DNA from: a virus
Lineage: Duplodnaviria; Caudoviricetes
Length of the DNA: 64,000 nt
Reading direction: 5' to 3' (one strand)
IMG/VR virus record: IMGVR_UViG_3300017951_000001
Span: 1 to 64,000 of that record
The notes under the pieces were generated by a model. That model worked only from the letters and a program-made list of their open reading frames with translations, was not told the DNA's origin and made no database searches. The translations under genes and the position numbers were made by a program. Positions within the stretch are counted from its first letter, which is position 1. Each line of letters starts with the position of its first letter. Of this stretch, positions 1-64,000 are shown one piece after another.

Positions 1-1096
1 AAGAAATCAAATACTGTTGTGACGGATCGGCATCGACGGTGCGTAAAAGCTCGGGGATGATGGCGCGGTTGATCTTCGCCTGTAATAACTCCAGAACGGG
101 AGTAACTAGGTGAGAAGACGCTACGTCCAACTGCACTTGGGCCGTAGCCCGGGGCATTGCATCTGAAGCGCCCATTTCAACCGGCATTACTCCAAACACT
201 CGCCAACATGTGCGCCTTACCTCTTTGACAATTTCATTGAGTTCAAGGTCTTTGGGCGTGTGGCGCAGTTCAACCCATCGCGCACCTACCGCTTGCGGAT
301 CTGGCGTAGTCAAAACTCGAATTTTATGGTCTTGACCCCGCATCTGCATAAGGTCAGCCCGCGCTTCACGCGCGGCTTGGCCTGCAACGCCAGCCAACAC
401 GAGAATCCCCGGAGGAATCTCGTCGGCATCCAGAGCCATCATCGTATGCTCTGAACTTCGAAGCAATGTGATGACTTCATTCACCAGGGCTTCAATCAGG
501 GGGTTGCCGAGCGGCGTTGCCGTGGTGGGGAATAACCTCAAAAAGACAATGTCTTCCGAGGGAAATGTGGGGTTTTCGTCGCGCGCCTTCAGAATGGCGC
601 TTGTGCCGGCATCGCCGTACAAGTCCTGTTCGTAAAACAGAAGCTTTCCGTGTTCATCCATAATCGGACGAATCGAAGAACCCTTTAGTGGAACTAATTC
701 TCTTACAACACCGTTTGTATCGCGAACGAGTTCTAATGCTGACGCATCATAAACTAACAGATCGGTCAATACGGCAGTCCAAATTTCCTGCCATGTATCC
801 CCATTGTTGTTGGGAGCCATTAACCAAGTGTTGATTCTGGAAGCTAATTTGTTGGCTTCATCAAATTCTGGACTTCTCGGATCAACGTCAGGCGTAATTG
901 TCCAATCGAACGTAGCCACGCGGCGAACAATAGAATCAACTGCCGCCCTGACATCGGGTGTTCGCCTGTAAATCTGCCAAAGTTCGGTGTTGGTGAGAAA
1001 CCGGTCTTGGTCACTGTAATTGGACCGACTTCCGGGAATTGATGGACTTGGAAGGTACGGGTTGATTAGAAACCCGACACGGTCTCGAAGTGCCAT
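1..1096 (-). CDS. Phage portal protein (HK97-like), 3' end runs off the window
   Basis: Manual translation from ATG 1096: MALRDRVGFLINPYLP...ELWQIYRRTPDVRAAVDSIVRRVATFDW...LVYDASALELVRDTNGVVRELVPLKGSSIRP...CWRVFGVMPVEMG...VTPVLELLQAKINRAIIP, a portal-like pattern. Missing from the ORF track because there is no stop in the window. Confidence 0.78.
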   Translation of the reverse strand, partial: MALRDRVGFLINPYLPSPSIPGSRSNYSDQDRFLTNTELWQIYRRTPDVRAAVDSIVRRVATFDWTITPDVDPRSPEFDEANKLASRINTWLMAPNNNGDTWQEIWTAVLTDLLVYDASALELVRDTNGVVRELVPLKGSSIRPIMDEHGKLLFYEQDLYGDAGTSAILKARDENPTFPSEDIVFLRLFPTTATPLGNPLIEALVNEVITLLRSSEHTMMALDADEIPPGILVLAGVAGQAAREARADLMQMRGQDHKIRVLTTPDPQAVGARWVELRHTPKDLELNEIVKEVRRTCWRVFGVMPVEMGASDAMPRATAQVQLDVASSHLVTPVLELLQAKINRAIIPELLRTVDADPSQQYLIS

Positions 1097-1303
1097 TTTT
1101 CTCGAAGAACGAGTCGTTAACCATCCACCTGCACCAATCTGGTTGTTTTCAACCTTTGGTTGGGGGACCAAATTCAAACCGTTGATCAACTTCGTTGACA
1201 CAATGAACCTCACAGCACCAACCATATCACTTAAAGCTAATGGTGGTTAACATTGACTTCCAAGAAGTACATTTTCTAATTTACAATGGTTTGAGGAGTA
1301 ATC

Positions 1304-2047
1304 ATGCCCACTTCTGTTGAAAGTTCACTTCAAAATAGAAACGGCGAGAGCACCCGTGCTCACCGGGCTTTTCTACTTTGGTGCATGCAAGATTCAGAGA
1401 AAAGATCGGTCAGACGAACGGCCGAAGCCGTTTCACGTAACGAAAGCACTTTACGTGAATGGAAAAAGAGGTGGGATTGGGTCGCGCGAGCCGAAGAGTT
1501 AGGCGAACTTTCAAGTTTGAAAGCCACACAAGCTTATCGCGTTTTGTATTATCCAGAATGGCGGTTGCGAGAAATCGTTCACATTGAAACTTTGTTGGAA
1601 ACACCGTTTTCACCAACAGCGCCTATTGCTGCAAGTGTAAGTGATGATGTCCGTAAAGCCATCAAAAAAGACAACGTCAGTGACGCTGCGGAAGAGAGAG
1701 AGAAAAGAACTCGAAGGGCTCACGTATCGTTGATCGATGGCGCTTTGGGACTTATCGCGAAACGTATTACTGCGGGCGATATTCGCGTTAGCCTCCGCGA
1801 TATTCCGGCTCTGCTTCAATTGAGGACAGAGTTAACGAACGTCCAACAAACGGGCGAAGCCAGAAACGTACTCGCCCCGATTGAAAGCATGCGGGTTCGC
1901 CATGCTAAAGCAACCGGTGGTAACATCGTTGCAGCCATGCATGCCGACGCCGAAGAGATCTGCGCTATCTTGGGGGCTATCGTTTCGAGCGGTGAAGTAC
2001 CCAAAAATGCTTTCGAAAATTATCAAGAGGTCATCAATGAGCAATGA
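1304..2047 (+). CDS. Putative terminase small subunit (N-terminal HTH)
   Basis: RSVRRTAEAVSRNESTLREWKKRWDWVARA HTH plus W-x-W-x-x-R-A pattern typical of terS-like proteins; GAGGAG RBS upstream. Confidence 0.5.
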   Translation: MPTSVESSLQNRNGESTRAHRAFLLWCMQDSEKRSVRRTAEAVSRNESTLREWKKRWDWVARAEELGELSSLKATQAYRVLYYPEWRLREIVHIETLLETPFSPTAPIAASVSDDVRKAIKKDNVSDAAEEREKRTRRAHVSLIDGALGLIAKRITAGDIRVSLRDIPALLQLRTELTNVQQTGEARNVLAPIESMRVRHAKATGGNIVAAMHADAEEICAILGAIVSSGEVPKNAFENYQEVINEQ

Positions 2048-2354
2048 CGAGTGGATCGATCCGAGGATGATCGAAGTCAATCGCACTCCGATACAAAACC
2101 CTCTTTCTGACCGGTTAATCCGAAAGGTGTTTTACGGGGATAAAACACAACGAACTGATTGTAGATTGATTTTATCGGTAGCGGAATTGGAGAAGCTGTT
2201 AGACATCGCGAAATCAAGCACAACAAACCGAGCGGTGTTGCATCATGTTGGCTTGAATGTCGGACTATATCAATCTGCGAGCGGTCACAATTATGAAGTT
2301 TGGACATTGAGCGGGTCTCACGTCCTTCCGGAAAAAGCCCCCTTCGAAGGTTAA
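2037..2354 (+). CDS. Hypothetical protein
   Basis: ATG 2037 (MSNDEWIDPR) overlaps the end of the upstream gene; part of a closely packed + strand operon. Confidence 0.6.
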   Translation: MSNDEWIDPRMIEVNRTPIQNPLSDRLIRKVFYGDKTQRTDCRLILSVAELEKLLDIAKSSTTNRAVLHHVGLNVGLYQSASGHNYEVWTLSGSHVLPEKAPFEG

Positions 2355-2435
2355 TTTTCCGTTGTATCGGTTCCGGTGATCGGTTACGGTGTTCTTGGCG
2401 CGTTGCGCCGACAACCACTCACAACCCGGTGACCT

Positions 2436-2660
2436 ATGCCAAACTACGAAAACGAGTTGGCTTTCCAACTTCTGAAGCTTGTTCGAAAAATGGCCGACCA
2501 ACCCGAGCCAAACCATGTCCATGAGGTTTTCCAAACATGGTTGGACCGGGCTCGTTCGCGTGAAGAATCGCGCATCGCAAATTCGCTTCTAAACGAGGCA
2601 AATCATTTGGCGAGCGACGTCCTCACCGACGCTATCGTTTGGGATTCCGGACATGAGTAA
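2436..2660 (+). CDS. Hypothetical protein
   Basis: 74 aa, overlaps next gene. Confidence 0.55.
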   Translation: MPNYENELAFQLLKLVRKMADQPEPNHVHEVFQTWLDRARSREESRIANSLLNEANHLASDVLTDAIVWDSGHE

Positions 2661-2907
2661 AATCAACTCAATCCGGGTGCCGGTTCGGCATATTTCCTTC
2701 GGCGAAGGTCATGGAATCCAATTTGCCGAAAATGCCGGAGGCAAACCGTTGTTGTTTATCCGGTGGTTAGATTTTTCTGGCGTTGCAGGGGGTTGGTACG
2801 ACCCCACAGACGAAAAACTAACCATTGAGGATATTCGTTTACTCAACAACTTGTACGCTCGTGACATTGAAACGCCCGCGCACAGCTTAACAAAGGGGGG
2901 GGAATGA
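2653..2907 (+). CDS. Hypothetical protein
   Basis: 84 aa, ATGA overlap with next gene. Confidence 0.55.
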   Translation: MSKINSIRVPVRHISFGEGHGIQFAENAGGKPLLFIRWLDFSGVAGGWYDPTDEKLTIEDIRLLNNLYARDIETPAHSLTKGGE

Positions 2908-3119
2908 CACGCAAGCAATGGCCACCAGCACAGACGCAGCGCAACAAAGAAGGCCACCAGCGTGCTGCTGAACTAGGTTTCACAACGTTGGGACCTACTC
3001 CAACAGGTTGGAGAAACGCAAAAGTCCAATGCATTGTCTGCGGCCACAGGTTGCCTTGGTATCACAGCAAGTATCAACGCTTGCACCGTGACCGTTGCAA
3101 AGCCGCGAAAGATAACTAA
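2904..3119 (+). CDS. Hypothetical zinc-ribbon protein
   Basis: CIVCGH motif, coupled start. Confidence 0.5.
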   Translation: MTRKQWPPAQTQRNKEGHQRAAELGFTTLGPTPTGWRNAKVQCIVCGHRLPWYHSKYQRLHRDRCKAAKDN

Positions 3120-3139
3120 CAACAACGACGGCGGTAAAA

Positions 3140-3427
3140 ATGAAAGTTGATGCGTTGTGGGAAGGGCGACCAGAAAAAGGCCGCCCTGCTCGGCGGTTCC
3201 CGGGCATGTTTGAAGTCCATCCAAGCGACATTCACGAACATGAGGGCCAACTCCTTGCATTCGTTTATGTTCCGAGAACCAATGGCCGAAAAATCGGAGC
3301 ATACGTCGGAGCATACGAATGGCGGGTGCTTCGCTACGATGATGTTGGCCCATATATCTTGTTGCATAACAAGAAAGAATTAAAAGTCGCGACAACCCAA
3401 TACCAACCACGGAACTACGATGCGTAA
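3140..3427 (+). CDS. Hypothetical protein
   Basis: 95 aa in operon. Confidence 0.55.
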   Translation: MKVDALWEGRPEKGRPARRFPGMFEVHPSDIHEHEGQLLAFVYVPRTNGRKIGAYVGAYEWRVLRYDDVGPYILLHNKKELKVATTQYQPRNYDA

Positions 3428-3911
3428 AGCTTCATTTCTTTTGTACCCGTACGATTCGAAGGTTCAATCCCACTATTGCTCAAATCTCGAATTGTCGGAA
3501 ACAGTTTCCGACTATATCGAAGGGCGATACGGGTTCACTCCCCAAAAACAAACCACGTATGATTGGCTCATGTTGAATGCTCCTGGTCCCACATTCGGGA
3601 CAAACCTTCCATTGCTCCAATTCACAATTGAAGGACTTGAATATCGAATCCACCCTTCGCATGTGAGCTTGGTTTTCGAATTCATCGAGCGCCGTCGGAA
3701 CCGAATCACTGTGTACGGGGGTGTCATCGAGGCGGTAAAGGTGCCGATGCATTATGGGCTTGCAATCATTGAAAAAGCCCACATTGAGCCTTTGTTGAAT
3801 CAACTACAACCGTTGGTAGCTGAATCCGATTCTGTTGTTCTTGAACACCTTGAACGGTTGGCTCAATGCAAAAGCGTGCATGTTCCCAATCACAGTCCGG
3901 AGTTCCAATGA
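3420..3911 (+). CDS. Hypothetical protein
   Basis: 163 aa in operon. Confidence 0.6.
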   Translation: MRKASFLLYPYDSKVQSHYCSNLELSETVSDYIEGRYGFTPQKQTTYDWLMLNAPGPTFGTNLPLLQFTIEGLEYRIHPSHVSLVFEFIERRRNRITVYGGVIEAVKVPMHYGLAIIEKAHIEPLLNQLQPLVAESDSVVLEHLERLAQCKSVHVPNHSPEFQ

Positions 3912-4471
3912 GCGACAAATATCAAAACATGCTCCAATTGATCGAGTTGGTCCGCCCGCTTGAAGCTCAAAGACAACATGCGTTAAATATCTACTTCAGT
4001 TTGTTTGACTCCTTGTTAGACTTCAAATTCGTTTCTGAAGACGTGTTTGACGCATTAGCAAACCAATATTGGTTCACCATAATTGATCCCTTGGAACAGC
4101 AGAACGATGTGTATGCCAAGGTGTTCGAGTTGATCGCATCGACAAAAAACCAAATTGATTCTGAACTTCAATCTGCAATGCGAATTGGTTGGCCTTCCAA
4201 CTTGATTTCAGACCTTGATCGATTGATGAATCGACTCAATGACATTGAGTCAATAACCCCGCGTTGTATATTGTCGGCATATGGACTCAAAGACCCTAGA
4301 TTCATACGTCAAGGCAAACATCAAAGGGAAGAAATACAACGAACCGTTTACCGGGAAATCCAAGAAAATATTGATTGTTTACCTTTGTACTTGAAAGTCA
4401 TTGACGACTTGTTGAATGAGTATTCCCGCAACCTCGTTGATTATCTCATTCAGAAAAGCATAGAAGATTGA
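3908..4471 (+). CDS. Hypothetical helical protein
   Basis: ATGA coupling at 3908 (MSDKYQ). Confidence 0.6.
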   Translation: MSDKYQNMLQLIELVRPLEAQRQHALNIYFSLFDSLLDFKFVSEDVFDALANQYWFTIIDPLEQQNDVYAKVFELIASTKNQIDSELQSAMRIGWPSNLISDLDRLMNRLNDIESITPRCILSAYGLKDPRFIRQGKHQREEIQRTVYREIQENIDCLPLYLKVIDDLLNEYSRNLVDYLIQKSIED

Positions 4472-4478
4472 ACATTAC

Positions 4479-4560
4479 GCTAGTGTGGTGGAACTGGTAG
4501 ACACAGGGGACTTAAAATCCCCCGGCTTTGACCGTGCGGGTTCGATTCCCGCCACTAGCA
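4479..4560 (+). tRNA. tRNA-Leu (anticodon TAA)
   Basis: Acceptor GCTAGTG/CACTAGC, anticodon arm GGGGA-CTTAAAA-TCCCC, long variable arm, T arm GCGGG-TTCGATT-CCCGC, discriminator A, no encoded CCA. Confidence 0.93.
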
Positions 4561-4615
4561 TTTGAACTGCAACACGGAACGTGTTATGCATCTCGAAACC
4601 AACCACGGGGTGTGA

Positions 4616-5776
4616 ATGTCGACTTACAAAGGTGATTCTCCTGGCAAAAAATTGAGCCGTTTTAGGGCATGGAGCCTGATTTTACAAGCCGCAAATCGGC
4701 TTCAAGTTCCATACCAGGGGGCTTATGTCCTTGCCGGGGAAGGCGGCGACTTGTCCGTCCTGCGGGGTTGGGGACTTCCCATGGATACGGTAACTGCCGT
4801 AGATTTCGACCAAGATTGGTTGGACTATTGCAATGAAGCATATCCGGGGGTTCAAACCGCTTGTGGCGAAGCCGGCGAATTGTCCGAACGGTTCAATTAC
4901 TCCTTCGCCCATCTTGATTTCTGCGGTGGTTTGACCGCAGCCAACATTCGAACGGTTGCTGATGTTGCATGGAACGTTGGCTCATTGCCTTCGATTATTG
5001 CCGTAACCATGCTCAAAGGCCGGGAGCACATGGGCGCTCCGCGTCGTGTTTTGACGGGTGGAATCCCAAGGGCTCGAAGGCGTCGCCACGCTATACATAA
5101 CCGGAAAATGGGCAACCCTGTTGGGGCTTACGTGTTGTCGGCTGAACGTTTGGACCCTCGCCGGTTGTTGGAAATTACAGAACAACAATTCCGGTCAAAC
5201 CTCCAATTCGAAAAATACATAGGCTTACAAACTGACGGCGATTACAACGGGAGCAAAATTTATCGCAGAAATGGAAGGTTAGCCCCGTTTGGTAAAGCCA
5301 TGCTTCGGGCAATGGCATTGCAGGGTGCCGCTCAAGCATTGTCGTCCGCTTTGTATGGTCGTCACCCCGGGGATGGACCCTGGTTTACATGCATCGGAGT
5401 CGTTGGGTATCACAGCCGATGCTCCGTGAGCGGCGGAACGCCGTTTTTTACTGCAATTTTTGCGATTACCCAGCCGCATGAATCCGAAAAAATCCAAAAA
5501 GAATTACTTCAAAACAATACTAATTTCTTGTTTCATTCTTTAGACATTGAACATTCATTAGGCCGTTTGGCTCCCACGGCTGTTGAATTTGCCAAGATGC
5601 TTCCCATTGAACAGGTCGCCGACTTGTTCGATGTGCCGGTGAAAACCGTCATTGCTTGGAAAGCCCATGCAACTCGGGGAACATACACATTGCCGCCCCT
5701 TATGAGATTGGGCCTTGAACCTGCTAATCTTTGGAAATCAAATTCTTATTCACTTTCACAAAGGGGGAACGAATGA
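4616..5776 (+). CDS. SAM-dependent methyltransferase-like protein with C-terminal HTH
   Basis: VLAGEGGD...VTAVD...AHLDFCGG Rossmann-type motifs; C-terminal IEQVADLFDVPVKTVIAWK HTH. Confidence 0.5.
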   Translation: MSTYKGDSPGKKLSRFRAWSLILQAANRLQVPYQGAYVLAGEGGDLSVLRGWGLPMDTVTAVDFDQDWLDYCNEAYPGVQTACGEAGELSERFNYSFAHLDFCGGLTAANIRTVADVAWNVGSLPSIIAVTMLKGREHMGAPRRVLTGGIPRARRRRHAIHNRKMGNPVGAYVLSAERLDPRRLLEITEQQFRSNLQFEKYIGLQTDGDYNGSKIYRRNGRLAPFGKAMLRAMALQGAAQALSSALYGRHPGDGPWFTCIGVVGYHSRCSVSGGTPFFTAIFAITQPHESEKIQKELLQNNTNFLFHSLDIEHSLGRLAPTAVEFAKMLPIEQVADLFDVPVKTVIAWKAHATRGTYTLPPLMRLGLEPANLWKSNSYSLSQRGNE

Positions 5777-6012
5777 GGCATGCCGGTTGGATGATTCGAA
5801 AAAACTACGACCGAGGAAATTGCTCTGACGGTTGGTGTGGTTCCTGCGCAAGATGCGGGGCTTGCCCCACAGCCGAAGACATTTTGACCGAAACGTTAGA
5901 TGAAATCAGACGTATCGAACAACAACTTGAAACCAATTCGAACACCGAAGATGCAGAATATTTGAGCTTGCTTCTCCGGATTCGGGATGAATTGGCTGAA
6001 CCGATCTTGTAA
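5773..6012 (+). CDS. Hypothetical Cys-rich protein
   Basis: CSDGWCGSCARCGAC; ATGA coupling. Confidence 0.5.
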   Translation: MRHAGWMIRKNYDRGNCSDGWCGSCARCGACPTAEDILTETLDEIRRIEQQLETNSNTEDAEYLSLLLRIRDELAEPIL

Positions 6013-6023
6013 GGGGAAAAACC

Positions 6024-6413
6024 ATGATTGGACTAGCAAATCGAGCCGTCGCCTGTCCCGGCTGGCGATGGCTACCGGGAATGCTCACCCAGCATGGGCG
6101 CATCTGTGGCGCGGGGTATCTGGTGCCTGATGATGTCGACGAGGACTGGTCAGGGCTATCAGCGGTGGACACGGTCGCCTGGGACGATCTTCTGCCCGAC
6201 CTACGCGACCCCGCCACGCTGGGCGGATTACTCGCGTTGGTGCGGGAGGCGTGGGGCGACCCCTATCTGTACGTGTTCTACACTTCTTACTTCTTCACGG
6301 TGAGCAGGGCTGGCACAGGGGGTGGGAACTGGTTGGACCCAAAAGGTCACGGAATGATTGAAGCGTCCACCGAAGCCGAGGCACTTGTCGCTGCGTTGGA
6401 GGCTGCGCCATGA
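6024..6413 (+). CDS. Hypothetical phage protein (paralog of 7790..8251)
   Basis: C..WRWLPGM...PDLRDPATLGGLL motif; higher GC than neighbours. Confidence 0.65.
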   Translation: MIGLANRAVACPGWRWLPGMLTQHGRICGAGYLVPDDVDEDWSGLSAVDTVAWDDLLPDLRDPATLGGLLALVREAWGDPYLYVFYTSYFFTVSRAGTGGGNWLDPKGHGMIEASTEAEALVAALEAAP

Positions 6414-6574
6414 ACATTACTATTGCTTTGCTCTTGAAATTGATAAAAACCAAGCAACCAGACGCGCTCGTACACATCGATTTGTGCGAAAACCTCATCC
6501 GGATTGACCCGCCCGGCAAACAAGGTAAGTGGTTAACAATCCAAGAAGCGGTTGAAATTTTCAAGGAAAAGTAA
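6410..6574 (+). CDS. Small hypothetical protein (54 aa, below ORF-track cutoff)
   Basis: ATGA overlap; MNITIALLLKLIKTKQPDALVHIDLCENLIRIDPPGKQGKWLTIQEAVEIFKEK. Confidence 0.45.
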   Translation: MNITIALLLKLIKTKQPDALVHIDLCENLIRIDPPGKQGKWLTIQEAVEIFKEK

Positions 6575-6669
6575 CCACGAAAAGCCAAGATTTTCGCCCC
6601 GTCGAACGGCGTGCCGGGTTATAATTTCCCGGGGCACGTTGCCCCGGAAAACCGCGGAAATACGCTTAC

Positions 6670-7173
6670 ATGCTTACAAAACAAACGACGGAACGATTGT
6701 TGTTCCTTCTGAATGATTTCCTCCAACATTACGTGAAGGAACAACACGAAAATACGTTCTGGCTTCATGCCGGAATGCATGAAATTCAAAGTTACGATGC
6801 GGAATGGCAACAATCCTTGCGTCAACAAGGGTTCATTCGGCATTTTACGCCACCGGGGCAAACTTACGGGTTTTGTCGTCCCCCGTCTACCTACCATTTG
6901 ACGCCGCATTTCTGGCGGACTGTACGCCCATGGGTTGACATCGTTCATCAACTCATCGTGAACGTATTCATCGACCACTACCCGGATGCCCTTCACGACA
7001 AAAAAAATATTTCCCAAAAATGGTTAGTCTACAGATTGACTTCCGTGCTTGGGACATTGAAAATCGTGACCGCTTGGGCCGATGCGCTATCCGAGCCTAA
7101 TGCGCTCCCCGTGGTCCCGGAACTTCACACCGACGTTGAACCGACATTCAATTGGCTAACCAACAACCCGTAA
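6670..7173 (+). CDS. Hypothetical protein
   Basis: 167 aa; strong CAA/GAA codon bias. Confidence 0.6.
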   Translation: MLTKQTTERLLFLLNDFLQHYVKEQHENTFWLHAGMHEIQSYDAEWQQSLRQQGFIRHFTPPGQTYGFCRPPSTYHLTPHFWRTVRPWVDIVHQLIVNVFIDHYPDALHDKKNISQKWLVYRLTSVLGTLKIVTAWADALSEPNALPVVPELHTDVEPTFNWLTNNP

Positions 7174-7184
7174 GGACAACAACC

Positions 7185-7787
7185 ATGCAGACATTTGTAC
7201 CTTTCGAAAGCAATTTTAACCAATGTGCATTCGTCTTAGACGACAACCGACTCAACAAGCAACGTTCCGAATGCCAAATCATCCTCAAAACCCTTCTCGG
7301 TTTGTATGACATCGAAACGGGAAAGGGTTGGCCCCACCATCCAGCTACGCGCATGTGGCTCGGGTATGAACCGGCGTTGTTGGGATACAGCATCGCCATC
7401 GCCCTCGAATGGGAGACACGGGGCCATGCGGACACTACGCTTGAATGGTTCGTGAACCTTGCTGACGACAAGGGGTTCGACATCGAAAACTACGAAATGC
7501 CCCACTGGTGGGGCGGCGGAATTCATGCTTCTCACCGAAGCAACCTGATGGAGAAAAACCCCGAATATTACTTGCGTTGGTGGACCGACAAGCCGGGTAT
7601 GAACTACGTGTGGCCATCGGGCAAAGAACGCCTCACTCCGCGTATCCCGCTCAAATCCGAACTTTGGGCTTGGATCAAAACGGGCGAAGGCACAACCATC
7701 GGCGATGGTGCTGACTACTTTGGCATTACCCCTCTCGAATTCATCCGAATCCGGGACCAAAAAAACACTGACCGTAAGGGGGCGTAA
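7185..7787 (+). CDS. Pyrimidine-dimer DNA glycosylase-like (DenV/MSMEG_6728 family)
   Basis: MQTFVP...LDDNRLNKQRSEC.QI...GWPHHPATRMWLGYEPAL...EWETRGHADT...HASHRSNL signature; AAGGA RBS. Confidence 0.8.
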   Translation: MQTFVPFESNFNQCAFVLDDNRLNKQRSECQIILKTLLGLYDIETGKGWPHHPATRMWLGYEPALLGYSIAIALEWETRGHADTTLEWFVNLADDKGFDIENYEMPHWWGGGIHASHRSNLMEKNPEYYLRWWTDKPGMNYVWPSGKERLTPRIPLKSELWAWIKTGEGTTIGDGADYFGITPLEFIRIRDQKNTDRKGA

Positions 7788-7789
7788 AA

Positions 7790-8251
7790 ATGAATATGAA
7801 CCACTGCGCTCAAAGAATCGTCAACTGCCCATTGTTCCGTTGGATCCCTGGGATGACTACAATCGCCGGCAAATCACTAATCGAATATTCAGAAGATTGC
7901 CCACAACAGGTTTGGTTGTTGGATGAACACGGCTTGGACGGGCCACAAATGGACCGAGTCAACGCGGACTCCATCTTCCCGGACCTGTACGATGAACACA
8001 CCGTCGATTGCCTTCTCAAAATTATCAACGACCACATCAAACCTTCAAAGGTGGTAATCGACCACCACGACTCGTTGTGGTACTTCGATGTTCCGTTAGT
8101 TTACCGCCGACTCGGCGCGAAAGCGGCACCGCCGTTGCGTTCAACTACGAACCCATTCATCGACTTGTATACGTTGACGCGAGCCGAACTGTTGATGTAC
8201 GGATTCGAAAATCTCTGGGCTTTCATCCAAAAGGGGCAGGGCAATGAATAA
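7790..8251 (+). CDS. Hypothetical phage protein (paralog of 6024..6413)
   Basis: CPLFRWIPGM...PDLYDEHTVDCLL motif. Confidence 0.62.
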   Translation: MNMNHCAQRIVNCPLFRWIPGMTTIAGKSLIEYSEDCPQQVWLLDEHGLDGPQMDRVNADSIFPDLYDEHTVDCLLKIINDHIKPSKVVIDHHDSLWYFDVPLVYRRLGAKAAPPLRSTTNPFIDLYTLTRAELLMYGFENLWAFIQKGQGNE

Positions 8252-8768
8252 GCTACAAACATCGTACGATATTCTCGATTCAATCCGAGAAACGAGCATG
8301 ACTCTCGCTGAATTGTCGGAAGATACAGGACGAAGCGAGAAAACGCTCGAAAAATGTATCTATCGTTTGTTAGAAAAACATGCGGTAAGGCGAACTCAAA
8401 TCCCATCCTTGACCCGTAAAGCCATATACCGGTACACTATCGAACCATACGGGTTGAACTTGTTGTGGGCTTGTGAAAGCGGATTCGTTGTGTCCCGAAT
8501 TGAGTCAACAGCAAGGTTACTTTTATTCATGCGTCAGAAACAGCGAACAACGTTCAACGAGTTAGCCGATGTGTGGCCATTTTCGGATACTTCGCTTCGA
8601 AACCGATTAGCTGGGTTTCAACGTTTGGACTACATTTGTTCCGAAGTCTCGCACATCGGTTCTCAAGAACTTGCATATGTACTCACCGACAAAGGCACAG
8701 CCGTCATCGACCGTTGGCCTGGATTTGACCCAAAAACTCCGGAAAATCACCATGTTCTCATTCATTGA
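8244..8768 (+). CDS. Tandem winged-helix DNA-binding protein
   Basis: Two wHTH-like repeats (TLAELSEDTGRSEKTLEKCIYRL; TFNELADVWPFSDTSLRNRLAGF...YVLTDKG). Confidence 0.65.
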   Translation: MNKLQTSYDILDSIRETSMTLAELSEDTGRSEKTLEKCIYRLLEKHAVRRTQIPSLTRKAIYRYTIEPYGLNLLWACESGFVVSRIESTARLLLFMRQKQRTTFNELADVWPFSDTSLRNRLAGFQRLDYICSEVSHIGSQELAYVLTDKGTAVIDRWPGFDPKTPENHHVLIH

Positions 8769-9555
8769 TGGACGCGAAACCCTTCCACGCCACCCGACGA
8801 AAAAGTTTGATACCCGCGCTGTTTCAGAACTCTGCGGGGGCGTGCTGCACCAAACGGCTGGTGGCGACAGCGCGTATAAATGCGCGTTGTACCACAGCGG
8901 TCCAAACCACGTTTCGGCTGATGGTTGCCCAGGTTTGTTGTATACGTTCTTCATTGAGATGGATGGAACTGTGTATTGGGCACATGACCTCGATAAACGT
9001 ACTTGGTCGCAAGGAGGAAATGGTTCCCCTGTTCCCGGGACGTCTGCCAACGGAAATTTCCTCGCCATTTGCCTCGGCGGGGATTTTGACGGACCCACGC
9101 ATGAAGGGAAAAACGGGCATCCGACTTTCGATCAATTCCATGCTGCGCTTTGTTTGTGGGGGCATTTGACCGGGCGGAGCAAAGACGCCCGCTTACCCGA
9201 CGAACTTTGGCAAGCTGTGCCATGCCCAACGGAATCCCTTTACGGGCATGACTCTTTCGGAAAAGCAAATTGTCCTGGAACGAGCGGAACAACGCTCGTT
9301 AACGCTATCAGGCATCACCTTGTTCTCCCCGAACCCGGAGCAACCGTGTCCGAAGGCGGAACTCGAATCGAAACTGACCGTGATTGGCAACTCGCACTTC
9401 AAAAAGCTGGGTTCAACCCGGGCACTATCGACGGTGTTTGGGGTCGCAATTCCCAGGCTGCTTTTTGCGAGTTTCAACGTTCCCGTTCGAACCTTGCGAA
9501 CGACGGGATCCGAGGGCCGATGTCCAAGAACGAACTCGAAAAGGCGATTCAATGA
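8752..9555 (+). CDS. Endolysin: N-acetylmuramoyl-L-alanine amidase with C-terminal peptidoglycan-binding domain
   Basis: VLHQTA...YTFFIEMDGTV...LAICLGGDF...LYGHDSFGKANCPG; C-terminal WQLALQKAGFNPGTIDGVWGRNSQAA. Confidence 0.85.
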   Translation: MFSFIDGRETLPRHPTKKFDTRAVSELCGGVLHQTAGGDSAYKCALYHSGPNHVSADGCPGLLYTFFIEMDGTVYWAHDLDKRTWSQGGNGSPVPGTSANGNFLAICLGGDFDGPTHEGKNGHPTFDQFHAALCLWGHLTGRSKDARLPDELWQAVPCPTESLYGHDSFGKANCPGTSGTTLVNAIRHHLVLPEPGATVSEGGTRIETDRDWQLALQKAGFNPGTIDGVWGRNSQAAFCEFQRSRSNLANDGIRGPMSKNELEKAIQ

Positions 9556-10664
9556 AAATTCTGGTGACCGGCGCAGCCGGGTTTGTCGGAAGTCACCTCG
9601 TTGATCATCTGCTCGAAGACGGTCACGAGGTTGTGGGTGTCGACAATTTGCTTACGGGCAATGTCGAAAACCTCCGCTCGGCTTCCCGAAATTCGAACTT
9701 CAAATTCTACAAATGCGACCTGACGAAAGTGTTTCCGGATGCGATTGAACGGTTGCCTTGGGGTTCGCATGATTACCACCGGATTTACCATTTGGCTTCG
9801 CCGGCATCGCCGCGCCATTACATGCGAAATAAACTCAATACCATCCGGATTAACTCGGTTGTTACTGATCAATTAGCAACGCATTGGCCTGCCGCCAGGA
9901 TTCTGTTCGCTTCGACGAGCGAAATCTATGGAGACCCGTTGGTTCACCCGCAGCCCGAAACGTATTGGGGCAATGTGAACCCGATTGGGCCTCGCGCATG
10001 CTACGATGAAGCGAAAAGATTGGGGGAAACTATCTTATGCGCGCATCGAGACGATAACAAAGTTGAAATTCGAATTGCTCGCATCTTCAACACTTACGGC
10101 CCGAGGATGGACCGTTACGACGGGAGGATGGTTCCGAACTTCATCACGCAAGCGATTTCAGGAAAACCATTGACAATCCACGGGGGAGGCGAACAAACCC
10201 GGTCATTGTGCTACGTTACCGATACAGTCGAAGCGTTGATAATGGTCATGGAAAGCGAAAGTTCCGAACCGTTCAACATCGGGACCGAAGACGAACGCAC
10301 AGTCAATGGCATGGCCGATGCCATTATCCAAAAAGTTGGAAATGAAAATACCTTTGTCCGGCACCCTCGCATGGTTGACGACCCCCGACAGCGGAAACCA
10401 AACACAATGCGGATTCGAACTGTATTGGGTTGGAATCCGAAGGTTTCATTCGATGTGGGGATTCAGCGGACTATTGAGTGGTTCAAAACGGTGATGGAGC
10501 AAGATAAAGCTCCGATGTTTGTTGTCGACAACCAAGGCAATCGCATCGCCCACGGCACGAAAGACTTCTGCAATGGATTTCTTCACGGTTTAGACCACGC
10601 ATTCCAATGTAAAATGGAAGCGACCGATACTACTGTGGTCTCTGGCCTTTCATTGGTGAAGTAA
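9552..10664 (+). CDS. UDP-glucuronate decarboxylase (UDP-xylose synthase), NAD-dependent epimerase/dehydratase family
   Basis: MKILVTGAAGFVGSHL, YHLASPASP, ASTSEIYGDP, YWGNVNPIGPRACYDEAKR, RIFNTYGPRM, QTRSLCYV, DDPRQRKP are UXS-type motifs. Confidence 0.85.
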   Translation: MKILVTGAAGFVGSHLVDHLLEDGHEVVGVDNLLTGNVENLRSASRNSNFKFYKCDLTKVFPDAIERLPWGSHDYHRIYHLASPASPRHYMRNKLNTIRINSVVTDQLATHWPAARILFASTSEIYGDPLVHPQPETYWGNVNPIGPRACYDEAKRLGETILCAHRDDNKVEIRIARIFNTYGPRMDRYDGRMVPNFITQAISGKPLTIHGGGEQTRSLCYVTDTVEALIMVMESESSEPFNIGTEDERTVNGMADAIIQKVGNENTFVRHPRMVDDPRQRKPNTMRIRTVLGWNPKVSFDVGIQRTIEWFKTVMEQDKAPMFVVDNQGNRIAHGTKDFCNGFLHGLDHAFQCKMEATDTTVVSGLSLVK

Positions 10665-10666
10665 AT

Positions 10667-10960
10667 ATGCCGCTTTATGAGTACCAATGCCTTGTTTGCG
10701 AATCAAACTTTGATCGGTTGGTTCGAAATGCTGACGTTCCGAACCCCATTTGCGACTCGTGCGGGGGAGACACTGAACGGAAAATCAGCGTACCCGCCAT
10801 CATATTCAAGGGTTCCGGTTGGGCGAGCGACGGGTATTCCGGAGGAAGCAGCATCGACGAAGCTCGTTCCGTCATCAACGACATGTGCCGGATGAAAGGC
10901 GTTTCGTCCGATACGTTGGAACGCACCGAAACCAAAGCGCGAGGCGGGTCCGTTGACTGA
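10667..10960 (+). CDS. FmdB-family zinc-ribbon protein
   Basis: MPLYEYQC..C...C..CGG....ISVPAIIFKGSGW. Confidence 0.8.
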   Translation: MPLYEYQCLVCESNFDRLVRNADVPNPICDSCGGDTERKISVPAIIFKGSGWASDGYSGGSSIDEARSVINDMCRMKGVSSDTLERTETKARGGSVD

Positions 10961-11531
10961 TATTGGGCCTGTAAACCATGCTTTGGGAGGGCGGGATCTG
11001 TTAGATCGGTATTACACCCCTGCCCCCGTTGCGCGGGCTTGTGTGGGGTTGTTGCGCATCGCCCCGCGTGCGCGGGTGTTGGAACCATCATCGGGCGGTG
11101 GCGCGTTTCTGGACGCGATTCTCGCGGCTCAACCGACGGCTGTGGTGCGTGCGTTTGATGTTGACCCCAACGCACCGTCGGCTGCGCGGTTCAAGGTCGA
11201 ACGGCAGGACTTCCTCCGGTATCGCCATCGGGGACCGATGTTTGACTGGATTATCGGAAACCCACCGTATTTCGAAGCCGAAGACCATGTGCGTAAAGCT
11301 TTACGCACGGGCAAGAACGTAGCTTTTTTATTGCGGTTGGGGTTTGCTGAATCCCAGGCACGGGTTCCTTTTTGGAAGGGGATTGGCAAATGTTTACGTG
11401 AAGTCCGGGTTTTGGCTTCGCGGCCTTCGTTTACGAATGGCGGAACCGATGCGACGGCGTATGGCTTTTTCATTTGGGCTCACAATCACCGGGGTCCGTC
11501 TCGAATTGTTCCTTGTTGGGATTTCAAATGA
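10953..11531 (+). CDS. Orphan N6-adenine (amino) DNA methyltransferase
   Basis: DRYYTP, VLEPSSGGGAF (motif I), IIGNPPY (motif IV), FLLRLGF, RPSFT...TD...Y..FIW. Confidence 0.8.
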   Translation: MTDIGPVNHALGGRDLLDRYYTPAPVARACVGLLRIAPRARVLEPSSGGGAFLDAILAAQPTAVVRAFDVDPNAPSAARFKVERQDFLRYRHRGPMFDWIIGNPPYFEAEDHVRKALRTGKNVAFLLRLGFAESQARVPFWKGIGKCLREVRVLASRPSFTNGGTDATAYGFFIWAHNHRGPSRIVPCWDFK

Positions 11532-12115
11532 CTCGCACTGAATTATTAAACTTAATTGCTAACTATATTTATGCCGAAACGTACCTTGAAATCGGAGTCC
11601 AACGGGGCGTCAATTTCCAAAAGGTAAACGTCAAACACAAAACGGGTGTAGATCCCGATACGAACTCGGCGGCTACAATCCACAAACCTTCGGATGAATT
11701 TTTCGGTTCGTTATCGAAAACTACTACTTTCGATTTAATCTTTGTGGATGGATTGCACCTTTGCGAACAGGTTATTCGCGATGTTCAACATTCCATCGAA
11801 CACCTTTCCCCTGGTGGGGTGATTGTTTGCCACGACGTCGATCCGCCGACCAAACAAGCGGCTTCGCGAACGCTTTGTTCGGGTGTTTGGTGCGGCGATG
11901 TATGGAAAGCATGGTTGTATTTACGCACGCGGCTTGATGCTGAAATGTTTTGCGTTGACACCGATTTGGGTTGCGGAGTCATCATTCCATCGGGCCGGAA
12001 CAACCGGTCAGATGCTGAACCGGCGAATTGGGAACAATTCCGAGCGAATCGCCGGTCGTTATTGAATTTGGTTCCTACGAACTATGCAATTGAACGGTTT
12101 GCAAACCGCGAGTAA
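11528..12115 (+). CDS. Class I SAM methyltransferase (Methyltransf_24-like, sugar O-methyltransferase type)
   Basis: YLEIGV..G, FDLIFVDGLH..EQV..D, GGVIVCHD, WCGDVWKA. Confidence 0.75.
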   Translation: MTRTELLNLIANYIYAETYLEIGVQRGVNFQKVNVKHKTGVDPDTNSAATIHKPSDEFFGSLSKTTTFDLIFVDGLHLCEQVIRDVQHSIEHLSPGGVIVCHDVDPPTKQAASRTLCSGVWCGDVWKAWLYLRTRLDAEMFCVDTDLGCGVIIPSGRNNRSDAEPANWEQFRANRRSLLNLVPTNYAIERFANRE

Positions 12116-12124
12116 AATCAATGC

Positions 12125-12322
12125 ATGCGACGGTTTTTCGTCTATGCATTTTTTTACTTACTGCTTTTGCTTATCATCTGTTCATTGATGGCAATGGTGG
12201 CTCGCACTTTCCACAACTTCCACCGTTCTTACCGTGATATGCGCCAACATCAAGCGATGTACGACGCAGCCGATTCGTTGATGTCAAACGCAATCCGATC
12301 GTACACATCGGCTAACCGGTAG
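12125..12322 (+). CDS. Small membrane protein
   Basis: Hydrophobic N-terminal FFVYAFFYLLLLLIICSLMAMV. Confidence 0.45.
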   Translation: MRRFFVYAFFYLLLLLIICSLMAMVARTFHNFHRSYRDMRQHQAMYDAADSLMSNAIRSYTSANR

Positions 12323-13914
12323 TGGTCTGCGGCGTTGCCTTCGACCCATCGGATGCGGCTGCGTTCTTCGTCGAGGATTCGGACGGAAGCTCGCATTTGA
12401 TCGGACCACCCAAACACAGTGAACACATCGGAAGGCCATTTCCGATTCCCGTTTCGTATGTCGTCGAACGTTGTATCCATCACCTGCGTTCGGTCGACCG
12501 AAACGACTCGTTCGGTCCAATTTTGCTTCATCCCGTATTTTTGTGAACCAATACGAGGCGTCGGGTGGAACCGGCAGAGCCATACAGCGCATCGGGTCGA
12601 TGTCGTCAACGCGTAATCCCGAAGCTCTTTTGCTTTTCGCGTTTCGGGCATTGCATCGATTACGCACACGTCAACGTGATAGCGTTCGATCATCGATTGA
12701 ACTTCATTGAATGACCTGCATGCGCCGACCCACAACGCCCGCCGGGTAAGGTTTCCGTTGTCGTCGTATTCGGCAGTCGAAATGGAAATATTTAAAATTG
12801 TTCCAACGTCGACTCCCATCGTTATCGTCTGATCCCGGTAGTGTTTTCCGCCGACATAGTCCAAGTCCGGGCCGGTTGCACATTCGAATAACATTTCATA
12901 TGAAATCCGAGCACCCGAATGTTCGAACGGTGCGCCCAAAACTGAAGTGTAAAACGTTGAAAGCTTCGCCGCGTCGGATTGGGCTTCGGTCCATTCGGCG
13001 AACAGCGTTTGATACGATTCATCCAAACAATCCAACCGAGAAATCCAATACCCTCGGCGGGAACGAGTGGGGTGTTGTGCTACCCATGCTCCGGGTTTTG
13101 CTCGCCGGTCGAAGGGTTTATTGCAAAACCGACAAACGGCGCGAGGGTCTTCGTGGTCGTGGCGTTGCGTATCCCGAAGTTGCCATTCCCCTCCGTCCGT
13201 TTTTTGGACGACGTTTTCGAACCAGTCAATCGGTTGCCATTTCGAACAACGCGAGCACCGATGAAACCAACGGCGACAATCCGAGGCATCGTATACTTTT
13301 GAAATGCCGGTGCGAGGCAAAGTCGGGTTACCCAACCGGAACATTTGCGGTGAGTCCGAAGCGCGAAGCCGGTCCCGTGCTTTTGCGAGGTTTTGTGGGT
13401 CGCATTGGTCGTACTCGTCAACGATCAAAGTGTCTGCTGAAAATTCTAGAAAATCTCCAGCGGTGTTCGACCCCAGGAACATGATGGCTCCCGAGCCGAA
13501 TCGCTTCAGTTTCAAGTTCCCCGGTTTGCGATTCGTTCGCCCAGCCGACGTATCAATCCCAGACAACACCCGATACATCGGGACGGATTGCAAAAGCGGG
13601 TTGATGCGCTGTTGAACAAACCGATCTCGGATTGTGTAAGTTGGAAGCACGTATGCGGCGATTCGGGATTGTTGACCAGCCATATGAATAATTAACTGAA
13701 TAAATAATTCGGATAATCCCGTTTGAACTGCTTTCCGAATGTCCGCTCCTTCGAGTTTGGGGAGGTCGCGGTACAGTTCAATCAAGTACGGCCGGTGTTT
13801 GAAGGACATGGGTTTGCCGCGCGTGTTTTGATGCGTCGTAAGCGAAAGCCCAATTAACGGTTCATCGTGAACAATTTGGGAAAGCAAATAGTGGTACGGG
13901 CCTGCGGGGTCCAT
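12250..13914 (-). CDS. terL: Terminase large subunit, lambda GpA-like
   Basis: RKAVQTGLSE Walker A variant, LIVDEYD Walker B, LGNPT motif, CSRC/CRFC zinc ribbon, MGVDVG nuclease Asp, C-terminal ADHYRLADVY. Confidence 0.88.
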   Translation of the reverse strand: MDPAGPYHYLLSQIVHDEPLIGLSLTTHQNTRGKPMSFKHRPYLIELYRDLPKLEGADIRKAVQTGLSELFIQLIIHMAGQQSRIAAYVLPTYTIRDRFVQQRINPLLQSVPMYRVLSGIDTSAGRTNRKPGNLKLKRFGSGAIMFLGSNTAGDFLEFSADTLIVDEYDQCDPQNLAKARDRLRASDSPQMFRLGNPTLPRTGISKVYDASDCRRWFHRCSRCSKWQPIDWFENVVQKTDGGEWQLRDTQRHDHEDPRAVCRFCNKPFDRRAKPGAWVAQHPTRSRRGYWISRLDCLDESYQTLFAEWTEAQSDAAKLSTFYTSVLGAPFEHSGARISYEMLFECATGPDLDYVGGKHYRDQTITMGVDVGTILNISISTAEYDDNGNLTRRALWVGACRSFNEVQSMIERYHVDVCVIDAMPETRKAKELRDYALTTSTRCAVWLCRFHPTPRIGSQKYGMKQNWTERVVSVDRTQVMDTTFDDIRNGNRKWPSDVFTVFGWSDQMRASVRILDEERSRIRWVEGNAADHYRLADVYDRIAFDINESAASYIA

Positions 13915-14108
13915 TTTTCTCCTTCCTAGAAAACTAGGGTAACACGAGCGGGGGGATAGCGTGTAGTGCTAGAAAATGCGGAGGTGGGGTGCTCCAAATA
14001 TGGGCCCTGCGCCCGAAAGCCATGGTAGACCCCCCCTTCTCACGCGGTCCCCGAAAACGACGGTTCAACCCCCACAATATTGAATGCGCACCCCCGTTGG
14101 CACCCCTG

Positions 14109-14160
14109 GCATTGGTTGCCGGCTGCGGGTAGGGGTGTGCGCGATATGCGCAACCAATGC
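14109..14160. other. Candidate cos/packaging cleavage site: 11-bp inverted repeat with 30-bp spacer
   Basis: GCATTGGTTGC (14109-14119) and GCAACCAATGC (14150-14160), about 200 bp upstream of terL, at the edge of the AG/CT-free tract. Confidence 0.35.
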
Positions 14161-14530
14161 GCGTTTGGTTGCACGGCGACGGGCAACGCAACCACCCCGC
14201 GTGCGTGGGATTCAAAAAAACCCCGTTGCGCGGCCGATAATTTTGAACAATGCAACCGCGCAACATGGGCGCAACGTGCGCGGGTTGACCGACCGAACCC
14301 CCGCACCGGTACGGATCCCCATGATCGAACCATTAACGGCGTTAAAACGCGATTTTCACGATCACCCCATTGAGCCCCCGTAAACGGCCCCACAACGGCC
14401 CGCGCGGTTTCCACACCCGAACGTGTGACCGAACCCCGTTCAACGCCCGTACGGTACCGGGAACGGCCGGGAAACACCCGATCCGGCGGGGTTCACCAAC
14501 CCCCGATCCGGGGGCCGAACGGCGGCCACG

Positions 14531-14556
14531 AAAAAACCCCGGGCCGAAACCCGGGG
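14531..14556 (-). terminator. Intrinsic terminator 2 downstream of the 14632 gene
   Basis: CCCCGGG-CCGAAA-CCCGGGG stem, with an A6 run giving a U tract on the minus strand. Confidence 0.7.
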
Positions 14557-14587
14557 CGATATTGCCGATTGTTGGGGTTGAAACGGG

Positions 14588-14615
14588 AAAAACCCCGGGG
14601 CGGCGTGCCCCGGGG
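14588..14615 (-). terminator. Intrinsic terminator 1 downstream of the 14632 gene
   Basis: CCCCGGGG-CGGCGTG-CCCCGGGG stem plus A5 run. Confidence 0.7.
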
Positions 14616-14631
14616 CGGTCCGAACGTGCGG

Positions 14632-15633
14632 TTACACGACACCGGCCGCAACGTCGGCGTCCGACCGGGGATCGTCGGTACCGGCAACGGCCCGCGCGGC
14701 GACCGTGTACCGCCATGTCACGCCGTACGCGCACCCCGGGCACCCGTACCGCCGGGGATCGGCGGGGGCGTTGACATCGTACGCCGCCACCGTTGCCCCG
14801 GGTTGATACGTGCGGCCATTGTCGCCGGTGTCGGCGGGGATCGCGGCCGCGTCCAACACGGCGGCAACGGCGGCCGCAACGGTGGCGACCGAATCGGACA
14901 TCACAACCCACCGGGAACGGGCGGTACGGTACGCGCGGGTTTCGGGCATACGGCGCCCGTTTTCACCGACGATCGCGCGCAATTCGATCATGTTGTCGCG
15001 TCGTTTGGTGTACGTTCCGCCCATAACGCCCATCAAACCCCGGATAACGGACGACACGCGGACATCATCAACCCACACGACAACGGGAACGGGCCCCGCC
15101 GCCGGGGCCGCCGTGGGGGCCGGTGCCGGGGCCGTGGGGGCGTCCACCGTTGCCGCCGGGGCCGTGGGGGCCGGGGCCGTGTCGGTGGCCGTGTCGGTGG
15201 CCGTGGGGGCCGTGGGGGCCGTGTCGGCGACCGGGGCCGGGGCCGGGGCCGGTGCGGTCAACGCCGCACGATCGGCGGCGGCGGCCGCGCGGATCCGGGC
15301 CATGGCGGTCAACGGGTGGTCGGCCGTGTCGTCGGCGGCCGTGTCGTCGGCGGCCGTGTCGTCGGCGGCCGTGTCGGCGGTGTCGGCGGTGTCGGCGGTG
15401 TCGGCGGTGTCGGCCGTGTCGGCCACGGCGGCAACGGCGGCCGCAACCCGGCGGGCCGTTGCGGCGATCGTGCGGGGGTTGGTGTCGGCAACGGCGGCGG
15501 TGATGTCGGCGGCCGTTCCCGTGATCCGGTTGCCATCGATCCCGATCGGGGCACCGGTGTTGATGGTGTGATCGGCGATCGCCCGAACGGCGGCGGCGGT
15601 TGCGGTGATGGTGATGGTGATGGTGTTGGCCAT
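14632..15633 (-). CDS. Low-complexity Ala/Thr/Asp/Pro-rich early protein (333 aa)
   Basis: Start MANTITIT at 15633 after a CAACCACAACC leader; ADT and AADDT tandem repeats; globular-looking C-terminus with CPGC; followed by two terminators. Confidence 0.6.
   Translation of the reverse strand: MANTITITITATAAAVRAIADHTINTGAPIGIDGNRITGTAADITAAVADTNPRTIAATARRVAAAVAAVADTADTADTADTADTADTAADDTAADDTAADDTADHPLTAMARIRAAAAADRAALTAPAPAPAPVADTAPTAPTATDTATDTAPAPTAPAATVDAPTAPAPAPTAAPAAGPVPVVVWVDDVRVSSVIRGLMGVMGGTYTKRRDNMIELRAIVGENGRRMPETRAYRTARSRWVVMSDSVATVAAAVAAVLDAAAIPADTGDNGRTYQPGATVAAYDVNAPADPRRYGCPGCAYGVTWRYTVAARAVAGTDDPRSDADVAAGVV
15325..15422 (+). repeat. In-frame tandem repeats (15-bp GTGTCGTCGGCGGCC x3; 9-bp GTGTCGGCG about x5)
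   Basis: Read directly; encode AADDT and ADT on the minus strand. Confidence 0.85.
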
Positions 15634-16094
15634 GGTGGGGTTCCCCCGGTTGTGGTTGTGGTTGTGGCGCCGACCCACGGCGGGCCGGCACCGATGCAAT
15701 AACGACCACGGGGTTACCGTGCATTATCCGCCGGGAACGCCGATAATGCCCGAAACGGGGGCCGGCGGGGATCGGTTCACATAACAAACGACACGCGTCA
15801 CACCGGGCCGCTGTCGCCGAAAACCGGATTTCAAATAACGTTTTACGCGTAGTCCTCACCCGAAAACCCGAACCCGGGGCAACCGGATCCGGGTTAATCG
15901 GGTCCGATCGTCCAATTGTGGCGGTCAAACCCCGACAAAGCGGCATTCGGTATCCGATTTCCGCCCTGGACCCGATCACAAATGACACGTGATCGTTTCA
16001 CATTTGTCACAAAACGGGGCCACTGAATGCCATTCACTGACGATCGTTGACGATCGGGGTGCAACGGATCGTTGCGATTTTCGGGATCGGCACC

Positions 16095-16958
16095 GGCCGA
16101 AAACCCGGGTTCAATCGTTGGACCGATCGGCCGAAAACGGGGGTTCAATCGTTCGGGACGTTCGGGGGCAACCGGCCGAAAAACGGGGTTCAATCGTTCC
16201 CGGCCACCGGCCGAAAATGGGGGTTCAATCGTAACGGCCGGATCGGCGGGCCGGCCGAAAACCGGGGTTCTAACGTGGAGGGCAAGCAACCGAGAAAGGG
16301 GCTTCAACCGTGAGTCGCTAGCACTGGTATGGCTATTGCAGCGGGTTGCAACAGACATGCCAGCCTAACACTGGTATGGCTATTGCAGCGCTACAAAAGA
16401 CATGCCAGCCTAGCATTGGTATGACTGTTGCAGCGCTACAACAGACGTGCCAAGTCGAGCCTTCTGCACAGAGCATGCCAGGCATGACTGTTGCAGATGC
16501 AGCCATCGGCCGATTCGTGGCGTTCTCCCGTGAGCGGCTGGATCGCACGGTTCAACCCCGCGATCCAGGGATAGGCCGAGATGCCGCGTCGAACCACGGG
16601 AAAGGACGAGCCGCCGAGAAGGGTGGTTGAATGCCGCATGCTGGGCAGCCGGCGAGAACAAGGGTTCAACCACGGGAATAAGCCAACCGGCGAGAAGGGG
16701 GGTCTCACGCGGCTTGCCAGCCGATCGGCGAGAAAGGGGGTTGCACCGGGTTGCTCGGGCAGCCGGCGAGAAGGCGGGAAGACCCCCGACAACCAGCCGA
16801 TCGCCGAGAAGGGGGGTCTGACCGTGCATCTCGGGCAGTCGCCGAGAAGGGGGGTTCTACCGGGATCCCACCAGAAGGGGGGTTCTACCGGCACTTCGTC
16901 GAGAAGGGGGGTTCTACCGTGCATCTCGGCGACTGCGCGAAAACAAGGGTTCTACCGT
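16095..16958 (+). repeat. Dispersed direct-repeat family, about 15 copies of a 22-25 bp motif with 35-45 bp period
   Basis: Left copies GGCCGAAAA-N-GGGGTTCAATCGT at 16095, 16129, 16174, 16209, 16253; right copies GCCGAGAAGGGGGTTCTACCG-like from about 16290 to 16958. Confidence 0.85.
16324..16453. repeat. Three tandem 38-40 bp imperfect palindromes, period 45-47 bp
   Basis: e.g. TTGGTATGACTGTTGCAGCGCTACAACAGACGTGCCAA (16416-16453); copies at 16324 and 16371; partial fourth copy near 16475. Confidence 0.85.
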
Positions 16959-17773
16959 AAGCCCTTTTTGCTGCCGGCAGCCGAAAGTGAAGATTCCCGG
17001 ATGAGGAAAAGTGTGCTTTCCCGGGGTTGGAATTCCGGGGAAAGTTGAGTTCCTAAAACCCAACGGAAAGTAGTTGTCGCAAAACTAAACTTTGAAAGTG
17101 AAAGAAAAAGTGAGTTGAAAAGTAACCTTGCAGAATCAGTTCGCAGTTCAAGTTGAAACTTGACTGGAGTTGAGGCACGACTTCGAGTTGAGTTACGAGT
17201 TGGAAGTGCACGACTTCCAGCCCGAAGTTCAGTTTGAAAGTCCAACCTGCAAGTTGTGGAAGTTCAACTTGAAAGTCCAATGGAGTTTCGAATCGAGTAA
17301 CTTTTCGAGTTCCTTTTGAAGTGACTTCGAGTTCCATAAGTGGCACTCGAATCAGGTTGATTTTGTTTTCGCTTGCACATTCCGCGTATGCAATGCGAGT
17401 CGCGATTGAACCTTACTGCCCGCACTTGCCTTTTGCATACCAATGGCAGTAAAATCAAAAGGTTGCTTTACCGCACTCGACGAGAACGGGAAGCGAGTTT
17501 GAAGGCCCGGGAGTGTGCAGGCGAGTCCGTACTTGACTGACAACTGGAGTGCAAAGCCGAGTTCGATTCCTGCTCGAATTGGTTTTGGGAACGACTTGAT
17601 GCAGCGACTCGACGGAGGTCTGGACTCGGCCGGAAACCGCAGGTTTTAATCCGATTTGCTTTTCGCTGATCGGTTTTCCGGGAACCCGGCCGAAGTCGAG
17701 TTCGAGTTCCGAGTCGCAGTCAGTTTAGAAGCCAAAAGCGATACTGGCTTTTAGGACGGCACCGGAAAGTAGT

Positions 17774-17816
17774 CATAGTTTCTAGCGGTCATAGTTTCTA
17801 GTAACCATAGTTTTTA
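17774..17816 (+). repeat. CATAGTTTCT array 1 (3 copies, 16-bp period)
   Basis: Copies at 17774, 17790 and 17806 (the last is CATAGTTTTT). Confidence 0.85.
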
Positions 17817-17875
17817 GGGACTCATTTTTACTTTCATCTGAAATTCCTTTCGACTAAAACCTTTGTTTGAAGCAA

Positions 17876-17901
17876 AGCAAAACCCGGGCATAACGCCCGG
17901 G
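17876..17901 (-). terminator. Intrinsic terminator
   Basis: CCCGGGC-ATAAC-GCCCGGG with A-rich flank, downstream of 17915..18169. Confidence 0.65.
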
Positions 17902-17914
17902 CCTGCGACGCAGG

Positions 17915-18169
17915 TTAATCGAAATGACGATCGAGGGCTTCGGCCGTCACGCAGGCAAAGCCGTTTCCGTCCAGCGTTTTCAAATCCAACGCCACCCGAC
18001 CATCAGGATTAATCCTGATTGACTCGATTCGAACAAGGTCGCCGACCTTGATAACGCCATAAGCAGGATGGCGGAATTCCGACTTTGCCTTGAACGCATC
18101 GCCAACGGCGAGCCCTTTCCAATGGGAAGGGAAGGTGCATTCGCTGATTGTAAAACGCCTCATTTTCAC
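17915..18169 (-). CDS. Small hypothetical protein (SH3-like beta-rich pattern)
   Basis: 84 aa; followed by a terminator. Confidence 0.5.
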   Translation of the reverse strand: MKMRRFTISECTFPSHWKGLAVGDAFKAKSEFRHPAYGVIKVGDLVRIESIRINPDGRVALDLKTLDGNGFACVTAEALDRHFD

Positions 18170-18267
18170 CTTCGCTTTCGTAGTTTCTCAAGCTCAGCCC
18201 GGCAGGCTTTGCAAAGCCTGCCGGACATTGTTCGTACAGCACAGCATGTACACATGGGCGGAATCCC

Positions 18268-18480
18268 TTAGTAGTAAATGTGGCTGTACGTATCGCCGCA
18301 CCGGCTGCACGTGAATGTATCGCTGCCGGATTCGGGACCTGCGACGGTGTCGCATTCCCACGTGCAGCTGGTGCAGGGCGTGACCGGGATTCCCTGGACG
18401 TACAAAACGGCATCAGTATCCAGCAAAACAAGCTCGACAATGTTCGAGCCCTGTTGTAATGTTTCCAGCTTTTTGGCCAT
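18268..18480 (-). CDS. Small zinc-ribbon protein
   Basis: MAKKLETLQQGS...CTSC...CSRCG. Confidence 0.55.
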   Translation of the reverse strand: MAKKLETLQQGSNIVELVLLDTDAVLYVQGIPVTPCTSCTWECDTVAGPESGSDTFTCSRCGDTYSHIYY

Positions 18481-18663
18481 TTTGATTTTCCTCGCGGTTG
18501 TTGCGGGGAGGCTCATCCCCCCCGCGATCACGTAACGCGGGAGTGGTTATCGTGCAACCACTTTGATCGGAAGTGCAATTTCAACATAAGTACTCATTGG
18601 CTTTGGCTTCCACTGAAAGACTAATCGGCGAAGACCCCGGACAATTGGGCGCGATCGTCTGGT

Positions 18664-18692
18664 TTGCACGTAACACGCTACACGGTTACGTG
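18664..18692 (+). promoter_or_regulatory. Sigma70-like early promoter TTGCAC-N17-TACGTG
   Basis: Same spacing and -10 box as promoters at 19668 and 40694; followed by hairpin GTGCGG-GGGA-TCCGCAC and CAACCACGGAGC leader. Confidence 0.6.
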
Positions 18693-18735
18693 ATCCATGT
18701 GCGGGGGATCCGCACGCACAACCACGGAGCAAAAA

Positions 18736-18840
18736 ATGAAAAACCCGAATTTGAAAATTGCGCTGGAAATTGCGGCCACATGGGCTGCGATGTGGGTCCT
18801 GTTGTACGCGGCACAAATCGCTCGCATCATCGGGGGCTAA
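18736..18840 (+). CDS. Small hydrophobic peptide (34 aa)
   Basis: MKNPNLKIALEIAATWAAMWVLLYAAQIARIIGG directly after the GGAGC leader. Confidence 0.5.
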   Translation: MKNPNLKIALEIAATWAAMWVLLYAAQIARIIGG

Positions 18841-18903
18841 CATGATTTCGCTTTCCCGAAACCAAATCATCAATGACGCTTCCGCTTCGCGTGGACGTCG
18901 CCG

Positions 18904-19308
18904 ATGATTCGCGTCCAGCTAATCGACCTGCACCGTGTGCCATATTACGGCCGGGTGCAGGTGTATGACGATGACGTGGTTTGCTACCACGTCGTCGGCA
19001 GGGACGGGGCCGGCTTGACCGGCCCTTTTCGCTACGACACCCGAGACGAAGCCATTCGCGCTGCAATCCGTTGGGCTGTGGTAGCCGTTTACAACAATTG
19101 GGAGGGGACCGTCATCGCCACTGCGGTCGGGTTGGACAAAACGACTAACATCGCCGACCAGTACGGTGCGCTGTGCGCTTTGGCGCGCAACCCGAGACTC
19201 GCTGATGCGCAGGACGTGTTCAAGCTGGTTGAGGAAAATCCCGACATCACTCTCCGCGGAAATGGCGGAGCCCTTGAAATCACGCTGTGGGTTGATGACC
19301 ATGAATAA
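18904..19308 (+). CDS. Hypothetical early protein
   Basis: 134 aa, overlaps next gene. Confidence 0.55.
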   Translation: MIRVQLIDLHRVPYYGRVQVYDDDVVCYHVVGRDGAGLTGPFRYDTRDEAIRAAIRWAVVAVYNNWEGTVIATAVGLDKTTNIADQYGALCALARNPRLADAQDVFKLVEENPDITLRGNGGALEITLWVDDHE

Positions 19309-19606
19309 GCCGAAATTCCGAAAAACCTCGATCGGGGTCGACCCCGAGGACTTTGGCAGGAACAGGAAAGTTCTGTTCATTGCCACAGCCAATGAAACTG
19401 CCAATGAAACTGCGCAGTTCGTAGACTGTGACGCGTTGTACTACGCGTTCAACGGACAACGCCGTGAGCGGCTTCCCCGCTGCGCCGGATGCCGTTTGCC
19501 TTTGGCTACCAGCGTGCGGATCACAATCCCTGCCCTGGGTGGAACAGTCAATTGTGAATGTTGGCTATATGGCTTGCCCGTGGAGGGTTTGCCCGAAGAA
19601 CTGTAA
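19301..19606 (+). CDS. Hypothetical Cys-containing protein
   Basis: MNKPKFRK start; CAGC and CEC motifs. Confidence 0.5.
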   Translation: MNKPKFRKTSIGVDPEDFGRNRKVLFIATANETANETAQFVDCDALYYAFNGQRRERLPRCAGCRLPLATSVRITIPALGGTVNCECWLYGLPVEGLPEEL

Positions 19607-19667
19607 TCAACGGTTCTAACCCGGTTAGCCCGCGGATTAACCGGTTTTTAAGACCAAAAGATAGGGT

Positions 19668-19696
19668 TTGTCCGATAACGCTGATCGTGTTACGTG
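19668..19696 (+). promoter_or_regulatory. Sigma70-like early promoter TTGTCC-N17-TACGTG
   Basis: Exact 17-bp spacing; leader CACAACCACGGGAGC before ATG 19743. Confidence 0.6.
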
Positions 19697-19742
19697 GATC
19701 GTGGGTCGGCGGTCGGCCCAAAACACAACCACGGGAGCAAAA

Positions 19743-20123
19743 ATGCGCTATGTATTGGTGATGGAATTGGACAATTGGGAGGATCCCGCTGCATTCGGAA
19801 CCCGGTGTAGCGAAACCGGCGATGAAATTTTGCTGGGTTTTTTGACCCAGCGGGATGACGGGCTGGTTACCATGCGGGACGCGCAGCCCATCCCGGACGG
19901 AATCGGCTACCCCACGTTGGGCGCAGCGATTGACGCCGCATCCGGGTTCGCAGCGTTTTGGGGCGAAAACGCTTTCATGGATGAACCGATGCATCCCGGA
20001 ATGCAGCGCGGCCGCGCACGCGCTGCGGCGCGCATTTGGGATACCCAAAACAACATCGTAGCGGAATACGCTATGACGTTCGCGCCCGCAACCATCCCCA
20101 CAACGAAATCGTGGGAGGACTAA
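19743..20123 (+). CDS. Hypothetical early protein
   Basis: MRYVLVMELDNW after promoter and leader motif. Confidence 0.65.
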   Translation: MRYVLVMELDNWEDPAAFGTRCSETGDEILLGFLTQRDDGLVTMRDAQPIPDGIGYPTLGAAIDAASGFAAFWGENAFMDEPMHPGMQRGRARAAARIWDTQNNIVAEYAMTFAPATIPTTKSWED

Positions 20124-20597
20124 CCACGGCATGAAGCCTGCGGTCAATCCGCAGGTTTCATTTTACCCCCGAAATGCAGGACTTTTGGAACTGTACTGGG
20201 CATCAAAGGACTTTGAAAGCCCGAAAAGGGCTTTGACCACAGTGAAAAGGGCTTTGGGTCGCAGCGGAAAGGCAGAAGTGCTTTCAACGAACCTTTCACA
20301 GCCGCAGCCGATTTTGCCTGCAAAGCCGCAGGTTCCCAACCAAAGCGCTTTGCACAACCAAGGGCTATTCCCGGAGCGCTACGGTTGACCAACTAAAGGT
20401 TCCCGAGTGAGTGCCTTTCCCGAACTGGCAGATTCCCGGGCGAGATTCCCGAGTGCTAATTTCCCACAGTTTGGATTTGTTTCCGCCGAGGACTTTATTT
20501 TCCCGGGGCCAGTTGTTTGCCGAATTCATTTTGTGTTGACCGAACACAGAACACGGAACAACAGAAGCGATCAGTGCTATACATTATTTGATTTCTT

Positions 20598-20810
20598 TCA
20601 AATTCCAGTTGTCGTGTTTCGACCGGCACAACTCGGTAACTCCCGATCGGTTAGTTCAGTTGTTATAACCCCACACCGGGTGCAGTTTAGTTTATTTGTT
20701 TGCTTTGAAAACAAGTGTTTTTGGCATCGCCGCGTAGAACGGTTTCTGACGCGCCCACCAGACCAGACGTGCCGGCATACCGGGTCGGTCGCTGAAACGT
20801 TTTCTCGCAC
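20598..20810 (-). CDS. Small zinc-finger-like protein
   Basis: CRH...CQKH...CTRCG; directly follows 20814..21041. Confidence 0.35.
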   Translation of the reverse strand: MRENVSATDPVCRHVWSGGRVRNRSTRRCQKHLFSKQTNKLNCTRCGVITTELTDRELPSCAGRNTTTGI

Positions 20811-20813
20811 CGT

Positions 20814-21041
20814 TTACGGAACCTCGTTGGGGTCCTTGTCCGCACCCGTCCGGGGCCCATCAGATTCCACAACTCCCAGCCGTTGGTACGTGGCTACGAT
20901 GTACCCTCGCCCGTTGCAACGCAGGCAATGTTTGAACGTGTCGTAGTCGGAGTGGATTTCGCAATCGAAATACTCATAACCAGTAGCATCACACGCACGG
21001 CACATCAGGTGAAACCTGATTATCGCTGGGCGTGGAGACAT
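20814..21041 (-). CDS. DnaJ-type CxxCxGxG zinc-finger protein
   Basis: CRACDATG...CLRCNGRG; start uncertain. Confidence 0.5.
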   Translation of the reverse strand: MSPRPAIIRFHLMCRACDATGYEYFDCEIHSDYDTFKHCLRCNGRGYIVATYQRLGVVESDGPRTGADKDPNEVP

Positions 21042-21110
21042 GAGTGAATCTATTACCTCTGCTACTTCGCATTTCAAGTATCATATATTCGATTACTCCG
21101 TTACGCCCTA

Positions 21111-21260
21111 AACCCATAGTTTCTAAACCCATAGTTTCTAAACCCATAGTTTCTAAACCCATAGTTTCTAAACCCATAGTTTCTAAACCCATAGTTTCTA
21201 AACCCATAGTTTCTATGACCATAGTTTCTAAACCCATAGTTTCTGCGCCCATAGTTTCTG
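21111..21260 (+). repeat. CATAGTTTCT array 2 (10 tandem copies of 15-bp AACCCATAGTTTCTA)
   Basis: Counted directly; copies 8 and 10 vary in the 4-5 bp linker. Confidence 0.95.
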
Positions 21261-21273
21261 AAACGAGGTACAC

Positions 21274-21591
21274 ATGTCTCACTGGAACGATGCAACTCGA
21301 AGTGCAATCGAAGGGTATCCACACAACCGATACCTTAAAATTGAGGCAGGTGAAACGACCGCTTTGCTCACAATCAGTTTGTCTGCACAAGCCGCAGTGC
21401 ATCACGTTTTCTGTGAATCACACACAGGTGACTCGACCCTCACGTTGCCGGCGTCGAGCGGAGGTCAGACGATTCATATCCACAATAATCGCTATGTGGA
21501 CTTCGACTTCAAGGGTTTGCTTACCGGAGGCGATTTCATCATCGACGGAACCGGTGTGCATTACCTGATCAGCTATGTTCTTCCGTTCTGA
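21274..21591 (+). CDS. Hypothetical protein
   Basis: GAGG RBS just after array 2; 105 aa. Confidence 0.55.
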   Translation: MSHWNDATRSAIEGYPHNRYLKIEAGETTALLTISLSAQAAVHHVFCESHTGDSTLTLPASSGGQTIHIHNNRYVDFDFKGLLTGGDFIIDGTGVHYLISYVLPF

Positions 21592-21745
21592 AGAAGAAAT
21601 ACAACTGTCGGAGCGATGCCAGTCACCAGTACAATGGTTGACATCAGGATGAAGTAGTTAAGCGTTACGAACCCGCTTCCCAGCGGGGAGGGTGCCTCGA
21701 CGGGTCCGCTCGCTACTGGCTCACCCCGACAGTTGCATTTGAAAC

Positions 21746-21916
21746 TTATTCTTCTGAAGTCGCTGTTCTTTGGAGCTTTACGACAAGTTCATCGAGCAAT
21801 GTTAGCGATTCGACCGCTTCGCGATGTTCAAGTTTGATGAACTCGGTCTCGATAAAAGTCGTCTTCAACAAGGTATCAAGAGCTTTCTTGATTTTCGCAG
21901 CGTGTTCTGTTTCCAT
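21746..21916 (-). CDS. Small hypothetical protein
   Basis: METEHAAK after CAACCCGGAGCAACC leader and TTGAAA-N17-TAACAT promoter. Confidence 0.55.
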   Translation of the reverse strand: METEHAAKIKKALDTLLKTTFIETEFIKLEHREAVESLTLLDELVVKLQRTATSEE

Positions 21917-21976
21917 GGTTGCTCCGGGTTGGCTCAACCATGTTAACATGGAACGGGTAACCTTTCAACGACTAAT

Positions 21977-22210
21977 TTATGCTTCTCCTGGCTCAATGTT
22001 CATCGACCAAACTTGACTTTCGGCTTCGGCTTTCTTGTCTCGGTCGAACCCTGCTTCGATATATTCGAGAATGTCTTGGACTGTTTCGAAGTTGTTCGCA
22101 ACCAGAACAAGCAAACTGTCTTGGTTGCATAAGTACACTCGGAGGTCTTCATCTCCGATGCTACTCGCTAGGACTTCAACAGCGCTTTCACAAAGGTCGG
22201 GTGCCTTCAT
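21977..22210 (-). CDS. Small acidic hypothetical protein
   Basis: 77 aa, directly downstream of the glycosyltransferase. Confidence 0.5.
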   Translation of the reverse strand: MKAPDLCESAVEVLASSIGDEDLRVYLCNQDSLLVLVANNFETVQDILEYIEAGFDRDKKAEAESQVWSMNIEPGEA

Positions 22211-22218
22211 CTTTGCTC

Positions 22219-23655
22219 CTATGACCTATTGAAAGCATACACGAATTGCCTGCCGCCTCGGACTCGAATGCTTCCTCCGAACCTCCGAACCATTCGGCTT
22301 GCTCTGGACATGGGACAACTTTGGGCCCCGAATGGACCTTTACCATTCACTTTGAGTTTCATTAGTGCTTTGTAAAATTCAGTAAACGGCTGACCGTGGT
22401 GTGCGATCAGGCATTCAGCGAAAGCTTCTTTGTTCCCATCTTTCGGAGTCCAAACGCGCTCTGCATCTAACCTTTCGAACAACTCGCTGTATTGTTCTGC
22501 CCAAAGACGAGAATTGAAGGTTGAACGCACGTAATCGCTTACGACTCTTCCCCAGTGTTTTCTTTCTCGCTCAACCGTCAACAATCGCCTCAACATGGCT
22601 TTGCACTCTGAAGCATCATCGAACAGGTAAGGGTAATTGGTTGTGGCTCGGCCCGTGATCTCGGGGAAAGTACAATCGTTGGGAGCCACCAACGGCTGAC
22701 CCAATGCCATTGATTCCACTGCGCTGATGCAGAACGTCTCATACATCGAGTGCGTCACGTTCAAGTCGCATCCACGAAGTGCTTCAAGATATTCGTCGCG
22801 TGTTCTGACGAGGCAAATCTCTGCCCAAGGATATTGAGCAAGATATGCAGTGTTTTCTCTGTTGGTGTTCATGTAGCGAAGTTTGAACTTTACTCCTTCC
22901 TGGTAAAGTTCATCCAACACCTGCATGGTGTCTCGCCAGCGTTTATACCCCTGCAATCTGTGATTGTAAGCAATTACAGGCACTTCATTGCCGGTCTCGT
23001 GGTACTCAAGTGATTGTTCAAGTGTACCTAAATAAATCCGGCTTCCAGATTGCTCAATTTTCTGAACTAGGTCTGGATGAAGTGCCTCCCGGCAGTTGTC
23101 GAGAACAAGAGTCCGAGTGTAATCGGAGTTGTAGACATTCCAGTCGGCCAGGATTGTTCCATTCAGTTGAGTCCACCAAACGTTCGCCATAGCGTCGACG
23201 TTGTAGGGAAGGGATTTGTGAATGGTGTAGTTGTGTGCTGCAACGACAACAGGTTTGAACGTATCGTTGTAGGAACTGTCCCCACTGAACTTGATGTTTC
23301 CTGCCATCTCTACGAGATTGCACCAAGCTACATCAATTGCTACGCTCCGAAAGAGTTTGTCGTACCAGATCGAGTCAAAGTGAACAGCCCCTCCGTGCCG
23401 ACGGGGATTCATGCGCTGTGAGACCCGCGTCACATTAGGCAACGAGAAAAAGCCGTCGTCGTCGTATTTGAACTTGCTCTTTGAGTCAGGGAAAGGAACC
23501 CAAAAATGCCAGTCGGGTCTTACCTCTGCCATTGCGCGGACAAAAGCAGAAGTAAGGACATAGTTACTGTCACTGTTTACTTCTGCTTTCGAGAACATGT
23601 ACTGGCACCAAACTTGGAGCCCGCCAACTCGGTCTTCCACCCATTCCAACGTCAT
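22219..23655 (-). CDS. GT-B fold glycosyltransferase (GT4-like)
   Basis: IAYNHRLQGYK, SMYETFCISAVESMALGQPLVAP (E-x7-E), about 70-aa basic C-terminal extension. Confidence 0.8.
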   Translation of the reverse strand: MTLEWVEDRVGGLQVWCQYMFSKAEVNSDSNYVLTSAFVRAMAEVRPDWHFWVPFPDSKSKFKYDDDGFFSLPNVTRVSQRMNPRRHGGAVHFDSIWYDKLFRSVAIDVAWCNLVEMAGNIKFSGDSSYNDTFKPVVVAAHNYTIHKSLPYNVDAMANVWWTQLNGTILADWNVYNSDYTRTLVLDNCREALHPDLVQKIEQSGSRIYLGTLEQSLEYHETGNEVPVIAYNHRLQGYKRWRDTMQVLDELYQEGVKFKLRYMNTNRENTAYLAQYPWAEICLVRTRDEYLEALRGCDLNVTHSMYETFCISAVESMALGQPLVAPNDCTFPEITGRATTNYPYLFDDASECKAMLRRLLTVERERKHWGRVVSDYVRSTFNSRLWAEQYSELFERLDAERVWTPKDGNKEAFAECLIAHHGQPFTEFYKALMKLKVNGKGPFGAQSCPMSRASRMVRRFGGSIRVRGGRQFVYAFNRS

Positions 23656-24248
23656 TTTGCCTGCACCTTTAACTTCAGTCCGTGTTCGTTCGCGAAGGCG
23701 ATAACAAGCGATTTGAGTTGTGGGTCGTTCGCTAAATCAGGAGGCCCCGTAAGAATAAACGAAAAGGACTTTGCATCAGCGAATTGTGTATCACTGGCAA
23801 AGTCCCCGTCGTCCTCGTCGTCTTCATCAAACAACTCGAAGACCGAGTCAGCGTTTTGCATGAGGTCTTCGAGTTCTTGTGTTGAGAACCCGAGGTTGTG
23901 CAGTTCCGTTGAGGATTCTTGGAGATCGGAAAGGATCTTACTCAATGTAGGGTCATCCCACATTGCTAATTCGCCGATCTTGTTATCCGCCAATGCAAGT
24001 GCTTTTGCTTCATCAACTGTCAGATCCAAGAACCGAACAGGAACCTGTTCCATACCCAGAGAAAGCGCTGCTTTGAGTCGCGTATGACCTGCAATGACCA
24101 TGTTGTCTGCACGGCGAGCAACAATCGGTGCAGCAAAGCCGAATCTCCGGATTGAGTCTGCGACAGGTTCAATGGATTGTTGATTGATTCTCGGGTTTTC
24201 GTCCCAAGGGACTAACGAATTGGGATCGACGAATTCTGCTGCTTCCAT
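23652..24248 (-). CDS. ParB/Srx N-terminal domain protein 1
   Basis: LVPWDENPR...SIRRFGFAAPIV...VIAGHTRLKAA...ALALADNK; ATGA-coupled to the GT. Confidence 0.85.
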   Translation of the reverse strand: MEAAEFVDPNSLVPWDENPRINQQSIEPVADSIRRFGFAAPIVARRADNMVIAGHTRLKAALSLGMEQVPVRFLDLTVDEAKALALADNKIGELAMWDDPTLSKILSDLQESSTELHNLGFSTQELEDLMQNADSVFELFDEDDEDDGDFASDTQFADAKSFSFILTGPPDLANDPQLKSLVIAFANEHGLKLKVQAK

Positions 24249-24347
24249 TGGTGACACCTCATTGCGTTTCTGGGGACGTTGCCGATTCACGGGCACCGAA
24301 CCATGGACCCACACCGGAAAACGCCTGATACATGCGTTTCTGAAACC

Positions 24348-24995
24348 TCATGCGTCGGTTACGGGGATCCGTTCCGGGGCACCGTCAGCGGTGGGCGCGA
24401 GTTCATTTTCAAGCGAAAATGCATCGCCGATGGCTTCATGTACACCGATCAAATCTCCGCTTGTTCCTACCACAGAGCCATTGAACGTGTGAACTTTGCT
24501 GGGTACTTTGGCTCGGCCGGAAATGAACTCACGCCCGAGGTTCGTTGCCCGATAATACCCTGGGCTGTCCGGTTTCCGTTCAACGAGCCCCCACCAACAT
24601 AAAGTCGGGTGTTGATTTGTCTTTACAAGCCAACGCGGACCTTCTTCTGGCACATGAATCCAGTCATCCGATTGTTGGCAAAGCCAGATCAACGATTTGA
24701 CTCGGTTGGCATTGAGTCGATTACCGTATCGCTTCACGAACCGACCACAGCACGGACAATCAACGCCTTTTGCTGCGCCTGCCATTGTTTCAACGTGAGC
24801 CAAACGCAAGGTCGGCCCCCGTTGAAGCCATTCCAACCGAAGCGTTTGTTTCACTTGTTCGAATTGTGCTTCGTCGAAGTGTTGTAGACCTTCGTTGTTG
24901 AGCCAAACAATCGCAGAATCTAGTTGTTCATCTCGAAGCGTTGATGCATCGGACGAACCGTCGAGCAAACCCAACAGCCAGCCCTTTTTACCCAT
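24348..24995 (-). CDS. Hypothetical protein with zinc ribbon
   Basis: CPCCGR motif; start MGKKGW. Confidence 0.6.
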   Translation of the reverse strand: MGKKGWLLGLLDGSSDASTLRDEQLDSAIVWLNNEGLQHFDEAQFEQVKQTLRLEWLQRGPTLRLAHVETMAGAAKGVDCPCCGRFVKRYGNRLNANRVKSLIWLCQQSDDWIHVPEEGPRWLVKTNQHPTLCWWGLVERKPDSPGYYRATNLGREFISGRAKVPSKVHTFNGSVVGTSGDLIGVHEAIGDAFSLENELAPTADGAPERIPVTDA

Positions 24996-25305
24996 CGTAT
25001 TCCTCCAAAACAGTGCGAACGATTTGGAGGGAATTAGGTTCGAAGATGATCTTCGAGCCGGTAACATGAAGTAAATAGTGGATAACCCACCAAGGGGGTC
25101 GGCGACCGTCAGACCCGGAGGCCCATTGACTTACATGTTGGGGAAGGACAGTCCGTCCGGATGCCGACAACGTTTCGGCTAACCCGGTCGACGTGCGACG
25201 CTCCCCTTCGGGCGCTTCGGACAACCAAATGTTTCGCAAAGCAGAAAAGATTTGATTCCGAGGAGGTTCGCTCCCCGGAACTGCGAATGCAGGAAAGTCT
25301 TCCAT
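24988..25305 (-). CDS. Cro/HTH-like transcriptional regulator
   Basis: STGLAETL...VLPQHVSQWASG..RRPPW. Confidence 0.5.
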   Translation of the reverse strand: MEDFPAFAVPGSEPPRNQIFSALRNIWLSEAPEGERRTSTGLAETLSASGRTVLPQHVSQWASGSDGRRPPWWVIHYLLHVTGSKIIFEPNSLQIVRTVLEEYDG

Positions 25306-25328
25306 TTTTCACCCCTTTGTGTTGGTGG

Positions 25329-26480
25329 TCATACGACCACCTTCAATTCAGTATCCAAATTAACGTACAAGTGAGCATGGTGCTTTATCTCGTCGCAGAA
25401 TGCCCCGCCATTGATAGCGAGAGCGAACAACCGCGCGTCGGCGGCTTCGAAGGCTTCCCGCCAACCGACCGACACCTCGCCGAGCCCATCGGTGATAATC
25501 ATAATATCGCCTTTGTCGGTTAGGTATTGTACCGAAGTTTGAATTGCTTTGTGCAGGTTTGTTGTTCCCCGGGCCGACAACCGTTGCAAGGCCAATACGC
25601 CTTCGGGGGTGTTTTCGATCGGATCGTGGACCCGACCCGAAAAGGGAAGCACGATGCATCGCCGGTTCTGCATCGTAGCGCGAAGCATTGTGGCCAATGC
25701 CACAGCCTTCGCGCGGTCGAAGGGGTCACCCCGCATTGACGATGAAACGTCGAGCAGCAAGACGATGTCGCCTCGGCCCGATTTTTGGGAGCCGGTGAAT
25801 TTGAAAACCTCGGCCCGGTTTTCGATGATTTTTTGAAGGACAATGTCCTCCATGATTTCAATCCCAAGCTGGCTGCGCAACATCGGTAGCAGATGCGCGA
25901 TATTGTTTCCGAGCGTTGTGGACGTGATTTCCTCGATCACAGTGTCCACCGTGATTGTTTTATCGCCGTCAGCGAGCAATCCGCCGACGAGGTCGAGGAT
26001 CCGTCGGAATGCTTCGTCCGAGGCGATTTGTTCAATAATTTCGGAGCGAATCGGGTCGCCCGGTTCGCCCAGCATATCGGTTGCTCCACCGAATGATGCG
26101 ACAGCAAATTTTGCTTTTTGCATTTTGTCGGCCGTTTCGCGGAGCCGACCGCGAATGCGGGCAGCGCGGAGGTTATCCGCCATATCGTCATCCAGCGGGG
26201 TATCGAAGCCCGCCATCAAACCCGCCGTAGCCAAAGCCGAAAGGTCGGCATCCCCCGCGACGGTGGTTTGGAGTTCATCCCATTCCGCGCATTCGAGCGC
26301 TTCATGGGACGAAGCCGTGTGATCCGGTTCCCCCGCAGGGGCGTCCTCGAACAACCGCGCGAACACCTGCGCGGGGAACGCCTCGTCGGGGAGGTGTGCG
26401 TCGCGAACAGCGTCTGCGATAGCGGGACGACCGGAGCGGTCATCCCACAACAAATTGGAAAGCAGCGAAGGTTTGTACAT
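25329..26480 (-). CDS. VWA (MIDAS) domain protein, ViaA-like
   Basis: LLLDVSSSMRG (DxSxS), ARGTTN, MIITDG; start reassigned to ATG 26480 after the leader motif. Confidence 0.85.
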   Translation of the reverse strand: MYKPSLLSNLLWDDRSGRPAIADAVRDAHLPDEAFPAQVFARLFEDAPAGEPDHTASSHEALECAEWDELQTTVAGDADLSALATAGLMAGFDTPLDDDMADNLRAARIRGRLRETADKMQKAKFAVASFGGATDMLGEPGDPIRSEIIEQIASDEAFRRILDLVGGLLADGDKTITVDTVIEEITSTTLGNNIAHLLPMLRSQLGIEIMEDIVLQKIIENRAEVFKFTGSQKSGRGDIVLLLDVSSSMRGDPFDRAKAVALATMLRATMQNRRCIVLPFSGRVHDPIENTPEGVLALQRLSARGTTNLHKAIQTSVQYLTDKGDIMIITDGLGEVSVGWREAFEAADARLFALAINGGAFCDEIKHHAHLYVNLDTELKVVV

Positions 26481-26571
26481 TTTGGCTCCGTGGTTGTCGC
26501 GGGGGATCGCCCCCGCCCATTCTGGGTAACCCGCCAGCGTGTTGTTTGCAACACCTTGGCGGGTTGGGGGT

Positions 26572-27684
26572 TCACCCGAACATGAGGCGAATGGTACGAT
26601 CCGCCTCAACGATCAAATTGTCGACCACCGCCGCCGCCTGCGATGTTTCGGTGCAAACCGGCAGGTTAGCCAGTTCATCAAGCGTTGTGACCAATTGCTT
26701 CTTGAGCGCAGCAAGCTGCCCGACGTTGTCGACGGACCAGCGTTGACCAGTGATTTTCGCACCGATTTCGAGGGCCGCGTCTTCGAGTGCTTGCGCCTTC
26801 GCCGCGTGGGGGTTGATCGCCCGCGTGACGATAGCCGCCACCACGGGCTCCTCGGCGGGAGCGTTCCACCAACAATATTTCAGAACCCACAGGTGGTTGG
26901 GGTTGGCGACCGTATCGCCCACCATTGCGGCTGCGGCTGCGATCAATTTGGTGGCGACCACCAGCCGACGGTCGGAAACCTTGATTTTTTCTCGGGCGAG
27001 CAGGTTTCGGATTTGAACCAAATTGTTAAACACAGGTTGGAGGTCAACGGCGCTCGCCGCCGATCGAAGCTGTTCGATCGTGGTTCGGAGGTCAACCGGC
27101 CCGGTATGGGTGATCGCTGACCCGCGCGTTGTGACGCAATTCAACAGCGCCAGCAAATCCGTGGTCCGCGATAGCGGTGCGACGGTGCGACGAATCGCGA
27201 AGCGGTCCCACACCGCCCGCTGCGGCCCGTCGGGGTCAGGCAATTCGTTTGACGCAGCGACGACCATTTCGATGGGCAGGTCGACGGTGCCGTCGGAACC
27301 ATTGCTGAACGCGCGTTCCTCCAGCAAACCGAGAAGCGAATCCAAAATGCTCCCCGACGCCTTGAAAATTTCGTCGATGAACAGGATTTCCGAATTGGCA
27401 GGCGACACCTGCCAGTTCCGAATCATCAAATCTTGTTTCAACGCGGTCAGCGAAAGCGGCCCGAACACCTCCTCCATCGTAGAGAATTTGGTCAATTGGG
27501 TCCGCTTGTAGCGATACCCGGAAGCCGTCGCGAACGTTTCGGTGAGGTTGGATTTTCCCGTCCCCGGATCACCCCAGAATAGGGTGTTTTGGCGAGCGAT
27601 GAGGCCCAGCAAAAGGAGTCGAATTTCCGTTTCCCGGTTAACGAACCGGGAATTCAAGTAGTCGGTGAAAGGTTGTAGCGACAT
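26572..27684 (-). CDS. MoxR-family AAA+ ATPase, RavA-like
   Basis: FVNRE...GDPGTGKS (Walker A), LFIDEIFKA (Walker B), AASNELP, WDRF; start ATG 27684 after the leader. Confidence 0.88.
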   Translation of the reverse strand: MSLQPFTDYLNSRFVNRETEIRLLLLGLIARQNTLFWGDPGTGKSNLTETFATASGYRYKRTQLTKFSTMEEVFGPLSLTALKQDLMIRNWQVSPANSEILFIDEIFKASGSILDSLLGLLEERAFSNGSDGTVDLPIEMVVAASNELPDPDGPQRAVWDRFAIRRTVAPLSRTTDLLALLNCVTTRGSAITHTGPVDLRTTIEQLRSAASAVDLQPVFNNLVQIRNLLAREKIKVSDRRLVVATKLIAAAAAMVGDTVANPNHLWVLKYCWWNAPAEEPVVAAIVTRAINPHAAKAQALEDAALEIGAKITGQRWSVDNVGQLAALKKQLVTTLDELANLPVCTETSQAAAVVDNLIVEADRTIRLMFG

Positions 27685-27905
27685 TGTGTTGGCTCCGTGG
27701 TTGTTACCGGACTGAATGCCCGGCACATTTCTTGTATCTACGGATCCCGGCTGTGCCAACAACTATTTGGTAATTCCGCGAAGATCGATCGATACCCCGG
27801 ACACGGGCAACGAGGTTGCGTATCGCCCGCATCAGGGGTTCTGATGGTTCGCCCGCATCTGACCCCGCGCAACCCGCAGGTAACGCAGAAACGGTTTCTC
27901 GAAAC

Positions 27906-28247
27906 CTATTCGGACGGGTCCGTATCGACTCGGTTTAACGAATCTGTAGTCGAAAACCCTTCCGGGTATCGCCTCTGCAATTTGGTGATATTCCTTGTTG
28001 CTACTGCCTCCATGTTGATTTGGTATTCATCACAAAGGCTAGCAACATACCAAAGCACATCACCCAATTCCAAAACCAACTTGTTCCTGTCGATCGGGTG
28101 ATTGTGACCTACAACTTTCTTTAAGTAATCAGCAACTTCGCCTGCTTCGCCGACCAACCCAAGTGCATTTACGGCAATGCTTAACTGGTCATTTAACTTT
28201 GAATTCTTTGTTCTGATTGCAAGTTGTTGGTATTCATCGAAAGTCAT
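27906..28247 (-). CDS. MazG-like nucleotide pyrophosphohydrolase
   Basis: FDEYQ...LGLVGEAGEVADYLKK...ELGDVLWYVA...NITKLQRRYPEGF. Confidence 0.88.
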   Translation of the reverse strand: MTFDEYQQLAIRTKNSKLNDQLSIAVNALGLVGEAGEVADYLKKVVGHNHPIDRNKLVLELGDVLWYVASLCDEYQINMEAVATRNITKLQRRYPEGFSTTDSLNRVDTDPSE

Positions 28248-28320
28248 TTCAGATCCGAGTTTAAGGTTAAAACTTAAAAATCCCCCGTTCCCCGAAGGGA
28301 ACAGGGGATCCCCGTGGGAA

Positions 28321-29388
28321 TTATTCCACGGGAGCGATTCGCACGCCGCCACCATCAAGCGGGGTAGCGATGAAGCCGTCGAACGGTTGTGCGTTGATGT
28401 AGTCCGCGTTGCGAAGGTGGAATGGAACCTTGGCACGTACCAAGTCCAGCACCCCGAAGTCCGTCACCGTATCGATTTCAGCGAGGAGCGCATCCCACGG
28501 AGACGTTTCGACCTTGGCGGTGGTCGTAGTCGTGTCCGCGAGGATAGCCATGGCGTCGTCGCGCAACGCATCCGACACCGAGCCGAAATCGCTGATTTCG
28601 GACAACAGCTTGTCGGAGTAGAGCGAAATCACGTCCCGAAGGGATGCGATGTCGTCAATCACGTTTTGAACGGCCCTGGCACCCGGCGACCGCTTCCGGT
28701 CAGGGGAGCGCAATTCCCGGATCCGTTCCCGAACGGCAGCGAGCTTTTCGTTGACGTGACGTTGTAGCGCGGAACCCGCGACCGCTGCGGCCGCATCGCT
28801 ATCCTGCGGGATAGCGTGGAATTCGGAGTCACCGAGCGCCGACACGAGCGTAGCCACCATCGGATCGATGGTTCCGGGTACGTAGTGGAGCGATCCGTGC
28901 GATTGCAACCGCACAGCGCCCAGGTCGTTGAGCCGGTCAACGATGATAGGGCGAAACACGCGCCCGTCAACCAAGGTCATCAGTCCATGCGCCTTGGCAT
29001 GGAACGCCTCACCGACAGGGCCGCCGAACGTTTTGATCCAGTGGTTGTCGCGCCAATCGGCGCAACCGTCGAAGGGGGCGGAGGGGTCGAAAACAGCGGT
29101 GTCGATTTGCACCCAACCAGCGATCCGGTTGTTCACATCGATTTCGGCTCGAAGAAGCCCGACGACGATTTCGTTGTCGTCAGCGAAAATCAATTCGGTC
29201 TTGAACCGTTCGCCGTTGGAGCGTTTCGTGAACGAGCGCGCGATGCGCTTCAATTCCGTAACGTGATTGAGCTTGACCCGACGGGACGAGCCCAAACCGG
29301 CGAGCGCAGCGTTGATGTCATCGGGTCGTGCGGCACCAGCGATGGAGTACCACACAAATGAGCCGTGGACGGAGGAGATAGCGGACAT
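28321..29388 (-). CDS. Conserved hypothetical protein (DUF6744/DUF3150-like by context)
   Basis: 355 aa, GSFVWYSI N-terminus, helical C-terminus; sits upstream of the AAA-VWA pair with the same leader motif; family name is a guess. Confidence 0.45.
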   Translation of the reverse strand: MSAISSVHGSFVWYSIAGAARPDDINAALAGLGSSRRVKLNHVTELKRIARSFTKRSNGERFKTELIFADDNEIVVGLLRAEIDVNNRIAGWVQIDTAVFDPSAPFDGCADWRDNHWIKTFGGPVGEAFHAKAHGLMTLVDGRVFRPIIVDRLNDLGAVRLQSHGSLHYVPGTIDPMVATLVSALGDSEFHAIPQDSDAAAAVAGSALQRHVNEKLAAVRERIRELRSPDRKRSPGARAVQNVIDDIASLRDVISLYSDKLLSEISDFGSVSDALRDDAMAILADTTTTTAKVETSPWDALLAEIDTVTDFGVLDLVRAKVPFHLRNADYINAQPFDGFIATPLDGGGVRIAPVE

Positions 29389-29510
29389 GTTGTTGCTCCG
29401 GGGTTGTTGGTGCGACGGGGGATCCGCCGCACATACAACGTTTCTCGTTACAATTTGCTACGCAAACAGAAAACGAAAAAAAATGAGACGGCGCGATAAT
29501 GCGGGTTCTT

Positions 29511-30137
29511 TCACGAATAGAAAGAACCGAGCATTGCTTTTAAGACGGACTGCGCGGAGGTTGAGTTAACCTTGATCTGGTACTCGCGAACCTTTTTCTG
29601 CCATGCTTCATACTGCTGTTGATTTACTTCGAACTTCAAGTCCCCAATACGGAACTTGTGAACTTTGGATTGTTCCGTCTCGCTTACCTCACCGTTCGAC
29701 GCGTGTCGTTCTTCTTCTTCCAGATCTTGGTCTGAACTTGCGTCTTCGAGGCCCGAATATGAAAGCCAATTTTCATCAAGCCCTGTGAATGGAACCAATT
29801 CGCTGTCCATGGTCTCGATATATTCGGAAAGTTCTTCGAAATTCCACTCGCCGTCGTGGTTGTTGTCTCGCATAGCCACGGTGACTGCTTCTGCACGAGA
29901 ACCTTGGAACCAGACCACTGGAACTTCTTCCACGCCCATGCCGAGCAGAACTTTCAACCTTTGGTTCCCGCCTATGACGACGTTCTTTCCCTCGTCGTCT
30001 CGCCAAACGAGCAAAGGCTTGTAAAGGCCGAATCGACTCAATGATTCAGCTAACTTGTCCAAGTCTTCGGGCTCGATGAAACGCGGATTCTCGTCGAATG
30101 GAACTAAACTTGAAATACTGACTTTTCCGGATTTCAT
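29511..30137 (-). CDS. ParB/Srx N-terminal domain protein 2
   Basis: LVPFDENPR...SLSRFGLYKPLLV...VIGGNQRLKVL...RDNNHDGEW. Confidence 0.85.
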   Translation of the reverse strand: MKSGKVSISSLVPFDENPRFIEPEDLDKLAESLSRFGLYKPLLVWRDDEGKNVVIGGNQRLKVLLGMGVEEVPVVWFQGSRAEAVTVAMRDNNHDGEWNFEELSEYIETMDSELVPFTGLDENWLSYSGLEDASSDQDLEEEERHASNGEVSETEQSKVHKFRIGDLKFEVNQQQYEAWQKKVREYQIKVNSTSAQSVLKAMLGSFYS

Positions 30138-30796
30138 TGAATTCCCTCGATGATGTACTCAAACTCTGCGCCTTCCGGAGCTTCATTCCAGATCGAGACC
30201 CATCGATCGTAAAGGTGTTTGTCAACCAACCCGCTCAACTTGCCGAGCCGAGCCTTGACAAAGCCATCCACCGGACTCGCGTTGGACTCTGTTTCTTGGC
30301 TTTGCCTTGAAGAATCAAACTCGGAATCTTCGTCGAAGGCGTTCAAGTAATCTTCCAGTTCTTCGGACTTCAAAGCCAACGATGTCAGGTCTTCGACAGT
30401 GTCTTTATTAAAGCCAGAAAGCAGCGGATCAATGCCGCATTCAAACAATCCTTCAAGCAACGCACTTACTTTGTCCCAGTCCCATTGGCCTTCATTTTGA
30501 TTGTCTCGGATAACGATTGCTTTGGCTTCGTCGATTGTTCCTTTGAACTCCACCACTGGAATCGAAACCCTCGATGCTAAACCGGCCTTGGTAAGTTCGT
30601 TGTAAGCTGCGTACCTTTGGTTCCCGGCTACGATTCTCCAAGGTAAGTGGTTGTGTTCTCGCCAAACTACAAGCGGAGCGAAGAACCCAAACTCAAGCAA
30701 ACTTTTCTTGAGCGAATCCATGCCTTCGTCTGAAATCTCCCTTGGATTGTCTTGGAAAGGAAGAAGTTCAGAAATGTTTACCTCAAAGACTTCCAT
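30134..30796 (-). CDS. ParB/Srx N-terminal domain protein 3
   Basis: LLPFQDNPR...SLLEFGFFAPLVV...IVAGNQRYAA...RDNQNEGQWD. Confidence 0.85.
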   Translation of the reverse strand: MEVFEVNISELLPFQDNPREISDEGMDSLKKSLLEFGFFAPLVVWREHNHLPWRIVAGNQRYAAYNELTKAGLASRVSIPVVEFKGTIDEAKAIVIRDNQNEGQWDWDKVSALLEGLFECGIDPLLSGFNKDTVEDLTSLALKSEELEDYLNAFDEDSEFDSSRQSQETESNASPVDGFVKARLGKLSGLVDKHLYDRWVSIWNEAPEGAEFEYIIEGIQ

Positions 30797-31070
30797 AAAC
30801 AACTCCGAAGGCAATGATGAAAATCCCGGTGAGCAATGCAGTGTTCGCAATCAAACTCAAGGCAATTAGTTGATCAAGCCTGGATAGTTTTTCTGGCTTC
30901 GGTTCGGAAAAAACCAAAGCCAATTGTACTTTTCCTTGGAACTCGACAGCCAAAGGAGCGAGTAACGTTCTGCCTTCGGACAACGCTTGCTTGAGTTCCA
31001 AGTTGAATCTGACTTCTTTGTCCAAGTTATCGAGGTCCAACCGGACAATCTGCGGGGTAGGTTCAGCCAT
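30783..31070 (-). CDS. Small membrane protein
   Basis: C-terminal hydrophobic segment. Confidence 0.55.
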   Translation of the reverse strand: MAEPTPQIVRLDLDNLDKEVRFNLELKQALSEGRTLLAPLAVEFQGKVQLALVFSEPKPEKLSRLDQLIALSLIANTALLTGIFIIAFGVVYGSL

Positions 31071-31072
31071 TT

Positions 31073-31363
31073 TTATCTCCGGTCGATGAACGAGGAACTC
31101 AAGACTTTGTAATCACCTCGTTCGATAATCCTAAAACAACCCTCGAAAAGCACCACGATACCCTTCACTCGGCGTCGTTTCATAGCCCTTCGGATGCCTT
31201 CATCCCAAGCTTTTTCGGGTATTGCCTGGAACACTGAACCCGCAGGAATTCGAACCTGGGACTCCGGCTCGGAGGGTCCAACGTGAGCACCTCGGTGGTA
31301 GGTTAGGTCTTTCAAAATCAAGAATTTCGAAGCCCTATTCACAATCAAATTTCCTCGGTTCAA
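31073..31363 (-). CDS. Hypothetical protein
   Basis: 96 aa in minus-strand operon. Confidence 0.5.
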   Translation of the reverse strand: MNRGNLIVNRASKFLILKDLTYHRGAHVGPSEPESQVRIPAGSVFQAIPEKAWDEGIRRAMKRRRVKGIVVLFEGCFRIIERGDYKVLSSSFIDRR

Positions 31364-31747
31364 GCTTGGGCAGTAAATTTCCCGGGAAACTCAAGTCAAC
31401 GCTTTGCGAAAGTGGGAGTTGGAATTCCCGGGTTAGCGCTATCAACTTGCAGTTTCCCGAAAATTGGGACTCGGTTTTCGACTTTCCGTTGGCAAGCCAA
31501 AACGAACTGGCAATCAACGATAAAACAAGAAGCGTGTAATTTCAACCGGAAAACGGATCAGTTTTTTCATTGGCTTGTACTTCGAGTTCGAACAGAGATC
31601 AAACAACAATTGCGCTTTCAAAGCGAGTTAAACCCAAGTTTATTCAGCCAAAATACGAGTATTGATCAATGAATTCACTCGCGTCAATGGGCTTTGATTA
31701 GTGTTAATCCATCGGCATCGATGCAATGCCGGGTTGAGTAAAAATTC

Positions 31748-32050
31748 CTAAATAATGGAACCACAAGCTGCACAATTGCCGAGTTCCACCATTGCTTCAT
31801 GGTTCGGTTCTCCGCATGTAGGGCACGACCCTTCGGGTTTGACTTCGCAGGGTACAAAACACAGAGCGACATTCACACCATATTGGCCTTCATGGCCGAT
31901 TGTCTTAACACAGGTTCTGTATAAATATCCGCCTTCAACCTTCATTTTATAGGTGCGGGCGTTTGGGTGGCCGGATTCTACATACTGGTGTGCCTTCCCG
32001 TTTTGTTCGATTTTCACGGATTGTTCTTCATCCACGATTATCCACTTCAT
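31748..32050 (-). CDS. Hypothetical protein with C-terminal zinc ribbon
   Basis: CPTCG...CAACG. Confidence 0.55.
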   Translation of the reverse strand: MKWIIVDEEQSVKIEQNGKAHQYVESGHPNARTYKMKVEGGYLYRTCVKTIGHEGQYGVNVALCFVPCEVKPEGSCPTCGEPNHEAMVELGNCAACGSII

Positions 32051-32090
32051 TGACTGTCCTTTTTCTGAATCAATCGGAACCGGATACGCC

Positions 32091-32250
32091 CATAGTTTCT
32101 AGGGAGTGAATGTCTAAACCCATAGTTTCTACGGTCATAGTTTCTGGATGGCCTGTTCACCAACCCATAGTTTCTAGGACCATAGTTTCTAGGACCATAG
32201 TTTCTACAACCATAGTTTCTACGGCCATAGTTTCTACGGCCATAGTTTCT
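32091..32250 (+). repeat. CATAGTTTCT array 3 (9 copies, mostly 15-bp period with variable 5-bp linkers)
   Basis: Copies at 32091, 32121, 32136, 32166, 32181, 32196, 32211, 32226, 32241. Confidence 0.92.
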
Positions 32251-32276
32251 AGTTCCCATCAAATGAAGCCGATTCA

Positions 32277-34232
32277 TTATCCAACCACGGGCGTCAAACC
32301 CAACAACGCGGAGGGTGTTTCCTCCCACGTATTACAATACACGCAAGCAAGCGGATCGAATGCCAACGTTACGCTGGACTCCGGTTGTCCGAATTCACTC
32401 CGAACCTTGTCGATGTGAATCTTTGTCGCAGGAAATCCGCGTTCGCTGTTCATGCCCATCCGTTCAACCACGATGCCAGCGTGAGCGTCTTGCTCAATTG
32501 CCGATGCTCCTTTCAAATGCCCGATTTTCACTCGGGCTTGATGATGAACATGGGTTCGGTTCGGATGGCATACCAGCAAAATTGTGATGCCTTCATTGAC
32601 ACCAATCAAAGCTAATTTTCGAACAACGTCCTCGATCGCTTGCCGTTCCCGGTCGCCAGCACCGCGCACCAGAAAACCAAGGTGATCAACCAACGCAATG
32701 CGGACGCCATAACGGCGGTTAGCGAATCGGATGCTTTCAATCACACCGTCGGCTGTCATTTCCCCGTAGTGATCCAGAATCCATAACGGAAGCGATGAAA
32801 TCCGGTCCAACGACGTTGCTCGTTGTGTTGGGCTTACCGATGTGAAATCACCACCTAGATCGGCACGCATAAGCTTTTGAACGGTTCCGATCGGGCGTTG
32901 CTCGAATGATGTGACAAGCACACCCACATCGCGATTCGCTTGTTCCCAACATAACCATGTCAAAAACGTAGTTTTCCCGTGCCCGGTGTCACCCGTAACG
33001 ACCCACAATCCCGGACGAATCCCTCCCAGAACAGCATCCAATTTCGAATTGCCAGTTGGTAACCCAATCAAACTTTGGGGATTGTTAATCAAGGTTTCGA
33101 TGTCTTGAGCCCATCGATCTGCCTTCCCAAATTTCGCAGATACCATCGGCTCGGATCGATCGAAAGCTCGCTTCATGTCATCCCAAGGCACATCCTTTTG
33201 CAGACATTCATTCGCGTCTTTGTGAGCAAACCGCGTTCGACTGCACCGGTATTTACCAAGCTTTTCGGCTAGCTTTTCGGCTCCGTCATTGCCCGCTTGG
33301 TCTGCATCGTATGCGATACTGAAGCTTCGGAAAGGTTCTAATGCATCCAACCATTCATCGGGCCAATTCGCTGCTGCCCCTTTCGTTCCAGAAACCACAT
33401 TCGTAGTCACCCCGTACGAATGCAACGCCATCACATCAAATTCGCCTTCGGTGATAATGACGGGTTCGTTGAAATCGACAAGGTTTTGAGAACCAAACAA
33501 CGGAAGCGGACGACCAGCACAAACCCGGAATGATTTCTTCACGGCACCGTCTTTACACGAGCCACAACCGTTGCCTTCGCATCGGAGGCATTGCCCATCG
33601 ACAGACCGGAAGCGGAAAGAGACCAATTTGTTCTGTGTGTCAAACAGCGGGATTGAAACCCACCGTTCAATCACTTTGCCATTCGACCGAATCAGCAAAG
33701 CCCCAAGCTGAAAGTGGTCGATGGTATCCCAAGACAATTTCCGGACGCGATGCAGATACTCCTGCACCGGCATCCCATCGTCTGACGCCAATGCCTCGCG
33801 CGTGTCCGTTAACAACGTTTCTGACCACGCGAACGGTCCACCCGCCCCGGAATCCCCCGGGGACCGTTCGGGCCGTTTCTCGTGTCCGTTAGGCACGTCA
33901 GAAACGTGTATTACATTGGGTCGTTTGTCGCCGATCATCCCGGCCCGCGTGAACCAATGCTTGACCATTTTGTGTTGGTCGTCATTAGCGTCTTGAAGCC
34001 TGCAACCGATGATTTTGTACGAAACGAAATCGACGCTGTCACCCGTAGCATTGCAGGACCAACATTTGAAGCCTTTTTGATTTGTCGTGACCCCAACAGG
34101 TCCGCGAGGGTCGGATCGACTGCGATGTTCGGCGTTGCAATTGGGGCACCCCAATGTCCTCATTCGGAATTTCGGGATACCCAACATATTAGCAACAGCG
34201 GGAATCGTTGTCTTTACATCATTAATCCACAT
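32277..34232 (-). CDS. Primase-helicase (Zn finger + TOPRIM + DnaB/RecA-type helicase; T7 gp4/Twinkle-like)
   Basis: CPNC/CWSC, IITEGEFDVMAL, IAYDADQAG, VTGDTGHGKTTF, LVDHLG, LKGASAIEQDA. Confidence 0.9.
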   Translation of the reverse strand: MWINDVKTTIPAVANMLGIPKFRMRTLGCPNCNAEHRSRSDPRGPVGVTTNQKGFKCWSCNATGDSVDFVSYKIIGCRLQDANDDQHKMVKHWFTRAGMIGDKRPNVIHVSDVPNGHEKRPERSPGDSGAGGPFAWSETLLTDTREALASDDGMPVQEYLHRVRKLSWDTIDHFQLGALLIRSNGKVIERWVSIPLFDTQNKLVSFRFRSVDGQCLRCEGNGCGSCKDGAVKKSFRVCAGRPLPLFGSQNLVDFNEPVIITEGEFDVMALHSYGVTTNVVSGTKGAAANWPDEWLDALEPFRSFSIAYDADQAGNDGAEKLAEKLGKYRCSRTRFAHKDANECLQKDVPWDDMKRAFDRSEPMVSAKFGKADRWAQDIETLINNPQSLIGLPTGNSKLDAVLGGIRPGLWVVTGDTGHGKTTFLTWLCWEQANRDVGVLVTSFEQRPIGTVQKLMRADLGGDFTSVSPTQRATSLDRISSLPLWILDHYGEMTADGVIESIRFANRRYGVRIALVDHLGFLVRGAGDRERQAIEDVVRKLALIGVNEGITILLVCHPNRTHVHHQARVKIGHLKGASAIEQDAHAGIVVERMGMNSERGFPATKIHIDKVRSEFGQPESSVTLAFDPLACVYCNTWEETPSALLGLTPVVG

Positions 34233-34596
34233 TCGAACCTCCCCGGATCAATCGGAAAGGACCGAGGTTGTCTTCGGGGGCTGGGTTCGAATGCGCTTCT
34301 TGCTTGTCCAAATGCCAATTCCAAGCATTTTCAATCCGAGGAGCAAGCTTTGTCGCACGGAGCAAGCTTTCAAGCGTCAAATACGTTTTCCGATCTGGAT
34401 TTTCCCCGCGCCACCAACGAGGGCCGGGATCCGTCGATCCCCAAGCATATTCGAAAAGTACCCGGAAATCCTCGGGTTTATACCCTTCATCAAGCCTGGA
34501 TTTGATCAGAGCTTTTCTCGCTTTCGTGAGCCTACAAAGGTGTGGTCGTTTTTGCTTTTGTTTCCAGAATTCAAATACTTCTTGTACTTCGGTCAT
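34222..34596 (-). CDS. Stand-alone phage replication-initiator C-terminal-like domain
   Basis: EVFEFW...RKALIKSRLDEGY...W.G...YLTLESLLR resembles the conserved phage C-terminal domain of replisome organisers. Confidence 0.55.
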   Translation of the reverse strand: MTEVQEVFEFWKQKQKRPHLCRLTKARKALIKSRLDEGYKPEDFRVLFEYAWGSTDPGPRWWRGENPDRKTYLTLESLLRATKLAPRIENAWNWHLDKQEAHSNPAPEDNLGPFRLIRGGSNVD

Positions 34597-34623
34597 GTCT
34601 CACTGCGTGGTTTGTGGTCATTT

Positions 34624-35094
34624 TTAGGTTTCGCGGTTCACATCAACGAGCCCAATCCATGCATCAGCCAACAATGTGATGAGGCTTGAGCCAAATTCAT
34701 CGAATTCTTGGAATCCATCCAATTCAATCTCGTCACGAACGAGCAATTGAGCAAAAACAGAGTAGAAAATAAAGTCATTGGCGCGGATAGTAATCCGCCA
34801 AGGGTTCCGATCAGCCCGCCACAATACAACGGGAACCTTGTTCCGAGACCGCGCGTCAGACGATGCTTGCAACATTGCCGCATTCAAGTCAACCCGTGAC
34901 GCGATTCTTTTTACCTCAAAATGGAATTTGTTCCAGAAACATTGCTCGTTCGCGGGTTCAATATCTGGTGATTCTTTCCCGCCCCGGCGAGTTTGTGGAA
35001 GTCCTCGGACCCATTGAAAACCCGTATGTTCTGTGAGAAATGCAGCCGCTTCACGTTCGCCGCGTGAGCCTTTGTCTCGCGATTTCTTCGACAT
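34624..35094 (-). CDS. Holliday junction resolvase-like PD-(D/E)XK nuclease
   Basis: MSKKSRDKGSRGERE...PDI...FEVKR...PVVLWR. Confidence 0.75.
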   Translation of the reverse strand: MSKKSRDKGSRGEREAAAFLTEHTGFQWVRGLPQTRRGGKESPDIEPANEQCFWNKFHFEVKRIASRVDLNAAMLQASSDARSRNKVPVVLWRADRNPWRITIRANDFIFYSVFAQLLVRDEIELDGFQEFDEFGSSLITLLADAWIGLVDVNRET

Positions 35095-35150
35095 GTGACA
35101 CCACTTTGAAAGGAGAGGGTGAATATACCACCCCCTCCGAACAACCATTT

Positions 35151-35747
35151 TTAGAATGGAATGTCATCGTCGCTGCGCCGCGAACCACCTCGACCACCCG
35201 TCGGAACCGAAGACCCCGACGAAGCCGAGTATCCGCGATCAGGCGAAGACTTCTTCGAAAGGTAGTTGGTGTACCGTTCTTCGGCTGCATCAATCAAAGC
35301 CCGATCAGACGGGTTGAAATTCACGCAGTTGGATACCGAATCAATCGGATAACGGGCCGCATCGACTCGCTCGAAACGGCCGACTGTGCGAATGTTGGTG
35401 TAGCCGTTCCGCTCCTCGTGGCGGATTGCCATCCGGACGGGACCAGTCAACAGAACCCGATCGAAGTCAGAACGGGGATCGAATGCGTTCTGGAACCGAA
35501 TCGCCCAAGCGAAATTTTGGATTACCCACATCGCCCGGTCAGTAAGCCAAAACGTCAGGTCGAACGTAGAACCCCGGTGTTGGACACCGCCATCGGCGGA
35601 TTCGAGAGCGACAAAGCGAACATTGATCACGTCCTTGTCGCCGGCTTTCCGGTATTCACAACCGACCGGCTGCGCGATGTACTCGCCCTCGGGTGTAGTT
35701 CCCGATTTCACAGCATCTGGATTGTACTCGTTTGGATTGATAATCAT
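35151..35747 (-). CDS. Single-stranded DNA-binding protein (DUF669-like)
   Basis: PEGEY...OB-type pattern, Gly/Ser tail ending DDDIPF. Confidence 0.75.
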   Translation of the reverse strand: MIINPNEYNPDAVKSGTTPEGEYIAQPVGCEYRKAGDKDVINVRFVALESADGGVQHRGSTFDLTFWLTDRAMWVIQNFAWAIRFQNAFDPRSDFDRVLLTGPVRMAIRHEERNGYTNIRTVGRFERVDAARYPIDSVSNCVNFNPSDRALIDAAEERYTNYLSKKSSPDRGYSASSGSSVPTGGRGGSRRSDDDIPF

Positions 35748-35750
35748 TTT

Positions 35751-36467
35751 TTACCCCTGGTTGTTTGAGCGAATGGTTTCGAACCATTCTGATACGTCGG
35801 GCTCAACGACCCCGACAAGCGGGTGGCATCCCTTCACGGTATACCCAGAAGACCCTGTGAACATAACCCGGTAGTGAGTAACCGGGTTGCCATCGGGGTC
35901 TGTGGCATTCCGCGAAAACGAATAGCCGACAGCATTGAAGTATTGCGAAACCTCGTCAGCGAGCTTTTTGCCTTGGAAAGAAGGCGTGACGTGGAGATTG
36001 TCGCCGTTTTCATTTGTGGACCGTTCTGCGAGAGCGATAGCCACAACATGCATGTCAATGTTGCGGATCAAACGCATGAGCTTTCGCATGCGATCAGTCA
36101 TTTCACGCCATTCGTCGAAGGTCCATTTTGCGCCCTGTGGTTGCTTCGCGACGATGTCATCCATAATGAGTCGCTGAACCTCGGTAAGCGAATCAATCAC
36201 CAAGGTTTCGAAGCCTTGCTTTCGAAGGGTTCCATTGTGGGCCGCCTTCAAGACGTCCCGAACCTCGTTGATCGTAGGTGCGTAGACGAATGCTGCATCC
36301 GGATTGGAAGACCGAATGGATTGGAGTCCATTCCGTTCCGTCAGCAAAATGGCCGGTTTGGGTGCCGTAGCACCCGCATATGACTTTCCGGCACCGGAGT
36401 AACCGAACAACAATACTTTTATGCTGCTGTTTGGGTCAGCATCAGAAACCCGCGTAAAGTTCACCAC
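35751..36467 (-). CDS. AAA_24 / Sak4-like ATPase
   Basis: VLLFGYSGAGKS, TLVIDSLTEVQ; GTG start 7 nt after GGAG. Confidence 0.8.
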   Translation of the reverse strand: MVNFTRVSDADPNSSIKVLLFGYSGAGKSYAGATAPKPAILLTERNGLQSIRSSNPDAAFVYAPTINEVRDVLKAAHNGTLRKQGFETLVIDSLTEVQRLIMDDIVAKQPQGAKWTFDEWREMTDRMRKLMRLIRNIDMHVVAIALAERSTNENGDNLHVTPSFQGKKLADEVSQYFNAVGYSFSRNATDPDGNPVTHYRVMFTGSSGYTVKGCHPLVGVVEPDVSEWFETIRSNNQG

Positions 36468-37584
36468 GTTCTTGCTCCCGTTTGTTAACCCAAATTTGGG
36501 TAGTTTGAGTCTTGTACCGTGCGCGCACGGCATCACCATCTTCTATACATGGGGACCGGAACGCGCAACCATTTCCGTACCTGCAAATGGGCGTTCTAGG
36601 GAAGTTTTCGACAACGTCAGCTTCCGTCTTCGCGTTGCAGGCGGCGAATCGCAACCGCTGAATCATTCGAGCAATGCCACGGATTTCAGCCGAGTAATTA
36701 ACGCGGTCTCGGTAACCCATGGCGACCCAATCCCTCACGAAGAATTCATCATCCGATTTTTTTAAAGCGTTAATGTGGGCTGCATAATCAGCTTTATCTA
36801 ACCCTAATTCACGGATTGAATCCTCGTACAACCAGCTTGGTATCTTTCGATTCTTTGCTTTGGATAAAGAACCATTTTTCAATACTTTCGGTTTGGCTAA
36901 ACCGCGCATGGCGATGTCGTAAACGAATCCTTTGACCCGGCCTGCGCCATATGCCCCCGACAACAACCAGAAATACCCTTGGCCTTGCGGGTCAACTAAA
37001 GTGCCATCTTTGAATTTCGACGGTCGAGCACTTGTCTTGTGGTCCCAGCCGTAAATTGAACCTGTTTCGATGTGCTCGATTACGGCATCCAACCTGCCGA
37101 CTTGGTACATGGGAAGCTTTGAGACTTCGCACACGTTGAAATGAGCTTCTCCAGCGCGTCCGAGTCGAATGTTGCCATTGTCTTCAACAAGGTGAAATTC
37201 ACCGGAGTGGCCCGTTTCTCGGTAAAACGCCTTCTCAACAGCAATAATTCTGTACCCATCCGGAACGATGTTAGGGTATGTCCGGAGGTAACCGTCAATC
37301 AGGTAATGAAGTCCTGTTTGTTCCACTCCGAATTCGCCACAAACCTCGAATAAAGTTGATTCCCAATCAATCGTTTCTCCATTCATTTTCGAGAGCCAAA
37401 GTGATTCCATCACCTTGTGATATGCGCTCCCGAAGCGCATGGGTTCGTTCTGGTCCTCGCGAAGACCTTCAATGTATTGGAAGAAGTACTTCCGCAAACA
37501 TGACAACGAAGTCCGTTCACTGTTCGTGAAGAACACGCCATCGGGCAGGTCTTCGATGTCTTCGTACCTATCGATTTTCAGCAT
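36442..37584 (-). CDS. PD-(D/E)XK exonuclease (RecB/Cas4-like)
   Basis: SCLRKYFFQY, FGSAYH, GRLDAV...WDHKTS, C-terminal CRYG.GCAFRSPC. Confidence 0.8.
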   Translation of the reverse strand: MLKIDRYEDIEDLPDGVFFTNSERTSLSCLRKYFFQYIEGLREDQNEPMRFGSAYHKVMESLWLSKMNGETIDWESTLFEVCGEFGVEQTGLHYLIDGYLRTYPNIVPDGYRIIAVEKAFYRETGHSGEFHLVEDNGNIRLGRAGEAHFNVCEVSKLPMYQVGRLDAVIEHIETGSIYGWDHKTSARPSKFKDGTLVDPQGQGYFWLLSGAYGAGRVKGFVYDIAMRGLAKPKVLKNGSLSKAKNRKIPSWLYEDSIRELGLDKADYAAHINALKKSDDEFFVRDWVAMGYRDRVNYSAEIRGIARMIQRLRFAACNAKTEADVVENFPRTPICRYGNGCAFRSPCIEDGDAVRARYKTQTTQIWVNKREQERGELYAGF

Positions 37585-37621
37585 TTCGTTTCTCTCGGTC
37601 AGACAATAACCAGCATTAAGG

Positions 37622-39220
37622 TCAGAAAATGTCCGGTTCATTCTTGCTGCGCGCCGCAGCAATCGCGTAGTTGATGCTCAATGGTTCAATGGAAGCCACA
37701 GAAGTTTGCCCATATTCGAGAACATACGACTCCCGCCTTTTCGCCCATTGTCGGAGGAAAGGACCAGAATCCACAAACTCGAAAATAATCGGGTTTTTAC
37801 CTTCCATGCGTAAAGTTCGACCGACCCGTTGCCTTGCGCGGCCGGCATTTTTTCCGGAACTCAAGTTGATGGCACAATCCAGTCGAGGAAGGTCTAATCC
37901 TTCGTCTGCAAGTTGAGTGGCTACCAACACATGTTTACGACCGCACTTTACTTCTTCGAGTCTTCGGACCCTTTCGTTTTTAGGAAGGTCACCAGTAACA
38001 ACGACAGACGGCATACCGTGATCATTGAGTATTTCGTTCAAAGCATTTGCGACATTGACGCGAGGTATCAATACCAACACACACCTTTCATCGCGCAAAG
38101 CCGAAGAGATCAAACGAACAGCAAGGTGCAATCGGTCAGGGTTCCGGCACGCTGAAGTAACCGCAGCGGCGTAATTCAAAGTGCCCGTGTTTAACGGAGT
38201 GTTTTTGTTCTTGAATCTACACTTCGTACAAACGAAACCGTTTAATCGGAAAGAATCAAGTTTTTTAATCTTTCGTTTCCGATCACAACGCACACAATTG
38301 CTTGTTAGGTTGTAATCCTCCAAACCCGGCGACCAACCCGTAGCCACGGGTATGATGTAAGGATTTTTGAGAAAACCCATCTCGATAAGTTGGGTTGTAG
38401 ATATTCTGAATATGGTTGGGCCGACCAACAGGTTCTGCATAAAACCTAAACCATCAGACCGTTCTGGCGTAGCCGTTAACCCCCACCGGAATCGACTTTT
38501 ACATTTGTTAATGATGGTTTCCCAAGTAGCCGCTGGAACGTGATGACATTCATCCGTAATGACAGCGCCGGCTGTGTCTAACAACGCTGTTGCTTGCAGT
38601 GGGTTCCTGCTCAAAGTTTGGATCATAGCAACAACGATCTGGTTCTTGCGAAGTCGACAGTCGATGGTTTGTTTCACCACTGTCCCGGGTGAAAGTCGGT
38701 TTATTGTGTTTACCCACTGCCGTTGAATGTCTTTCGTATGAACAATAACGACTCCGGGTTCTCCGGAATGAAGCAACGCGGCTGCCCCTGTGGTCGTCTT
38801 CCCGGCTCCGCAAGGCATTTGGAGTATGCCTTGTCTTTTCTCCATACACGCTTCGATTGCTTTGATCTGATAATCGCGAAGTTGAACATTCAAATGGTGG
38901 AGTGGAGTTGTCTTCGAAGAGACCGAAAACACTCCCGACACGTCGTAGTCGAAATGATCGAAGTGATTCGATAATTCATGTTGAAGTTGAAGAAATGCTC
39001 CCCGGGGAACGCAGAACCATCCCCCAGAAATAGATGCAACACACCGAGCAACCAATTTTCCTTTGAATCGGTTGTTCGATGCGGGAGTTAAATACGTGAA
39101 CCGCTTGTTCAGTTTCAAAGCAAGCGATTCACTCAAATCACGAATCGGAACACGAGCGAGATTGTCAATCCTGATCGTGATCCGATTCACTTCAATTCCC
39201 GAGGCCAATGTTTGGGCCAA
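37622..39220 (-). CDS. SF2 DEAD/DEAH-box helicase
   Basis: LRDYQ, MPCGAGKT, ITDECHH, LTATPER, EGLDLP, QRVGRTLR. Confidence 0.9.
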   Translation of the reverse strand: MAQTLASGIEVNRITIRIDNLARVPIRDLSESLALKLNKRFTYLTPASNNRFKGKLVARCVASISGGWFCVPRGAFLQLQHELSNHFDHFDYDVSGVFSVSSKTTPLHHLNVQLRDYQIKAIEACMEKRQGILQMPCGAGKTTTGAAALLHSGEPGVVIVHTKDIQRQWVNTINRLSPGTVVKQTIDCRLRKNQIVVAMIQTLSRNPLQATALLDTAGAVITDECHHVPAATWETIINKCKSRFRWGLTATPERSDGLGFMQNLLVGPTIFRISTTQLIEMGFLKNPYIIPVATGWSPGLEDYNLTSNCVRCDRKRKIKKLDSFRLNGFVCTKCRFKNKNTPLNTGTLNYAAAVTSACRNPDRLHLAVRLISSALRDERCVLVLIPRVNVANALNEILNDHGMPSVVVTGDLPKNERVRRLEEVKCGRKHVLVATQLADEGLDLPRLDCAINLSSGKNAGRARQRVGRTLRMEGKNPIIFEFVDSGPFLRQWAKRRESYVLEYGQTSVASIEPLSINYAIAAARSKNEPDIF

Positions 39221-39537
39221 GATGAAATGGTATACACCGAGAATCCAGCCGTGGATTCTGCAACGCCCAAAACATCACCCCACAAGTGAGGGCATAAGTT
39301 GTTTCCGCCGTGTGGGTCTGGTCCCCAAAAAGCAGAGCGAACCCGAATAGGTTCACCGATGTAAAACACCTTTCCGCCCAATGTCGTTGAGTTGGAAGAA
39401 CCGAACAATTCGGCAGGCAAGTAGAAGTAGTCGCTTTCAATGAAATCCGCGACGAGCACCGCCTGGGCTCCGAATTCAGCTTCATCGACGGTTGCGAATC
39501 TTTTCCCGAGCGAATGTGTAACTTTTAGAATTGGCAT
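39187..39537 (-). CDS. Hypothetical protein
   Basis: 116 aa; GGAG RBS. Confidence 0.55.
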   Translation of the reverse strand: MPILKVTHSLGKRFATVDEAEFGAQAVLVADFIESDYFYLPAELFGSSNSTTLGGKVFYIGEPIRVRSAFWGPDPHGGNNLCPHLWGDVLGVAESTAGFSVYTISSWPKHWPRELK

Positions 39538-39553
39538 GGTTGTACTCCTAACA

Positions 39554-39571
39554 AGGGGGCCGAAGCCCCCT
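39554..39571 (-). terminator. GC hairpin with C-UUCG-G loop on the minus strand (probable terminator or processing hairpin)
   Basis: AGGGGGC-CGAA-GCCCCCT. Confidence 0.55.
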
Positions 39572-39579
39572 GTTTGATT

Positions 39580-40110
39580 TTACCTGATTTCGGAAATCAG
39601 GGTCTTCAAAATTTTCATGGTTTGTCCTTCGAGGCAAGTCTTGCACGTCACATTCTCGATTTCAGACGTACCTTTCTCCCGGGTTGCATTCCCGCACCCT
39701 TGAATCTGCGAATGCGGGAGAGCCAACCAAAGGTGAGTTAACCCTGGAACAGTAAATGTGGCCCCGTCGTATTCGAACGTGGTTAGTTCATTCGAACGCA
39801 TCAGTTCGATAATCCATTCAGCCAACATTTCGATTTCTGTTCTGTCAACAGGGTCTCGAAAGATTCGTTGACCCAATGGAACAAGGCGACCGTGAGAATC
39901 ACGGGGTTTTGAGGACAATACCTCCATCGCATCCAATGCCGCTTGTTGCGATTTGAAATTGTTGTGCCCCTTCACGGACTTTTGGCCCTGACCATTGCGA
40001 CCACGTAGTCGAACAAGCCAAATATTTCGGTTGCGGTGGTAGTACGTCGCGTAACGTCCGCACGAAGAATGAACTGGTGCGTATTGGCTGGTTTGAACGG
40101 CATTATTCAT
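39580..40110 (-). CDS. Hypothetical protein, possible AP2-like DNA-binding N-terminus
   Basis: YYHRNRNIWLVRL...FKSQQAA; C-terminal Cys motifs. Confidence 0.45.
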   Translation of the reverse strand: MNNAVQTSQYAPVHSSCGRYATYYHRNRNIWLVRLRGRNGQGQKSVKGHNNFKSQQAALDAMEVLSSKPRDSHGRLVPLGQRIFRDPVDRTEIEMLAEWIIELMRSNELTTFEYDGATFTVPGLTHLWLALPHSQIQGCGNATREKGTSEIENVTCKTCLEGQTMKILKTLISEIR

Positions 40111-40567
40111 TGTTTGAGTCCTCATTTTCAAGCTGATCCGATCCGCTGGTCACCAACCCGAGCATCTTCTGAAGAAATGAAGTGATCAACGGTTGAATCA
40201 TATTCATTGCAGCAGCGACAGCATGCGGGCGAAGCCGTTCGATAAGAATCGGTCGGCATGTGGGGGAATTCAACACCGCATGGATTAGCGCATTTCGATC
40301 GAAATCATCGTTTTCGAGAAGCGAAACCATGTCGCTGCCCATGGCGCGCGCTCGAAAGATGCTCCACAACCTTCCGTCATCAAGCTTTTCGATCACATAC
40401 GAAGCAACGTCATCGTTCGAAATGAAGTTGCTGATGAATTCCTCGGTTCCGTACTCGTCGATCACATCGCTCATATCAATGTCGACAGTGGTGTCGTACG
40501 GGATTTCTACCGTGATTGAAGTCCCGTACGGGATTTCAACCTCAACAAGGTTTCGGCTACCGCGCAT
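40103..40567 (-). CDS. Acidic hypothetical protein
   Basis: First gene after the promoter at 40694-40722. Confidence 0.6.
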   Translation of the reverse strand: MRGSRNLVEVEIPYGTSITVEIPYDTTVDIDMSDVIDEYGTEEFISNFISNDDVASYVIEKLDDGRLWSIFRARAMGSDMVSLLENDDFDRNALIHAVLNSPTCRPILIERLRPHAVAAAMNMIQPLITSFLQKMLGLVTSGSDQLENEDSNNE

Positions 40568-40693
40568 TTTGCTTCCATGGTTGTCGTAGTTGTTGGAAGT
40601 AAAGAGCCCTCCCCCCGGACAACCACGAAACCAAGGGGGAGGGCAAGTACTATGGGAACGATGTCACCTAACCGGCGGATCGGTCCCAGATGA

Positions 40694-40722
40694 AACGTAA
40701 CCGGCCCCGGGTTGGACGTCAA
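40694..40722 (-). promoter_or_regulatory. Sigma70-like promoter TTGACG-N17-TACGTT
   Basis: Matches the 18664 and 19668 promoters; followed by hairpin GCCCTCCCCCC...GGGGGGAGGGC. Confidence 0.6.
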
Positions 40723-40731
40723 CGGGTAATT

Positions 40732-42117
40732 TTAACTGGTTGGACGCGTCTCCGGATACCAATTTAGTTGCGTCCAAGTCGTAGATAGGTCTGAATCGTC
40801 AATTACAACGCCGCCAACTAACGTAGTAAAGACCACCTGTTTCGTAACGACTGTTGGTATACCATCAATGTCAACGGTGGCAGTTAATCGACTTGCTTTG
40901 TTGAAGACTAGAATGGCTCTCCCGTCCGGATGCGGAAGTAAACGGCAATCAGTCCTTAACTTCAAATCGTTAACGATGTATCTGTCAATCTCGCGGTATG
41001 TGTCTACTTCGCTGACGGTTAGAGTTAAATCTGCGAAAGGATCAACACCAGCTTGAGTAAGCACACTCGAAGAGACGTTCGCAATTACTAAATTTTGAAT
41101 TGTTTCAAAATAAAGGGTTTTTTGAGCATCGGTTGGAGGAGTGTTCGGGTCCAAACCCGAAGAAACTGTCGCATCAGCAGTAGTAGTGTCAGAACTAGAT
41201 ACGTTGCGTGCTTTAGCACTGACAGTGTATGTGCCGGCTACGTCTGGAGTGAAAGTAAGTTGTGTTCCGAAGCCCGCGTAATTTCCAGAGCCGTAATCAT
41301 AAACAGCTTCAACTTCGTAAGCAGCGAGTTCTCGGCTCCAAACAGCAACTTCGTCAATTACACCGTTGAACACAAGTCCAGCAGTACCGGGTTGTACCCC
41401 AAAGTTACCAATTCCAAGCGCAATTGGATTTGAGGACGCAATCGCCGTAAGAAAGTTCACATTGGCGACTTGCGAACCATTGACATACACCTTCGTTGAA
41501 GTACCGTTTGCAGCCCGCGTTACTGCAACATGGTTCCATTGACCCGCTGTCAATGCAAAATTGCTTCCGATTCCAGATAGAGCAGAACCAGTACCAACGA
41601 TCAACGTATACTGATTCGAGTTCGCTCCTCCATTCTGGATGATTGCATAACCGTTGTTCGTAAGGTTCGACTTGGAAATAATGATCGCATTCGCGTCAGG
41701 TTGACTTGCATCGGGCTTGACCCACATCGAGAAGCTGAACGCATCGGCGGAAACAAAGTCGAATCCAGCCGTTCCAAACGTGATGGTGTCGGTGTTGTCG
41801 TTTCGAACAAAATTATAAGCGTACGACCCAACCTTTCCCGTTGTTTGGGCCGCTCCCGATACAGTTCCATTTCGGGTATTCCCCGAACTATCATTAGCAT
41901 TACCTTCAAAATGCCAAAGACCTTCGTTATCGGTCATATCCAATTCGAATGTGTTGTTCGCTGCGTTGTCCGGAAGCGCTATTGAACCATTCGCGATGGA
42001 CGAACCTCCGGGTACTGAACTCCAACTCCACGACAGAATCTGTGCAGTTGAATTTGTTCCCGAAAATGAAGCTGACGATCCAACTATCGCCGAAATGTCG
42101 TCAACAACAGCAGTCAT
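40732..42117 (-). CDS. Tail fibre/receptor-binding protein, PKD-like plus LamG (concanavalin-A-like) domain
   Basis: GLWHFEGNAND, FSFSMWVKP, WNHVAVT, VYVNG, FNGVIDEVAVWSREL. Confidence 0.8.
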   Translation of the reverse strand: MTAVVDDISAIVGSSASFSGTNSTAQILSWSWSSVPGGSSIANGSIALPDNAANNTFELDMTDNEGLWHFEGNANDSSGNTRNGTVSGAAQTTGKVGSYAYNFVRNDNTDTITFGTAGFDFVSADAFSFSMWVKPDASQPDANAIIISKSNLTNNGYAIIQNGGANSNQYTLIVGTGSALSGIGSNFALTAGQWNHVAVTRAANGTSTKVYVNGSQVANVNFLTAIASSNPIALGIGNFGVQPGTAGLVFNGVIDEVAVWSRELAAYEVEAVYDYGSGNYAGFGTQLTFTPDVAGTYTVSAKARNVSSSDTTTADATVSSGLDPNTPPTDAQKTLYFETIQNLVIANVSSSVLTQAGVDPFADLTLTVSEVDTYREIDRYIVNDLKLRTDCRLLPHPDGRAILVFNKASRLTATVDIDGIPTVVTKQVVFTTLVGGVVIDDSDLSTTWTQLNWYPETRPTS

Positions 42118-43343
42118 TAATCTTCTTCCCCGGCTACGAAAGACCCGCTAAAAAAGTAGCTATCGACCACAGTATTTGTTGGCGACCACATGAAGACATT
42201 GGGCTTACTCGTGTCCGCCGCCGAGATCACAGCGTCGGCGGTGACGCTGTCGGAGCCCCACAAGCTGTTCGCCTCTGCTTCGACGGTGTAGGTGCCCGCC
42301 ACGTCTTGGGTGAACGTGAGGGTCTCGCCGAAGCCCGCATAGGTGCCGTTCCCGTAGTCGTAGACCGTCTCGACTTCTAGCGGCGTCAGCTCGCGAGACC
42401 ACACGCAGAACTCGTCAATGTCCCCGTTGAACGCCAATGCCGCCTGGGGGACCGCCGAGAAGTTGCCGATCCCGAGAGTAATCCCACCCGAGGACGCGAT
42501 CGTCGTCAGGGTCGACACGTCCGTCACGAGTACGTTGTTGACGTAGATTCTCGTTTGTGCGCCGTTCGCGCTTCTCGTCACGCAGACGTGATTCCAGGTG
42601 CCCGCCGTCAGTGCGAAGTTGACCCCGGTTCCTGATAGGCCACCTCCGGTGCCTACAATGAGGCTATACAGGTTGGAGTTCGCGCCTCCGTTCTGGAACA
42701 GAGCATAACCGGTCGTTGAAAAGTTGGTTTTGCCGAAGAGAACCGCGTTCGCTCCAGGCTGCGAGGCATCCGGCTTGACCCACATCGAGAAGCTAAACGC
42801 ATCGGCGGAAACGAAGTCGAAACCTGCGGATCCGAACGTGATAACGTCGGTGCTGTCAGCATGGGCGAAAGCGTAGGCGTTTGACCCGACCTTTCCGGTG
42901 GTCTGGACCGCTCCCGAAACAGTGCCATTCCGCCCGTTGCCGCTGCTGTCGTTCGCGTCTCCTTCAAAGTGGTAGAGACCCTCGTTGTCCGCCATCGAGA
43001 GATCAAGGGTGTTGCTGACACTGTTGTCGGGAAGCGGGATCGGCGCGTTCGCAATGGCCGACCCACCCGGCACAGAAGTCCAGGCCCACGAGAGGATCGT
43101 ATCTGCGGGTCCGGTCGTCCCCGAGCCGTCGAAGGTCGCGGGGGTGCCGACAGTGCCGGTGATGTCTGGCACGACAGCGACCGGCGGGTCAGGCGGGGTG
43201 TACCCGACCAGCGTGGCAAGCTGCGCCGCGAGACCCGCCTCGTCGGGTTGGTAACCTGCAATAAGCGAGACTTGTGCCGTGATCCCCGCTTCGTCGAGTT
43301 GGTAGCCCGCGAGGAGCGAGACTTGTGAAGTATCGTCAGACAC
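42117..43343 (-). CDS. Tail fibre/receptor-binding protein, PKD-like plus LamG (paralog of 40732..42117)
   Basis: GLYHFEGDAND, FSFSMWVKP, WNHVCVT, FNGDIDEFCVWSREL. Confidence 0.8.
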   Translation of the reverse strand: MSDDTSQVSLLAGYQLDEAGITAQVSLIAGYQPDEAGLAAQLATLVGYTPPDPPVAVVPDITGTVGTPATFDGSGTTGPADTILSWAWTSVPGGSAIANAPIPLPDNSVSNTLDLSMADNEGLYHFEGDANDSSGNGRNGTVSGAVQTTGKVGSNAYAFAHADSTDVITFGSAGFDFVSADAFSFSMWVKPDASQPGANAVLFGKTNFSTTGYALFQNGGANSNLYSLIVGTGGGLSGTGVNFALTAGTWNHVCVTRSANGAQTRIYVNNVLVTDVSTLTTIASSGGITLGIGNFSAVPQAALAFNGDIDEFCVWSRELTPLEVETVYDYGNGTYAGFGETLTFTQDVAGTYTVEAEANSLWGSDSVTADAVISAADTSKPNVFMWSPTNTVVDSYFFSGSFVAGEED

Positions 43344-43351
43344 TTGGCCCC

Positions 43352-44596
43352 CTACACGACGAACTTGATCCCGATCTGGGGAAAGTCAGTCACAATACCT
43401 GTTCTTGTCCATGCTGCATCGGTATCGGGTCGGGTGTTCCACTCTGCTACCTCGAAGCCGTAAGAACTGCCAAGCGCCTGCCGATCCGAATAGTAGACCG
43501 TCCCACCAGAACTACGCAACGACAGGTTGACCCCGTCGATACCCGTGAGCGACGACTGCGCAAAGGCTGCACCTGCCACTAGAGTTACCTCGGTGCTTGT
43601 CGGGATCTGCGTGCTTGCGTTGTTGGTGTAGGTGTCTTCCTGATTCGCCGCCGTTGCCTCGTTGAAAGTTGCGGTGACTGCTGGAATATCGTCGACGTTT
43701 TCCCAATTGTTGGCACTGCCTGTAGGCGTCAGCCCGGACAATGTTCCCGCCCCGGTCGGCTTGACGGCAACGATGAACTCATTCCCCATTCGGCCCGAAT
43801 TAGGTTCGAGGCCCCCGACAAAAGCCGCTGTAGGGGCGTCGACAACTGCCGCGAACGTGCCGCCGTCAGAGAGGGTGTCGTTGTTCGTGAATGTGCCCGA
43901 CGGCTTAGCGATTGTAAGGACTCCGCTCGTCGCGTCGCCCTCGTAGCCCTGGATGGTCGCTGTCTGCCCGCCGCCAGCGGTCAAGGTGTTGCCCGCAACG
44001 GGGACGCCGCCTGTGCCTCCGTCGTACCGGAGAGTCAAGCTGTTGACCCCGACATCGTCAAAGTACGCACTGGTGCCGTCCCCGAAACCGCTGCGTTGCG
44101 CTGTGCCAGCACCAGCCACAGCCCCAGAGTAGTCGATAATTTGCACGCCATCGATCCAGACCTTCACGTAGCCTGCCGAAGCGTGATGGTAGACCTCGGC
44201 TTCCATTAGATACCAAGTGTCCTCGGACGGAGTAAACGACGAAGTCTCAAGAACTCCACTGGAATCTTCGACAAGAATCAGGCCAAGGTTGTTTGAACCA
44301 ATCAACAACACGTCAGAAAAGCTTGACGTATACGTGTAGAACCACAAGTCTGAAAACGCCGATTCGTACCGAATGCCGCTCTTGATGAAGTAATGATCAG
44401 TTGCGACAGGCCAAAGCGGAGAGCGCCACTCTCCAGAGTTGGATCGCCAGTGATATGTTCCGCCGTTCCCGTTGGCATCTTGTCGGGGGTACGTGGTGAT
44501 AATTTGTGCTCCTGTTTGCGTGCGACTCCAACCGGCGATCAAAGCCTGATCGGTGCTGCCGGCGATCTCTGAAATATCAAAAACGATCCTTGCCAT
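43352..44596 (-). CDS. Minor tail/fibre protein with lectin-like beta-sandwich
   Basis: DTWYLMEAEV...VKVWIDGV...YFDDVGV; Gly/Thr-rich. Confidence 0.6.
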   Translation of the reverse strand: MARIVFDISEIAGSTDQALIAGWSRTQTGAQIITTYPRQDANGNGGTYHWRSNSGEWRSPLWPVATDHYFIKSGIRYESAFSDLWFYTYTSSFSDVLLIGSNNLGLILVEDSSGVLETSSFTPSEDTWYLMEAEVYHHASAGYVKVWIDGVQIIDYSGAVAGAGTAQRSGFGDGTSAYFDDVGVNSLTLRYDGGTGGVPVAGNTLTAGGGQTATIQGYEGDATSGVLTIAKPSGTFTNNDTLSDGGTFAAVVDAPTAAFVGGLEPNSGRMGNEFIVAVKPTGAGTLSGLTPTGSANNWENVDDIPAVTATFNEATAANQEDTYTNNASTQIPTSTEVTLVAGAAFAQSSLTGIDGVNLSLRSSGGTVYYSDRQALGSSYGFEVAEWNTRPDTDAAWTRTGIVTDFPQIGIKFVV

Positions 44597-44904
44597 TATC
44601 CGATCTCCTCGGGTTTCGCTGGGAAACCCATGATCCGGAGGAAATGAGCCCGCGCCTCATCAACCGTCTGCGACGTCCAATCCGCCGGAGCCTGGACGCC
44701 GGGCATCAGGCCAACGAGTACCGTCCCCTCGGAGGCTGAGTATGCCCGGCAGACCATCGACGGCAGAAGGTGCGGCACAAGCGGAGACCCGGTCGCAGGA
44801 CCAAGATAACCCTCTCTCACCAATACCGGATTGTCAGGGTCGGTCCAATCTATTTCGACCATTTGTTCCAGTCGCGGAGCAATATACCAATCTCGATGGG
44901 CCAT
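44596..44904 (-). CDS. Hypothetical tail-associated protein
   Basis: Coupled TAATG junctions. Confidence 0.55.
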   Translation of the reverse strand: MAHRDWYIAPRLEQMVEIDWTDPDNPVLVREGYLGPATGSPLVPHLLPSMVCRAYSASEGTVLVGLMPGVQAPADWTSQTVDEARAHFLRIMGFPAKPEEIG

Positions 44905-45338
44905 TAAGACCTCCGGTAAGCAAAAACTGTGACTGTGTCAGTGCCGACCGATGGGCCGCCGAGAAAGCTCACACGCATATAACGGCCGCGCACCGGGACA
45001 GTTACCGCATAATGCAATTGCGTCCCGCTAAATGCGTCAGCGGCTACAATCTTGTAAGTGTATTGGTCAACTTGGGGTGGCGTTGCAGTCGTGTCCAACG
45101 ATTCGACGACTACAGGAAAAGCACGAGTGCCGTCGTCGGAGTGATCGATGTAAACCGTCAAGTCAGTAACACTCTGTTGGTTGGCAACAACGAACAGAAA
45201 ATCAACTTGCCGAAAACCCCTTACCTCAATCCAACTTGAATCGGTTGCTGTAGACGGGAAAGCTGCCGATGCAAAGACTTCAGTTGCAGTCTCATTACCA
45301 TGCAGGCGCTCTAGTAAACTGAGTATTTGGTCATTCAC
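44904..45338 (-). CDS. Hypothetical beta-sandwich tail-associated protein
   Basis: GRYMRVSF motif. Confidence 0.55.
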   Translation of the reverse strand: MNDQILSLLERLHGNETATEVFASAAFPSTATDSSWIEVRGFRQVDFLFVVANQQSVTDLTVYIDHSDDGTRAFPVVVESLDTTATPPQVDQYTYKIVAADAFSGTQLHYAVTVPVRGRYMRVSFLGGPSVGTDTVTVFAYRRS

Positions 45339-45406
45339 TGGTCAGCCCCTACCGGATGCTATCATTCAGAAGACTTTGAAACCATAACGTAATTTCATAT
45401 TATCTT

Positions 45407-45928
45407 TCAAGAAGCTTGTTTGTGAGTTTTGTTTTTTCGCTTTCGAAGTCGAGCACGGCGATGTGCCACCCGAACCGTGCATTGCCTTGAACAATATTTG
45501 CTGTTCTTTCTTGCTGTAGAATTGCAAGGCGGCCATGCACAAGCGATTTCTGTTGGATTTGCCGGTTGTGCCCAAATAACCTGCAAAGCCGGGTCCATAT
45601 CGCCCACACAAAAATCATGGCCTGGAATCCGCACACGCAGCGTTTCAACATTCGATTCACGTTGCTTCATTTGTTGCAACAACCGCTCGCGACGGACCCG
45701 ATCTTCTTCTTCGATGATTCGTTGTTGTTCCTGCTGTTCTCGCAAGAGCTTGTTTCTTTCTTCTTCTTCATCAACGAATTGTTCTTGGTAATTGTTTACG
45801 AAAGAAGTGATTTCTGCTTCGCCGTACAACCGCCACCCGCATGTCCTGCACGACAGGAAAACATTCATGTAAGTATTGTCAATGTAAACGGAGTTTCCTC
45901 CGCATTTACCGCACGGTGGCCTATGCAT
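45407..45928 (-). CDS. Zinc-finger plus coiled-coil protein
   Basis: CGKCGG...CRTCG, charged coil, C-terminal C..C...YCSRQC. Confidence 0.6.
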   Translation of the reverse strand: MHRPPCGKCGGNSVYIDNTYMNVFLSCRTCGWRLYGEAEITSFVNNYQEQFVDEEEERNKLLREQQEQQRIIEEEDRVRRERLLQQMKQRESNVETLRVRIPGHDFCVGDMDPALQVIWAQPANPTEIACAWPPCNSTARKNSKYCSRQCTVRVAHRRARLRKRKNKTHKQAS

Positions 45929-47294
45929 TTAATTCCTCGTAGTACGATACCAATCTAGATCGGAATACCGATTTGTTTTTTAGCATTCTCCACCCGGGAC
46001 GCCTGCCGAAACGGTTCAAGGCCCAAGCGGTCTCGTCGATTATACAATCCGCGCCCAATTCAGTCAAAAACGATTCGATCATTCTGCCGATTTCAAGTAG
46101 CCATTCGTGAGTAAACACACAGCGGGAAAATTCAGCAGCATTCACCGGGCCTTTCAATTTCAACCATAATTGTAGTCCCGATGGACTGGTTTGAACCAAT
46201 GCCCAAGAACCATCCAACCTTTCGAAAGTAGAAACAATGTTTCCGATGCACCTGACAAATTCATCGCTAATCGAACGGATGGAACTTGAACTGTTGATTT
46301 TATCGATGTCGAACAGTACCCAACGCCTTGTTTTGCTTTCATAAGAGTCAGGTATGTTGCGACCCGATTTCAACTTTCGCCAATAACTCGGTGTCATAGC
46401 CGTCGTGCTCACGAGCAAATCGGGCAAGAAGAATCGGAAGTGTTGATCCGGGTATTGATTCGCTTTTACTTCAGCTTCGAGGGCTTCTTCGACGGCAGAA
46501 TCTTCTTTCGATTTCGTTTCGGACCATTTGAGTATATCTACCAACGTTCTTCGGCTTTGATGTCTTCGCATGTACTTTGGAGTTAAACGACCCAACACAT
46601 ATCGACCGAGCATTTCGGGAGCCCAAGTCCAGATGGGGTAGTCACATATTATTTGATTTCTTTCAGATTCGCGGTTGTCGAATTTGTACTTGGGTTCTCG
46701 TGCGGCATCCTGATCTTGCCCGCACTTCTTTGCGAACCATTTATCGCCTTTCTTTCGCAATTGGGCTTTAAGGTAATTTCCATTGTTCATGCATACAAGG
46801 CATACGCCCAATGCCGATTCTGTTGAATCAAAGTTCACAATCATGCTCGGTATTGTGTCTTCATGCCAAGGGCACAATGCCATCCGACCTTGAATTTCGA
46901 GGGCCACCCAATCGAATTCAGATTCGAAATCGAATGCTCGCCCTAATCTTTTCAAGTGTTGTTCTGTTTCAATTATCTTTTCGATTGTTTGCAAGCTGAA
47001 TATGAGGTGTTGACCATGGCGCATCCCGCGAGTCAATCGTCTTATTCTGAAACCGATGGCTTCAGCTTCGTCAAGCTTGACTCGTTTCCAATCGATGTTC
47101 GATTTGATTAAGTGCCATGCGTTGTGAGCACTTCCAATTGATGTGTTAGCCACAGTCGATATGTAGCTAATGGAAAGCTCACAGTAAGCCGTATCGTTGA
47201 TCCGTTGGTGGCGAGCGGCCACAAACGAAAACCAACAATCAACGGCGCTTTTTATTGCTCTTTTTCTGTCCAGCGTATCAACAAACTCGAACAT
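45921..47294 (-). CDS. AEP-superfamily primase/Rep-like protein with CHC2-type zinc finger
   Basis: CPWHEDTIPS...CLVC; VLFDID (DxD); QTSPSGLQLW; FGRRPG. Confidence 0.5.
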   Translation of the reverse strand: MFEFVDTLDRKRAIKSAVDCWFSFVAARHQRINDTAYCELSISYISTVANTSIGSAHNAWHLIKSNIDWKRVKLDEAEAIGFRIRRLTRGMRHGQHLIFSLQTIEKIIETEQHLKRLGRAFDFESEFDWVALEIQGRMALCPWHEDTIPSMIVNFDSTESALGVCLVCMNNGNYLKAQLRKKGDKWFAKKCGQDQDAAREPKYKFDNRESERNQIICDYPIWTWAPEMLGRYVLGRLTPKYMRRHQSRRTLVDILKWSETKSKEDSAVEEALEAEVKANQYPDQHFRFFLPDLLVSTTAMTPSYWRKLKSGRNIPDSYESKTRRWVLFDIDKINSSSSIRSISDEFVRCIGNIVSTFERLDGSWALVQTSPSGLQLWLKLKGPVNAAEFSRCVFTHEWLLEIGRMIESFLTELGADCIIDETAWALNRFGRRPGWRMLKNKSVFRSRLVSYYEELNA

Positions 47295-47409
47295 TCGTCA
47301 GGCACTCGGGGTTGTCATTACCACATATCTTGTTATTCCGCCCCGGGCAAATGCTCCATTCACAAATTCGAATTCAGTTCGAATGTGATAGTGTTTTGGA
47401 AGAAATCAT

Positions 47410-47481
47410 TGGGGCGTCGACAAGCGGTAAGTCATCGGGTTTTGATTCCGACATTCGCAGGTTCGAATCCTGCCGCCCCAA
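47410..47481 (+). tRNA. tRNA-Gln (anticodon TTG)
   Basis: TGGGGCG/CGCCCCA acceptor, TCGGG-TTTTGAT-TCCGA anticodon arm, GCAGG-TTCGAAT-CCTGC T arm. Confidence 0.92.
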
Positions 47482-47483
47482 TT

Positions 47484-47556
47484 GAGTCGTTAGCTCAATC
47501 GGTAGAGCAACGGACTTTTAATCCGTTGGTTGAGGGTTCGATTCCCTCACGACTCA
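47484..47556 (+). tRNA. tRNA-Lys (anticodon TTT)
   Basis: GAGTCGT/ACGACTC acceptor, ACGGA-CTTTTAA-TCCGT anticodon arm, GAGGG-TTCGATT-CCCTC T arm. Confidence 0.93.
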
Positions 47557-47852
47557 CTTTTTGAATTTAGCTTCTGCACTTCGCGAAATTGTGAATGAGC
47601 TAAAACAGCAACCGCCGCACTTCCTAAAGCTCTTACGAAAGTAGAAGTTGTGAGTGGTTCTTGTTCGAATGCATCGACCAACGACCTGCATACGATAGCG
47701 ATTACCAAAGAAATTGCTGGTAACCAATGCCGAATCTTTGAGAACGACTCATTTTTCTTTGTTGCTTTAGCGACAACGGAAGTCAATACCCAACAGATGA
47801 TTGAAACAAGCGGATCTGTTTCATCAATTTCGGCTGCAATTTCGGTAGGCAT
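47547..47852 (-). CDS. Putative holin
   Basis: 101 aa, 2-3 hydrophobic helices, charged C-terminus. Confidence 0.5.
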   Translation of the reverse strand: MPTEIAAEIDETDPLVSIICWVLTSVVAKATKKNESFSKIRHWLPAISLVIAIVCRSLVDAFEQEPLTTSTFVRALGSAAVAVLAHSQFREVQKLNSKSES

Positions 47853-47853
47853 A

Positions 47854-48285
47854 TTAAATTCTCTTTTTGATGTTATGAATTGCTACATCGCCGAGGAAAG
47901 TAAAAACGGTTTGTCCGATGCTTGAAATGACTCGGGCAGCCGCTTTTGCTTTTTGTTTCTCTGCTTGTTCTTCATCTTGCAATTGAATCGCAAGTTGGCT
48001 CAACGATTCCGCCGATGCTCCAGACGCTTTCAATTCTGCAATTGTTAGTGCGTCACCTTCAATGACACTTACAATTTGAGCACTTACGCCCTCGATAATC
48101 GTTACTCCGTTCTTCTCGATTGATTCAGCGAAGATCCGAAACACAGTCGAAAGCAGAGGATCGTCCGACTTCTCGGAAATGGAGTACAAACCTTCACTCA
48201 CCAGATCTGGCGCCTCTCTTTCGAGAATCCGACTGACTTCTTCTACCAAGTCTTTTTCAATCGGCATCTTTGACTCCGATAGCAA
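47854..48285 (-). CDS. Hypothetical helical protein
   Basis: 143 aa in the membrane-gene cluster. Confidence 0.55.
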   Translation of the reverse strand: MLSESKMPIEKDLVEEVSRILEREAPDLVSEGLYSISEKSDDPLLSTVFRIFAESIEKNGVTIIEGVSAQIVSVIEGDALTIAELKASGASAESLSQLAIQLQDEEQAEKQKAKAAARVISSIGQTVFTFLGDVAIHNIKKRI

Positions 48286-48637
48286 TGCACCAATCTTTGG
48301 TATCAGGCATTACTAACGTAATGGGTCGAGGATCTGGTTGTTCACTTAAAGTTGAAGTGCCTTCTGTTGGATATGGCAAACCAGCCAACCACAAGCTCCG
48401 ATAATGTTGAACTTGTGCGTATGTTTGAATGACCAGCGCTGGCTTTGCATAGAAAATGCACTCCTCAAGAGTCGATGCTTTCTTTGCTGCCACGAGCAGC
48501 GCTTGGGCTGCATCGGATTCACGGGACAACGACGCTGCAATCTCTGCCGTGTACGTTTCAGCGTTCCGCATGACCTTTTTGGGAACACAACCCAAGCAAA
48601 AAACGAAACCAATCAAAGGTAACGTTAGTCTCATCAT
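48257..48637 (-). CDS. Lipoprotein (o-spanin candidate)
   Basis: Signal peptide with lipobox CLG-C, Pro-rich C-terminus. Confidence 0.5.
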   Translation of the reverse strand: MMRLTLPLIGFVFCLGCVPKKVMRNAETYTAEIAASLSRESDAAQALLVAAKKASTLEECIFYAKPALVIQTYAQVQHYRSLWLAGLPYPTEGTSTLSEQPDPRPITLVMPDTKDWCIAIGVKDAD

Positions 48638-48987
48638 GGTTGCTCCTTTGAGATGGCGACACTACTCCCATCAGGAGAAGTAATGAAAGTCTTGATTCCA
48701 ACCATTGCTCCTACAATACCCATTCCGATAACTGCAACAGCAACAGTTGCCATAGAAGTCTTCATAATCGTTGAGTGCAAATCCGTTCGAAGTCGATCGA
48801 CCGACTCGGACATCGCCGACATACCCCGGTCTACAGCTTCGGCCATGCGTTCGCTCTGTTTGTCCTGCGCCATCAACAAAGCTTCTGTCACGTCCTTCAT
48901 GGGGTTCTCAACTGCCATTCGCAAAACGGCGGCCTCGGCATGAAGTCCTGATTCTTCTATTTTTTTCAGTGCGTCATCGGGTCGCAT
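48634..48987 (-). CDS. Coiled-coil protein with C-terminal transmembrane helix
   Basis: ATVAVAVIGMGIVGAMVGI. Confidence 0.55.
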   Translation of the reverse strand: MRPDDALKKIEESGLHAEAAVLRMAVENPMKDVTEALLMAQDKQSERMAEAVDRGMSAMSESVDRLRTDLHSTIMKTSMATVAVAVIGMGIVGAMVGIKTFITSPDGSSVAISKEQP

Positions 48988-49231
48988 GGACTTTCCTCTC
49001 GTCTTTCAAATGAGAGTTGTCATTGCATCCCTTGATTGCCTTCAATGTTTGTTGTCGGACGGCTTCTCTGTCAAATGAAAGCGTTTGACAAGCAGCGCTC
49101 TTACCTTGCTCGATGCGTTGAAAAGCATTGAACCGGTTCTGTTGAGCCTTCTTGCACAGCCGAACATACAAAAAACCGAAAGCCAATGAGATGAAGACAG
49201 AAACAGAAAGAACAATCAGAATCTCAATCAT
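48974..49231 (-). CDS. Membrane-anchored protein (i-spanin candidate)
   Basis: N-terminal transmembrane helix followed by a helical segment. Confidence 0.45.
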   Translation of the reverse strand: MIEILIVLSVSVFISLAFGFLYVRLCKKAQQNRFNAFQRIEQGKSAACQTLSFDREAVRQQTLKAIKGCNDNSHLKDERKVHATR

Positions 49232-49292
49232 CGGTCATCCAATAGCTTGAGTTACCTCTATTAGTACCCCTATTATTTGTTAAATTACCACA

Positions 49293-50966
49293 TTAACTTG
49301 TGGTATATGTAAACCCACTTTTACCGCCTGCCGGAAGGTCAGGATACAACACCCAAACTCGCAGTCCTAATGTTACGACTCCCTTGCGGTACGATAACTT
49401 TTGGATTGTCGCGGTTACTTCAGACCATCCGAGTTCTGGGTCCGTGAGTTTGATGTTATCGCCTAGTTGGTACTTGACTAAAAGAAGTGAACTTGCGTCA
49501 TATTCGACGTAATAACTCGGCAATGCATAGTGGGCAGCCATCCAATCGACGACATATGCAGCGTCTTGTGCGTCATAGATGGTGACAGCTTCGATTGGGT
49601 CCATCTCACGCCTGCCGACGTGTTGTTGGCTCAAAGCACACAGAACGCTGTTCGATGCATCTCGGTACACATACCCCTCGTATTCGTCTGCCATCGGGTT
49701 GTATGCGTACTTCACACTAAACACGTTTAAAACTTCACTTTTCGGTGTTTCTTCGACCAACGTTGCTCGTGAAGTCAATGGAAATTGTTTTGCTTCAAGG
49801 TGAGCGACGTGAAGTCCACTTCGCCGGTCTGTCACGACTGGCCCGTAACCTCCGCAGGTCCAAGCCATCGTAATCATTGGAAATTCACTACAAATGGTGT
49901 TTTCCACGTAATCGAATGCTGTTGCAGAATTCGAAGACCCGCTTCCATTGATTAGGATTTTGGGGTTGCATGCGGCAATGCGGGCTTGGCTTCTGCCAAA
50001 CAAGTCTTTGTTGATTCCTCGTCGTCCCATAAGCGTTTGGTTGGAAATCAATTCTTCGATTGACTCGATGACATCGAACTTTTTATCGTCCACCCGAGTG
50101 ACCGGAACGTACAGGGTATCTCCGTTATCCCAGGACCCAGTTCCAACACTGAACGAGATTTTCAGAAACCGCGTTCCCAAGTTGTCTTCTGTGATGGATG
50201 CAGCCCACGGGTAAATGGTGCTTGTGGTGTCCACAGAAGCTCCATTTCGATAAATGGCTGTTCCGTCAACCTCGTGTGATCCGCCGCCCATTACTAGAAA
50301 TGTTCGAAATGAACTGCCATCAAATATGGTAAGTGCAGGAACATACGGGTGGTCACCGAGGACAAACGGGTATCTCTTCCCAATTGTTTCGTTAGCAAAA
50401 CCCAATCGGTCTAATGAAGCAGTATTTTTGGGAATGTAGTATTCTTGCGAGTTAACGGGATCCGAAACGTCAAAATCCATGACTTCGCGAGAAGAGGCAA
50501 ACCGAACACCTCCGTCCATATCACCCCTCATCACAACGAATCGATCTTTGTAGTCGATTCCTTTGTATTGAAGACTGATTTCAGCCCAACCGGCCAGGAT
50601 ATGGCCTTGGGATATGATTTCGCTCGGTTTGACCAAACGCGAGTCGAGGGACATGCTGAATGAACGTTGACTCGCGGTTCCACCGCCCAACGAATATTCG
50701 CTATCAATCGCGGGTTCGCCTTGGAGAAGAGGAAGGTAAACGTAATCTTTGCCTGTTTTTGAATCAGTGCTTTGATGTGGCCGGGTAGAAATCAATACCC
50801 GCTTTCCGCCTCCGAAAACGATTTCAATGCACATGAAAACGTTTCGCATGTAAGGGTCTTTTTGGAGGTAATTATTCCAATTGACCTGCCAATTGCCATT
50901 CGGCCCAAATGCTGCATCTTCCCACAGAGAGAAAGCAGGATTTTGGTCTAGGAATCGAAGTGGCAT
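49293..50966 (-). CDS. Tail tip / baseplate hub-like protein
   Basis: Second gene after the tape measure; TAATG coupling at 50966; C-terminal YALPSYYVEY...LGDNIKLTD pattern. Confidence 0.6.
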   Translation of the reverse strand: MPLRFLDQNPAFSLWEDAAFGPNGNWQVNWNNYLQKDPYMRNVFMCIEIVFGGGKRVLISTRPHQSTDSKTGKDYVYLPLLQGEPAIDSEYSLGGGTASQRSFSMSLDSRLVKPSEIISQGHILAGWAEISLQYKGIDYKDRFVVMRGDMDGGVRFASSREVMDFDVSDPVNSQEYYIPKNTASLDRLGFANETIGKRYPFVLGDHPYVPALTIFDGSSFRTFLVMGGGSHEVDGTAIYRNGASVDTTSTIYPWAASITEDNLGTRFLKISFSVGTGSWDNGDTLYVPVTRVDDKKFDVIESIEELISNQTLMGRRGINKDLFGRSQARIAACNPKILINGSGSSNSATAFDYVENTICSEFPMITMAWTCGGYGPVVTDRRSGLHVAHLEAKQFPLTSRATLVEETPKSEVLNVFSVKYAYNPMADEYEGYVYRDASNSVLCALSQQHVGRREMDPIEAVTIYDAQDAAYVVDWMAAHYALPSYYVEYDASSLLLVKYQLGDNIKLTDPELGWSEVTATIQKLSYRKGVVTLGLRVWVLYPDLPAGGKSGFTYTTS

Positions 50967-53900
50967 TACAATTCTTCCTCGAACCTCAACCCGGTGTCGC
51001 CTACAACATACCATCGCCCGGTGGTCGTATCGTATGCCCACCCTGCGTTATCCATGTTGGAACCGCTCTTTACCGTGGCCAACATAAAACTGCTTGAATC
51101 TTGCCATGCATTTTGAGTTGCAGCAGCAGACGGGTCGCCGCCGCCCCGCAGAGCGATGACAAGGGGCACTTCATCGTATGCCGTGAATGTGCGTAGAACG
51201 TCCCGTAGAGCGGCCCGTTGACGGTCCCCCGCATCTCCAACCATCTGCGCCGTCCAAACGCGTTGTGGGGGGCCTTCTGTGTACGCCCAGGACACCGCTC
51301 CTCGGGATCGGTATACCGTGGTATTTGGGGCTTCACCGTCGTCGAAAGCCCAATCCAACGGAACATGCAGAGGCATTGTGAAACCTGCGATTGCTGTTCC
51401 ACATTTGCCTTGTTGATTGTCCGATTGCATTCGGTCGAATGTCCACTCAAGCATCATGTACCTTCGATTCACGGGGTCGAAGGTAACCATGCCTCTGTCG
51501 GTTCGAAGGGTCGCGGCTAATGTTGTGGAAGTTGTTGTTGTAAAGATTGAACTCCAATCAACCGGAGGATCGAACTCAAGTTGATTGATTGCATCGCCAT
51601 GGTTGTACTTCACTTTGAAGGTGTCACCATGCGTTCCGTCTCCGAGGTACGGCCAACTTTCGAATAAATCAACCGTCGGTTCAGTTTGGAAAGTAATGTA
51701 GTGATCGAATCGCGGATCATTACTTGCAAACTTCGCCAGGAATGACCCAGCCCAATCTTCCCAATTCCAACCGACTCCCTCGATCTTTAACGAGTTGTCA
51801 GCAGAAACAATCGTTGCCACGACATCGGCTTGGTGTGGACTCGCGCTCGAAAGGTGATGGGCTAAACCGAATGTTAAAGCTGCCGATTCGACCCACGGGC
51901 CACTCGACGAAGAACTGTACTTGATACGGACAGCGCGAGCATTCGTTCCAAAAACAGCGAAAGCATTGTGCCGAAATCGATTCCCCGATTCCCCATATGC
52001 TGCATCCCAAATTTGTTGAACCGTCGTCAGCGGAGACGTGCTGGTCGACATATAATCTGAAGTCTTCCATGCGTAGGACGGGCTTGGAACACTAAACAAG
52101 TTGGAACTGGAGTTTTGATATTCCGGAGTGATTGTGTATTTGTCGGCCTCGAATAATCCGCCCCCGCCCAAGGTAACGATTTGCCTGTATGTTGTTTGAA
52201 CCGGTAGGTTGATGGCTTGTTTTCCGCGCATCTGAAGGTCAACGTTGCTGCCGGTGACTGTGTTGTAGCCAGAGTTCCAACTGCTTACGTCCATCAGCAC
52301 ATTTGCCATTGTGCTGTTATTGCCCCCATTCCCGGGCAACAACGCTACTCGTTTCCAACCGACACGGACACTGACGCTCGTGTCAGTGAATACTCCGAAT
52401 TCAAGGTTTTGATTCGTAATTCCAGAAGCATCAGTGGAAATGGCGTCTTGATTTGCGAACAACCAATCTTCTGTGCCTAACCGTCTGATGGCTAACGTCC
52501 CGAACTCTGCACTCGGACCACCGCCCGAAGGGTAGTAGTCGTATGACCATCGGAATTCCCAATAGTTATCAACGAACGGAGTCGAACCATATGTGGCCGT
52601 ATCCGGAGCGATAGTAAGCAGAATTTTGCCAGCACCGGTTACGCTATGGTCTCGAACAACAACTTTGTTCTGATCCCACCAACACGCTAACGACACGGCT
52701 CCGGAGCCACGCTTTGAGCGCATGCGAAGCCCGATGAACTCGGTTGAACCTGCATCCCAAGTATCGAGGGCTCCAATGATAGAAGCGACCCACTCGGCGC
52801 AGACCCCGGCTGGTGTTGTGAGTACGGAAGTAGTGTCACCAAACCATTCGAAAGCGGGTTGTGCACTCGAAGTCGTGAGCGTACTTTGTGTGATGAACTT
52901 GTATGTTTGAACATGACCTGTAAATGGAAAGTTGTTCCGGATTCTGGTCCGGTCAGAACTCCAGTTTGTTGTTCCATTCCCCGTTACAGCTTCCCATGTT
53001 CCCGCTGTGGTTTGATACCACGCCCCGCCCGAACCCGAAGGACGTGACCACAACGTCTGCCAGTTCGGGGCAAACAACGGGAAATCTCTACCGCCGTAGT
53101 AATATCGGTAGGTTGAAGGCACGTAATCATTGATTACGCTTATGTAGTCGCTAAGCCAACGTTCCCAGATGGGGTTTTTAGACCAACCGCCGATCCGGAA
53201 GTAAGCGCAATGTCCAGCACTCCAATCGAATTGTTGCTCCGGAGACTCGGCATCAGCCAAACCACAAGCGAAAGCAATACTGTTGTCTGCGAGTAAATAT
53301 CCGTTCCCGTGGTAGGGGAAATAGCGAACTGCGCCTCGAAGCCCAACAATGCCTAAATGAGTCCAACTCTGATTCGGATCTGAAAAGTCAGATCGACGAG
53401 ACATTCGGAAAGCAAAACAATGCCACTGCGTGTACGTTTGTGGGCTTGCATCTTTGGCTTTCCAAATCGCGTCTGTACTGGAACCTAATGCTGCCGTATT
53501 ACCCCAACCGTGGAGGTACACATAGTCAGCACTTCTCATTAAGTACAATCTTTGGTACAACACGGCTGCGCCAAGGTTGATTAACATGCCCGTGTTTTGA
53601 GCAAAATCCTCATTACCCGTCGCATAGTACGAGTAGATGATGCTGTCGCCACCATGGACAAACACAAAGCTGCCGCCTGCGTCCCCCACTCCAACCATGT
53701 CGTAAAAACGCCTATCACCACCATAATCGCCGGGTTGTCCGTAGTATCCGACGATTTCTAGTGACTTTGGCGTACCGATTTCCCGCCACGTAGCCCCACG
53801 GTCTCCGGAACCACAAAACCCGAAGTACCATTTTGCTTCATCGGCATCGAATTCAGTCCAAACGATTCGGATATATCCTGCACTTTCGGCAACCCGAAGA

Positions 53901-54769
53901 CAAAAGGGCCGAAACGAACGATCAATAAACCTCGAAATGATTCGAGAAGCAACCAACGACCAGTTCAAACCATCGTCGCTGTGGTAGACATCAATATCAT
54001 CGCTGACTCGGACGATTAAGCGCATCGCCCCGTCAGGCAAAACCACCACGCCCAAACTGCAAAGCGGATCTGCATGATTATCGATGGATTGGACTCGGAA
54101 AGTCGCATATGACCAATCGCCATCGTCCGAACCGGAATCAGGATTTGCCCCTTCCCATCGGGAATCTGCATATCGATATGCAACCTGAACTTTGTTTGAA
54201 TCGCTGCTGCTCGCAGAACCCAACGAGCAATAAATAAACTCCCGTCGGAGAATCGGATTATAGCAACCCGTTAACCCGTAGCCGTTTATGTTTGTCGGGC
54301 TTCCAGTTCTGTCTTCTGCGAAGATCGAGTCTTCTGAATGCCAACGCCTATCGTCTGGTTCACCCCTGTAGTTGGTACTACTCGGGTTATCGGGTACGTT
54401 GCCTGCGGTGTATGACGTTGTCTCGGATTCATCAGAGAACTTCCAGACCCATCGGCTCCCATCGGCCATACCACCGGAGCCAACGATCAAAACGTCCTGT
54501 TTGTCTAACCGTCGAGCAGGTGAACCTTCAATCAAGTTCGAAGGTTGGGGCGCACCCGAAGACGATACGGTTCCCGCCCCTTCATTTGTTGAATTAGGAA
54601 CACCCGGCCCAGGAATTAACCCAGCTTCGCCGCGAGTTCTCACGCTATCGCCAAACGTAGCCGCGAGCGTCCCATCAGTCAGAGTCGTTGAAACCAGTTT
54701 TTGCCGGTCTTCAAGTGTTCTGTCCGGAAGGATGACAAAAGCTTTGGGGTCGCCTCTGTAAGCCATCAA
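50966..54769 (-). CDS. Large tail protein with Asp-box (BNR) repeats; Dit-like position
   Basis: SDDGLNW and SGDRGATW Asp boxes; immediately downstream of the tape measure. Confidence 0.6.
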   Translation of the reverse strand: MMAYRGDPKAFVILPDRTLEDRQKLVSTTLTDGTLAATFGDSVRTRGEAGLIPGPGVPNSTNEGAGTVSSSGAPQPSNLIEGSPARRLDKQDVLIVGSGGMADGSRWVWKFSDESETTSYTAGNVPDNPSSTNYRGEPDDRRWHSEDSIFAEDRTGSPTNINGYGLTGCYNPILRREFIYCSLGSASSSDSNKVQVAYRYADSRWEGANPDSGSDDGDWSYATFRVQSIDNHADPLCSLGVVVLPDGAMRLIVRVSDDIDVYHSDDGLNWSLVASRIISRFIDRSFRPFCLRVAESAGYIRIVWTEFDADEAKWYFGFCGSGDRGATWREIGTPKSLEIVGYYGQPGDYGGDRRFYDMVGVGDAGGSFVFVHGGDSIIYSYYATGNEDFAQNTGMLINLGAAVLYQRLYLMRSADYVYLHGWGNTAALGSSTDAIWKAKDASPQTYTQWHCFAFRMSRRSDFSDPNQSWTHLGIVGLRGAVRYFPYHGNGYLLADNSIAFACGLADAESPEQQFDWSAGHCAYFRIGGWSKNPIWERWLSDYISVINDYVPSTYRYYYGGRDFPLFAPNWQTLWSRPSGSGGAWYQTTAGTWEAVTGNGTTNWSSDRTRIRNNFPFTGHVQTYKFITQSTLTTSSAQPAFEWFGDTTSVLTTPAGVCAEWVASIIGALDTWDAGSTEFIGLRMRSKRGSGAVSLACWWDQNKVVVRDHSVTGAGKILLTIAPDTATYGSTPFVDNYWEFRWSYDYYPSGGGPSAEFGTLAIRRLGTEDWLFANQDAISTDASGITNQNLEFGVFTDTSVSVRVGWKRVALLPGNGGNNSTMANVLMDVSSWNSGYNTVTGSNVDLQMRGKQAINLPVQTTYRQIVTLGGGGLFEADKYTITPEYQNSSSNLFSVPSPSYAWKTSDYMSTSTSPLTTVQQIWDAAYGESGNRFRHNAFAVFGTNARAVRIKYSSSSSGPWVESAALTFGLAHHLSSASPHQADVVATIVSADNSLKIEGVGWNWEDWAGSFLAKFASNDPRFDHYITFQTEPTVDLFESWPYLGDGTHGDTFKVKYNHGDAINQLEFDPPVDWSSIFTTTTSTTLAATLRTDRGMVTFDPVNRRYMMLEWTFDRMQSDNQQGKCGTAIAGFTMPLHVPLDWAFDDGEAPNTTVYRSRGAVSWAYTEGPPQRVWTAQMVGDAGDRQRAALRDVLRTFTAYDEVPLVIALRGGGDPSAAATQNAWQDSSSFMLATVKSGSNMDNAGWAYDTTTGRWYVVGDTGLRFEEEL

Positions 54770-57700
54770 TCTCTCCCGTAACGGTTAAACCTGCCCCGTT
54801 CGAATCCCACTGTAACACCCGAGGCTTTCTTTAGTTTTCTTTCTAGCTTTGGAGCATGGCCCCGGTCCATGGCTGTGACAGTAACCGCGTCTAACAACCG
54901 CCCTTCCGCCATGATTGCAATATCGATGGGGGCTCCGCCTCCCATCGTTGAGATTCCGGGGGTTGCTTGGTTTGCGCTCGGGCCAACAGGCGCAGCCATG
55001 CGACGGCGGTTTTCCTGGGCGGAAATAATCGCTTCGCCTTTGTGTACGGTAACAAGGCGGTTGGACGGAATGTAGTCGATCCCGGAGTACGCATTGAGAC
55101 CGACGAAACCCGCTAATTTGTCAACGTAATCTCCAATCATTCCTCCAGTACCTTCCCCGTCTTTTCCGCTGCCTTGGAAAATGTTCTTGATACCCTTGAA
55201 TGCTCTACTGAATATGTCTTTGAAAATCTGAACAAGCTCTTCGAAAGCTTCCCTTAAACCCTTGAAAATTGCTTTGATTATCTCAAGTCCGATTTGCGGA
55301 AGCTTGAAGATGACTTCTTCCACCAAGGCTTTGACCAAGGCGACAGCAATTTCCGGAATTCTGGTTATGATTTCAACGAAGATTCTTGGAATCGCAACAA
55401 TAACTGCGGTGATGATTTCATCAATGCTGTTGACGAATGCCAGGATAATATCGGGAATTGCTCCAATGATTGCGGAAATCACATCAGGAAGCATCCCGAT
55501 GATTGCTCCGATCAAATCCGGAAGCAATTCAATTATGCTTGCTATGAGAAGTGGAAGTTGTTCCACCAATGTTGTTGCTAAAGACAATATTCCTTCAACA
55601 ATAGCCATTACGATTGTTGGAAGGTTGTCGATGAAAGCTTTGATGATTTTGGGTACGGCCTTGACCAGAGCCTTCACAATGTTATCGACGCCGCTAATCA
55701 ATGCTTCAATGACGTCGGGAAGCGCGGCAACCAACGCGTCGATAATGTCAGGCAATACCCGTACAATATTAGCGACGCCTTCTGTGATTACCCGAATCAC
55801 TTCTGGCAGTGCTCGTACAATGGCATTGATCACCATTGGGAGCGCATCAATCAAAGCTTGAATCAGTACATCGAGGGCATCCAACAACTCGCGCAGAAGT
55901 TCGGGAAGTGCTCTGCGAACAAAATGCACGAAGATATTCGCTAAATGCGGAATTGCATCTGCGACCCCTTCAATGAGAAGGGGAATGCCTTCCACCAATA
56001 CGTTGATTAGCCTTGGAAGCTCATTTGATACACGCTCGGCCAGAATCGGAATGGCCTCCGATACCCGTTCGAACATCGCTGGCAATTTGTCAGCCAATGC
56101 ATCCAGCATTGACGGCAGAGCCACGATTAGTTGTTCGGTGAATCGAGCCGCACCGAGGATTAAATCCTTAACGAATGCTCTCGCTGCTTCTGCGGCATCG
56201 AAAGCTGACAAAGCAACAAATGCATTCTCGTATTCTTGTGCAGTGATGGACCCACGAGCTAACGCTTCATCGATCTCCAAAATCGCTGCTTCAGCTTCAT
56301 TAGCTGAATCGATGACGGCTGACATTCCATCTTGGATGGAGAAAGTAAAACCGCCAGTCATAAACGAGAAAACGTCTTTGATGGCTCCGACCGTCTTTTT
56401 GACGACCTTCTGAATGGTTCCAGAAACCGTTTCAGCGATGGACGTCGCCGTGTCGGCAACACCCTTCAGAGCTTCAAGAGAAGCCTTCTGCCTTTCTTTG
56501 GAAGTCTTCTTCTCTAACTCTGCAATCTTTCTGTTGTAGTGCGCTGTAATCTTGGCTTTTTCTTCTTCCGAAGCTTCTGCGTAATCAACAAGTTTGTCGG
56601 CAAGTTGTTGTTCCAACCTTGCTCGCTGCCGAAGCATATCGGCTTGCTCGCGGAGAAATTTTGCCAGTTTCTTGTTCTTCGTCTTCGAAGCACGATCTTC
56701 CAACGCCGCAGATTGTTCGGTTTCGAAGTTGGTTAACTCGATGATTTCCCTGGTAATTTTCTCTTTTTCTTTCAACGCCCTCTGATCGAACAACTCATTG
56801 ATTCTTGCTTTTTGAGCTTCCGTTGCTTCGGAATGCTCTGCAAGCATTTTCATCCGATCGATTTCAATCTTCATCAAGCGAGCGCCGCGCGCAGTGGCAG
56901 CTTCAATCGCCATATTTTCGATTTGTTGCTCGATAGCTTGGAAGATGGCTCGCCGTGCCATCTGCCTTTCCAACTCATGCCGAGCTTCAATATCCGAAAT
57001 CGCTTGTTGTCTTTTCGCAACAACAACGAGGTATGGAACAGTGCCGGCTTGATACAGGGCTAGTTCGTCATCGAAAGATCTCTTTGCTTCTTCCAACTCT
57101 TTCTTGTAAGCGGCTTCTGTGATAGCTGCCGCATCGTCTCTGAATCTGTTTCTCGCTTCAATCAGGGCTTCAGCCTGTTCGCGCATGAATTCAGACGTTT
57201 CTTTCGCCTCCCGATTCCGGAACGTATCGAGAATTTGTTGTTCAGTTTCAGCCCGTTGGCGAAGCAAATCGGCCCTTGCTTGGCTGTTTTCTGCGAGTAA
57301 CGCAAGTTCATCGGCATATGCTTTTCGCGTTGCTGCGATGGCGTTCTCAAATTCAATGCGAATGAGTTCGGCTTCGTCTGCTCGCGACTTGCGAAGTTCA
57401 TTTGCCGCTTTCTCTTGAGCTTTGATTCGCTTCTTTTGAGCATTCTCAAACTCGCGCGCAGCTTCTTGCGACTGGCGAGCCAACTCCTCTGCATCTCGTT
57501 GTTCATCACGGGAGATTTTCTTACGTTCAATCGAACGCCTATGATTTTCGGCTGCAATTGCATTTGCGAACGTCTGGAATCTTTGTTGAAGATCCCTTTC
57601 TTTCTTGTACGCATCGTCCCGGTACACTGAAAGTTCTTGGTATGAATCGGCAACTCTCTTTAGTTGTCCCGTCACAGTGTCTTTGATGAAGAACCCGGAG

Positions 57701-59688
57701 CCATGTTCATCAACGTCTTCGAAAGCATGAGCAAGTTCTGTAGCTTTTTGGCTAGCCTGATCGGCTTGGACTTGGAACGTTCCCAACCGTTCCATCATCT
57801 TCGCCATAGCTTTTTGAGAACCATCGACGCCCTGTTCGGCCAATTCAAAGGCGTCTGCAACACTCATCACGATTTCATTTCCGTCAAACAATGCTCGGAA
57901 ATGAGTACCAGCCGCAGTGCCGGCAGCGATTTCATGCGCCGTTAACGAACGAACGTTCTCAATAGTCTTTTCAAGTGACCTGTTTAGCTTGCCCTGCGTA
58001 GCAAGCCGGTCTTCCATGATTCGAAGGAAGATTTGATTTGCGTTTTGTTCTGATTGCGCCCTCTCCAACAGAACTTTTCGCCGGTACTCGTCGCGTTCTG
58101 CTAGCTTGTCTTGTGTTAACGCAAACCTTTCTGTTACTTCGGAAGCTTCGCGCGTCAGGTAAATGTAACCGCCAATGGTTGCGACAAAAGCTCCGAGGGC
58201 TAACACAAGGGCATAAATACCACCGGTTGCTGTAGTGATCGTTCCAGCTAAAGCTGCGATTGCACCGGACAGACCGGTGACTCCAACCTTCATGCCAACA
58301 ACTGTGGCAATCGCTAACTTAACAGAAACAACGAATTGTTGGACTTTGATCGCAACGAATGTCGCAGCGATTAAAACACCAACCTTCTCCAGCAGAGGCA
58401 ACATGGTGGATAAGATAGAAACAACTCTACTTAAACCATCTACAAAGTTAACAAAAGTATTTGCGATCTGAATCCGGTTCGATTCCAACCACTCCGTAAT
58501 TGACTCTAAAATAGAACCGAAAGAATCGGCCATATTGTCGCTTTCTTTGTTGAAAACAAAAGCGGTGTGTTGAATGACTTTCGAAAGGGTCGTTAACAAT
58601 TTCTTGAGTGGTTCAGCGTAAGTCATAAATACGCTCAACATCAATTCTTCGAGAGCCGAGATAACGATTTGGAACTGTGATTTCACAGTGTCCAACATCA
58701 TTTCATACGTTTCTTCTGCGCTTCCAGCAGAGTTTTCGAGTGCATCCAACAATTCAAAATAGTTGGCTTGCCCGTCTCGGAATTGCTCCGCAATGCTTGA
58801 AATATTCGCACCAGCGCGAACACCGAAGACGTCCATCATATCTGATGCTTTCAGCCCAGCATCAGCGACGGTTTGCATGATTTCCCCGAAAGTATGAAGT
58901 TCCGGGTTAATGTCTTTCTGCGTTAGCCCGTACCGGGCTAGTGCTCGTTCCCCCTTTGCTGTTACTTTCGCGGCTTGACTCATTGCCATGCGAAAGTTTG
59001 TTCCAGCCATCGATCCTTCAAGACCGAGGTTACGGAACTGCGCAACTGCCGCCGTCGTCTCTTCGAGCGACATACCAAATGCAGCACCGACAGAGCCCGC
59101 GTATTTCATGGCTTCCGTCAAACTGCTCATGTCGAAAAGTGAGGCTCGAAGCGTTTCGTTAAACACATCGGCTACGCGATTCGACTCGCTGCTGTGCATG
59201 TTGAACTGTGCCATTGTCGCGGCCAACAACGACGTGCTTTGGGACATTTCAGCCCCAGCAGCACCAGCCAACATGAGTGCGGGTCCACTCACGTCCATGA
59301 TTTCGTTTGTACGAAGACCCGCACGCGCAAGGTCCTGCATTGCATCGGCAGCTTGCGTTGCCGTGTATTGGGTGCTCGCGCCTAATTCTCTCGCTTTCTT
59401 CGTAAGTGCTTCTAATCCATTTACGCCATCCACCGCAACGGCAGCGACTTTTGTAATGGATTGTTCGAAATCAGCGCCAACCAAAGTCGACTTGACACCG
59501 AACGCAGTAATCGCGGCATTCGCCGCCATGAAACTGCCAACGAGAACTTTCTGAATACTGTTCCCGAATTTGTTGATTCGGTTGTTGAACTTGAGGAGAT
59601 TGCTTTCTGCGTTTTCGACAGCCTTTGAAAACTGCGCATCTTGAAGGAGCAACTGGATTGTCAGTTTGCCGATATTCTGGTTAGCCAT
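54766..59688 (-). CDS. Tail tape measure protein (TP901-type core)
   Basis: 1640 aa; ELGASTQYTATQAADAM..LARAG, GLEGSMAGT; amphipathic W/F-periodic repeats. Confidence 0.93.
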   Translation of the reverse strand: MANQNIGKLTIQLLLQDAQFSKAVENAESNLLKFNNRINKFGNSIQKVLVGSFMAANAAITAFGVKSTLVGADFEQSITKVAAVAVDGVNGLEALTKKARELGASTQYTATQAADAMQDLARAGLRTNEIMDVSGPALMLAGAAGAEMSQSTSLLAATMAQFNMHSSESNRVADVFNETLRASLFDMSSLTEAMKYAGSVGAAFGMSLEETTAAVAQFRNLGLEGSMAGTNFRMAMSQAAKVTAKGERALARYGLTQKDINPELHTFGEIMQTVADAGLKASDMMDVFGVRAGANISSIAEQFRDGQANYFELLDALENSAGSAEETYEMMLDTVKSQFQIVISALEELMLSVFMTYAEPLKKLLTTLSKVIQHTAFVFNKESDNMADSFGSILESITEWLESNRIQIANTFVNFVDGLSRVVSILSTMLPLLEKVGVLIAATFVAIKVQQFVVSVKLAIATVVGMKVGVTGLSGAIAALAGTITTATGGIYALVLALGAFVATIGGYIYLTREASEVTERFALTQDKLAERDEYRRKVLLERAQSEQNANQIFLRIMEDRLATQGKLNRSLEKTIENVRSLTAHEIAAGTAAGTHFRALFDGNEIVMSVADAFELAEQGVDGSQKAMAKMMERLGTFQVQADQASQKATELAHAFEDVDEHGSGFFIKDTVTGQLKRVADSYQELSVYRDDAYKKERDLQQRFQTFANAIAAENHRRSIERKKISRDEQRDAEELARQSQEAAREFENAQKKRIKAQEKAANELRKSRADEAELIRIEFENAIAATRKAYADELALLAENSQARADLLRQRAETEQQILDTFRNREAKETSEFMREQAEALIEARNRFRDDAAAITEAAYKKELEEAKRSFDDELALYQAGTVPYLVVVAKRQQAISDIEARHELERQMARRAIFQAIEQQIENMAIEAATARGARLMKIEIDRMKMLAEHSEATEAQKARINELFDQRALKEKEKITREIIELTNFETEQSAALEDRASKTKNKKLAKFLREQADMLRQRARLEQQLADKLVDYAEASEEEKAKITAHYNRKIAELEKKTSKERQKASLEALKGVADTATSIAETVSGTIQKVVKKTVGAIKDVFSFMTGGFTFSIQDGMSAVIDSANEAEAAILEIDEALARGSITAQEYENAFVALSAFDAAEAARAFVKDLILGAARFTEQLIVALPSMLDALADKLPAMFERVSEAIPILAERVSNELPRLINVLVEGIPLLIEGVADAIPHLANIFVHFVRRALPELLRELLDALDVLIQALIDALPMVINAIVRALPEVIRVITEGVANIVRVLPDIIDALVAALPDVIEALISGVDNIVKALVKAVPKIIKAFIDNLPTIVMAIVEGILSLATTLVEQLPLLIASIIELLPDLIGAIIGMLPDVISAIIGAIPDIILAFVNSIDEIITAVIVAIPRIFVEIITRIPEIAVALVKALVEEVIFKLPQIGLEIIKAIFKGLREAFEELVQIFKDIFSRAFKGIKNIFQGSGKDGEGTGGMIGDYVDKLAGFVGLNAYSGIDYIPSNRLVTVHKGEAIISAQENRRRMAAPVGPSANQATPGISTMGGGAPIDIAIMAEGRLLDAVTVTAMDRGHAPKLERKLKKASGVTVGFERGRFNRYGRD

Positions 59689-59724
59689 CGTTACTCCATT
59701 TGGGCTAGCTACATTCTATCTTAT

Positions 59725-60075
59725 TTAGATAGTTTCAACACCGAAGCCAGCAGCAGAAATGTTGAACATCATCTCTGCATCTTTCGACTCCTCATTTTTA
59801 TCCTTCTTATCTTTCGATATTCGGGATTTTTTATATTTGCTTCCAAGTGCGCCCAGCACCGGCTCTGCTACCAAATTGATCATGCTGACTTTATGCATCA
59901 ACACGCATTCGGAAGCAAAACCGATCTGATCCCAAGTCAAATCAAGAACTTGGTCCATTGTCCATCCAGAAGAAAACAAAGAACCAAACATTTCCTTGAT
60001 CTGAACCGTTACATCGCCCCGCCCAGAGCCGTCATCGCGCTCCCGGTTCTCTTCGCGAGGCGAACGAACAAAGGG
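59725..60075 (-). CDS. Tail assembly chaperone, -1 frameshifted C-terminal (GT-like) segment
   Basis: The -1 frame is open from slippery heptamer C CCT TTG (60069-60075) to the stop at 59725. Confidence 0.65.
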   Translation of the reverse strand, partial: PFVRSPREENRERDDGSGRGDVTVQIKEMFGSLFSSGWTMDQVLDLTWDQIGFASECVLMHKVSMINLVAEPVLGALGSKYKKSRISKDKKDKNEESKDAEMMFNISAAGFGVETI

Positions 60076-60491
60076 GCAATTGCTGCCACCAATTCTTCGA
60101 TGGCGAACAGATCCGAAGCATCAATCACATCGATGCCAGCTTTGTTGCCGTTCTCAAGGGCTGCGTTGTATGCCTGGGGGTGAGCCGTCATAAACATGCG
60201 AGCCAACGCATCGACGACTTGTGGGTCTTGAGCCAAATTCAGAAGAATGCCGACGATGCCCAAAGCTCCAGTGACATTCATATCGATATTCACTGCCGGC
60301 AACGATTTTACTTCATCGATTAACCGCATAATCTCAATTTGCTTCCGAGCACTTACGCTGCCAGAAACAATGTGCTCCTCGCCCGTTACGTCAGTAATCA
60401 CAACGGATTTGACTGGAACAAGAGTTTCAATAAGCTTTTTGAGATCCAACTCTTCTTCGTTTTGATTCACTTCGACCTGGTTTTCAGACAT
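60009..60491 (-). CDS. Tail assembly chaperone (G-like)
   Basis: Position between tail tube and tape measure; GGAGG RBS. Confidence 0.75.
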   Translation of the reverse strand: MSENQVEVNQNEEELDLKKLIETLVPVKSVVITDVTGEEHIVSGSVSARKQIEIMRLIDEVKSLPAVNIDMNVTGALGIVGILLNLAQDPQVVDALARMFMTAHPQAYNAALENGNKAGIDVIDASDLFAIEELVAAIAPLFVRLAKRTGSAMTALGGAM

Positions 60492-60524
60492 TGCACCTCC
60501 AAGGCGTCTGCGTCATGGTAACAC

Positions 60525-60559
60525 AAAAAAGCACCAGACCCCAACGAGGAGTCTGGTGC
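60525..60559 (-). terminator. Intrinsic terminator after the major tail gene
   Basis: GCACCAGAC-N11-GTCTGGTGC plus A6 run. Confidence 0.75.
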
Positions 60560-60576
60560 AATGAGACTAGCTTTAA

Positions 60577-61131
60577 TTACGCAGTAACGCGAACGAACTT
60601 GATCAGTTGGCTGCGGTAATCAAGCGAACTTCCGGCCCAATCGGTGCTGACCCGCTGGCACTTGAACGCCGCCGGGAACTGATGCTCGTCAGAACCAAGC
60701 GGAGCAGAAAGGCCAGCCTCGGCGACAACCTTCCAAGCATACACATTCATCGTGTTGCCAGTAACAGCCATCGCATGCTCGATGTGGAGAGCATAGCTGG
60801 TCGTGAGCGGGTCGCCACCGAAACTGAAAGTGTCCGAACCACCACCGCTGGTAGTTTGGCCGGCTCCCAGAATCGCGGCGAAGTTATCGAAGTTCCACTC
60901 AATCGAAGTGAAGTTGATCATCACACCTTGAGTCTGACTGAAGGTGTACTCGATCAGCTTCGGGTTACCCTGCATGATGTCCCGACGTTCGCTGGAAACC
61001 TCAATGGTGACGCCATCTTCGGTGATGAATCCAACGTCAGTCGAAGGGGTAGATCCGGCTGCGCCAAGGTAAACTTTGGCAGGTCCGAAAGAGATATTAT
61101 TGGTGCTACCTGATGGAATGTTTAAAGGCAT
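60577..61131 (-). CDS. Major tail tube protein
   Basis: ISFGPAKVY...DVGFITEDGV beta-rich tail-tube pattern; position. Confidence 0.75.
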   Translation of the reverse strand: MPLNIPSGSTNNISFGPAKVYLGAAGSTPSTDVGFITEDGVTIEVSSERRDIMQGNPKLIEYTFSQTQGVMINFTSIEWNFDNFAAILGAGQTTSGGGSDTFSFGGDPLTTSYALHIEHAMAVTGNTMNVYAWKVVAEAGLSAPLGSDEHQFPAAFKCQRVSTDWAGSSLDYRSQLIKFVRVTA

Positions 61132-61201
61132 TGGTCAACTCTTTGGGTTTGATATGCTTTCCAGTAGCACCTTAACGGCGTCTGGTGAGACTGTACCATC
61201 A

Positions 61202-61543
61202 CTATAACTTTTCTTCAACGTATTCCAAAGCATTCAATTCGCCGCAACCCCGACAAACTACACGAATTGAACCACCTGCGCCTAACCGAACATATGAAAC
61301 GAAATCACGGTAACGAATTCGAAGTTCATCTACTGTTTCGTCATAAAGTCCAAGTCGAATTTTGCATTTGGAACATTTCCAAATCACGTCGCAAGGCGAG
61401 TGTTCTTCTTGTTCAACCGGCGAAGAGGTGGCAGGGAGGCTTTTGACCAAAATGTTGAGGTCTTTTTCGATCCCGCGAACTTGCCGTTCTAACCTTTCAA
61501 TCCGCTCAATCATTTGCGACTCGTAGATTGATCTTTTTACCAC
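61202..61543 (-). CDS. Coiled-coil plus Com-like zinc-ribbon protein
   Basis: WKCSKCKIRLG...VVCRGCGELN. Confidence 0.55.
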   Translation of the reverse strand: MVKRSIYESQMIERIERLERQVRGIEKDLNILVKSLPATSSPVEQEEHSPCDVIWKCSKCKIRLGLYDETVDELRIRYRDFVSYVRLGAGGSIRVVCRGCGELNALEYVEEKL

Positions 61544-61697
61544 AACCAGAGCAAGTGACCTTTACAACCATCGTCATTCGCAGTTCTTCGGCAGGCACCA
61601 AACGAACACCTGTCGGCAATTTGGTTAGATTGTTTCCACAACCACATGTAATGTTTGTGGAGCGGTTACCAAAAGGTCGTGTCTGTTGAGTATTCAT
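61506..61697 (-). CDS. Small zinc-ribbon protein
   Basis: ITCGCG...VTCSGCG. Confidence 0.5.
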   Translation of the reverse strand: MNTQQTRPFGNRSTNITCGCGNNLTKLPTGVRLVPAEELRMTMVVKVTCSGCGKKINLRVAND

Positions 61698-61703
61698 TTC
61701 AAG

Positions 61704-62117
61704 TTATCCCGCAGCTTGAGCAATCCATGTTCCTCGGGCATACCATGCAATTAACCTATCATTGAATCCTGTTCTCGGTCTATCCGATTCATAACAATAA
61801 CCCGCTGTTGCTACGTTCGGATCGTACAACCGTTCACTGCATAACGCGTCAAATGCCGCTGCGTATACGTCGAGTGTTTCACCAAAACTATACTTTGAAT
61901 ACGAATATAAGTGAACAACCTGTTCTTGCTTTGCTTTATTCGACATTGCAAAACCGCCCTGTGGGGCGAGAATCAAAACAGGCATATCGATCGTTGTTTG
62001 TGAGGCATCAAAACGATGCGATGTCATCACTCGTGAACCGACGAGATTGGTAACTAACGAATTCGCAAGAAGCGTGTTTCGCATGAGTTGAACAACGTTG
62101 ATTGTCGAAGTCGCCAT
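61704..62117 (-). CDS. Tail terminator/completion protein (DUF3168-like)
   Basis: LLANSLVTNLVGSRV...MPVLIL pattern and position. Confidence 0.7.
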   Translation of the reverse strand: MATSTINVVQLMRNTLLANSLVTNLVGSRVMTSHRFDASQTTIDMPVLILAPQGGFAMSNKAKQEQVVHLYSYSKYSFGETLDVYAAAFDALCSERLYDPNVATAGYCYESDRPRTGFNDRLIAWYARGTWIAQAAG

Positions 62118-62131
62118 TAGTTATCCAATGT

Positions 62132-62611
62132 TTACCGCACCTTGAGTACGCGGTTCCTGTAAGTAGAAGCTAATACTTTTTGAAGCTTTTTTTGTACTTG
62201 TTTTTGTTGGACTGTTTGATTTAGCGTATCGCGACCCAACATGACGCTCGTTCCTTGAATCACAGCTTCCGCCACCAAACCACTCACAGAGATTTGGTAG
62301 TCAACCGATTTCCTTGTGTGGACAACTTCGCCTTTCAAGGTTCGAAGGATACTTCCACCACCTTGATCGTGTACCAACCAAGGTCGTTGACTGTGAACCA
62401 AAATGCGTCCGTGCCTGACTGCATACGGGTGATCTAAAGCCGTTAATTGATCTTGAGTATATGTGTGGTCTGAAAGGTTCTTTCGGATTGCTTTCAGAGC
62501 AACATCACCGGCAGCATCAATAGCTGCATGTGCAGCCATCCGGTTTGTTTTGATAAGCCGTTTGAACGTCTGGAGCGTGATGCGTAAATCTTTCGAGTCC
62601 ACGCGATACAT
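62132..62611 (-). CDS. HK97 gp10-like tail completion protein
   Basis: Position; AEAVIQGTSVMLGRDTL ending. Confidence 0.6.
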   Translation of the reverse strand: MYRVDSKDLRITLQTFKRLIKTNRMAAHAAIDAAGDVALKAIRKNLSDHTYTQDQLTALDHPYAVRHGRILVHSQRPWLVHDQGGGSILRTLKGEVVHTRKSVDYQISVSGLVAEAVIQGTSVMLGRDTLNQTVQQKQVQKKLQKVLASTYRNRVLKVR

Positions 62612-62717
62612 GATGCCACCATAAGCCTAGATTAATCAGAATGGCCCACAGAAACGATTTTACACGGGTCGCCGGGGCACGTCACCCCGGAACGACCACG
62701 CGCCCCCAGAACGTCGT

Positions 62718-64000
62718 CTAGGGTTGTTCTTCGTGCCCATCTGTCGGAGCCGGAATCAACCCATCTTCGATCATTTGGTAGACCATTTCATCGGGCAGTG
62801 AGAATGAAGGAAGTTCAATGTCCGGAAGGGTCGTATTCCCAACACGGCTTTGAACTGTCAAATGCCCGAATGCTTCAACCACCCGGACAACTTCTTCCTG
62901 CCATGGATGCTTCTTCGTTGTTCGTTTTGCGCTTTCAACCAACAATGCTTTCGCCAATCGAAGGTGATGAACTCCCAATTCCTTGAAGGCCAAGTAGCTT
63001 TCGCCGGCACATGCAACGCCGCGCTCGTAGCATTCTTGAGCTTTGCCGAGGTTCCCGTCGTTCGCGAATTGAAGGCCGAGCGAAACCCAAGCACCAGAAT
63101 TGTGTGGGTTGTCTTCGAGTTCTTTCACCAACATGCGCCGGTACTTGTTCAACTTTCCTTCAAGCTTGTCGTCTTCGACCGTAAGTCCGAAATGATTGCA
63201 AGTGAACGGCGCGTATCGAAGCATAGGATGCACTCCGTTCTTGCGGAGCGTTTTGACCGCTGCATCGAATCCCTCGTGGACCCGTGAGTTCATGCGCATG
63301 ATTCCGGACGCATCCAACCGAGTAATCCGAAGACTTTCACTCATGGATGCGGGTGCGCCTCGCAGGAAGTTCCGGAATCTGAACATCCAACCCCATCCGT
63401 CACTCGTTTCGACCATGGAACGAATGCAACGCAGGCTAACAGTTGGTTCACCTTGGAACCGTTCATCTGCGTCTTGAAACCAAGCCCAATCAACGCCTTG
63501 AGTCTGCAATTGATTCAATGCTGCATTCCGACACTCCGACAAGTCATCGTCGAACTCTGAATGGACCCAAATCACGTCGTAAAGTTTCGCAAACGCAGCC
63601 AACGTGCGTCCGGGTCCAGTCTCGGGCCATTCGTTTTCCGGAATATCCAACTCATCAACGTTGGAGTCCAACCAATGCTTATCTTCGTCAGACCATTCGC
63701 CGGTCCAAACTAAAACCATCGCATCGGACATCGAGTAAGAATCATTCAGCCACATTGCAACGTCTTCCGGACTTTCACCGGAATGAGTAAGCATGTAAAA
63801 GCCGATGCGATTGTGGGGAACGTAGGGGCGTAGCTTCATCCCTTCTTCGGCAACAATGTGACTGTAATCATTGCCTCCAACTAGAACCGCGTCGGGATTC
63901 GGATCGATCTTTGAGTACCAAGCATATTTGTTCGTACGTTGTGAACTATGCATGTACCCGAAGTGGCGAAATCGAATGTTTGCTACTCGGCGAGAGCCAT
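62718..64000 (-). CDS. GT2 (GT-A) glycosyltransferase with TPR-like C-terminus; 5' end outside the window
   Basis: Frame is open to the window edge (..IRFRHFGYMH..); DLSECRNAAL, WFQDADE (DxD), RVHE, HFG, DNPHNSGAWVSLG. Confidence 0.8.
   Translation of the reverse strand, partial: GSRRVANIRFRHFGYMHSSQRTNKYAWYSKIDPNPDAVLVGGNDYSHIVAEEGMKLRPYVPHNRIGFYMLTHSGESPEDVAMWLNDSYSMSDAMVLVWTGEWSDEDKHWLDSNVDELDIPENEWPETGPGRTLAAFAKLYDVIWVHSEFDDDLSECRNAALNQLQTQGVDWAWFQDADERFQGEPTVSLRCIRSMVETSDGWGWMFRFRNFLRGAPASMSESLRITRLDASGIMRMNSRVHEGFDAAVKTLRKNGVHPMLRYAPFTCNHFGLTVEDDKLEGKLNKYRRMLVKELEDNPHNSGAWVSLGLQFANDGNLGKAQECYERGVACAGESYLAFKELGVHHLRLAKALLVESAKRTTKKHPWQEEVVRVVEAFGHLTVQSRVGNTTLPDIELPSFSLPDEMVYQMIEDGLIPAPTDGHEEQP

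Follow-up and report, generated by a model that had tools for sequence, protein, structure and literature searches.

An uncultured marine phage genome with a 1.4-kb stretch free of AG and CT: possible selection against a reader of a dinucleotide step

What could keep more than a kilobase of phage DNA free of a single dinucleotide step on both strands? Site avoidance in phages is normally read as the footprint of restriction enzymes with targets of 4-8 bp; here, the footprint is one dinucleotide step, AG/CT. The genome in question, G000, is that of an uncultured marine phage and measures 76,254 bp; the window, i.e., the whole stretch of DNA that was analyzed, comprises 64,000 nt. G000 is a tailed phage, as judged by its gpA terminase and its portal. 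The tract and the elements in and around it are as follows.

14133-16270, no strand: AG/CT-poor tract, 8 AG/CT sites against 236 expected
14375-15810, no strand: core of the tract with zero AG and zero CT, 145 sites expected; also present in a second assembly, L124
14632-15633, minus strand: ORFan gene of 333 aa, GC1/2/3 0.70/0.65/0.85, coding-like
15096-15450, no strand: tandem 9-, 12- and 15-bp repeats within the ORF, encoding acidic (ADT)n, (AADDT)n and (AP)n runs
14593-14615: first terminator hairpin, T-run at 14585-14592 (minus-strand reading)
14585-15615, no strand: span given for orientation, first terminator hairpin to ORF body
14536-14557, minus strand: second intrinsic-terminator-like hairpin and T-run, downstream of the ORF
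14109-14160, no strand: perfect 11-nt inverted repeat with 30-nt spacer at the left boundary, ~200 bp upstream of terL
16091-16275, plus strand: AG/CT-free version of an iteron-like repeat, five copies, core CCGAAAACNGGGGTTCAATCG, with 0, 0, 0, 0 and 1 AG/CT per copy
16284-16957, plus strand: eight copies of the iteron-like repeat in AG/CT-bearing form, core CCGAGAAGGGGGGTTCTACCG, with 2-4 AG/CT per copy
14013-14073, minus strand: inverted copy of the iteron-like repeat at the left edge of the GC-rich island

The absence of AG and CT from the core is beyond every composition model tried. From the base composition of the core itself (GC 0.72), 78.5 AG and 67.1 CT are expected, and neither occurs once. 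In the tract, with a GC content of about 0.67-0.70, 14133-15810 contains a single site at 14373, and 15811-16270 has sites at 15811, 15851, 15855, 15939, 15966, 16023, 16037 and 16270. The whole window has 5704 AG/CT sites with a mean spacing of ~11 bp. The largest distance between neighboring sites is 1438 bp (14373 to 15811), and the next two, 242 bp (14131-14373) and 233 bp (16037-16270), are both located in the tract region; outside this region, the longest gap is 77 bp in the window and 84 bp in the 76-kb genome. Thus, 0-8 sites in 1.4-2.1 kb compare with ~90 per kb elsewhere. The steps GA, TC and TA are all present in the core, at 0.75, 0.98 and 0.77 of expectation, respectively, and gaps of this order are seen for no other dinucleotide pair in the genome, the runner-up being TA with 655 bp in the same GC-rich tract. 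The Poisson probability is ~1e-63 in the core and falls to ~1e-88 across 14133-16270. Even a first-order Markov chain trained on L005, the most AG-poor relative (rho* 0.36), gives P = 1e-31 for 1436 nt devoid of AG/CT. When the tandem repeats are masked, 1017 unique nt are left in the core, in which 109.5 sites are expected and 0 are seen.

The tract was also found in other assemblies. L119 (JGI 3300022934) is identical to G000 across 14133-15091, and L124 (ENA ERZ27313156), a 76,218-bp contig 99.7% identical to G000, carries the entire tract, changed by 6 substitutions and two deletions of repeat units, with an AG/CT gap of 1411 bp. A Logan contig of run SRR7152503 holds this phage as well. 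As three independent assemblies from different samples agree, the tract is not an artefact.

Approximately 1.1 kb of the tract is non-coding DNA. Because non-coding DNA, terminators and iteron-like repeats obey the ban as well, neither codons nor amino acids can be its cause. An earlier note on this DNA had already reached that conclusion from the sequence, and it had also described the empty core, the solitary site at 14373 with only a few sites in 15811-16270, and the normal occurrence of GA, TC and TA. All these descriptions hold, and neither of the trivial causes it had named, a low-order Markov composition or an assembly artefact, accounts for the gap. Its statement that the gap spans coding DNA, terminators, a promoter and intergenic DNA stands for the ORF, the two terminators, the control region and the non-coding DNA; the promoter is not supported, as a scan upstream of the ORF found none of the sigma-70 type.

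The protein encoded by the ORFan gene is rich in Ala/Thr/Asp/Pro repeats, has a pI of 4.5 and a net charge of -12, and can be encoded with no AG/CT whatever; the copy number of the tandem repeats in the gene varies between strains. It has no match among Pfam, PHROG or PADLOC families and no homologue in a word-indexed set of 5.8 billion proteins, and an exhaustive HMMER search over 1.8 billion representatives gave two low-complexity matches and nothing meaningful. A single-sequence AlphaFold2 model had a pLDDT of 45.6 and no confident fold. The second terminator-like hairpin is predicted to insulate the ORF from terL. Rfam at a permissive threshold returned sub-threshold noise only. The inverted repeat at the left boundary is an unproven candidate for a protein site, perhaps cos; in the aligned DNA upstream of terL of G000, L004 and L005, no cos-like element is conserved. 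A simplified search for a 'leader' motif gave 3 matches where 3.5 were expected, i.e., the chance rate.

At the other end, the right edge of the tract falls between two copies of the iteron-like repeat. The copies at 16284-16957 form the right part of the GC-rich island, where AG/CT is normal. Copies inside the tract depart from those outside it exactly where the latter have AG or CT, through G>A, G>C or T>A, and this variety of changes argues for selection rather than a single mutational process. A search of viral contigs for the iteron pattern yielded three single chance matches only.

Is the ban peculiar to this tract? The closest relatives, L004 and L005, have TerL proteins 75-76% identical to that of G000, and 14-16 kb of each was examined (L004 is part of a 74.5-kb contig, TARA_SAMEA4397747_METAG-scaffold_288, and the L005 stretch is 13.9 kb). 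Across these stretches, AG/CT rho* is 0.36-0.43, whereas it is normal (0.75-1.16) in ~110 more distant relatives. Intergenic DNA (rho* 0.38 in L004 and 0.41 in L005) is equally affected as coding DNA (0.43 and 0.36), where the depletion is achieved by synonymous recoding. In terL of L005, for example, Leu is encoded by TTG 33 times and by CTN 3 times, GCT, CCT and ACT are all absent, and GAA is used 22 times against 3 for GAG; in terL of L006 and L011, the opposite is seen, as GAG, CAG and CTN are favored. The number of AG and CT in terL over the minimum possible is 50/18 in L005, 82/13 in L004, 100/12 in G000 and 172/24 in L006. On the sense strand of L004 and L005, AG and CT are both depleted, CT as much as AG, which, together with the intergenic depletion, indicates that the target is duplex DNA and not mRNA. 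The tract of G000 is the extreme case of a lineage trait.

The trait concerns the step as such. All 4-mers containing AG/CT are depleted in L004 and L005 (observed/expected 0.38-0.44), and words free of AG/CT reach 1.28-1.35. The values for AAG, GAG, CAG and TAG are 0.69, 0.42, 0.29 and 0.42 in L004 and 0.72, 0.32, 0.31 and 0.12 in L005; all NAG trinucleotides are missing from the tract core. L004 lacks both AGCT and CTAG, and L005 and L006 also lack the latter. In the tract, AG/CT-free palindromes, i.e., GATC, CGATCG, CGGCCG, CCCGGG and GGATCC, are plentiful, with GATC occurring 29 times (6.4 expected), CGATCG 9 times (0.7) and CGGCCG 19 times (3.1). General restriction-site avoidance is not compatible with the depletion of every AG/CT-containing 4-mer alongside such an abundance of palindromes. 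Pairs of AG/CT on opposite strands at 1-4 nt are below the label-shuffle expectation in L004 and L005 and equally so in L006, the AG-normal control; as a sign of a nickase, for which close opposite-strand sites should be specially avoided, this deficit does not discriminate. Searches of viral, metagenome and genome collections with TerL revealed no members of the subclade beyond L004 and L005; the VWA protein retrieved itself only, the primase-helicase retrieved one relative of 51% with normal AG/CT, and a blastn comparison of 12-18 kb with 50,697 phage records found nothing.

Two genes to the left of the tract are relevant to its interpretation.

12250-13914, minus strand: large terminase of the lambda gpA type, AG/CT rho* 0.48
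10953-11531, plus strand: N6-adenine DNA methylase of 192 aa containing NPPY; no other clear DNA-modifying enzyme was found

Leftward from the tract, AG/CT rho* climbs from 0.5 to 0.87 over ~18 kb (Spearman 0.73, p = 6e-4), and at the right edge the density jumps straight to normal; such a profile is expected if a site costs less the farther it lies from one end. The record ends in a 123-bp repeat that sits inside the portal gene and is, therefore, a circular-assembly overlap and not a physical end, which leaves the putative first-injected end of the earlier note unsupported; the three assemblies circularize or break at arbitrary points. The terL region of G000 is rearranged relative to its relatives and, hence, the position of the tract is not conserved.

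The explanation we tentatively favor, while giving it somewhat less than an even chance, is selection against a factor that reads AG/CT on DNA, strictest in a cassette that must act first. The cassette would consist of the control region with five repeats, the acidic ORFan gene and the two terminators, and purifying selection at the DNA level would keep it free of the duplex AG/CT step. The same pressure would act more weakly on the remainder of G000 and strongly on the examined parts of L004 and L005. The ban, its action at the level of DNA, the avoidance throughout the lineage and the rewritten repeats are observed; the agent that would recognize or damage AG/CT in the phage genome, the timing and the role of the protein are inferred. 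Most likely, the agent would be a host defense, e.g., a nickase or nuclease with very frequent sites, or something else that reads ~2 bp, and its target would then be the shortest known for a defense. The cassette may tolerate no hit because it would be needed before the phage is protected, as the first DNA to enter or to be expressed. Possibly, the ORFan product is the counter-measure, but, as the protein has neither a homologue nor a confident fold, an anti-defense role is a guess.

Several observations argue against selection by such a reader. The terL gene adjoining the tract is far above its AG/CT floor (100 vs. 12), and a genome purged in part, to a rho* of ~0.4, would still succumb to a nuclease cutting at every site. 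The terminal repeat of the record is an assembly overlap, the scan upstream of the ORF found no host-type promoter, and the position of the tract is not conserved. The deviant GC content and word usage of the tract point to a foreign origin rather than to recoding in place. To our knowledge, no AG/CT-specific bacterial defense has been described.

The earlier note had set a host target avoided at the leading end against a modification that the phage itself places on AG/CT elsewhere. In the latter case, which we consider rather unlikely, the phage would modify AG/CT genome-wide, e.g., by m6A that its small methylase places at AG or by a sugar-based mark, and keep the cassette word-free, so that it enters as ordinary DNA, readable by host polymerase, terminase or regulators, or ignored by modification-dependent nucleases. 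Phages would then keep an unmarked starter region. G000 has enzymes that might serve: besides the 192-aa methylase, which has no obvious target-recognition domain, it encodes a second SAM methylase, a nucleotide-sugar epimerase/dehydratase, MazG and a GT4 glycosyltransferase, whose gene adjoins that of a ParB_N protein. Moreover, a methylase for the dinucleotide AG exists, i.e., M.CviQII (PMC3299994). However, a protective self-mark gives the relatives no reason to purge AG/CT widely, and the methylase has a homologue in L004 but none was detected in the 13.9-kb stretch of L005 and, thus, it does not track the trait. DpdA/TGT (PF01702) and QueC (PF06508) are absent from the complete genome of G000, where controls were detected, and so is a thymidylate-synthase-like hydroxymethylase (PF00303); these absences speak against a 7-deazaguanine island and hydroxymethyl-pyrimidine hypermodification. 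Depletion at synonymous and intergenic sites in the relatives fits an outside reader of AG/CT better than an own mark.

The word usage of the tract could also mean that it was recombined in from a GC-rich and nearly fully purged relative outside the sample, with the repeat array as a possible site of exchange. Its position in G000 would then have no specific meaning, and the ban would reflect the genome-wide regime of the donor on weakly constrained DNA. Relative to the backbone, the tract has a GC content of 0.70 vs. 0.50, 4.5x the GATC and 0.5x the TCGA, words unrelated to AG/CT, and its richness in GATC and CGATCG resembles L004 and L006. The rho* of individual G000 genes forms a mosaic from 0.43 to 1.0, in L005 rho* drops from 0.93 to 0.36 where terL begins, and both the right edge between two repeat copies and the rearranged terL synteny fit a recombination event. 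Nevertheless, such an import seems improbable: no sampled genome is close, the best relatives still give the P = 1e-31 cited above for such a gap, and their conserved genes are 3-6 times above the AG/CT floor. In addition, the tract shares its repeat family with the adjoining AG/CT-normal DNA, and the puzzle would be shifted, unsolved, to the donor.

Erosion without selection, by context-dependent mutation such as the CpT methylation plus deamination proposed for invertebrate large DNA viruses or by an AG editing enzyme, has very little to recommend it as the cause. The lineage signature of AG/CT at 0.36-0.72 with CG at 1.25-1.45 and AA/TT at 1.3-2.0 resembles that of invertebrate large DNA viruses (PMC4219779), and the equal depletion of intergenic and synonymous sites would be in agreement. 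However, a mutational equilibrium cannot yield zero sites in 1.4 kb beside DNA in which AG/CT is normally dense, three kinds of change (G>A, G>C and T>A) separate the repeat copies, and C-to-T erosion would lower the GC content, yet the tract is 70% GC.

A similarly slim chance is given to a chemical defense, in which a small molecule binding or alkylating DNA, produced by the host or its neighbors, damages incoming phage DNA at AG steps. Small molecules read ~2-3 bp, and altromycin B prefers 5'-AG. Classical intercalators, on the other hand, favor pyrimidine-purine steps, and nothing in this system points to such a compound. DNA-intercalating metabolites do block early phage infection (PMC13250531), and alkylators of the pluramycin type intercalate 5' of the guanine that they alkylate (PMC2425490).

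Finally, a cause at the level of RNA or translation (an RNase acting at AG or CU, codon usage, or selection against sequences resembling Shine-Dalgarno sites) or an assembly artefact is hardly credible and largely refuted: avoidance within genes does appear as codon choice, and in G000 genes AG is often depleted further than CT on the sense strand, but non-coding DNA and both strands obey the ban, intergenic rho* is as low as coding rho*, sense-strand CT is as depleted as AG in the relatives, and the three assemblies agree.

Among known systems, recognition of AG is not without precedent. The earlier note's view that a 2-bp target is undescribed was too strong, since in the chlorella virus NYs-1, Nt.CviQII nicks R^AG (PMC3017599) and M.CviQII methylates AG (PMC3299994). 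These enzymes demonstrate that AG can be read on duplex DNA, although they belong to a eukaryotic-virus system that protects by methylation, and, as YAG is at least as depleted as RAG in the phage lineage, the R^AG rule of Nt.CviQII does not fit. In large DNA viruses of invertebrates, CpT/ApG is depleted and CpG is in excess independently of codon usage (PMC4219779). They share the AG/CT-low, CG-high signature with the G000 lineage, a resemblance and not a sign of membership; their bias is moderate, genome-wide and partly attributed to non-CpG methylation by the host, whereas the ban in G000 is sharp, absolute and local. DpdA/7-deazaguanine systems (GA, GGC) and Mom likewise act in a context of 2-3 bp, but the motif in G000 differs and DpdA/TGT and QueC are lacking. 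Classical palindrome avoidance, too, is selection on DNA words through synonymous recoding; it was rejected here because all AG/CT words are depleted and many other palindromes are over-represented in the tract.

The tract also resembles the first-step-transfer region of T5/BF23 and the first-injected region of Murciavirus (Autographiviridae), where motifs matter only in the DNA that is injected first (PMC12455610; PMC10644984). There, as in G000, a bounded stretch lacks a word that the remaining genome carries. Those leading regions contain early, often anti-defense genes (PMC12455610; PMC10644984; bioRxiv 10.1101/866236), and the repeat-rich non-coding DNA that follows the G000 tract recalls that at the T5 injection stop signal. 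Unlike in the leading regions of T5/T7, neither a host-type promoter nor a homologue of the T5 or T7 early genes (A1, A2, dmp, Ocr) was found in the tract. In T5 and Murciavirus, the missing words are restriction motifs of 5-13 bp and the order of entry was shown by experiment; in G000, one dinucleotide step is missing. The explanation favored above would extend leading-region site avoidance as in T5 and Murciavirus to a dinucleotide. Whether marine, and perhaps other, bacteria deploy an agent recognizing the AG/CT step, which their phages purge, wholly so in a 'bootstrap' cassette, is a broader proposition that we regard as possible but doubtful; candidates for the agent are enzymes, systems that depend on modification, and small molecules. 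If true, the AG/CT step would represent a target of a new class, and no motif known from bacterial defense is as short.

AG/CT, a single duplex step because AG on one strand reads CT on the other, occurs at 5704 sites in the window, with a mean spacing of ~11 bp. Gaps outside the tract region measure 77 bp at most, whereas one gap of 1438 bp extends between 14373 and 15811, and gaps of 242 bp and 233 bp lie on either side of it. The AG/CT-free stretch described in the earlier note is real: its core (14375-15810) contains 0 sites against 145 expected from its own base composition, and the complete tract (14133-16270) 8 against 236. GA, TC, and TA frequencies are ordinary in this DNA. The gap held up under each null model constructed. 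The Poisson probability of the core is ~1e-63, and a low-order model, which the earlier note named as a possible refutation, does not reproduce the gap (P = 1e-31 under a first-order Markov chain whose training sequence was the most AG-poor relative). Masking of the tandem repeats leaves 1017 unique bases, in which 109.5 sites are expected and still none is found. When all dinucleotides were compared, no other pair had a comparable gap in the full 76,254-bp genome (G000).

The tract is not an assembly artefact. G000 derives from an IMG/VR virus record, and near-identical phages were assembled elsewhere. The JGI contig L119 (sample 3300022934) is identical to G000 over 14133-15091, with 5 differences elsewhere, and ends at the start of the tandem repeats. 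The ENA contig L124 (ERZ27313156; 76,218 bp) contains the entire tract, with 99.7% identity over 15.4 kb; its six substitutions (15056-15118) and the 12-bp and 15-bp deletions in the repeats create no AG/CT. The differences between L124 and G000 cluster in the repeat region of the ORF (15056-15335), where all six substitutions fall in a 63-bp stretch and both deletions remove whole units; thus, the length of the acidic repeat protein varies between near-identical strains.

A GC-rich island spans 14.0-17.05 kb (GC 0.61-0.72 against 0.50 for the genome); the tract makes up its left two thirds and has the following features in and around it:

12250-13914, minus strand: large terminase (terL), lambda gpA-type, adjoining the tract
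14013-14073: inverted copy of a ~27-nt repeat
Left boundary of the tract: perfect 11-nt inverted repeat with a 30-nt spacer
14536-14557 and 14593-14615: two hairpin-plus-T-run terminators, 3' of the ORF
15633 to 14632, minus strand: ORF of 333 aa, with coding-like GC by codon position (0.70/0.65/0.85)
Upstream of the ORF, within the tract: five copies of the ~27-nt repeat, with 0, 0, 0, 0, and 1 AG/CT
Right of 16270: eight further copies, with 2-4 AG/CT each

The ORF protein is rich in Ala (27%), Thr (14%), and Asp (10.5%), with a pI of 4.5 and a net charge of -12 that is concentrated in residues 61-180; encoding it requires a minimum of zero AG/CT. Family profile and protein-library searches revealed no family or homologue, and no fold was predicted confidently. 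From outside to inside the tract, the repeat consensus changes from GAGAAG to GAAAAC and from TTCTA to TTCAA, i.e., at AG and CT positions. Because G>A, G>C, and T>A all occur among these changes, no single mutational process accounts for them. To the right of the tract, 16270-17900 comprises ~1.6 kb of non-coding DNA with tandem arrays (45-bp x3, 38-bp x6, 29-bp, and 22-bp), which may represent an origin or a region resembling a centromere or an injection stop.

Comparison with relatives shows that the tract is an extreme case of a trait shared within the lineage. The rho* of AG/CT (Karlin's symmetrised relative abundance) is 0.72 in G000, with a mosaic of 0.43 to 1.0 per gene, 0.43 in the TARA contig L004 (TerL 76% identical), and 0.36 over most of L005 (TerL 75% identical). 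Approximately 110 more loci, with TerL at most 61% identical, range from 0.75 to 1.16, and none of them contains a long AG/CT gap. In TerL orthologues, the avoidance is synonymous: L005 uses TTG 33 times vs. CTN 3, GAA 22 vs. GAG 3, CAA 23 vs. CAG 2, and GCT, CCT, and ACT not at all, whilst GAG, CAG, and CTN are preferred in the more distant L006 and L011. Observed AG plus CT over the minimum attainable in TerL is 50/18 in L005, 82/13 in L004, 100/12 in G000, and 172/24 in L006. Intergenic DNA of L004 and L005 is as depleted as coding DNA, and AG and CT are both depleted on the sense strand. Together, these observations show that duplex DNA is under pressure, rather than codons or mRNA. In L005, rho* switches at the terL start from 0.93 (1-2100) to 0.36 (2100-13851) and GC from ~0.65 to 0.53, a second sharp compositional junction beside a terminase gene, with polarity opposite to that in G000.

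Every 4-mer with AG/CT is depleted, and AGCT and CTAG are missing from L004. Palindromes without AG/CT are abundant in the tract (GATC 29 vs. 6.4 expected, CGATCG 9 vs. 0.7, CGGCCG 19 vs. 3.1), so general restriction-site avoidance is not what is seen here. GATC and CGATCG are also strongly over-represented in L004 (125 vs. 53) and L006 (380 vs. 77.5; CGATCG 51 vs. 6.6), and this excess is seen neither in the G000 backbone nor in L005. CCCGGG is missing from L004 and L006.

The gene order in L004, L005, and L006 is TerS-like, small gene, TerL, Zn-ribbon, methylases. In G000, the TerS-like and small genes lie at 1346-2318, and terL is displaced and inverted beyond the methylase genes (10667-13914 for terL and methylases together), ~10 kb from this pair; thus, the tract sits on a rearranged junction. 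The portal gene spans the record ends (window 1-1129 and genome 74771-76254) and contains a 123-bp direct terminal repeat, which, because of this location, is a circular-assembly overlap rather than a virion end. G000 further encodes a T7-like primase-helicase, a PD-(D/E)XK nuclease, a SNF2-type helicase, a MoxR-VWA pair, and, in the window:

7152-7787: T4 endonuclease V-like pyrimidine-dimer glycosylase
23652-24314, 29511-30137, and 30134-30850: three stand-alone ParB_N-domain proteins
27906-28247: MazG pyrophosphohydrolase

The three ParB_N proteins all hit the same PADLOC Type II methylase model, PDLC03229, in its N-terminal portion. One of their genes adjoins a GT4 glycosyltransferase gene with normal AG/CT (rho* 0.95), suggesting recent acquisition.

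We favor a reading in which some factor recognizes AG/CT steps in the DNA of these phages, so that each occurrence would be costly, and prohibitively so within the cassette formed by the tract. Tentatively, this reader would be external and host-side, and the cassette would need to do its work before the phage has protection. The model is published work in which the outcome of restriction depends solely on motifs in the DNA injected first (PMC12455610; T5/BF23, PMC10644984). We count as support that rho* falls steadily toward the tract from the left, from 0.87 to 0.5 over ~18 kb (plus-strand block and terL, including window positions 1-14000; Spearman 0.73, p = 6e-4), whereas AG/CT density returns to normal abruptly at the right edge. 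The reading is weakened by a promoter scan, which found no host-type promoter for the cassette, by the GC content and non-AG/CT word usage of the tract, which look foreign to the backbone, and by terL, which lies beside the tract but far above its AG/CT floor. What the ORF protein would do is a guess.

Alternatively, the cassette might escape an AG-directed mark of the phage itself. A 192-aa N6-adenine methylase, a second SAM methylase, a nucleotide-sugar epimerase/dehydratase, and the GT4 enzyme would fit, but the wide AG/CT purge in the relatives is left without a reason and known short-motif modification genes are missing (TGT/DpdA, QueC, and thymidylate-synthase-like genes were absent in profile searches of the complete genome), which makes this rather unlikely. 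Less probable still is import from a relative outside the sampled genomes whose AG/CT purge is almost complete; recombination in the repeat array might have brought it about. AG/CT mosaicism and the foreign composition agree with import, but the puzzle is only shifted to the donor. Context-dependent mutation is very improbable: low CpT/ApG together with high CpG recalls the signature of large DNA viruses that infect invertebrates (PMC4219779), but a bias at equilibrium cannot remove every site, and GC in the tract is high. A small-molecule chemical defence preferring a dinucleotide step is speculative and just as improbable (PMC13250531, PMC2425490). RNA-level causes or artefact, the faintest prospect, are largely excluded by the agreeing assemblies and the intergenic depletion.

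Our literature search found no paper on a phage segment from which a dinucleotide is banned, nor any on AG/CT purging in phages. Published work comes closest in leading-region motif avoidance, in the signature of the invertebrate viruses, and in AG-reading enzymes, i.e., M.CviQII, which methylates AG (PMC3299994), and Nt.CviQII, which nicks R^AG (PMC3017599). This lineage, however, does not follow the R^AG rule, since YAG is depleted at least as much as RAG. We regard the tract as related to the site avoidance known from leading or early DNA, and there is a real chance that the agent behind it is new.

Follow-up and report, generated by a model that had tools for sequence, protein, structure and literature searches.

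Arrays of iterons are known from lambda ori, P1, R6K and RK2. In phage T5, a large, repeat-laden non-coding region of 1,662 bp (iss, the injection-stop region) lies at the edge of the first-entering DNA; it holds several repeat families, including one direct repeat in nine copies, inverted repeats and palindromes, and inverted copies of one element, a few kilobases apart, flank a short early unit (bioRxiv 10.1101/866236). Lambda has three R sites and SPP1 a few pac box repeats, all adjoining the terS gene (PMC4737164). Position-specific avoidance of motifs in the first-injected region has a precedent (PMC12455610), and chloroviruses possess enzymes that read exactly AG on DNA, Nt.CviQII nicking R^AG and M.CviQII methylating AG (PMC3017599, PMC3299994). 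The locus described here has points in common with each of these systems.

The window analysed comprises 64,000 nucleotides (positions 1 to 64,000 of IMG/VR record IMGVR_UViG_3300017951_000001) from the 76-kb genome of an uncultured phage, whose contig closes into a circle through a 124-bp overlap. A ~24-letter repeat is present in this genome in about 19 copies, in an AG/CT-free version (L) and an AG/CT-containing version (R). The features concerned are the following.

1304-2047: TerS candidate (phrog_6299, E = 8e-6)
8244-8768: two tandem wHTH domains, an orphan and candidate binder (domain search)
10953-11531: minimal NPPY adenine-methylase-like protein (methylase matches below Pfam thresholds)
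12250-13914, minus strand: large terminase of the lambda gpA type (PF05876, E = 1e-22; phrog_675, E = 3e-79)
14019-14046, minus strand: repeat copy just outside the left border, R-type, with AG and CT, GAGAAGGGGGGGTCTACC
14040-16270: AG/CT-poor island, 68% GC, containing the L-type copies (AG/CT counts)
14048-14075, plus strand: repeat copy just inside the left border, AG/CT-free, R-type backbone, CGAAAACGACGGTTCAACC
14632-15633, minus strand: orphan island gene for an acidic protein with A/T/D/P-rich repeats (coding periodicity GC3 0.85 > GC1 0.70 > GC2 0.65)
16094-16279, plus strand: L array of five copies, starting at 16094, 16128, 16173, 16208 and 16252
16287-16314, plus strand: transitional copy with R-type backbone, CGAGAAAGGGGCTTCAACCGTG (PWM and half-site scores)
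16324-16495: central dyad-symmetric core with seven 17-nt half-sites, TGCAAYAGNCATRCCAG, and overlapping palindromes
16573-16961, plus strand: R array of 11 copies (PWM scan and copy alignment)
16962-17904: remainder of the gene-free region, AT-richer (36-52% GC), with several short repeat families
17880-17904, minus strand: terminator-like hairpin serving the upstream minus-strand genes and ending the gene-free region

As in the T5 iss, a large non-coding region with multiple repeats lies at the inner edge of a short, putatively early unit, and motif copies flank that unit, here the island. The region in question is a gene-free stretch of ~2.2 kb, the largest in the genome, which holds the L/R family, the dyad family and further repeats. 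T5 differs in having paired DnaA boxes, none being enriched here; its region sits within a terminal repeat that has been mapped, the present contig being circularly closed; no A1/A2-like pre-early genes were recognised in this phage; and T5 has no dinucleotide purge. The locus shares with lambda cosB and SPP1 pac the presence of short repeats near terminase genes, the large terminase being of the lambda gpA type and one motif pair lying directly upstream of terL. Unlike cosB and pac, it comprises 19 copies over 2.9 kb, and these do not sit beside a small-terminase gene and cleavage site: ~14 kb separate the arrays from the likely TerS gene, and only terL is adjacent. Nor is the position of the repeats conserved among related terminases, in the 30 loci with TerL identity of 39-61% that were compared. 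The original prediction had likened the copies to TerS-binding or origin iteron arrays; the likeness holds for the anatomy of a phased array, and membership is supported for neither class.

Leading-region motif avoidance offers a parallel of another kind. Here, too, a word is absent from one short, delimited part of the genome and present elsewhere, and the region is variable, coding for an orphan protein with a possible anti-defence role. However, the known cases involve a specific motif of 6-8 nt and a known enzyme, whereas in this phage a dinucleotide has been removed from 2.2 kb on both strands and a conserved site rewritten. The chloroviruses provide the precedent of viral enzymes reading AG, and this phage has a candidate methylase at 10953-11531, whose methylase matches lie below Pfam thresholds.

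A PWM scan yielded 17 plus-strand copies at 16094-16961, scoring 18.7-35.7 bits (maximum in the shuffled genome, 18.8), and two more at 14019-14075, against the ~15 counted previously. That two versions of one repeat family lie on either side of ~16270, as had been proposed, is confirmed by the scan and the AG/CT counts. A PWM built from R copies only recovers the L copies as the best matches after its own training set, ranking them 10th-20th among 152,454 genome positions, so the two groups are related: L and R are a single family in two dialects. The L copies read CGGCCGAAAA(C/A/T)NGGGGTTCAATCGT and are near-identical to one another. They are spaced by 34, 45, 35 and 44 bp, giving a super-unit of 79 bp; TRF reports a 79-bp unit in 2.3 copies whose end falls exactly at 16270. 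The R copies read CGAGAAGGGGGGT(T/C)(C/T)NACCG; the R consensus put forward earlier, TTCTACCG, matches only the four rightmost. They start at 16573, 16611, 16649, 16687, 16725, 16763, 16801, 16839, 16867, 16896 and 16934, eight of them in an exact 38-bp register with no indel and the remainder at spacings of 28, 29 and 38 bp. There is a weak twelfth R copy at 16507.

The island contains 11 AG/CT dinucleotides where ~240 are expected. Its symmetrised AG/CT odds ratio is 0.03 (14132-16269), against 0.74 in the remaining genome, and its edges, at ~14040 and ~16270, are sharp. The longest AG/CT-free gap spans 1,438 bp (14373-15811), compared with 77 bp for the largest gap outside the island. Not one AG/CT occurs in the L array (16094-16269; 20.9 +/- 3.6 expected, minimum 8 in 5,000 shuffles) or in the whole 232-bp run that includes the spacers (27.6 expected); the R array is normal (48 observed, 53.1 expected). 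Depletion is graded over the neighbouring genes (observed/expected 0.43-0.6; genome-wide 0.72). The island has 68% GC in a genome of 50% GC, and its missing AG/CT have shifted to AA/TT (1.8), AT (1.58) and AC/GT (1.3), CC/GG reaching just 1.10. Together with the high GC, this island-wide spread of compensating dinucleotides excludes a mutational sweep, by G>A deamination or A>G change, as the cause of the composition. Selection over a single mutational process, as first suggested, is supported by this redistribution and by the CGAAA of all island copies, the duplicated L units that stayed AG/CT-free and the copy at 14048, described below; the types of substitution from which it had been argued are not the main support.

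Both island borders carry copies of the motif. On the left, the copies at 14019 and 14048 (21.4 and 20.2 bits) score higher than any other match outside the arrays in the 76 kb, the former highest. They form a head-to-head pair 105-160 nt upstream of the terL ATG, with terL immediately downstream. Under a local dinucleotide-shuffle null, one such match has P = 0.0035, and two separate matches arose in 0 of 2,000 shuffles. On the right, the AG/CT boundary (16270) falls inside the copy at 16252, which is a chimera: scored as L-type, it gives 28.0 bits in its 5' half and 0.0 bits in its 3' half. The left-border pair, the chimeric boundary copy, the exact 38-bp register and the dyad site family are newly described here.

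The original prediction placed the differences between the two versions on AG and CT positions. This is true of columns 8 and 11 but not of columns 2, 22 and 26, which are equally fixed. The columns that distinguish L from R are 2, 8, 22 and 26 and, more weakly, 11 and 25; only 8 and 11 are AG-related, and in the aligned copies substitutions are not significantly enriched at AG/CT (Fisher P = 0.45-0.57). The proposed change from GAGAAG to GAAAAC/T is borne out at columns 8 and 11, although GAAAAC is found in copy 16934 as well, which lies outside the island. The change from TTCTA to TTCAA fails, since the R copies themselves vary at column 20 (T 4, A 4, C 2, G 1), where conservation is at its lowest (0.2 bit). 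Eight R copies share an invariant CGAGA, and every island copy has CGAAA in its place. At column 11 the L copies have C, A or T, never G, and where they have A, column 12 is C. Independent rewriting events are few (~2 at column 8, 2-4 at column 11), because the L copies are tandem duplicates.

Within the R array, identity is 0.68 over the core (columns 5-24) and 0.44 over the spacers (permutation P = 0.0075). The site consists of two conserved blocks separated by roughly one turn of the helix, and the 38-bp period amounts to ~3.6 turns, not a whole number, which is uncommon among arrays whose sites are occupied on a single face of the DNA. Judged from sequence, this anatomy does look like that of a phased protein-binding array. 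The dyad family, which is unrelated to the L/R repeat and sits between the L and R arrays, has half-sites in strictly alternating orientation every ~22-23 bp, with a 45-bp tandem period (7 matches in the core; 0.87 expected in the whole window); its AG/CT content is normal to high. It is a possible parS-like site. Other readings of the L/R units were discarded. A ParB/parS or sopC-type centromere was rejected in that the units have no internal dyad and are 7-14 kb distant from the three ParB_N genes; no ParB gene adjoining terL was found in the relatives. An RNA element is at odds with the lack of a hairpin per unit, the folding z-score of the L array (+0.4) and the absence of Rfam matches in the repeat region; the R array gives z -2.7, due to one long-range inverted repeat. 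A coding role is excluded by the 38-bp period: as this is not divisible by 3, the frame in overlapping ORFs shifts from one unit to the next. The idea of tandem promoters read by a phage RNA polymerase was set aside, as no such polymerase was recognised and no sigma-70-like sites lie over the copies, and so was a CRISPR array, given spacers of just 0-17 nt, degenerate repeats and no cas genes seen.

The island gene is a self-contained one-gene unit adjoining the gene-free stretch and is followed by two hairpin/T-run terminators (~14536-14612). Its product matched no Pfam or PHROG family and had no homolog at E <= 0.01. Besides three ParB_N genes, the phage encodes HTH and wHTH proteins. For the candidate binder at 8244-8768, one marginal homolog was found among 1.84 billion representatives; a PDB sequence search returned as its only match a weak one, to an archaeal wHTH regulator (E = 0.006), and a single-sequence AlphaFold model had a mean pLDDT of 39.5. 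Replication genes are located at 32-47 kb, and other arrays (CATAGTTTCT) adjoin the primase-helicase gene. The comparison set consisted of 30 loci with TerL identity of 39-61%; the closest TerL relatives are P0002 (76%) and P0003 (75%). The motif, the gene-free region and the island are absent from all 30, so comparison lends no support; these loci show no AG/CT-free gap above 73 bp and no repeat array upstream of terL. One match to a degenerate motif in a scan of viral contigs (L002) was put down to chance, 0 of 32 loci reaching 17 PWM bits, and a scan of JGI metagenomes with TerL gave no relative beyond the 50% one already in the set. Relative to the gene order of the relatives, terL is rearranged, which indicates that the area is recombinationally active.

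Since the L copies arose by tandem duplication of a 79-bp unit, their AG-free state could stem from a single founder. If one AG/CT-free unit had simply been amplified, the L array would be no evidence on selection, and the TRF result, the near-identity of the L copies and the non-significant column-level enrichment would all be expected. The two 79-bp units, however, have since diverged by 9 substitutions and by indels and are still AG/CT-free. One third of the possible substitutions in them would create AG/CT, and only 2.5-3.4% of random divergence histories stay AG/CT-free (P = 0.025-0.034). AG/CT avoidance thus went on after the duplication of the L unit. The substitutions at column 11, never to G and with C at column 12 beside A, and the 232-bp run, spacers included, also speak against amplification alone, as does the copy at 14048, on the other island border, which has an R backbone; being R-like rather than L-like in its half-sites, it represents an independent AG-free version. 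A founder effect is consequently very improbable as the whole explanation. There is somewhat more to be said for a mosaic joint, even if we doubt it: the cassette and the L array might have been imported by recombination from an AG/CT-free phage or module, with the crossover in the conserved GGGGTTC core, and L and R, under the same doubt, might be orthologous arrays from two lineages. The clean chimera at 16252, with an L-type 5' half and a non-L 3' half, is what such a joint would look like; columns 2, 22 and 26, whose differences do not involve AG/CT, switch at the same point, and the GC content of the island, the motif copies at both borders, the rearranged terL and the orphan gene all agree with import. 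Against this, high GC runs on into the R array (62-72%), past the AG/CT boundary, and a flank sequence, CCGATCGGC, is common to L and R, so the module defined by composition extends beyond the purged zone. The graded depletion in the neighbouring genes points to a pressure acting within this genome. We know of no AG/CT-free donor, and import would in any case shift the question to the donor, where selection would still be needed.

Two further readings assign the repeats a function apart from the purge. As replication-origin iterons, the L and R copies would bind the phage initiator, and the AT-richer stretch at 16962-17400 would serve as unwinding element. The repeats are indeed asymmetric direct repeats of ~20 bp with a conserved core and fixed spacing (17 same-strand copies, within the ~17-22 bp of iterons), and next to them lies an AT-richer stretch full of repeats; the cumulative GC skew has its peak at ~17-20 kb, the pair of conserved blocks one turn apart recalls the sites of two-winged-helix initiators, and the phage has a protein with two tandem wHTH domains. 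But the spacing is not in helical phase (38 bp in R, 34/45 bp in L; ~22 bp in classical iterons), DnaA boxes show no enrichment (one-mismatch sites: 4 in 2.4 kb; 1.1 per kb genome-wide), and by the standards of this genome the AT-rich patch is unremarkable. There is no initiator gene alongside, the neighbouring ORFs matching no family and the replication genes lying at 32-47 kb, where it is other arrays that adjoin the primase-helicase gene; and GC-skew extremes also track gene orientation. We consider an origin unlikely at this place. No better placed is the idea of an operator array for a regulator of the island gene and terL, the borders then being merely intergenic control regions. It can draw on the position of the head-to-head pair 105-160 nt upstream of the terL ATG, on that of the L array 460-680 nt upstream of the island gene start, and on the HTH and wHTH proteins of the phage. 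Yet 17 phased copies over 870 bp go far beyond known operators, most copies are more than 900 bp from any start codon, and no sigma-70-like promoter overlaps them, which makes regulation of this kind improbable.

On balance, we think that the best explanation of the whole is probably one of phased sites rewritten in place under an AG/CT ban at the DNA level, with a putative role in packaging or ejection. The repeats would be phased binding sites of a putative sequence-specific DNA-binding protein. One family of ~19 copies would bracket an AG/CT-free cassette, marked at its left edge by the head-to-head pair just upstream of terL and at its right edge by a 17-copy direct array that begins inside the cassette and runs on outside. 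The same ban would have shaped the cassette's gene, promoter region, terminators and repeat copies. In the latter, CGAGAAG would have been rewritten to CGAAAA(C/T/A), with no CT in the TTC-A part, a change that would hit G8, otherwise part of the best-conserved block of the site. That a conserved non-coding site should have been rewritten, G8 included, indicates that the ban acts on double-stranded DNA rather than on codons or RNA. It would be kept by selection and would stop at a discrete point within one repeat copy.

More tentatively, and as a possibility we would not call probable, the composite locus (L array, dyad core and R array) may be a cis-acting packaging/ejection element. It would then lie at or near a virion DNA end and delimit a short leading segment without AG/CT. 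The segment might be so constituted because a host enzyme reads AG/CT before the phage can defend itself, or because the phage's own AG-directed modification must stay off it. The working model would thus combine a T5 injection-stop region with leading-region motif avoidance. It seems conceivable, if rather unlikely, that the repeat family goes further and acts in cis to delimit a clean window, encoded in the sequence, between the borders, with modifiable (R) and non-modifiable (L) sites. Protein bound at both borders might set the amount of DNA that enters or is exposed first; alternatively, it might block a spreading or translocating AG-directed enzyme, be it a nuclease of the host or the phage's own modifier. 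The intervening 2.2 kb would then have to be fully AG/CT-free. One site would exist in a version open to modification (the AG-bearing R copies) and one closed to it (the AG-free L copies), and the pair could let the same protein tell apart the two sides of a border, or modified from unmodified DNA.

Restriction-site and PAM avoidance in phages concerns specific motifs, carries a low cost and is absorbed by synonymous codons. At this locus the exclusion of a two-letter word is so strict that a conserved non-coding site has changed its best-conserved block. The locus shows that the constraint is maintained by selection and that the point where it ends can be placed with a precision of a few bases. 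The locus amounts to a natural experiment in one genome, the same site being present with AG/CT and, a few hundred bases away, without it, and L and R oligonucleotides are ready probe pairs for the repeat binder and for the agent that reads AG/CT. If the arrays delimit the first-entering DNA, T5-style two-step entry and leading-region evasion would extend to an unrelated marine siphovirus lineage.

A repeat family straddles the right edge of the island, the stretch at about 14040-16270 from which the dinucleotides AG and CT are nearly absent. A whole-genome scan with a position weight matrix picked out 17 plus-strand copies at 16094-16961, with scores of 18.7-35.7 bits (top score in 20 genome shuffles, 18.8). 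The array is organized as follows:

Left of 16270, + strand: five L-type copies, reading CGGCCGAAAA(C/A/T)NGGGGTTCAATCGT
Start 16287, + strand: transitional copy, between the L array and the central segment
Between the transitional copy and the R copies: central segment, 190 bp
Right of the central segment to 16961, + strand: eleven R-type copies, roughly CGAGAAGGGGGGT(T/C)(C/T)NACCG
16507: weak twelfth R copy

A matrix trained on the R copies only places all L copies 10th to 20th among 152,454 genome positions, right after its training set; thus, the two groups are one family. The flank sequence CCGATCGGC is common to some L and R units. AG and CT are absent from the L array (0 versus 20.9 ± 3.6 expected; minimum of 8 in 5,000 shuffles) but occur at normal frequency in the R array (48 versus 53.1 expected), confirming the original observation that one repeat exists in AG/CT-free and AG/CT-containing versions on either side of the boundary. 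In the central segment, counts of these dinucleotides are normal to high (30 versus 23.8 expected). A weak L-like half motif, GCCGAAAACCGGATTTCAAA, scoring below the matrix null, is found at window 15816-15835, about 180 nt upstream of the start of the orphan island gene.

In the aligned repeat, L and R are differentiated at columns 2, 8, 22 and 26, and less strongly at columns 11 and 25. Just two of these lie in an AG, namely column 8, where R has G and L has A, and column 11, where R has G and L has C, A or T, so that the differences said to fall on AG and CT positions do so at these two columns and not at the others; column 22 (C versus T) is fixed as firmly as column 8 with no AG/CT connection. 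TTCTA versus TTCAA, also listed as a difference, falls on column 20, the least conserved (0.2 bit), which varies within R itself (4 T, 4 A, 2 C, 1 G). The proposed consensus TTCTACCG describes the four rightmost copies but not the remaining ones, and GAAAAC is present in copy 16934, outside the island. Enrichment of the L/R differences at AG/CT columns, the test originally proposed, was not significant (Fisher P = 0.45-0.57) and is partly circular, since the absence of AG/CT from a zone forces every copy in it to differ at such columns. Moreover, the L array is a 79-bp unit repeated 2.3 times in tandem, so its copies are not five independent witnesses.

The island is 68% GC in a genome of roughly 50% GC and holds 11 AG/CT sites versus about 240 expected; its longest AG/CT-free gap is 1,438 bp, the largest elsewhere 77 bp. 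The missing dinucleotide is made up by AA/TT (odds 1.8), AT (1.58) and AC/GT (1.3), with CC/GG at just 1.10, a pattern which, together with the GC content, rules out a mutational sweep in either direction, G>A (deamination) or A>G. Whole-genome AG/CT observed/expected is 0.72. Depletion is graded, at 0.43-0.61 in genes flanking the island (window 6600-14000 and 18500-20150) and 0.7-1.0 in distant genes. The R array and central segment reach about 1.0-1.2; hence the genome's most and least depleted DNA meet at 16270.

Each island border is closely flanked by two repeat copies, the inner one AG-free and the outer one AG-bearing. At the left edge, these form a head-to-head pair:

14019-14046, - strand: repeat copy with AG/CT
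14048-14075, + strand: AG/CT-free repeat copy

The pair lies exactly at the edge, with the start codon of terL 105-160 nt downstream, and comprises the genome's two best matches outside the main array (21.4 and 20.2 bits; the next, at 16.2, is inside the null range). When the local 2.2 kb was shuffled 2,000 times with dinucleotides preserved, a single match this good had P = 0.0075 and two together never arose. The right boundary falls inside copy 16252, whose 5' half is fully L-type (28.0 bits) and whose 3' half has lost L identity (0.0 bits versus 10-12 in other L copies). The 79-bp tandem array stops at the same base; thus, this edge is a discrete join within the conserved GGGGTTC core, where either a duplication ended or a crossover took place.

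Eight R copies keep an exact 38-bp register across 266 bp with no indel, with 68% identity in the core but 44% in the drifting spacers (permutation P = 0.0075). All eight carry the pentamer CGAGA, which reads CGAAA in every island copy; thus, the ban altered the site's best-conserved block, not a free position. Since duplication, 9 substitutions and no fewer than 5 indels have come to separate the two 79-bp units; one third of possible single substitutions would create AG or CT, and just 2.5-3.4% of random 9-substitution histories stay free of them. Column 11 in L has changed to C, A or T, never G, and an A there is always followed by C. The 14048-14075 copy, with an R-type backbone, is independently AG/CT-free. 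Selection, preferred originally over a single mutational process from the mixture of substitution types, is supported instead by CGAGA, the 79-bp divergence, the 14048 copy and the dinucleotide replacement.

The phage genome, of which the window is part, measures 76,130 bp and was assembled as a closed circle, with its first 124 bp repeated at the contig end. It is of siphovirus type, with a tape measure of 1,640 aa and three tRNAs. In relatives at 49-61% TerL identity, a small ORF, terL, portal and then capsid genes follow one another in that order, contiguous and co-oriented. The corresponding genes here are:

12250-13914, - strand: large terminase (terL), lambda gpA type
About 2040-2340: small-ORF homolog, beside the portal gene
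1304-2047: TerS candidate (phrog_6299, E = 8e-6), beside the portal gene
From about 1129, - strand: portal, crossing the contig junction

Compared with relatives' loci L006, L009 and L027, terL is displaced about 11 kb from the other three, and its upstream position is taken by the island and arrays. Locus L007 has part of the rearranged order. Among the loci of 30 relatives, at TerL identity of 61% or less, AG/CT-free gaps never exceed 73 bp and neither the repeat motif nor a comparable gene-free region is present; their AG/CT observed/expected is 0.84-1.16 versus 0.72 here. Relatives at 75-76% TerL identity are represented in ENA assemblies only. A JGI scan yielded no further relatives. Canonical relatives carry an MT-A70-family adenine methylase two genes upstream of terL (L006 9042-9674).

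The genome's largest gene-free stretch (about 15.7-17.9 kb) is made up of the L array, a dyad core, the R array and a repeat zone richer in AT. Besides the L/R repeat it holds:

16324-16495: the dyad core between the L and R arrays, a second site family of seven 17-nt half-sites (TGCAAYAGNCATRCCAG), unrelated to the repeat, with strictly alternating orientation and a spacing of about 22-23 bp
17768-17817: three 16-bp tandem copies of (A/G)TCATAGTTTCTAG, at the right end

The half-sites (7 matches versus 0.87 expected in the whole window) form overlapping palindromes centred on AGCGCT, spaced by about two helical turns as in operators, parS-like sites or a cleavage site. The (A/G)TCATAGTTTCTAG copies are an alternative origin candidate. 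Proteins of possible relevance are:

10953-11531: minimal NPPY protein, adenine-methylase-like, 192 aa (Eco57I/N6_Mtase matches below threshold)
23652-24314, 29511-30137 and 30134-30850: three ParB N-terminal-domain paralogs, two adjacent

The NPPY protein has no evident target-recognition domain and could have very low sequence specificity. The ParB-domain proteins may bind one of the repeat families. Homolog searches left the two-wHTH protein and the island protein as orphans. A Pyr_excise domain (pyrimidine-dimer DNA glycosylase; window 7152-7787, E = 4e-13), resembling T4 endonuclease V, is encoded by this marine or salt-marsh phage.

The strict register, conserved core and drifting spacers point to a phased protein-binding array. 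Reading the repeats as an RNA element fails folding and Rfam checks, and a coding reading fails as well, the 38-bp period not being a multiple of 3. The array anatomy bears out the suggested likeness to terS-binding or iteron arrays, but not the assignment to either: origin iterons are possible, yet DnaA boxes are not enriched, no initiator gene lies next to the repeats and their spacing is out of helical phase, while a cosB/pac-type terminase site, also possible, agrees with the gpA-type TerL and the motif pair upstream of terL but not with a TerS candidate distant from the arrays. Copy number is also far above known sites of that type (PMC4737164). The arrays might also serve as an operator of the island gene and terL, although that leaves 17 phased copies unexplained.

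We tentatively prefer to view the composite locus as a packaging/ejection element near a virion end, delimiting a short leading segment, a proposal that taken on its own is less likely than not. Lambda packaging starts at a site upstream of terL and proceeds into that gene. If the same applied here, the island, just upstream, would be packaged last and ejected first, and the composite locus would bound a first-entering segment free of a word that a host enzyme might read. Such a segment has direct precedent (PMC12455610), and in T5 the first-entering DNA has at its inner edge a non-coding region laden with repeats (10.1101/866236). The virus enzymes Nt.CviQII and M.CviQII read exactly AG (PMC3017599, PMC3299994). 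Self-modification is an equally possible reading, since the phage encodes its own methylase-like NPPY protein. The two-version repeat is a real and useful observation, partly wrong in its original detail, and selection on the DNA, non-coding functional sites included, stands on stronger grounds than those first put forward.
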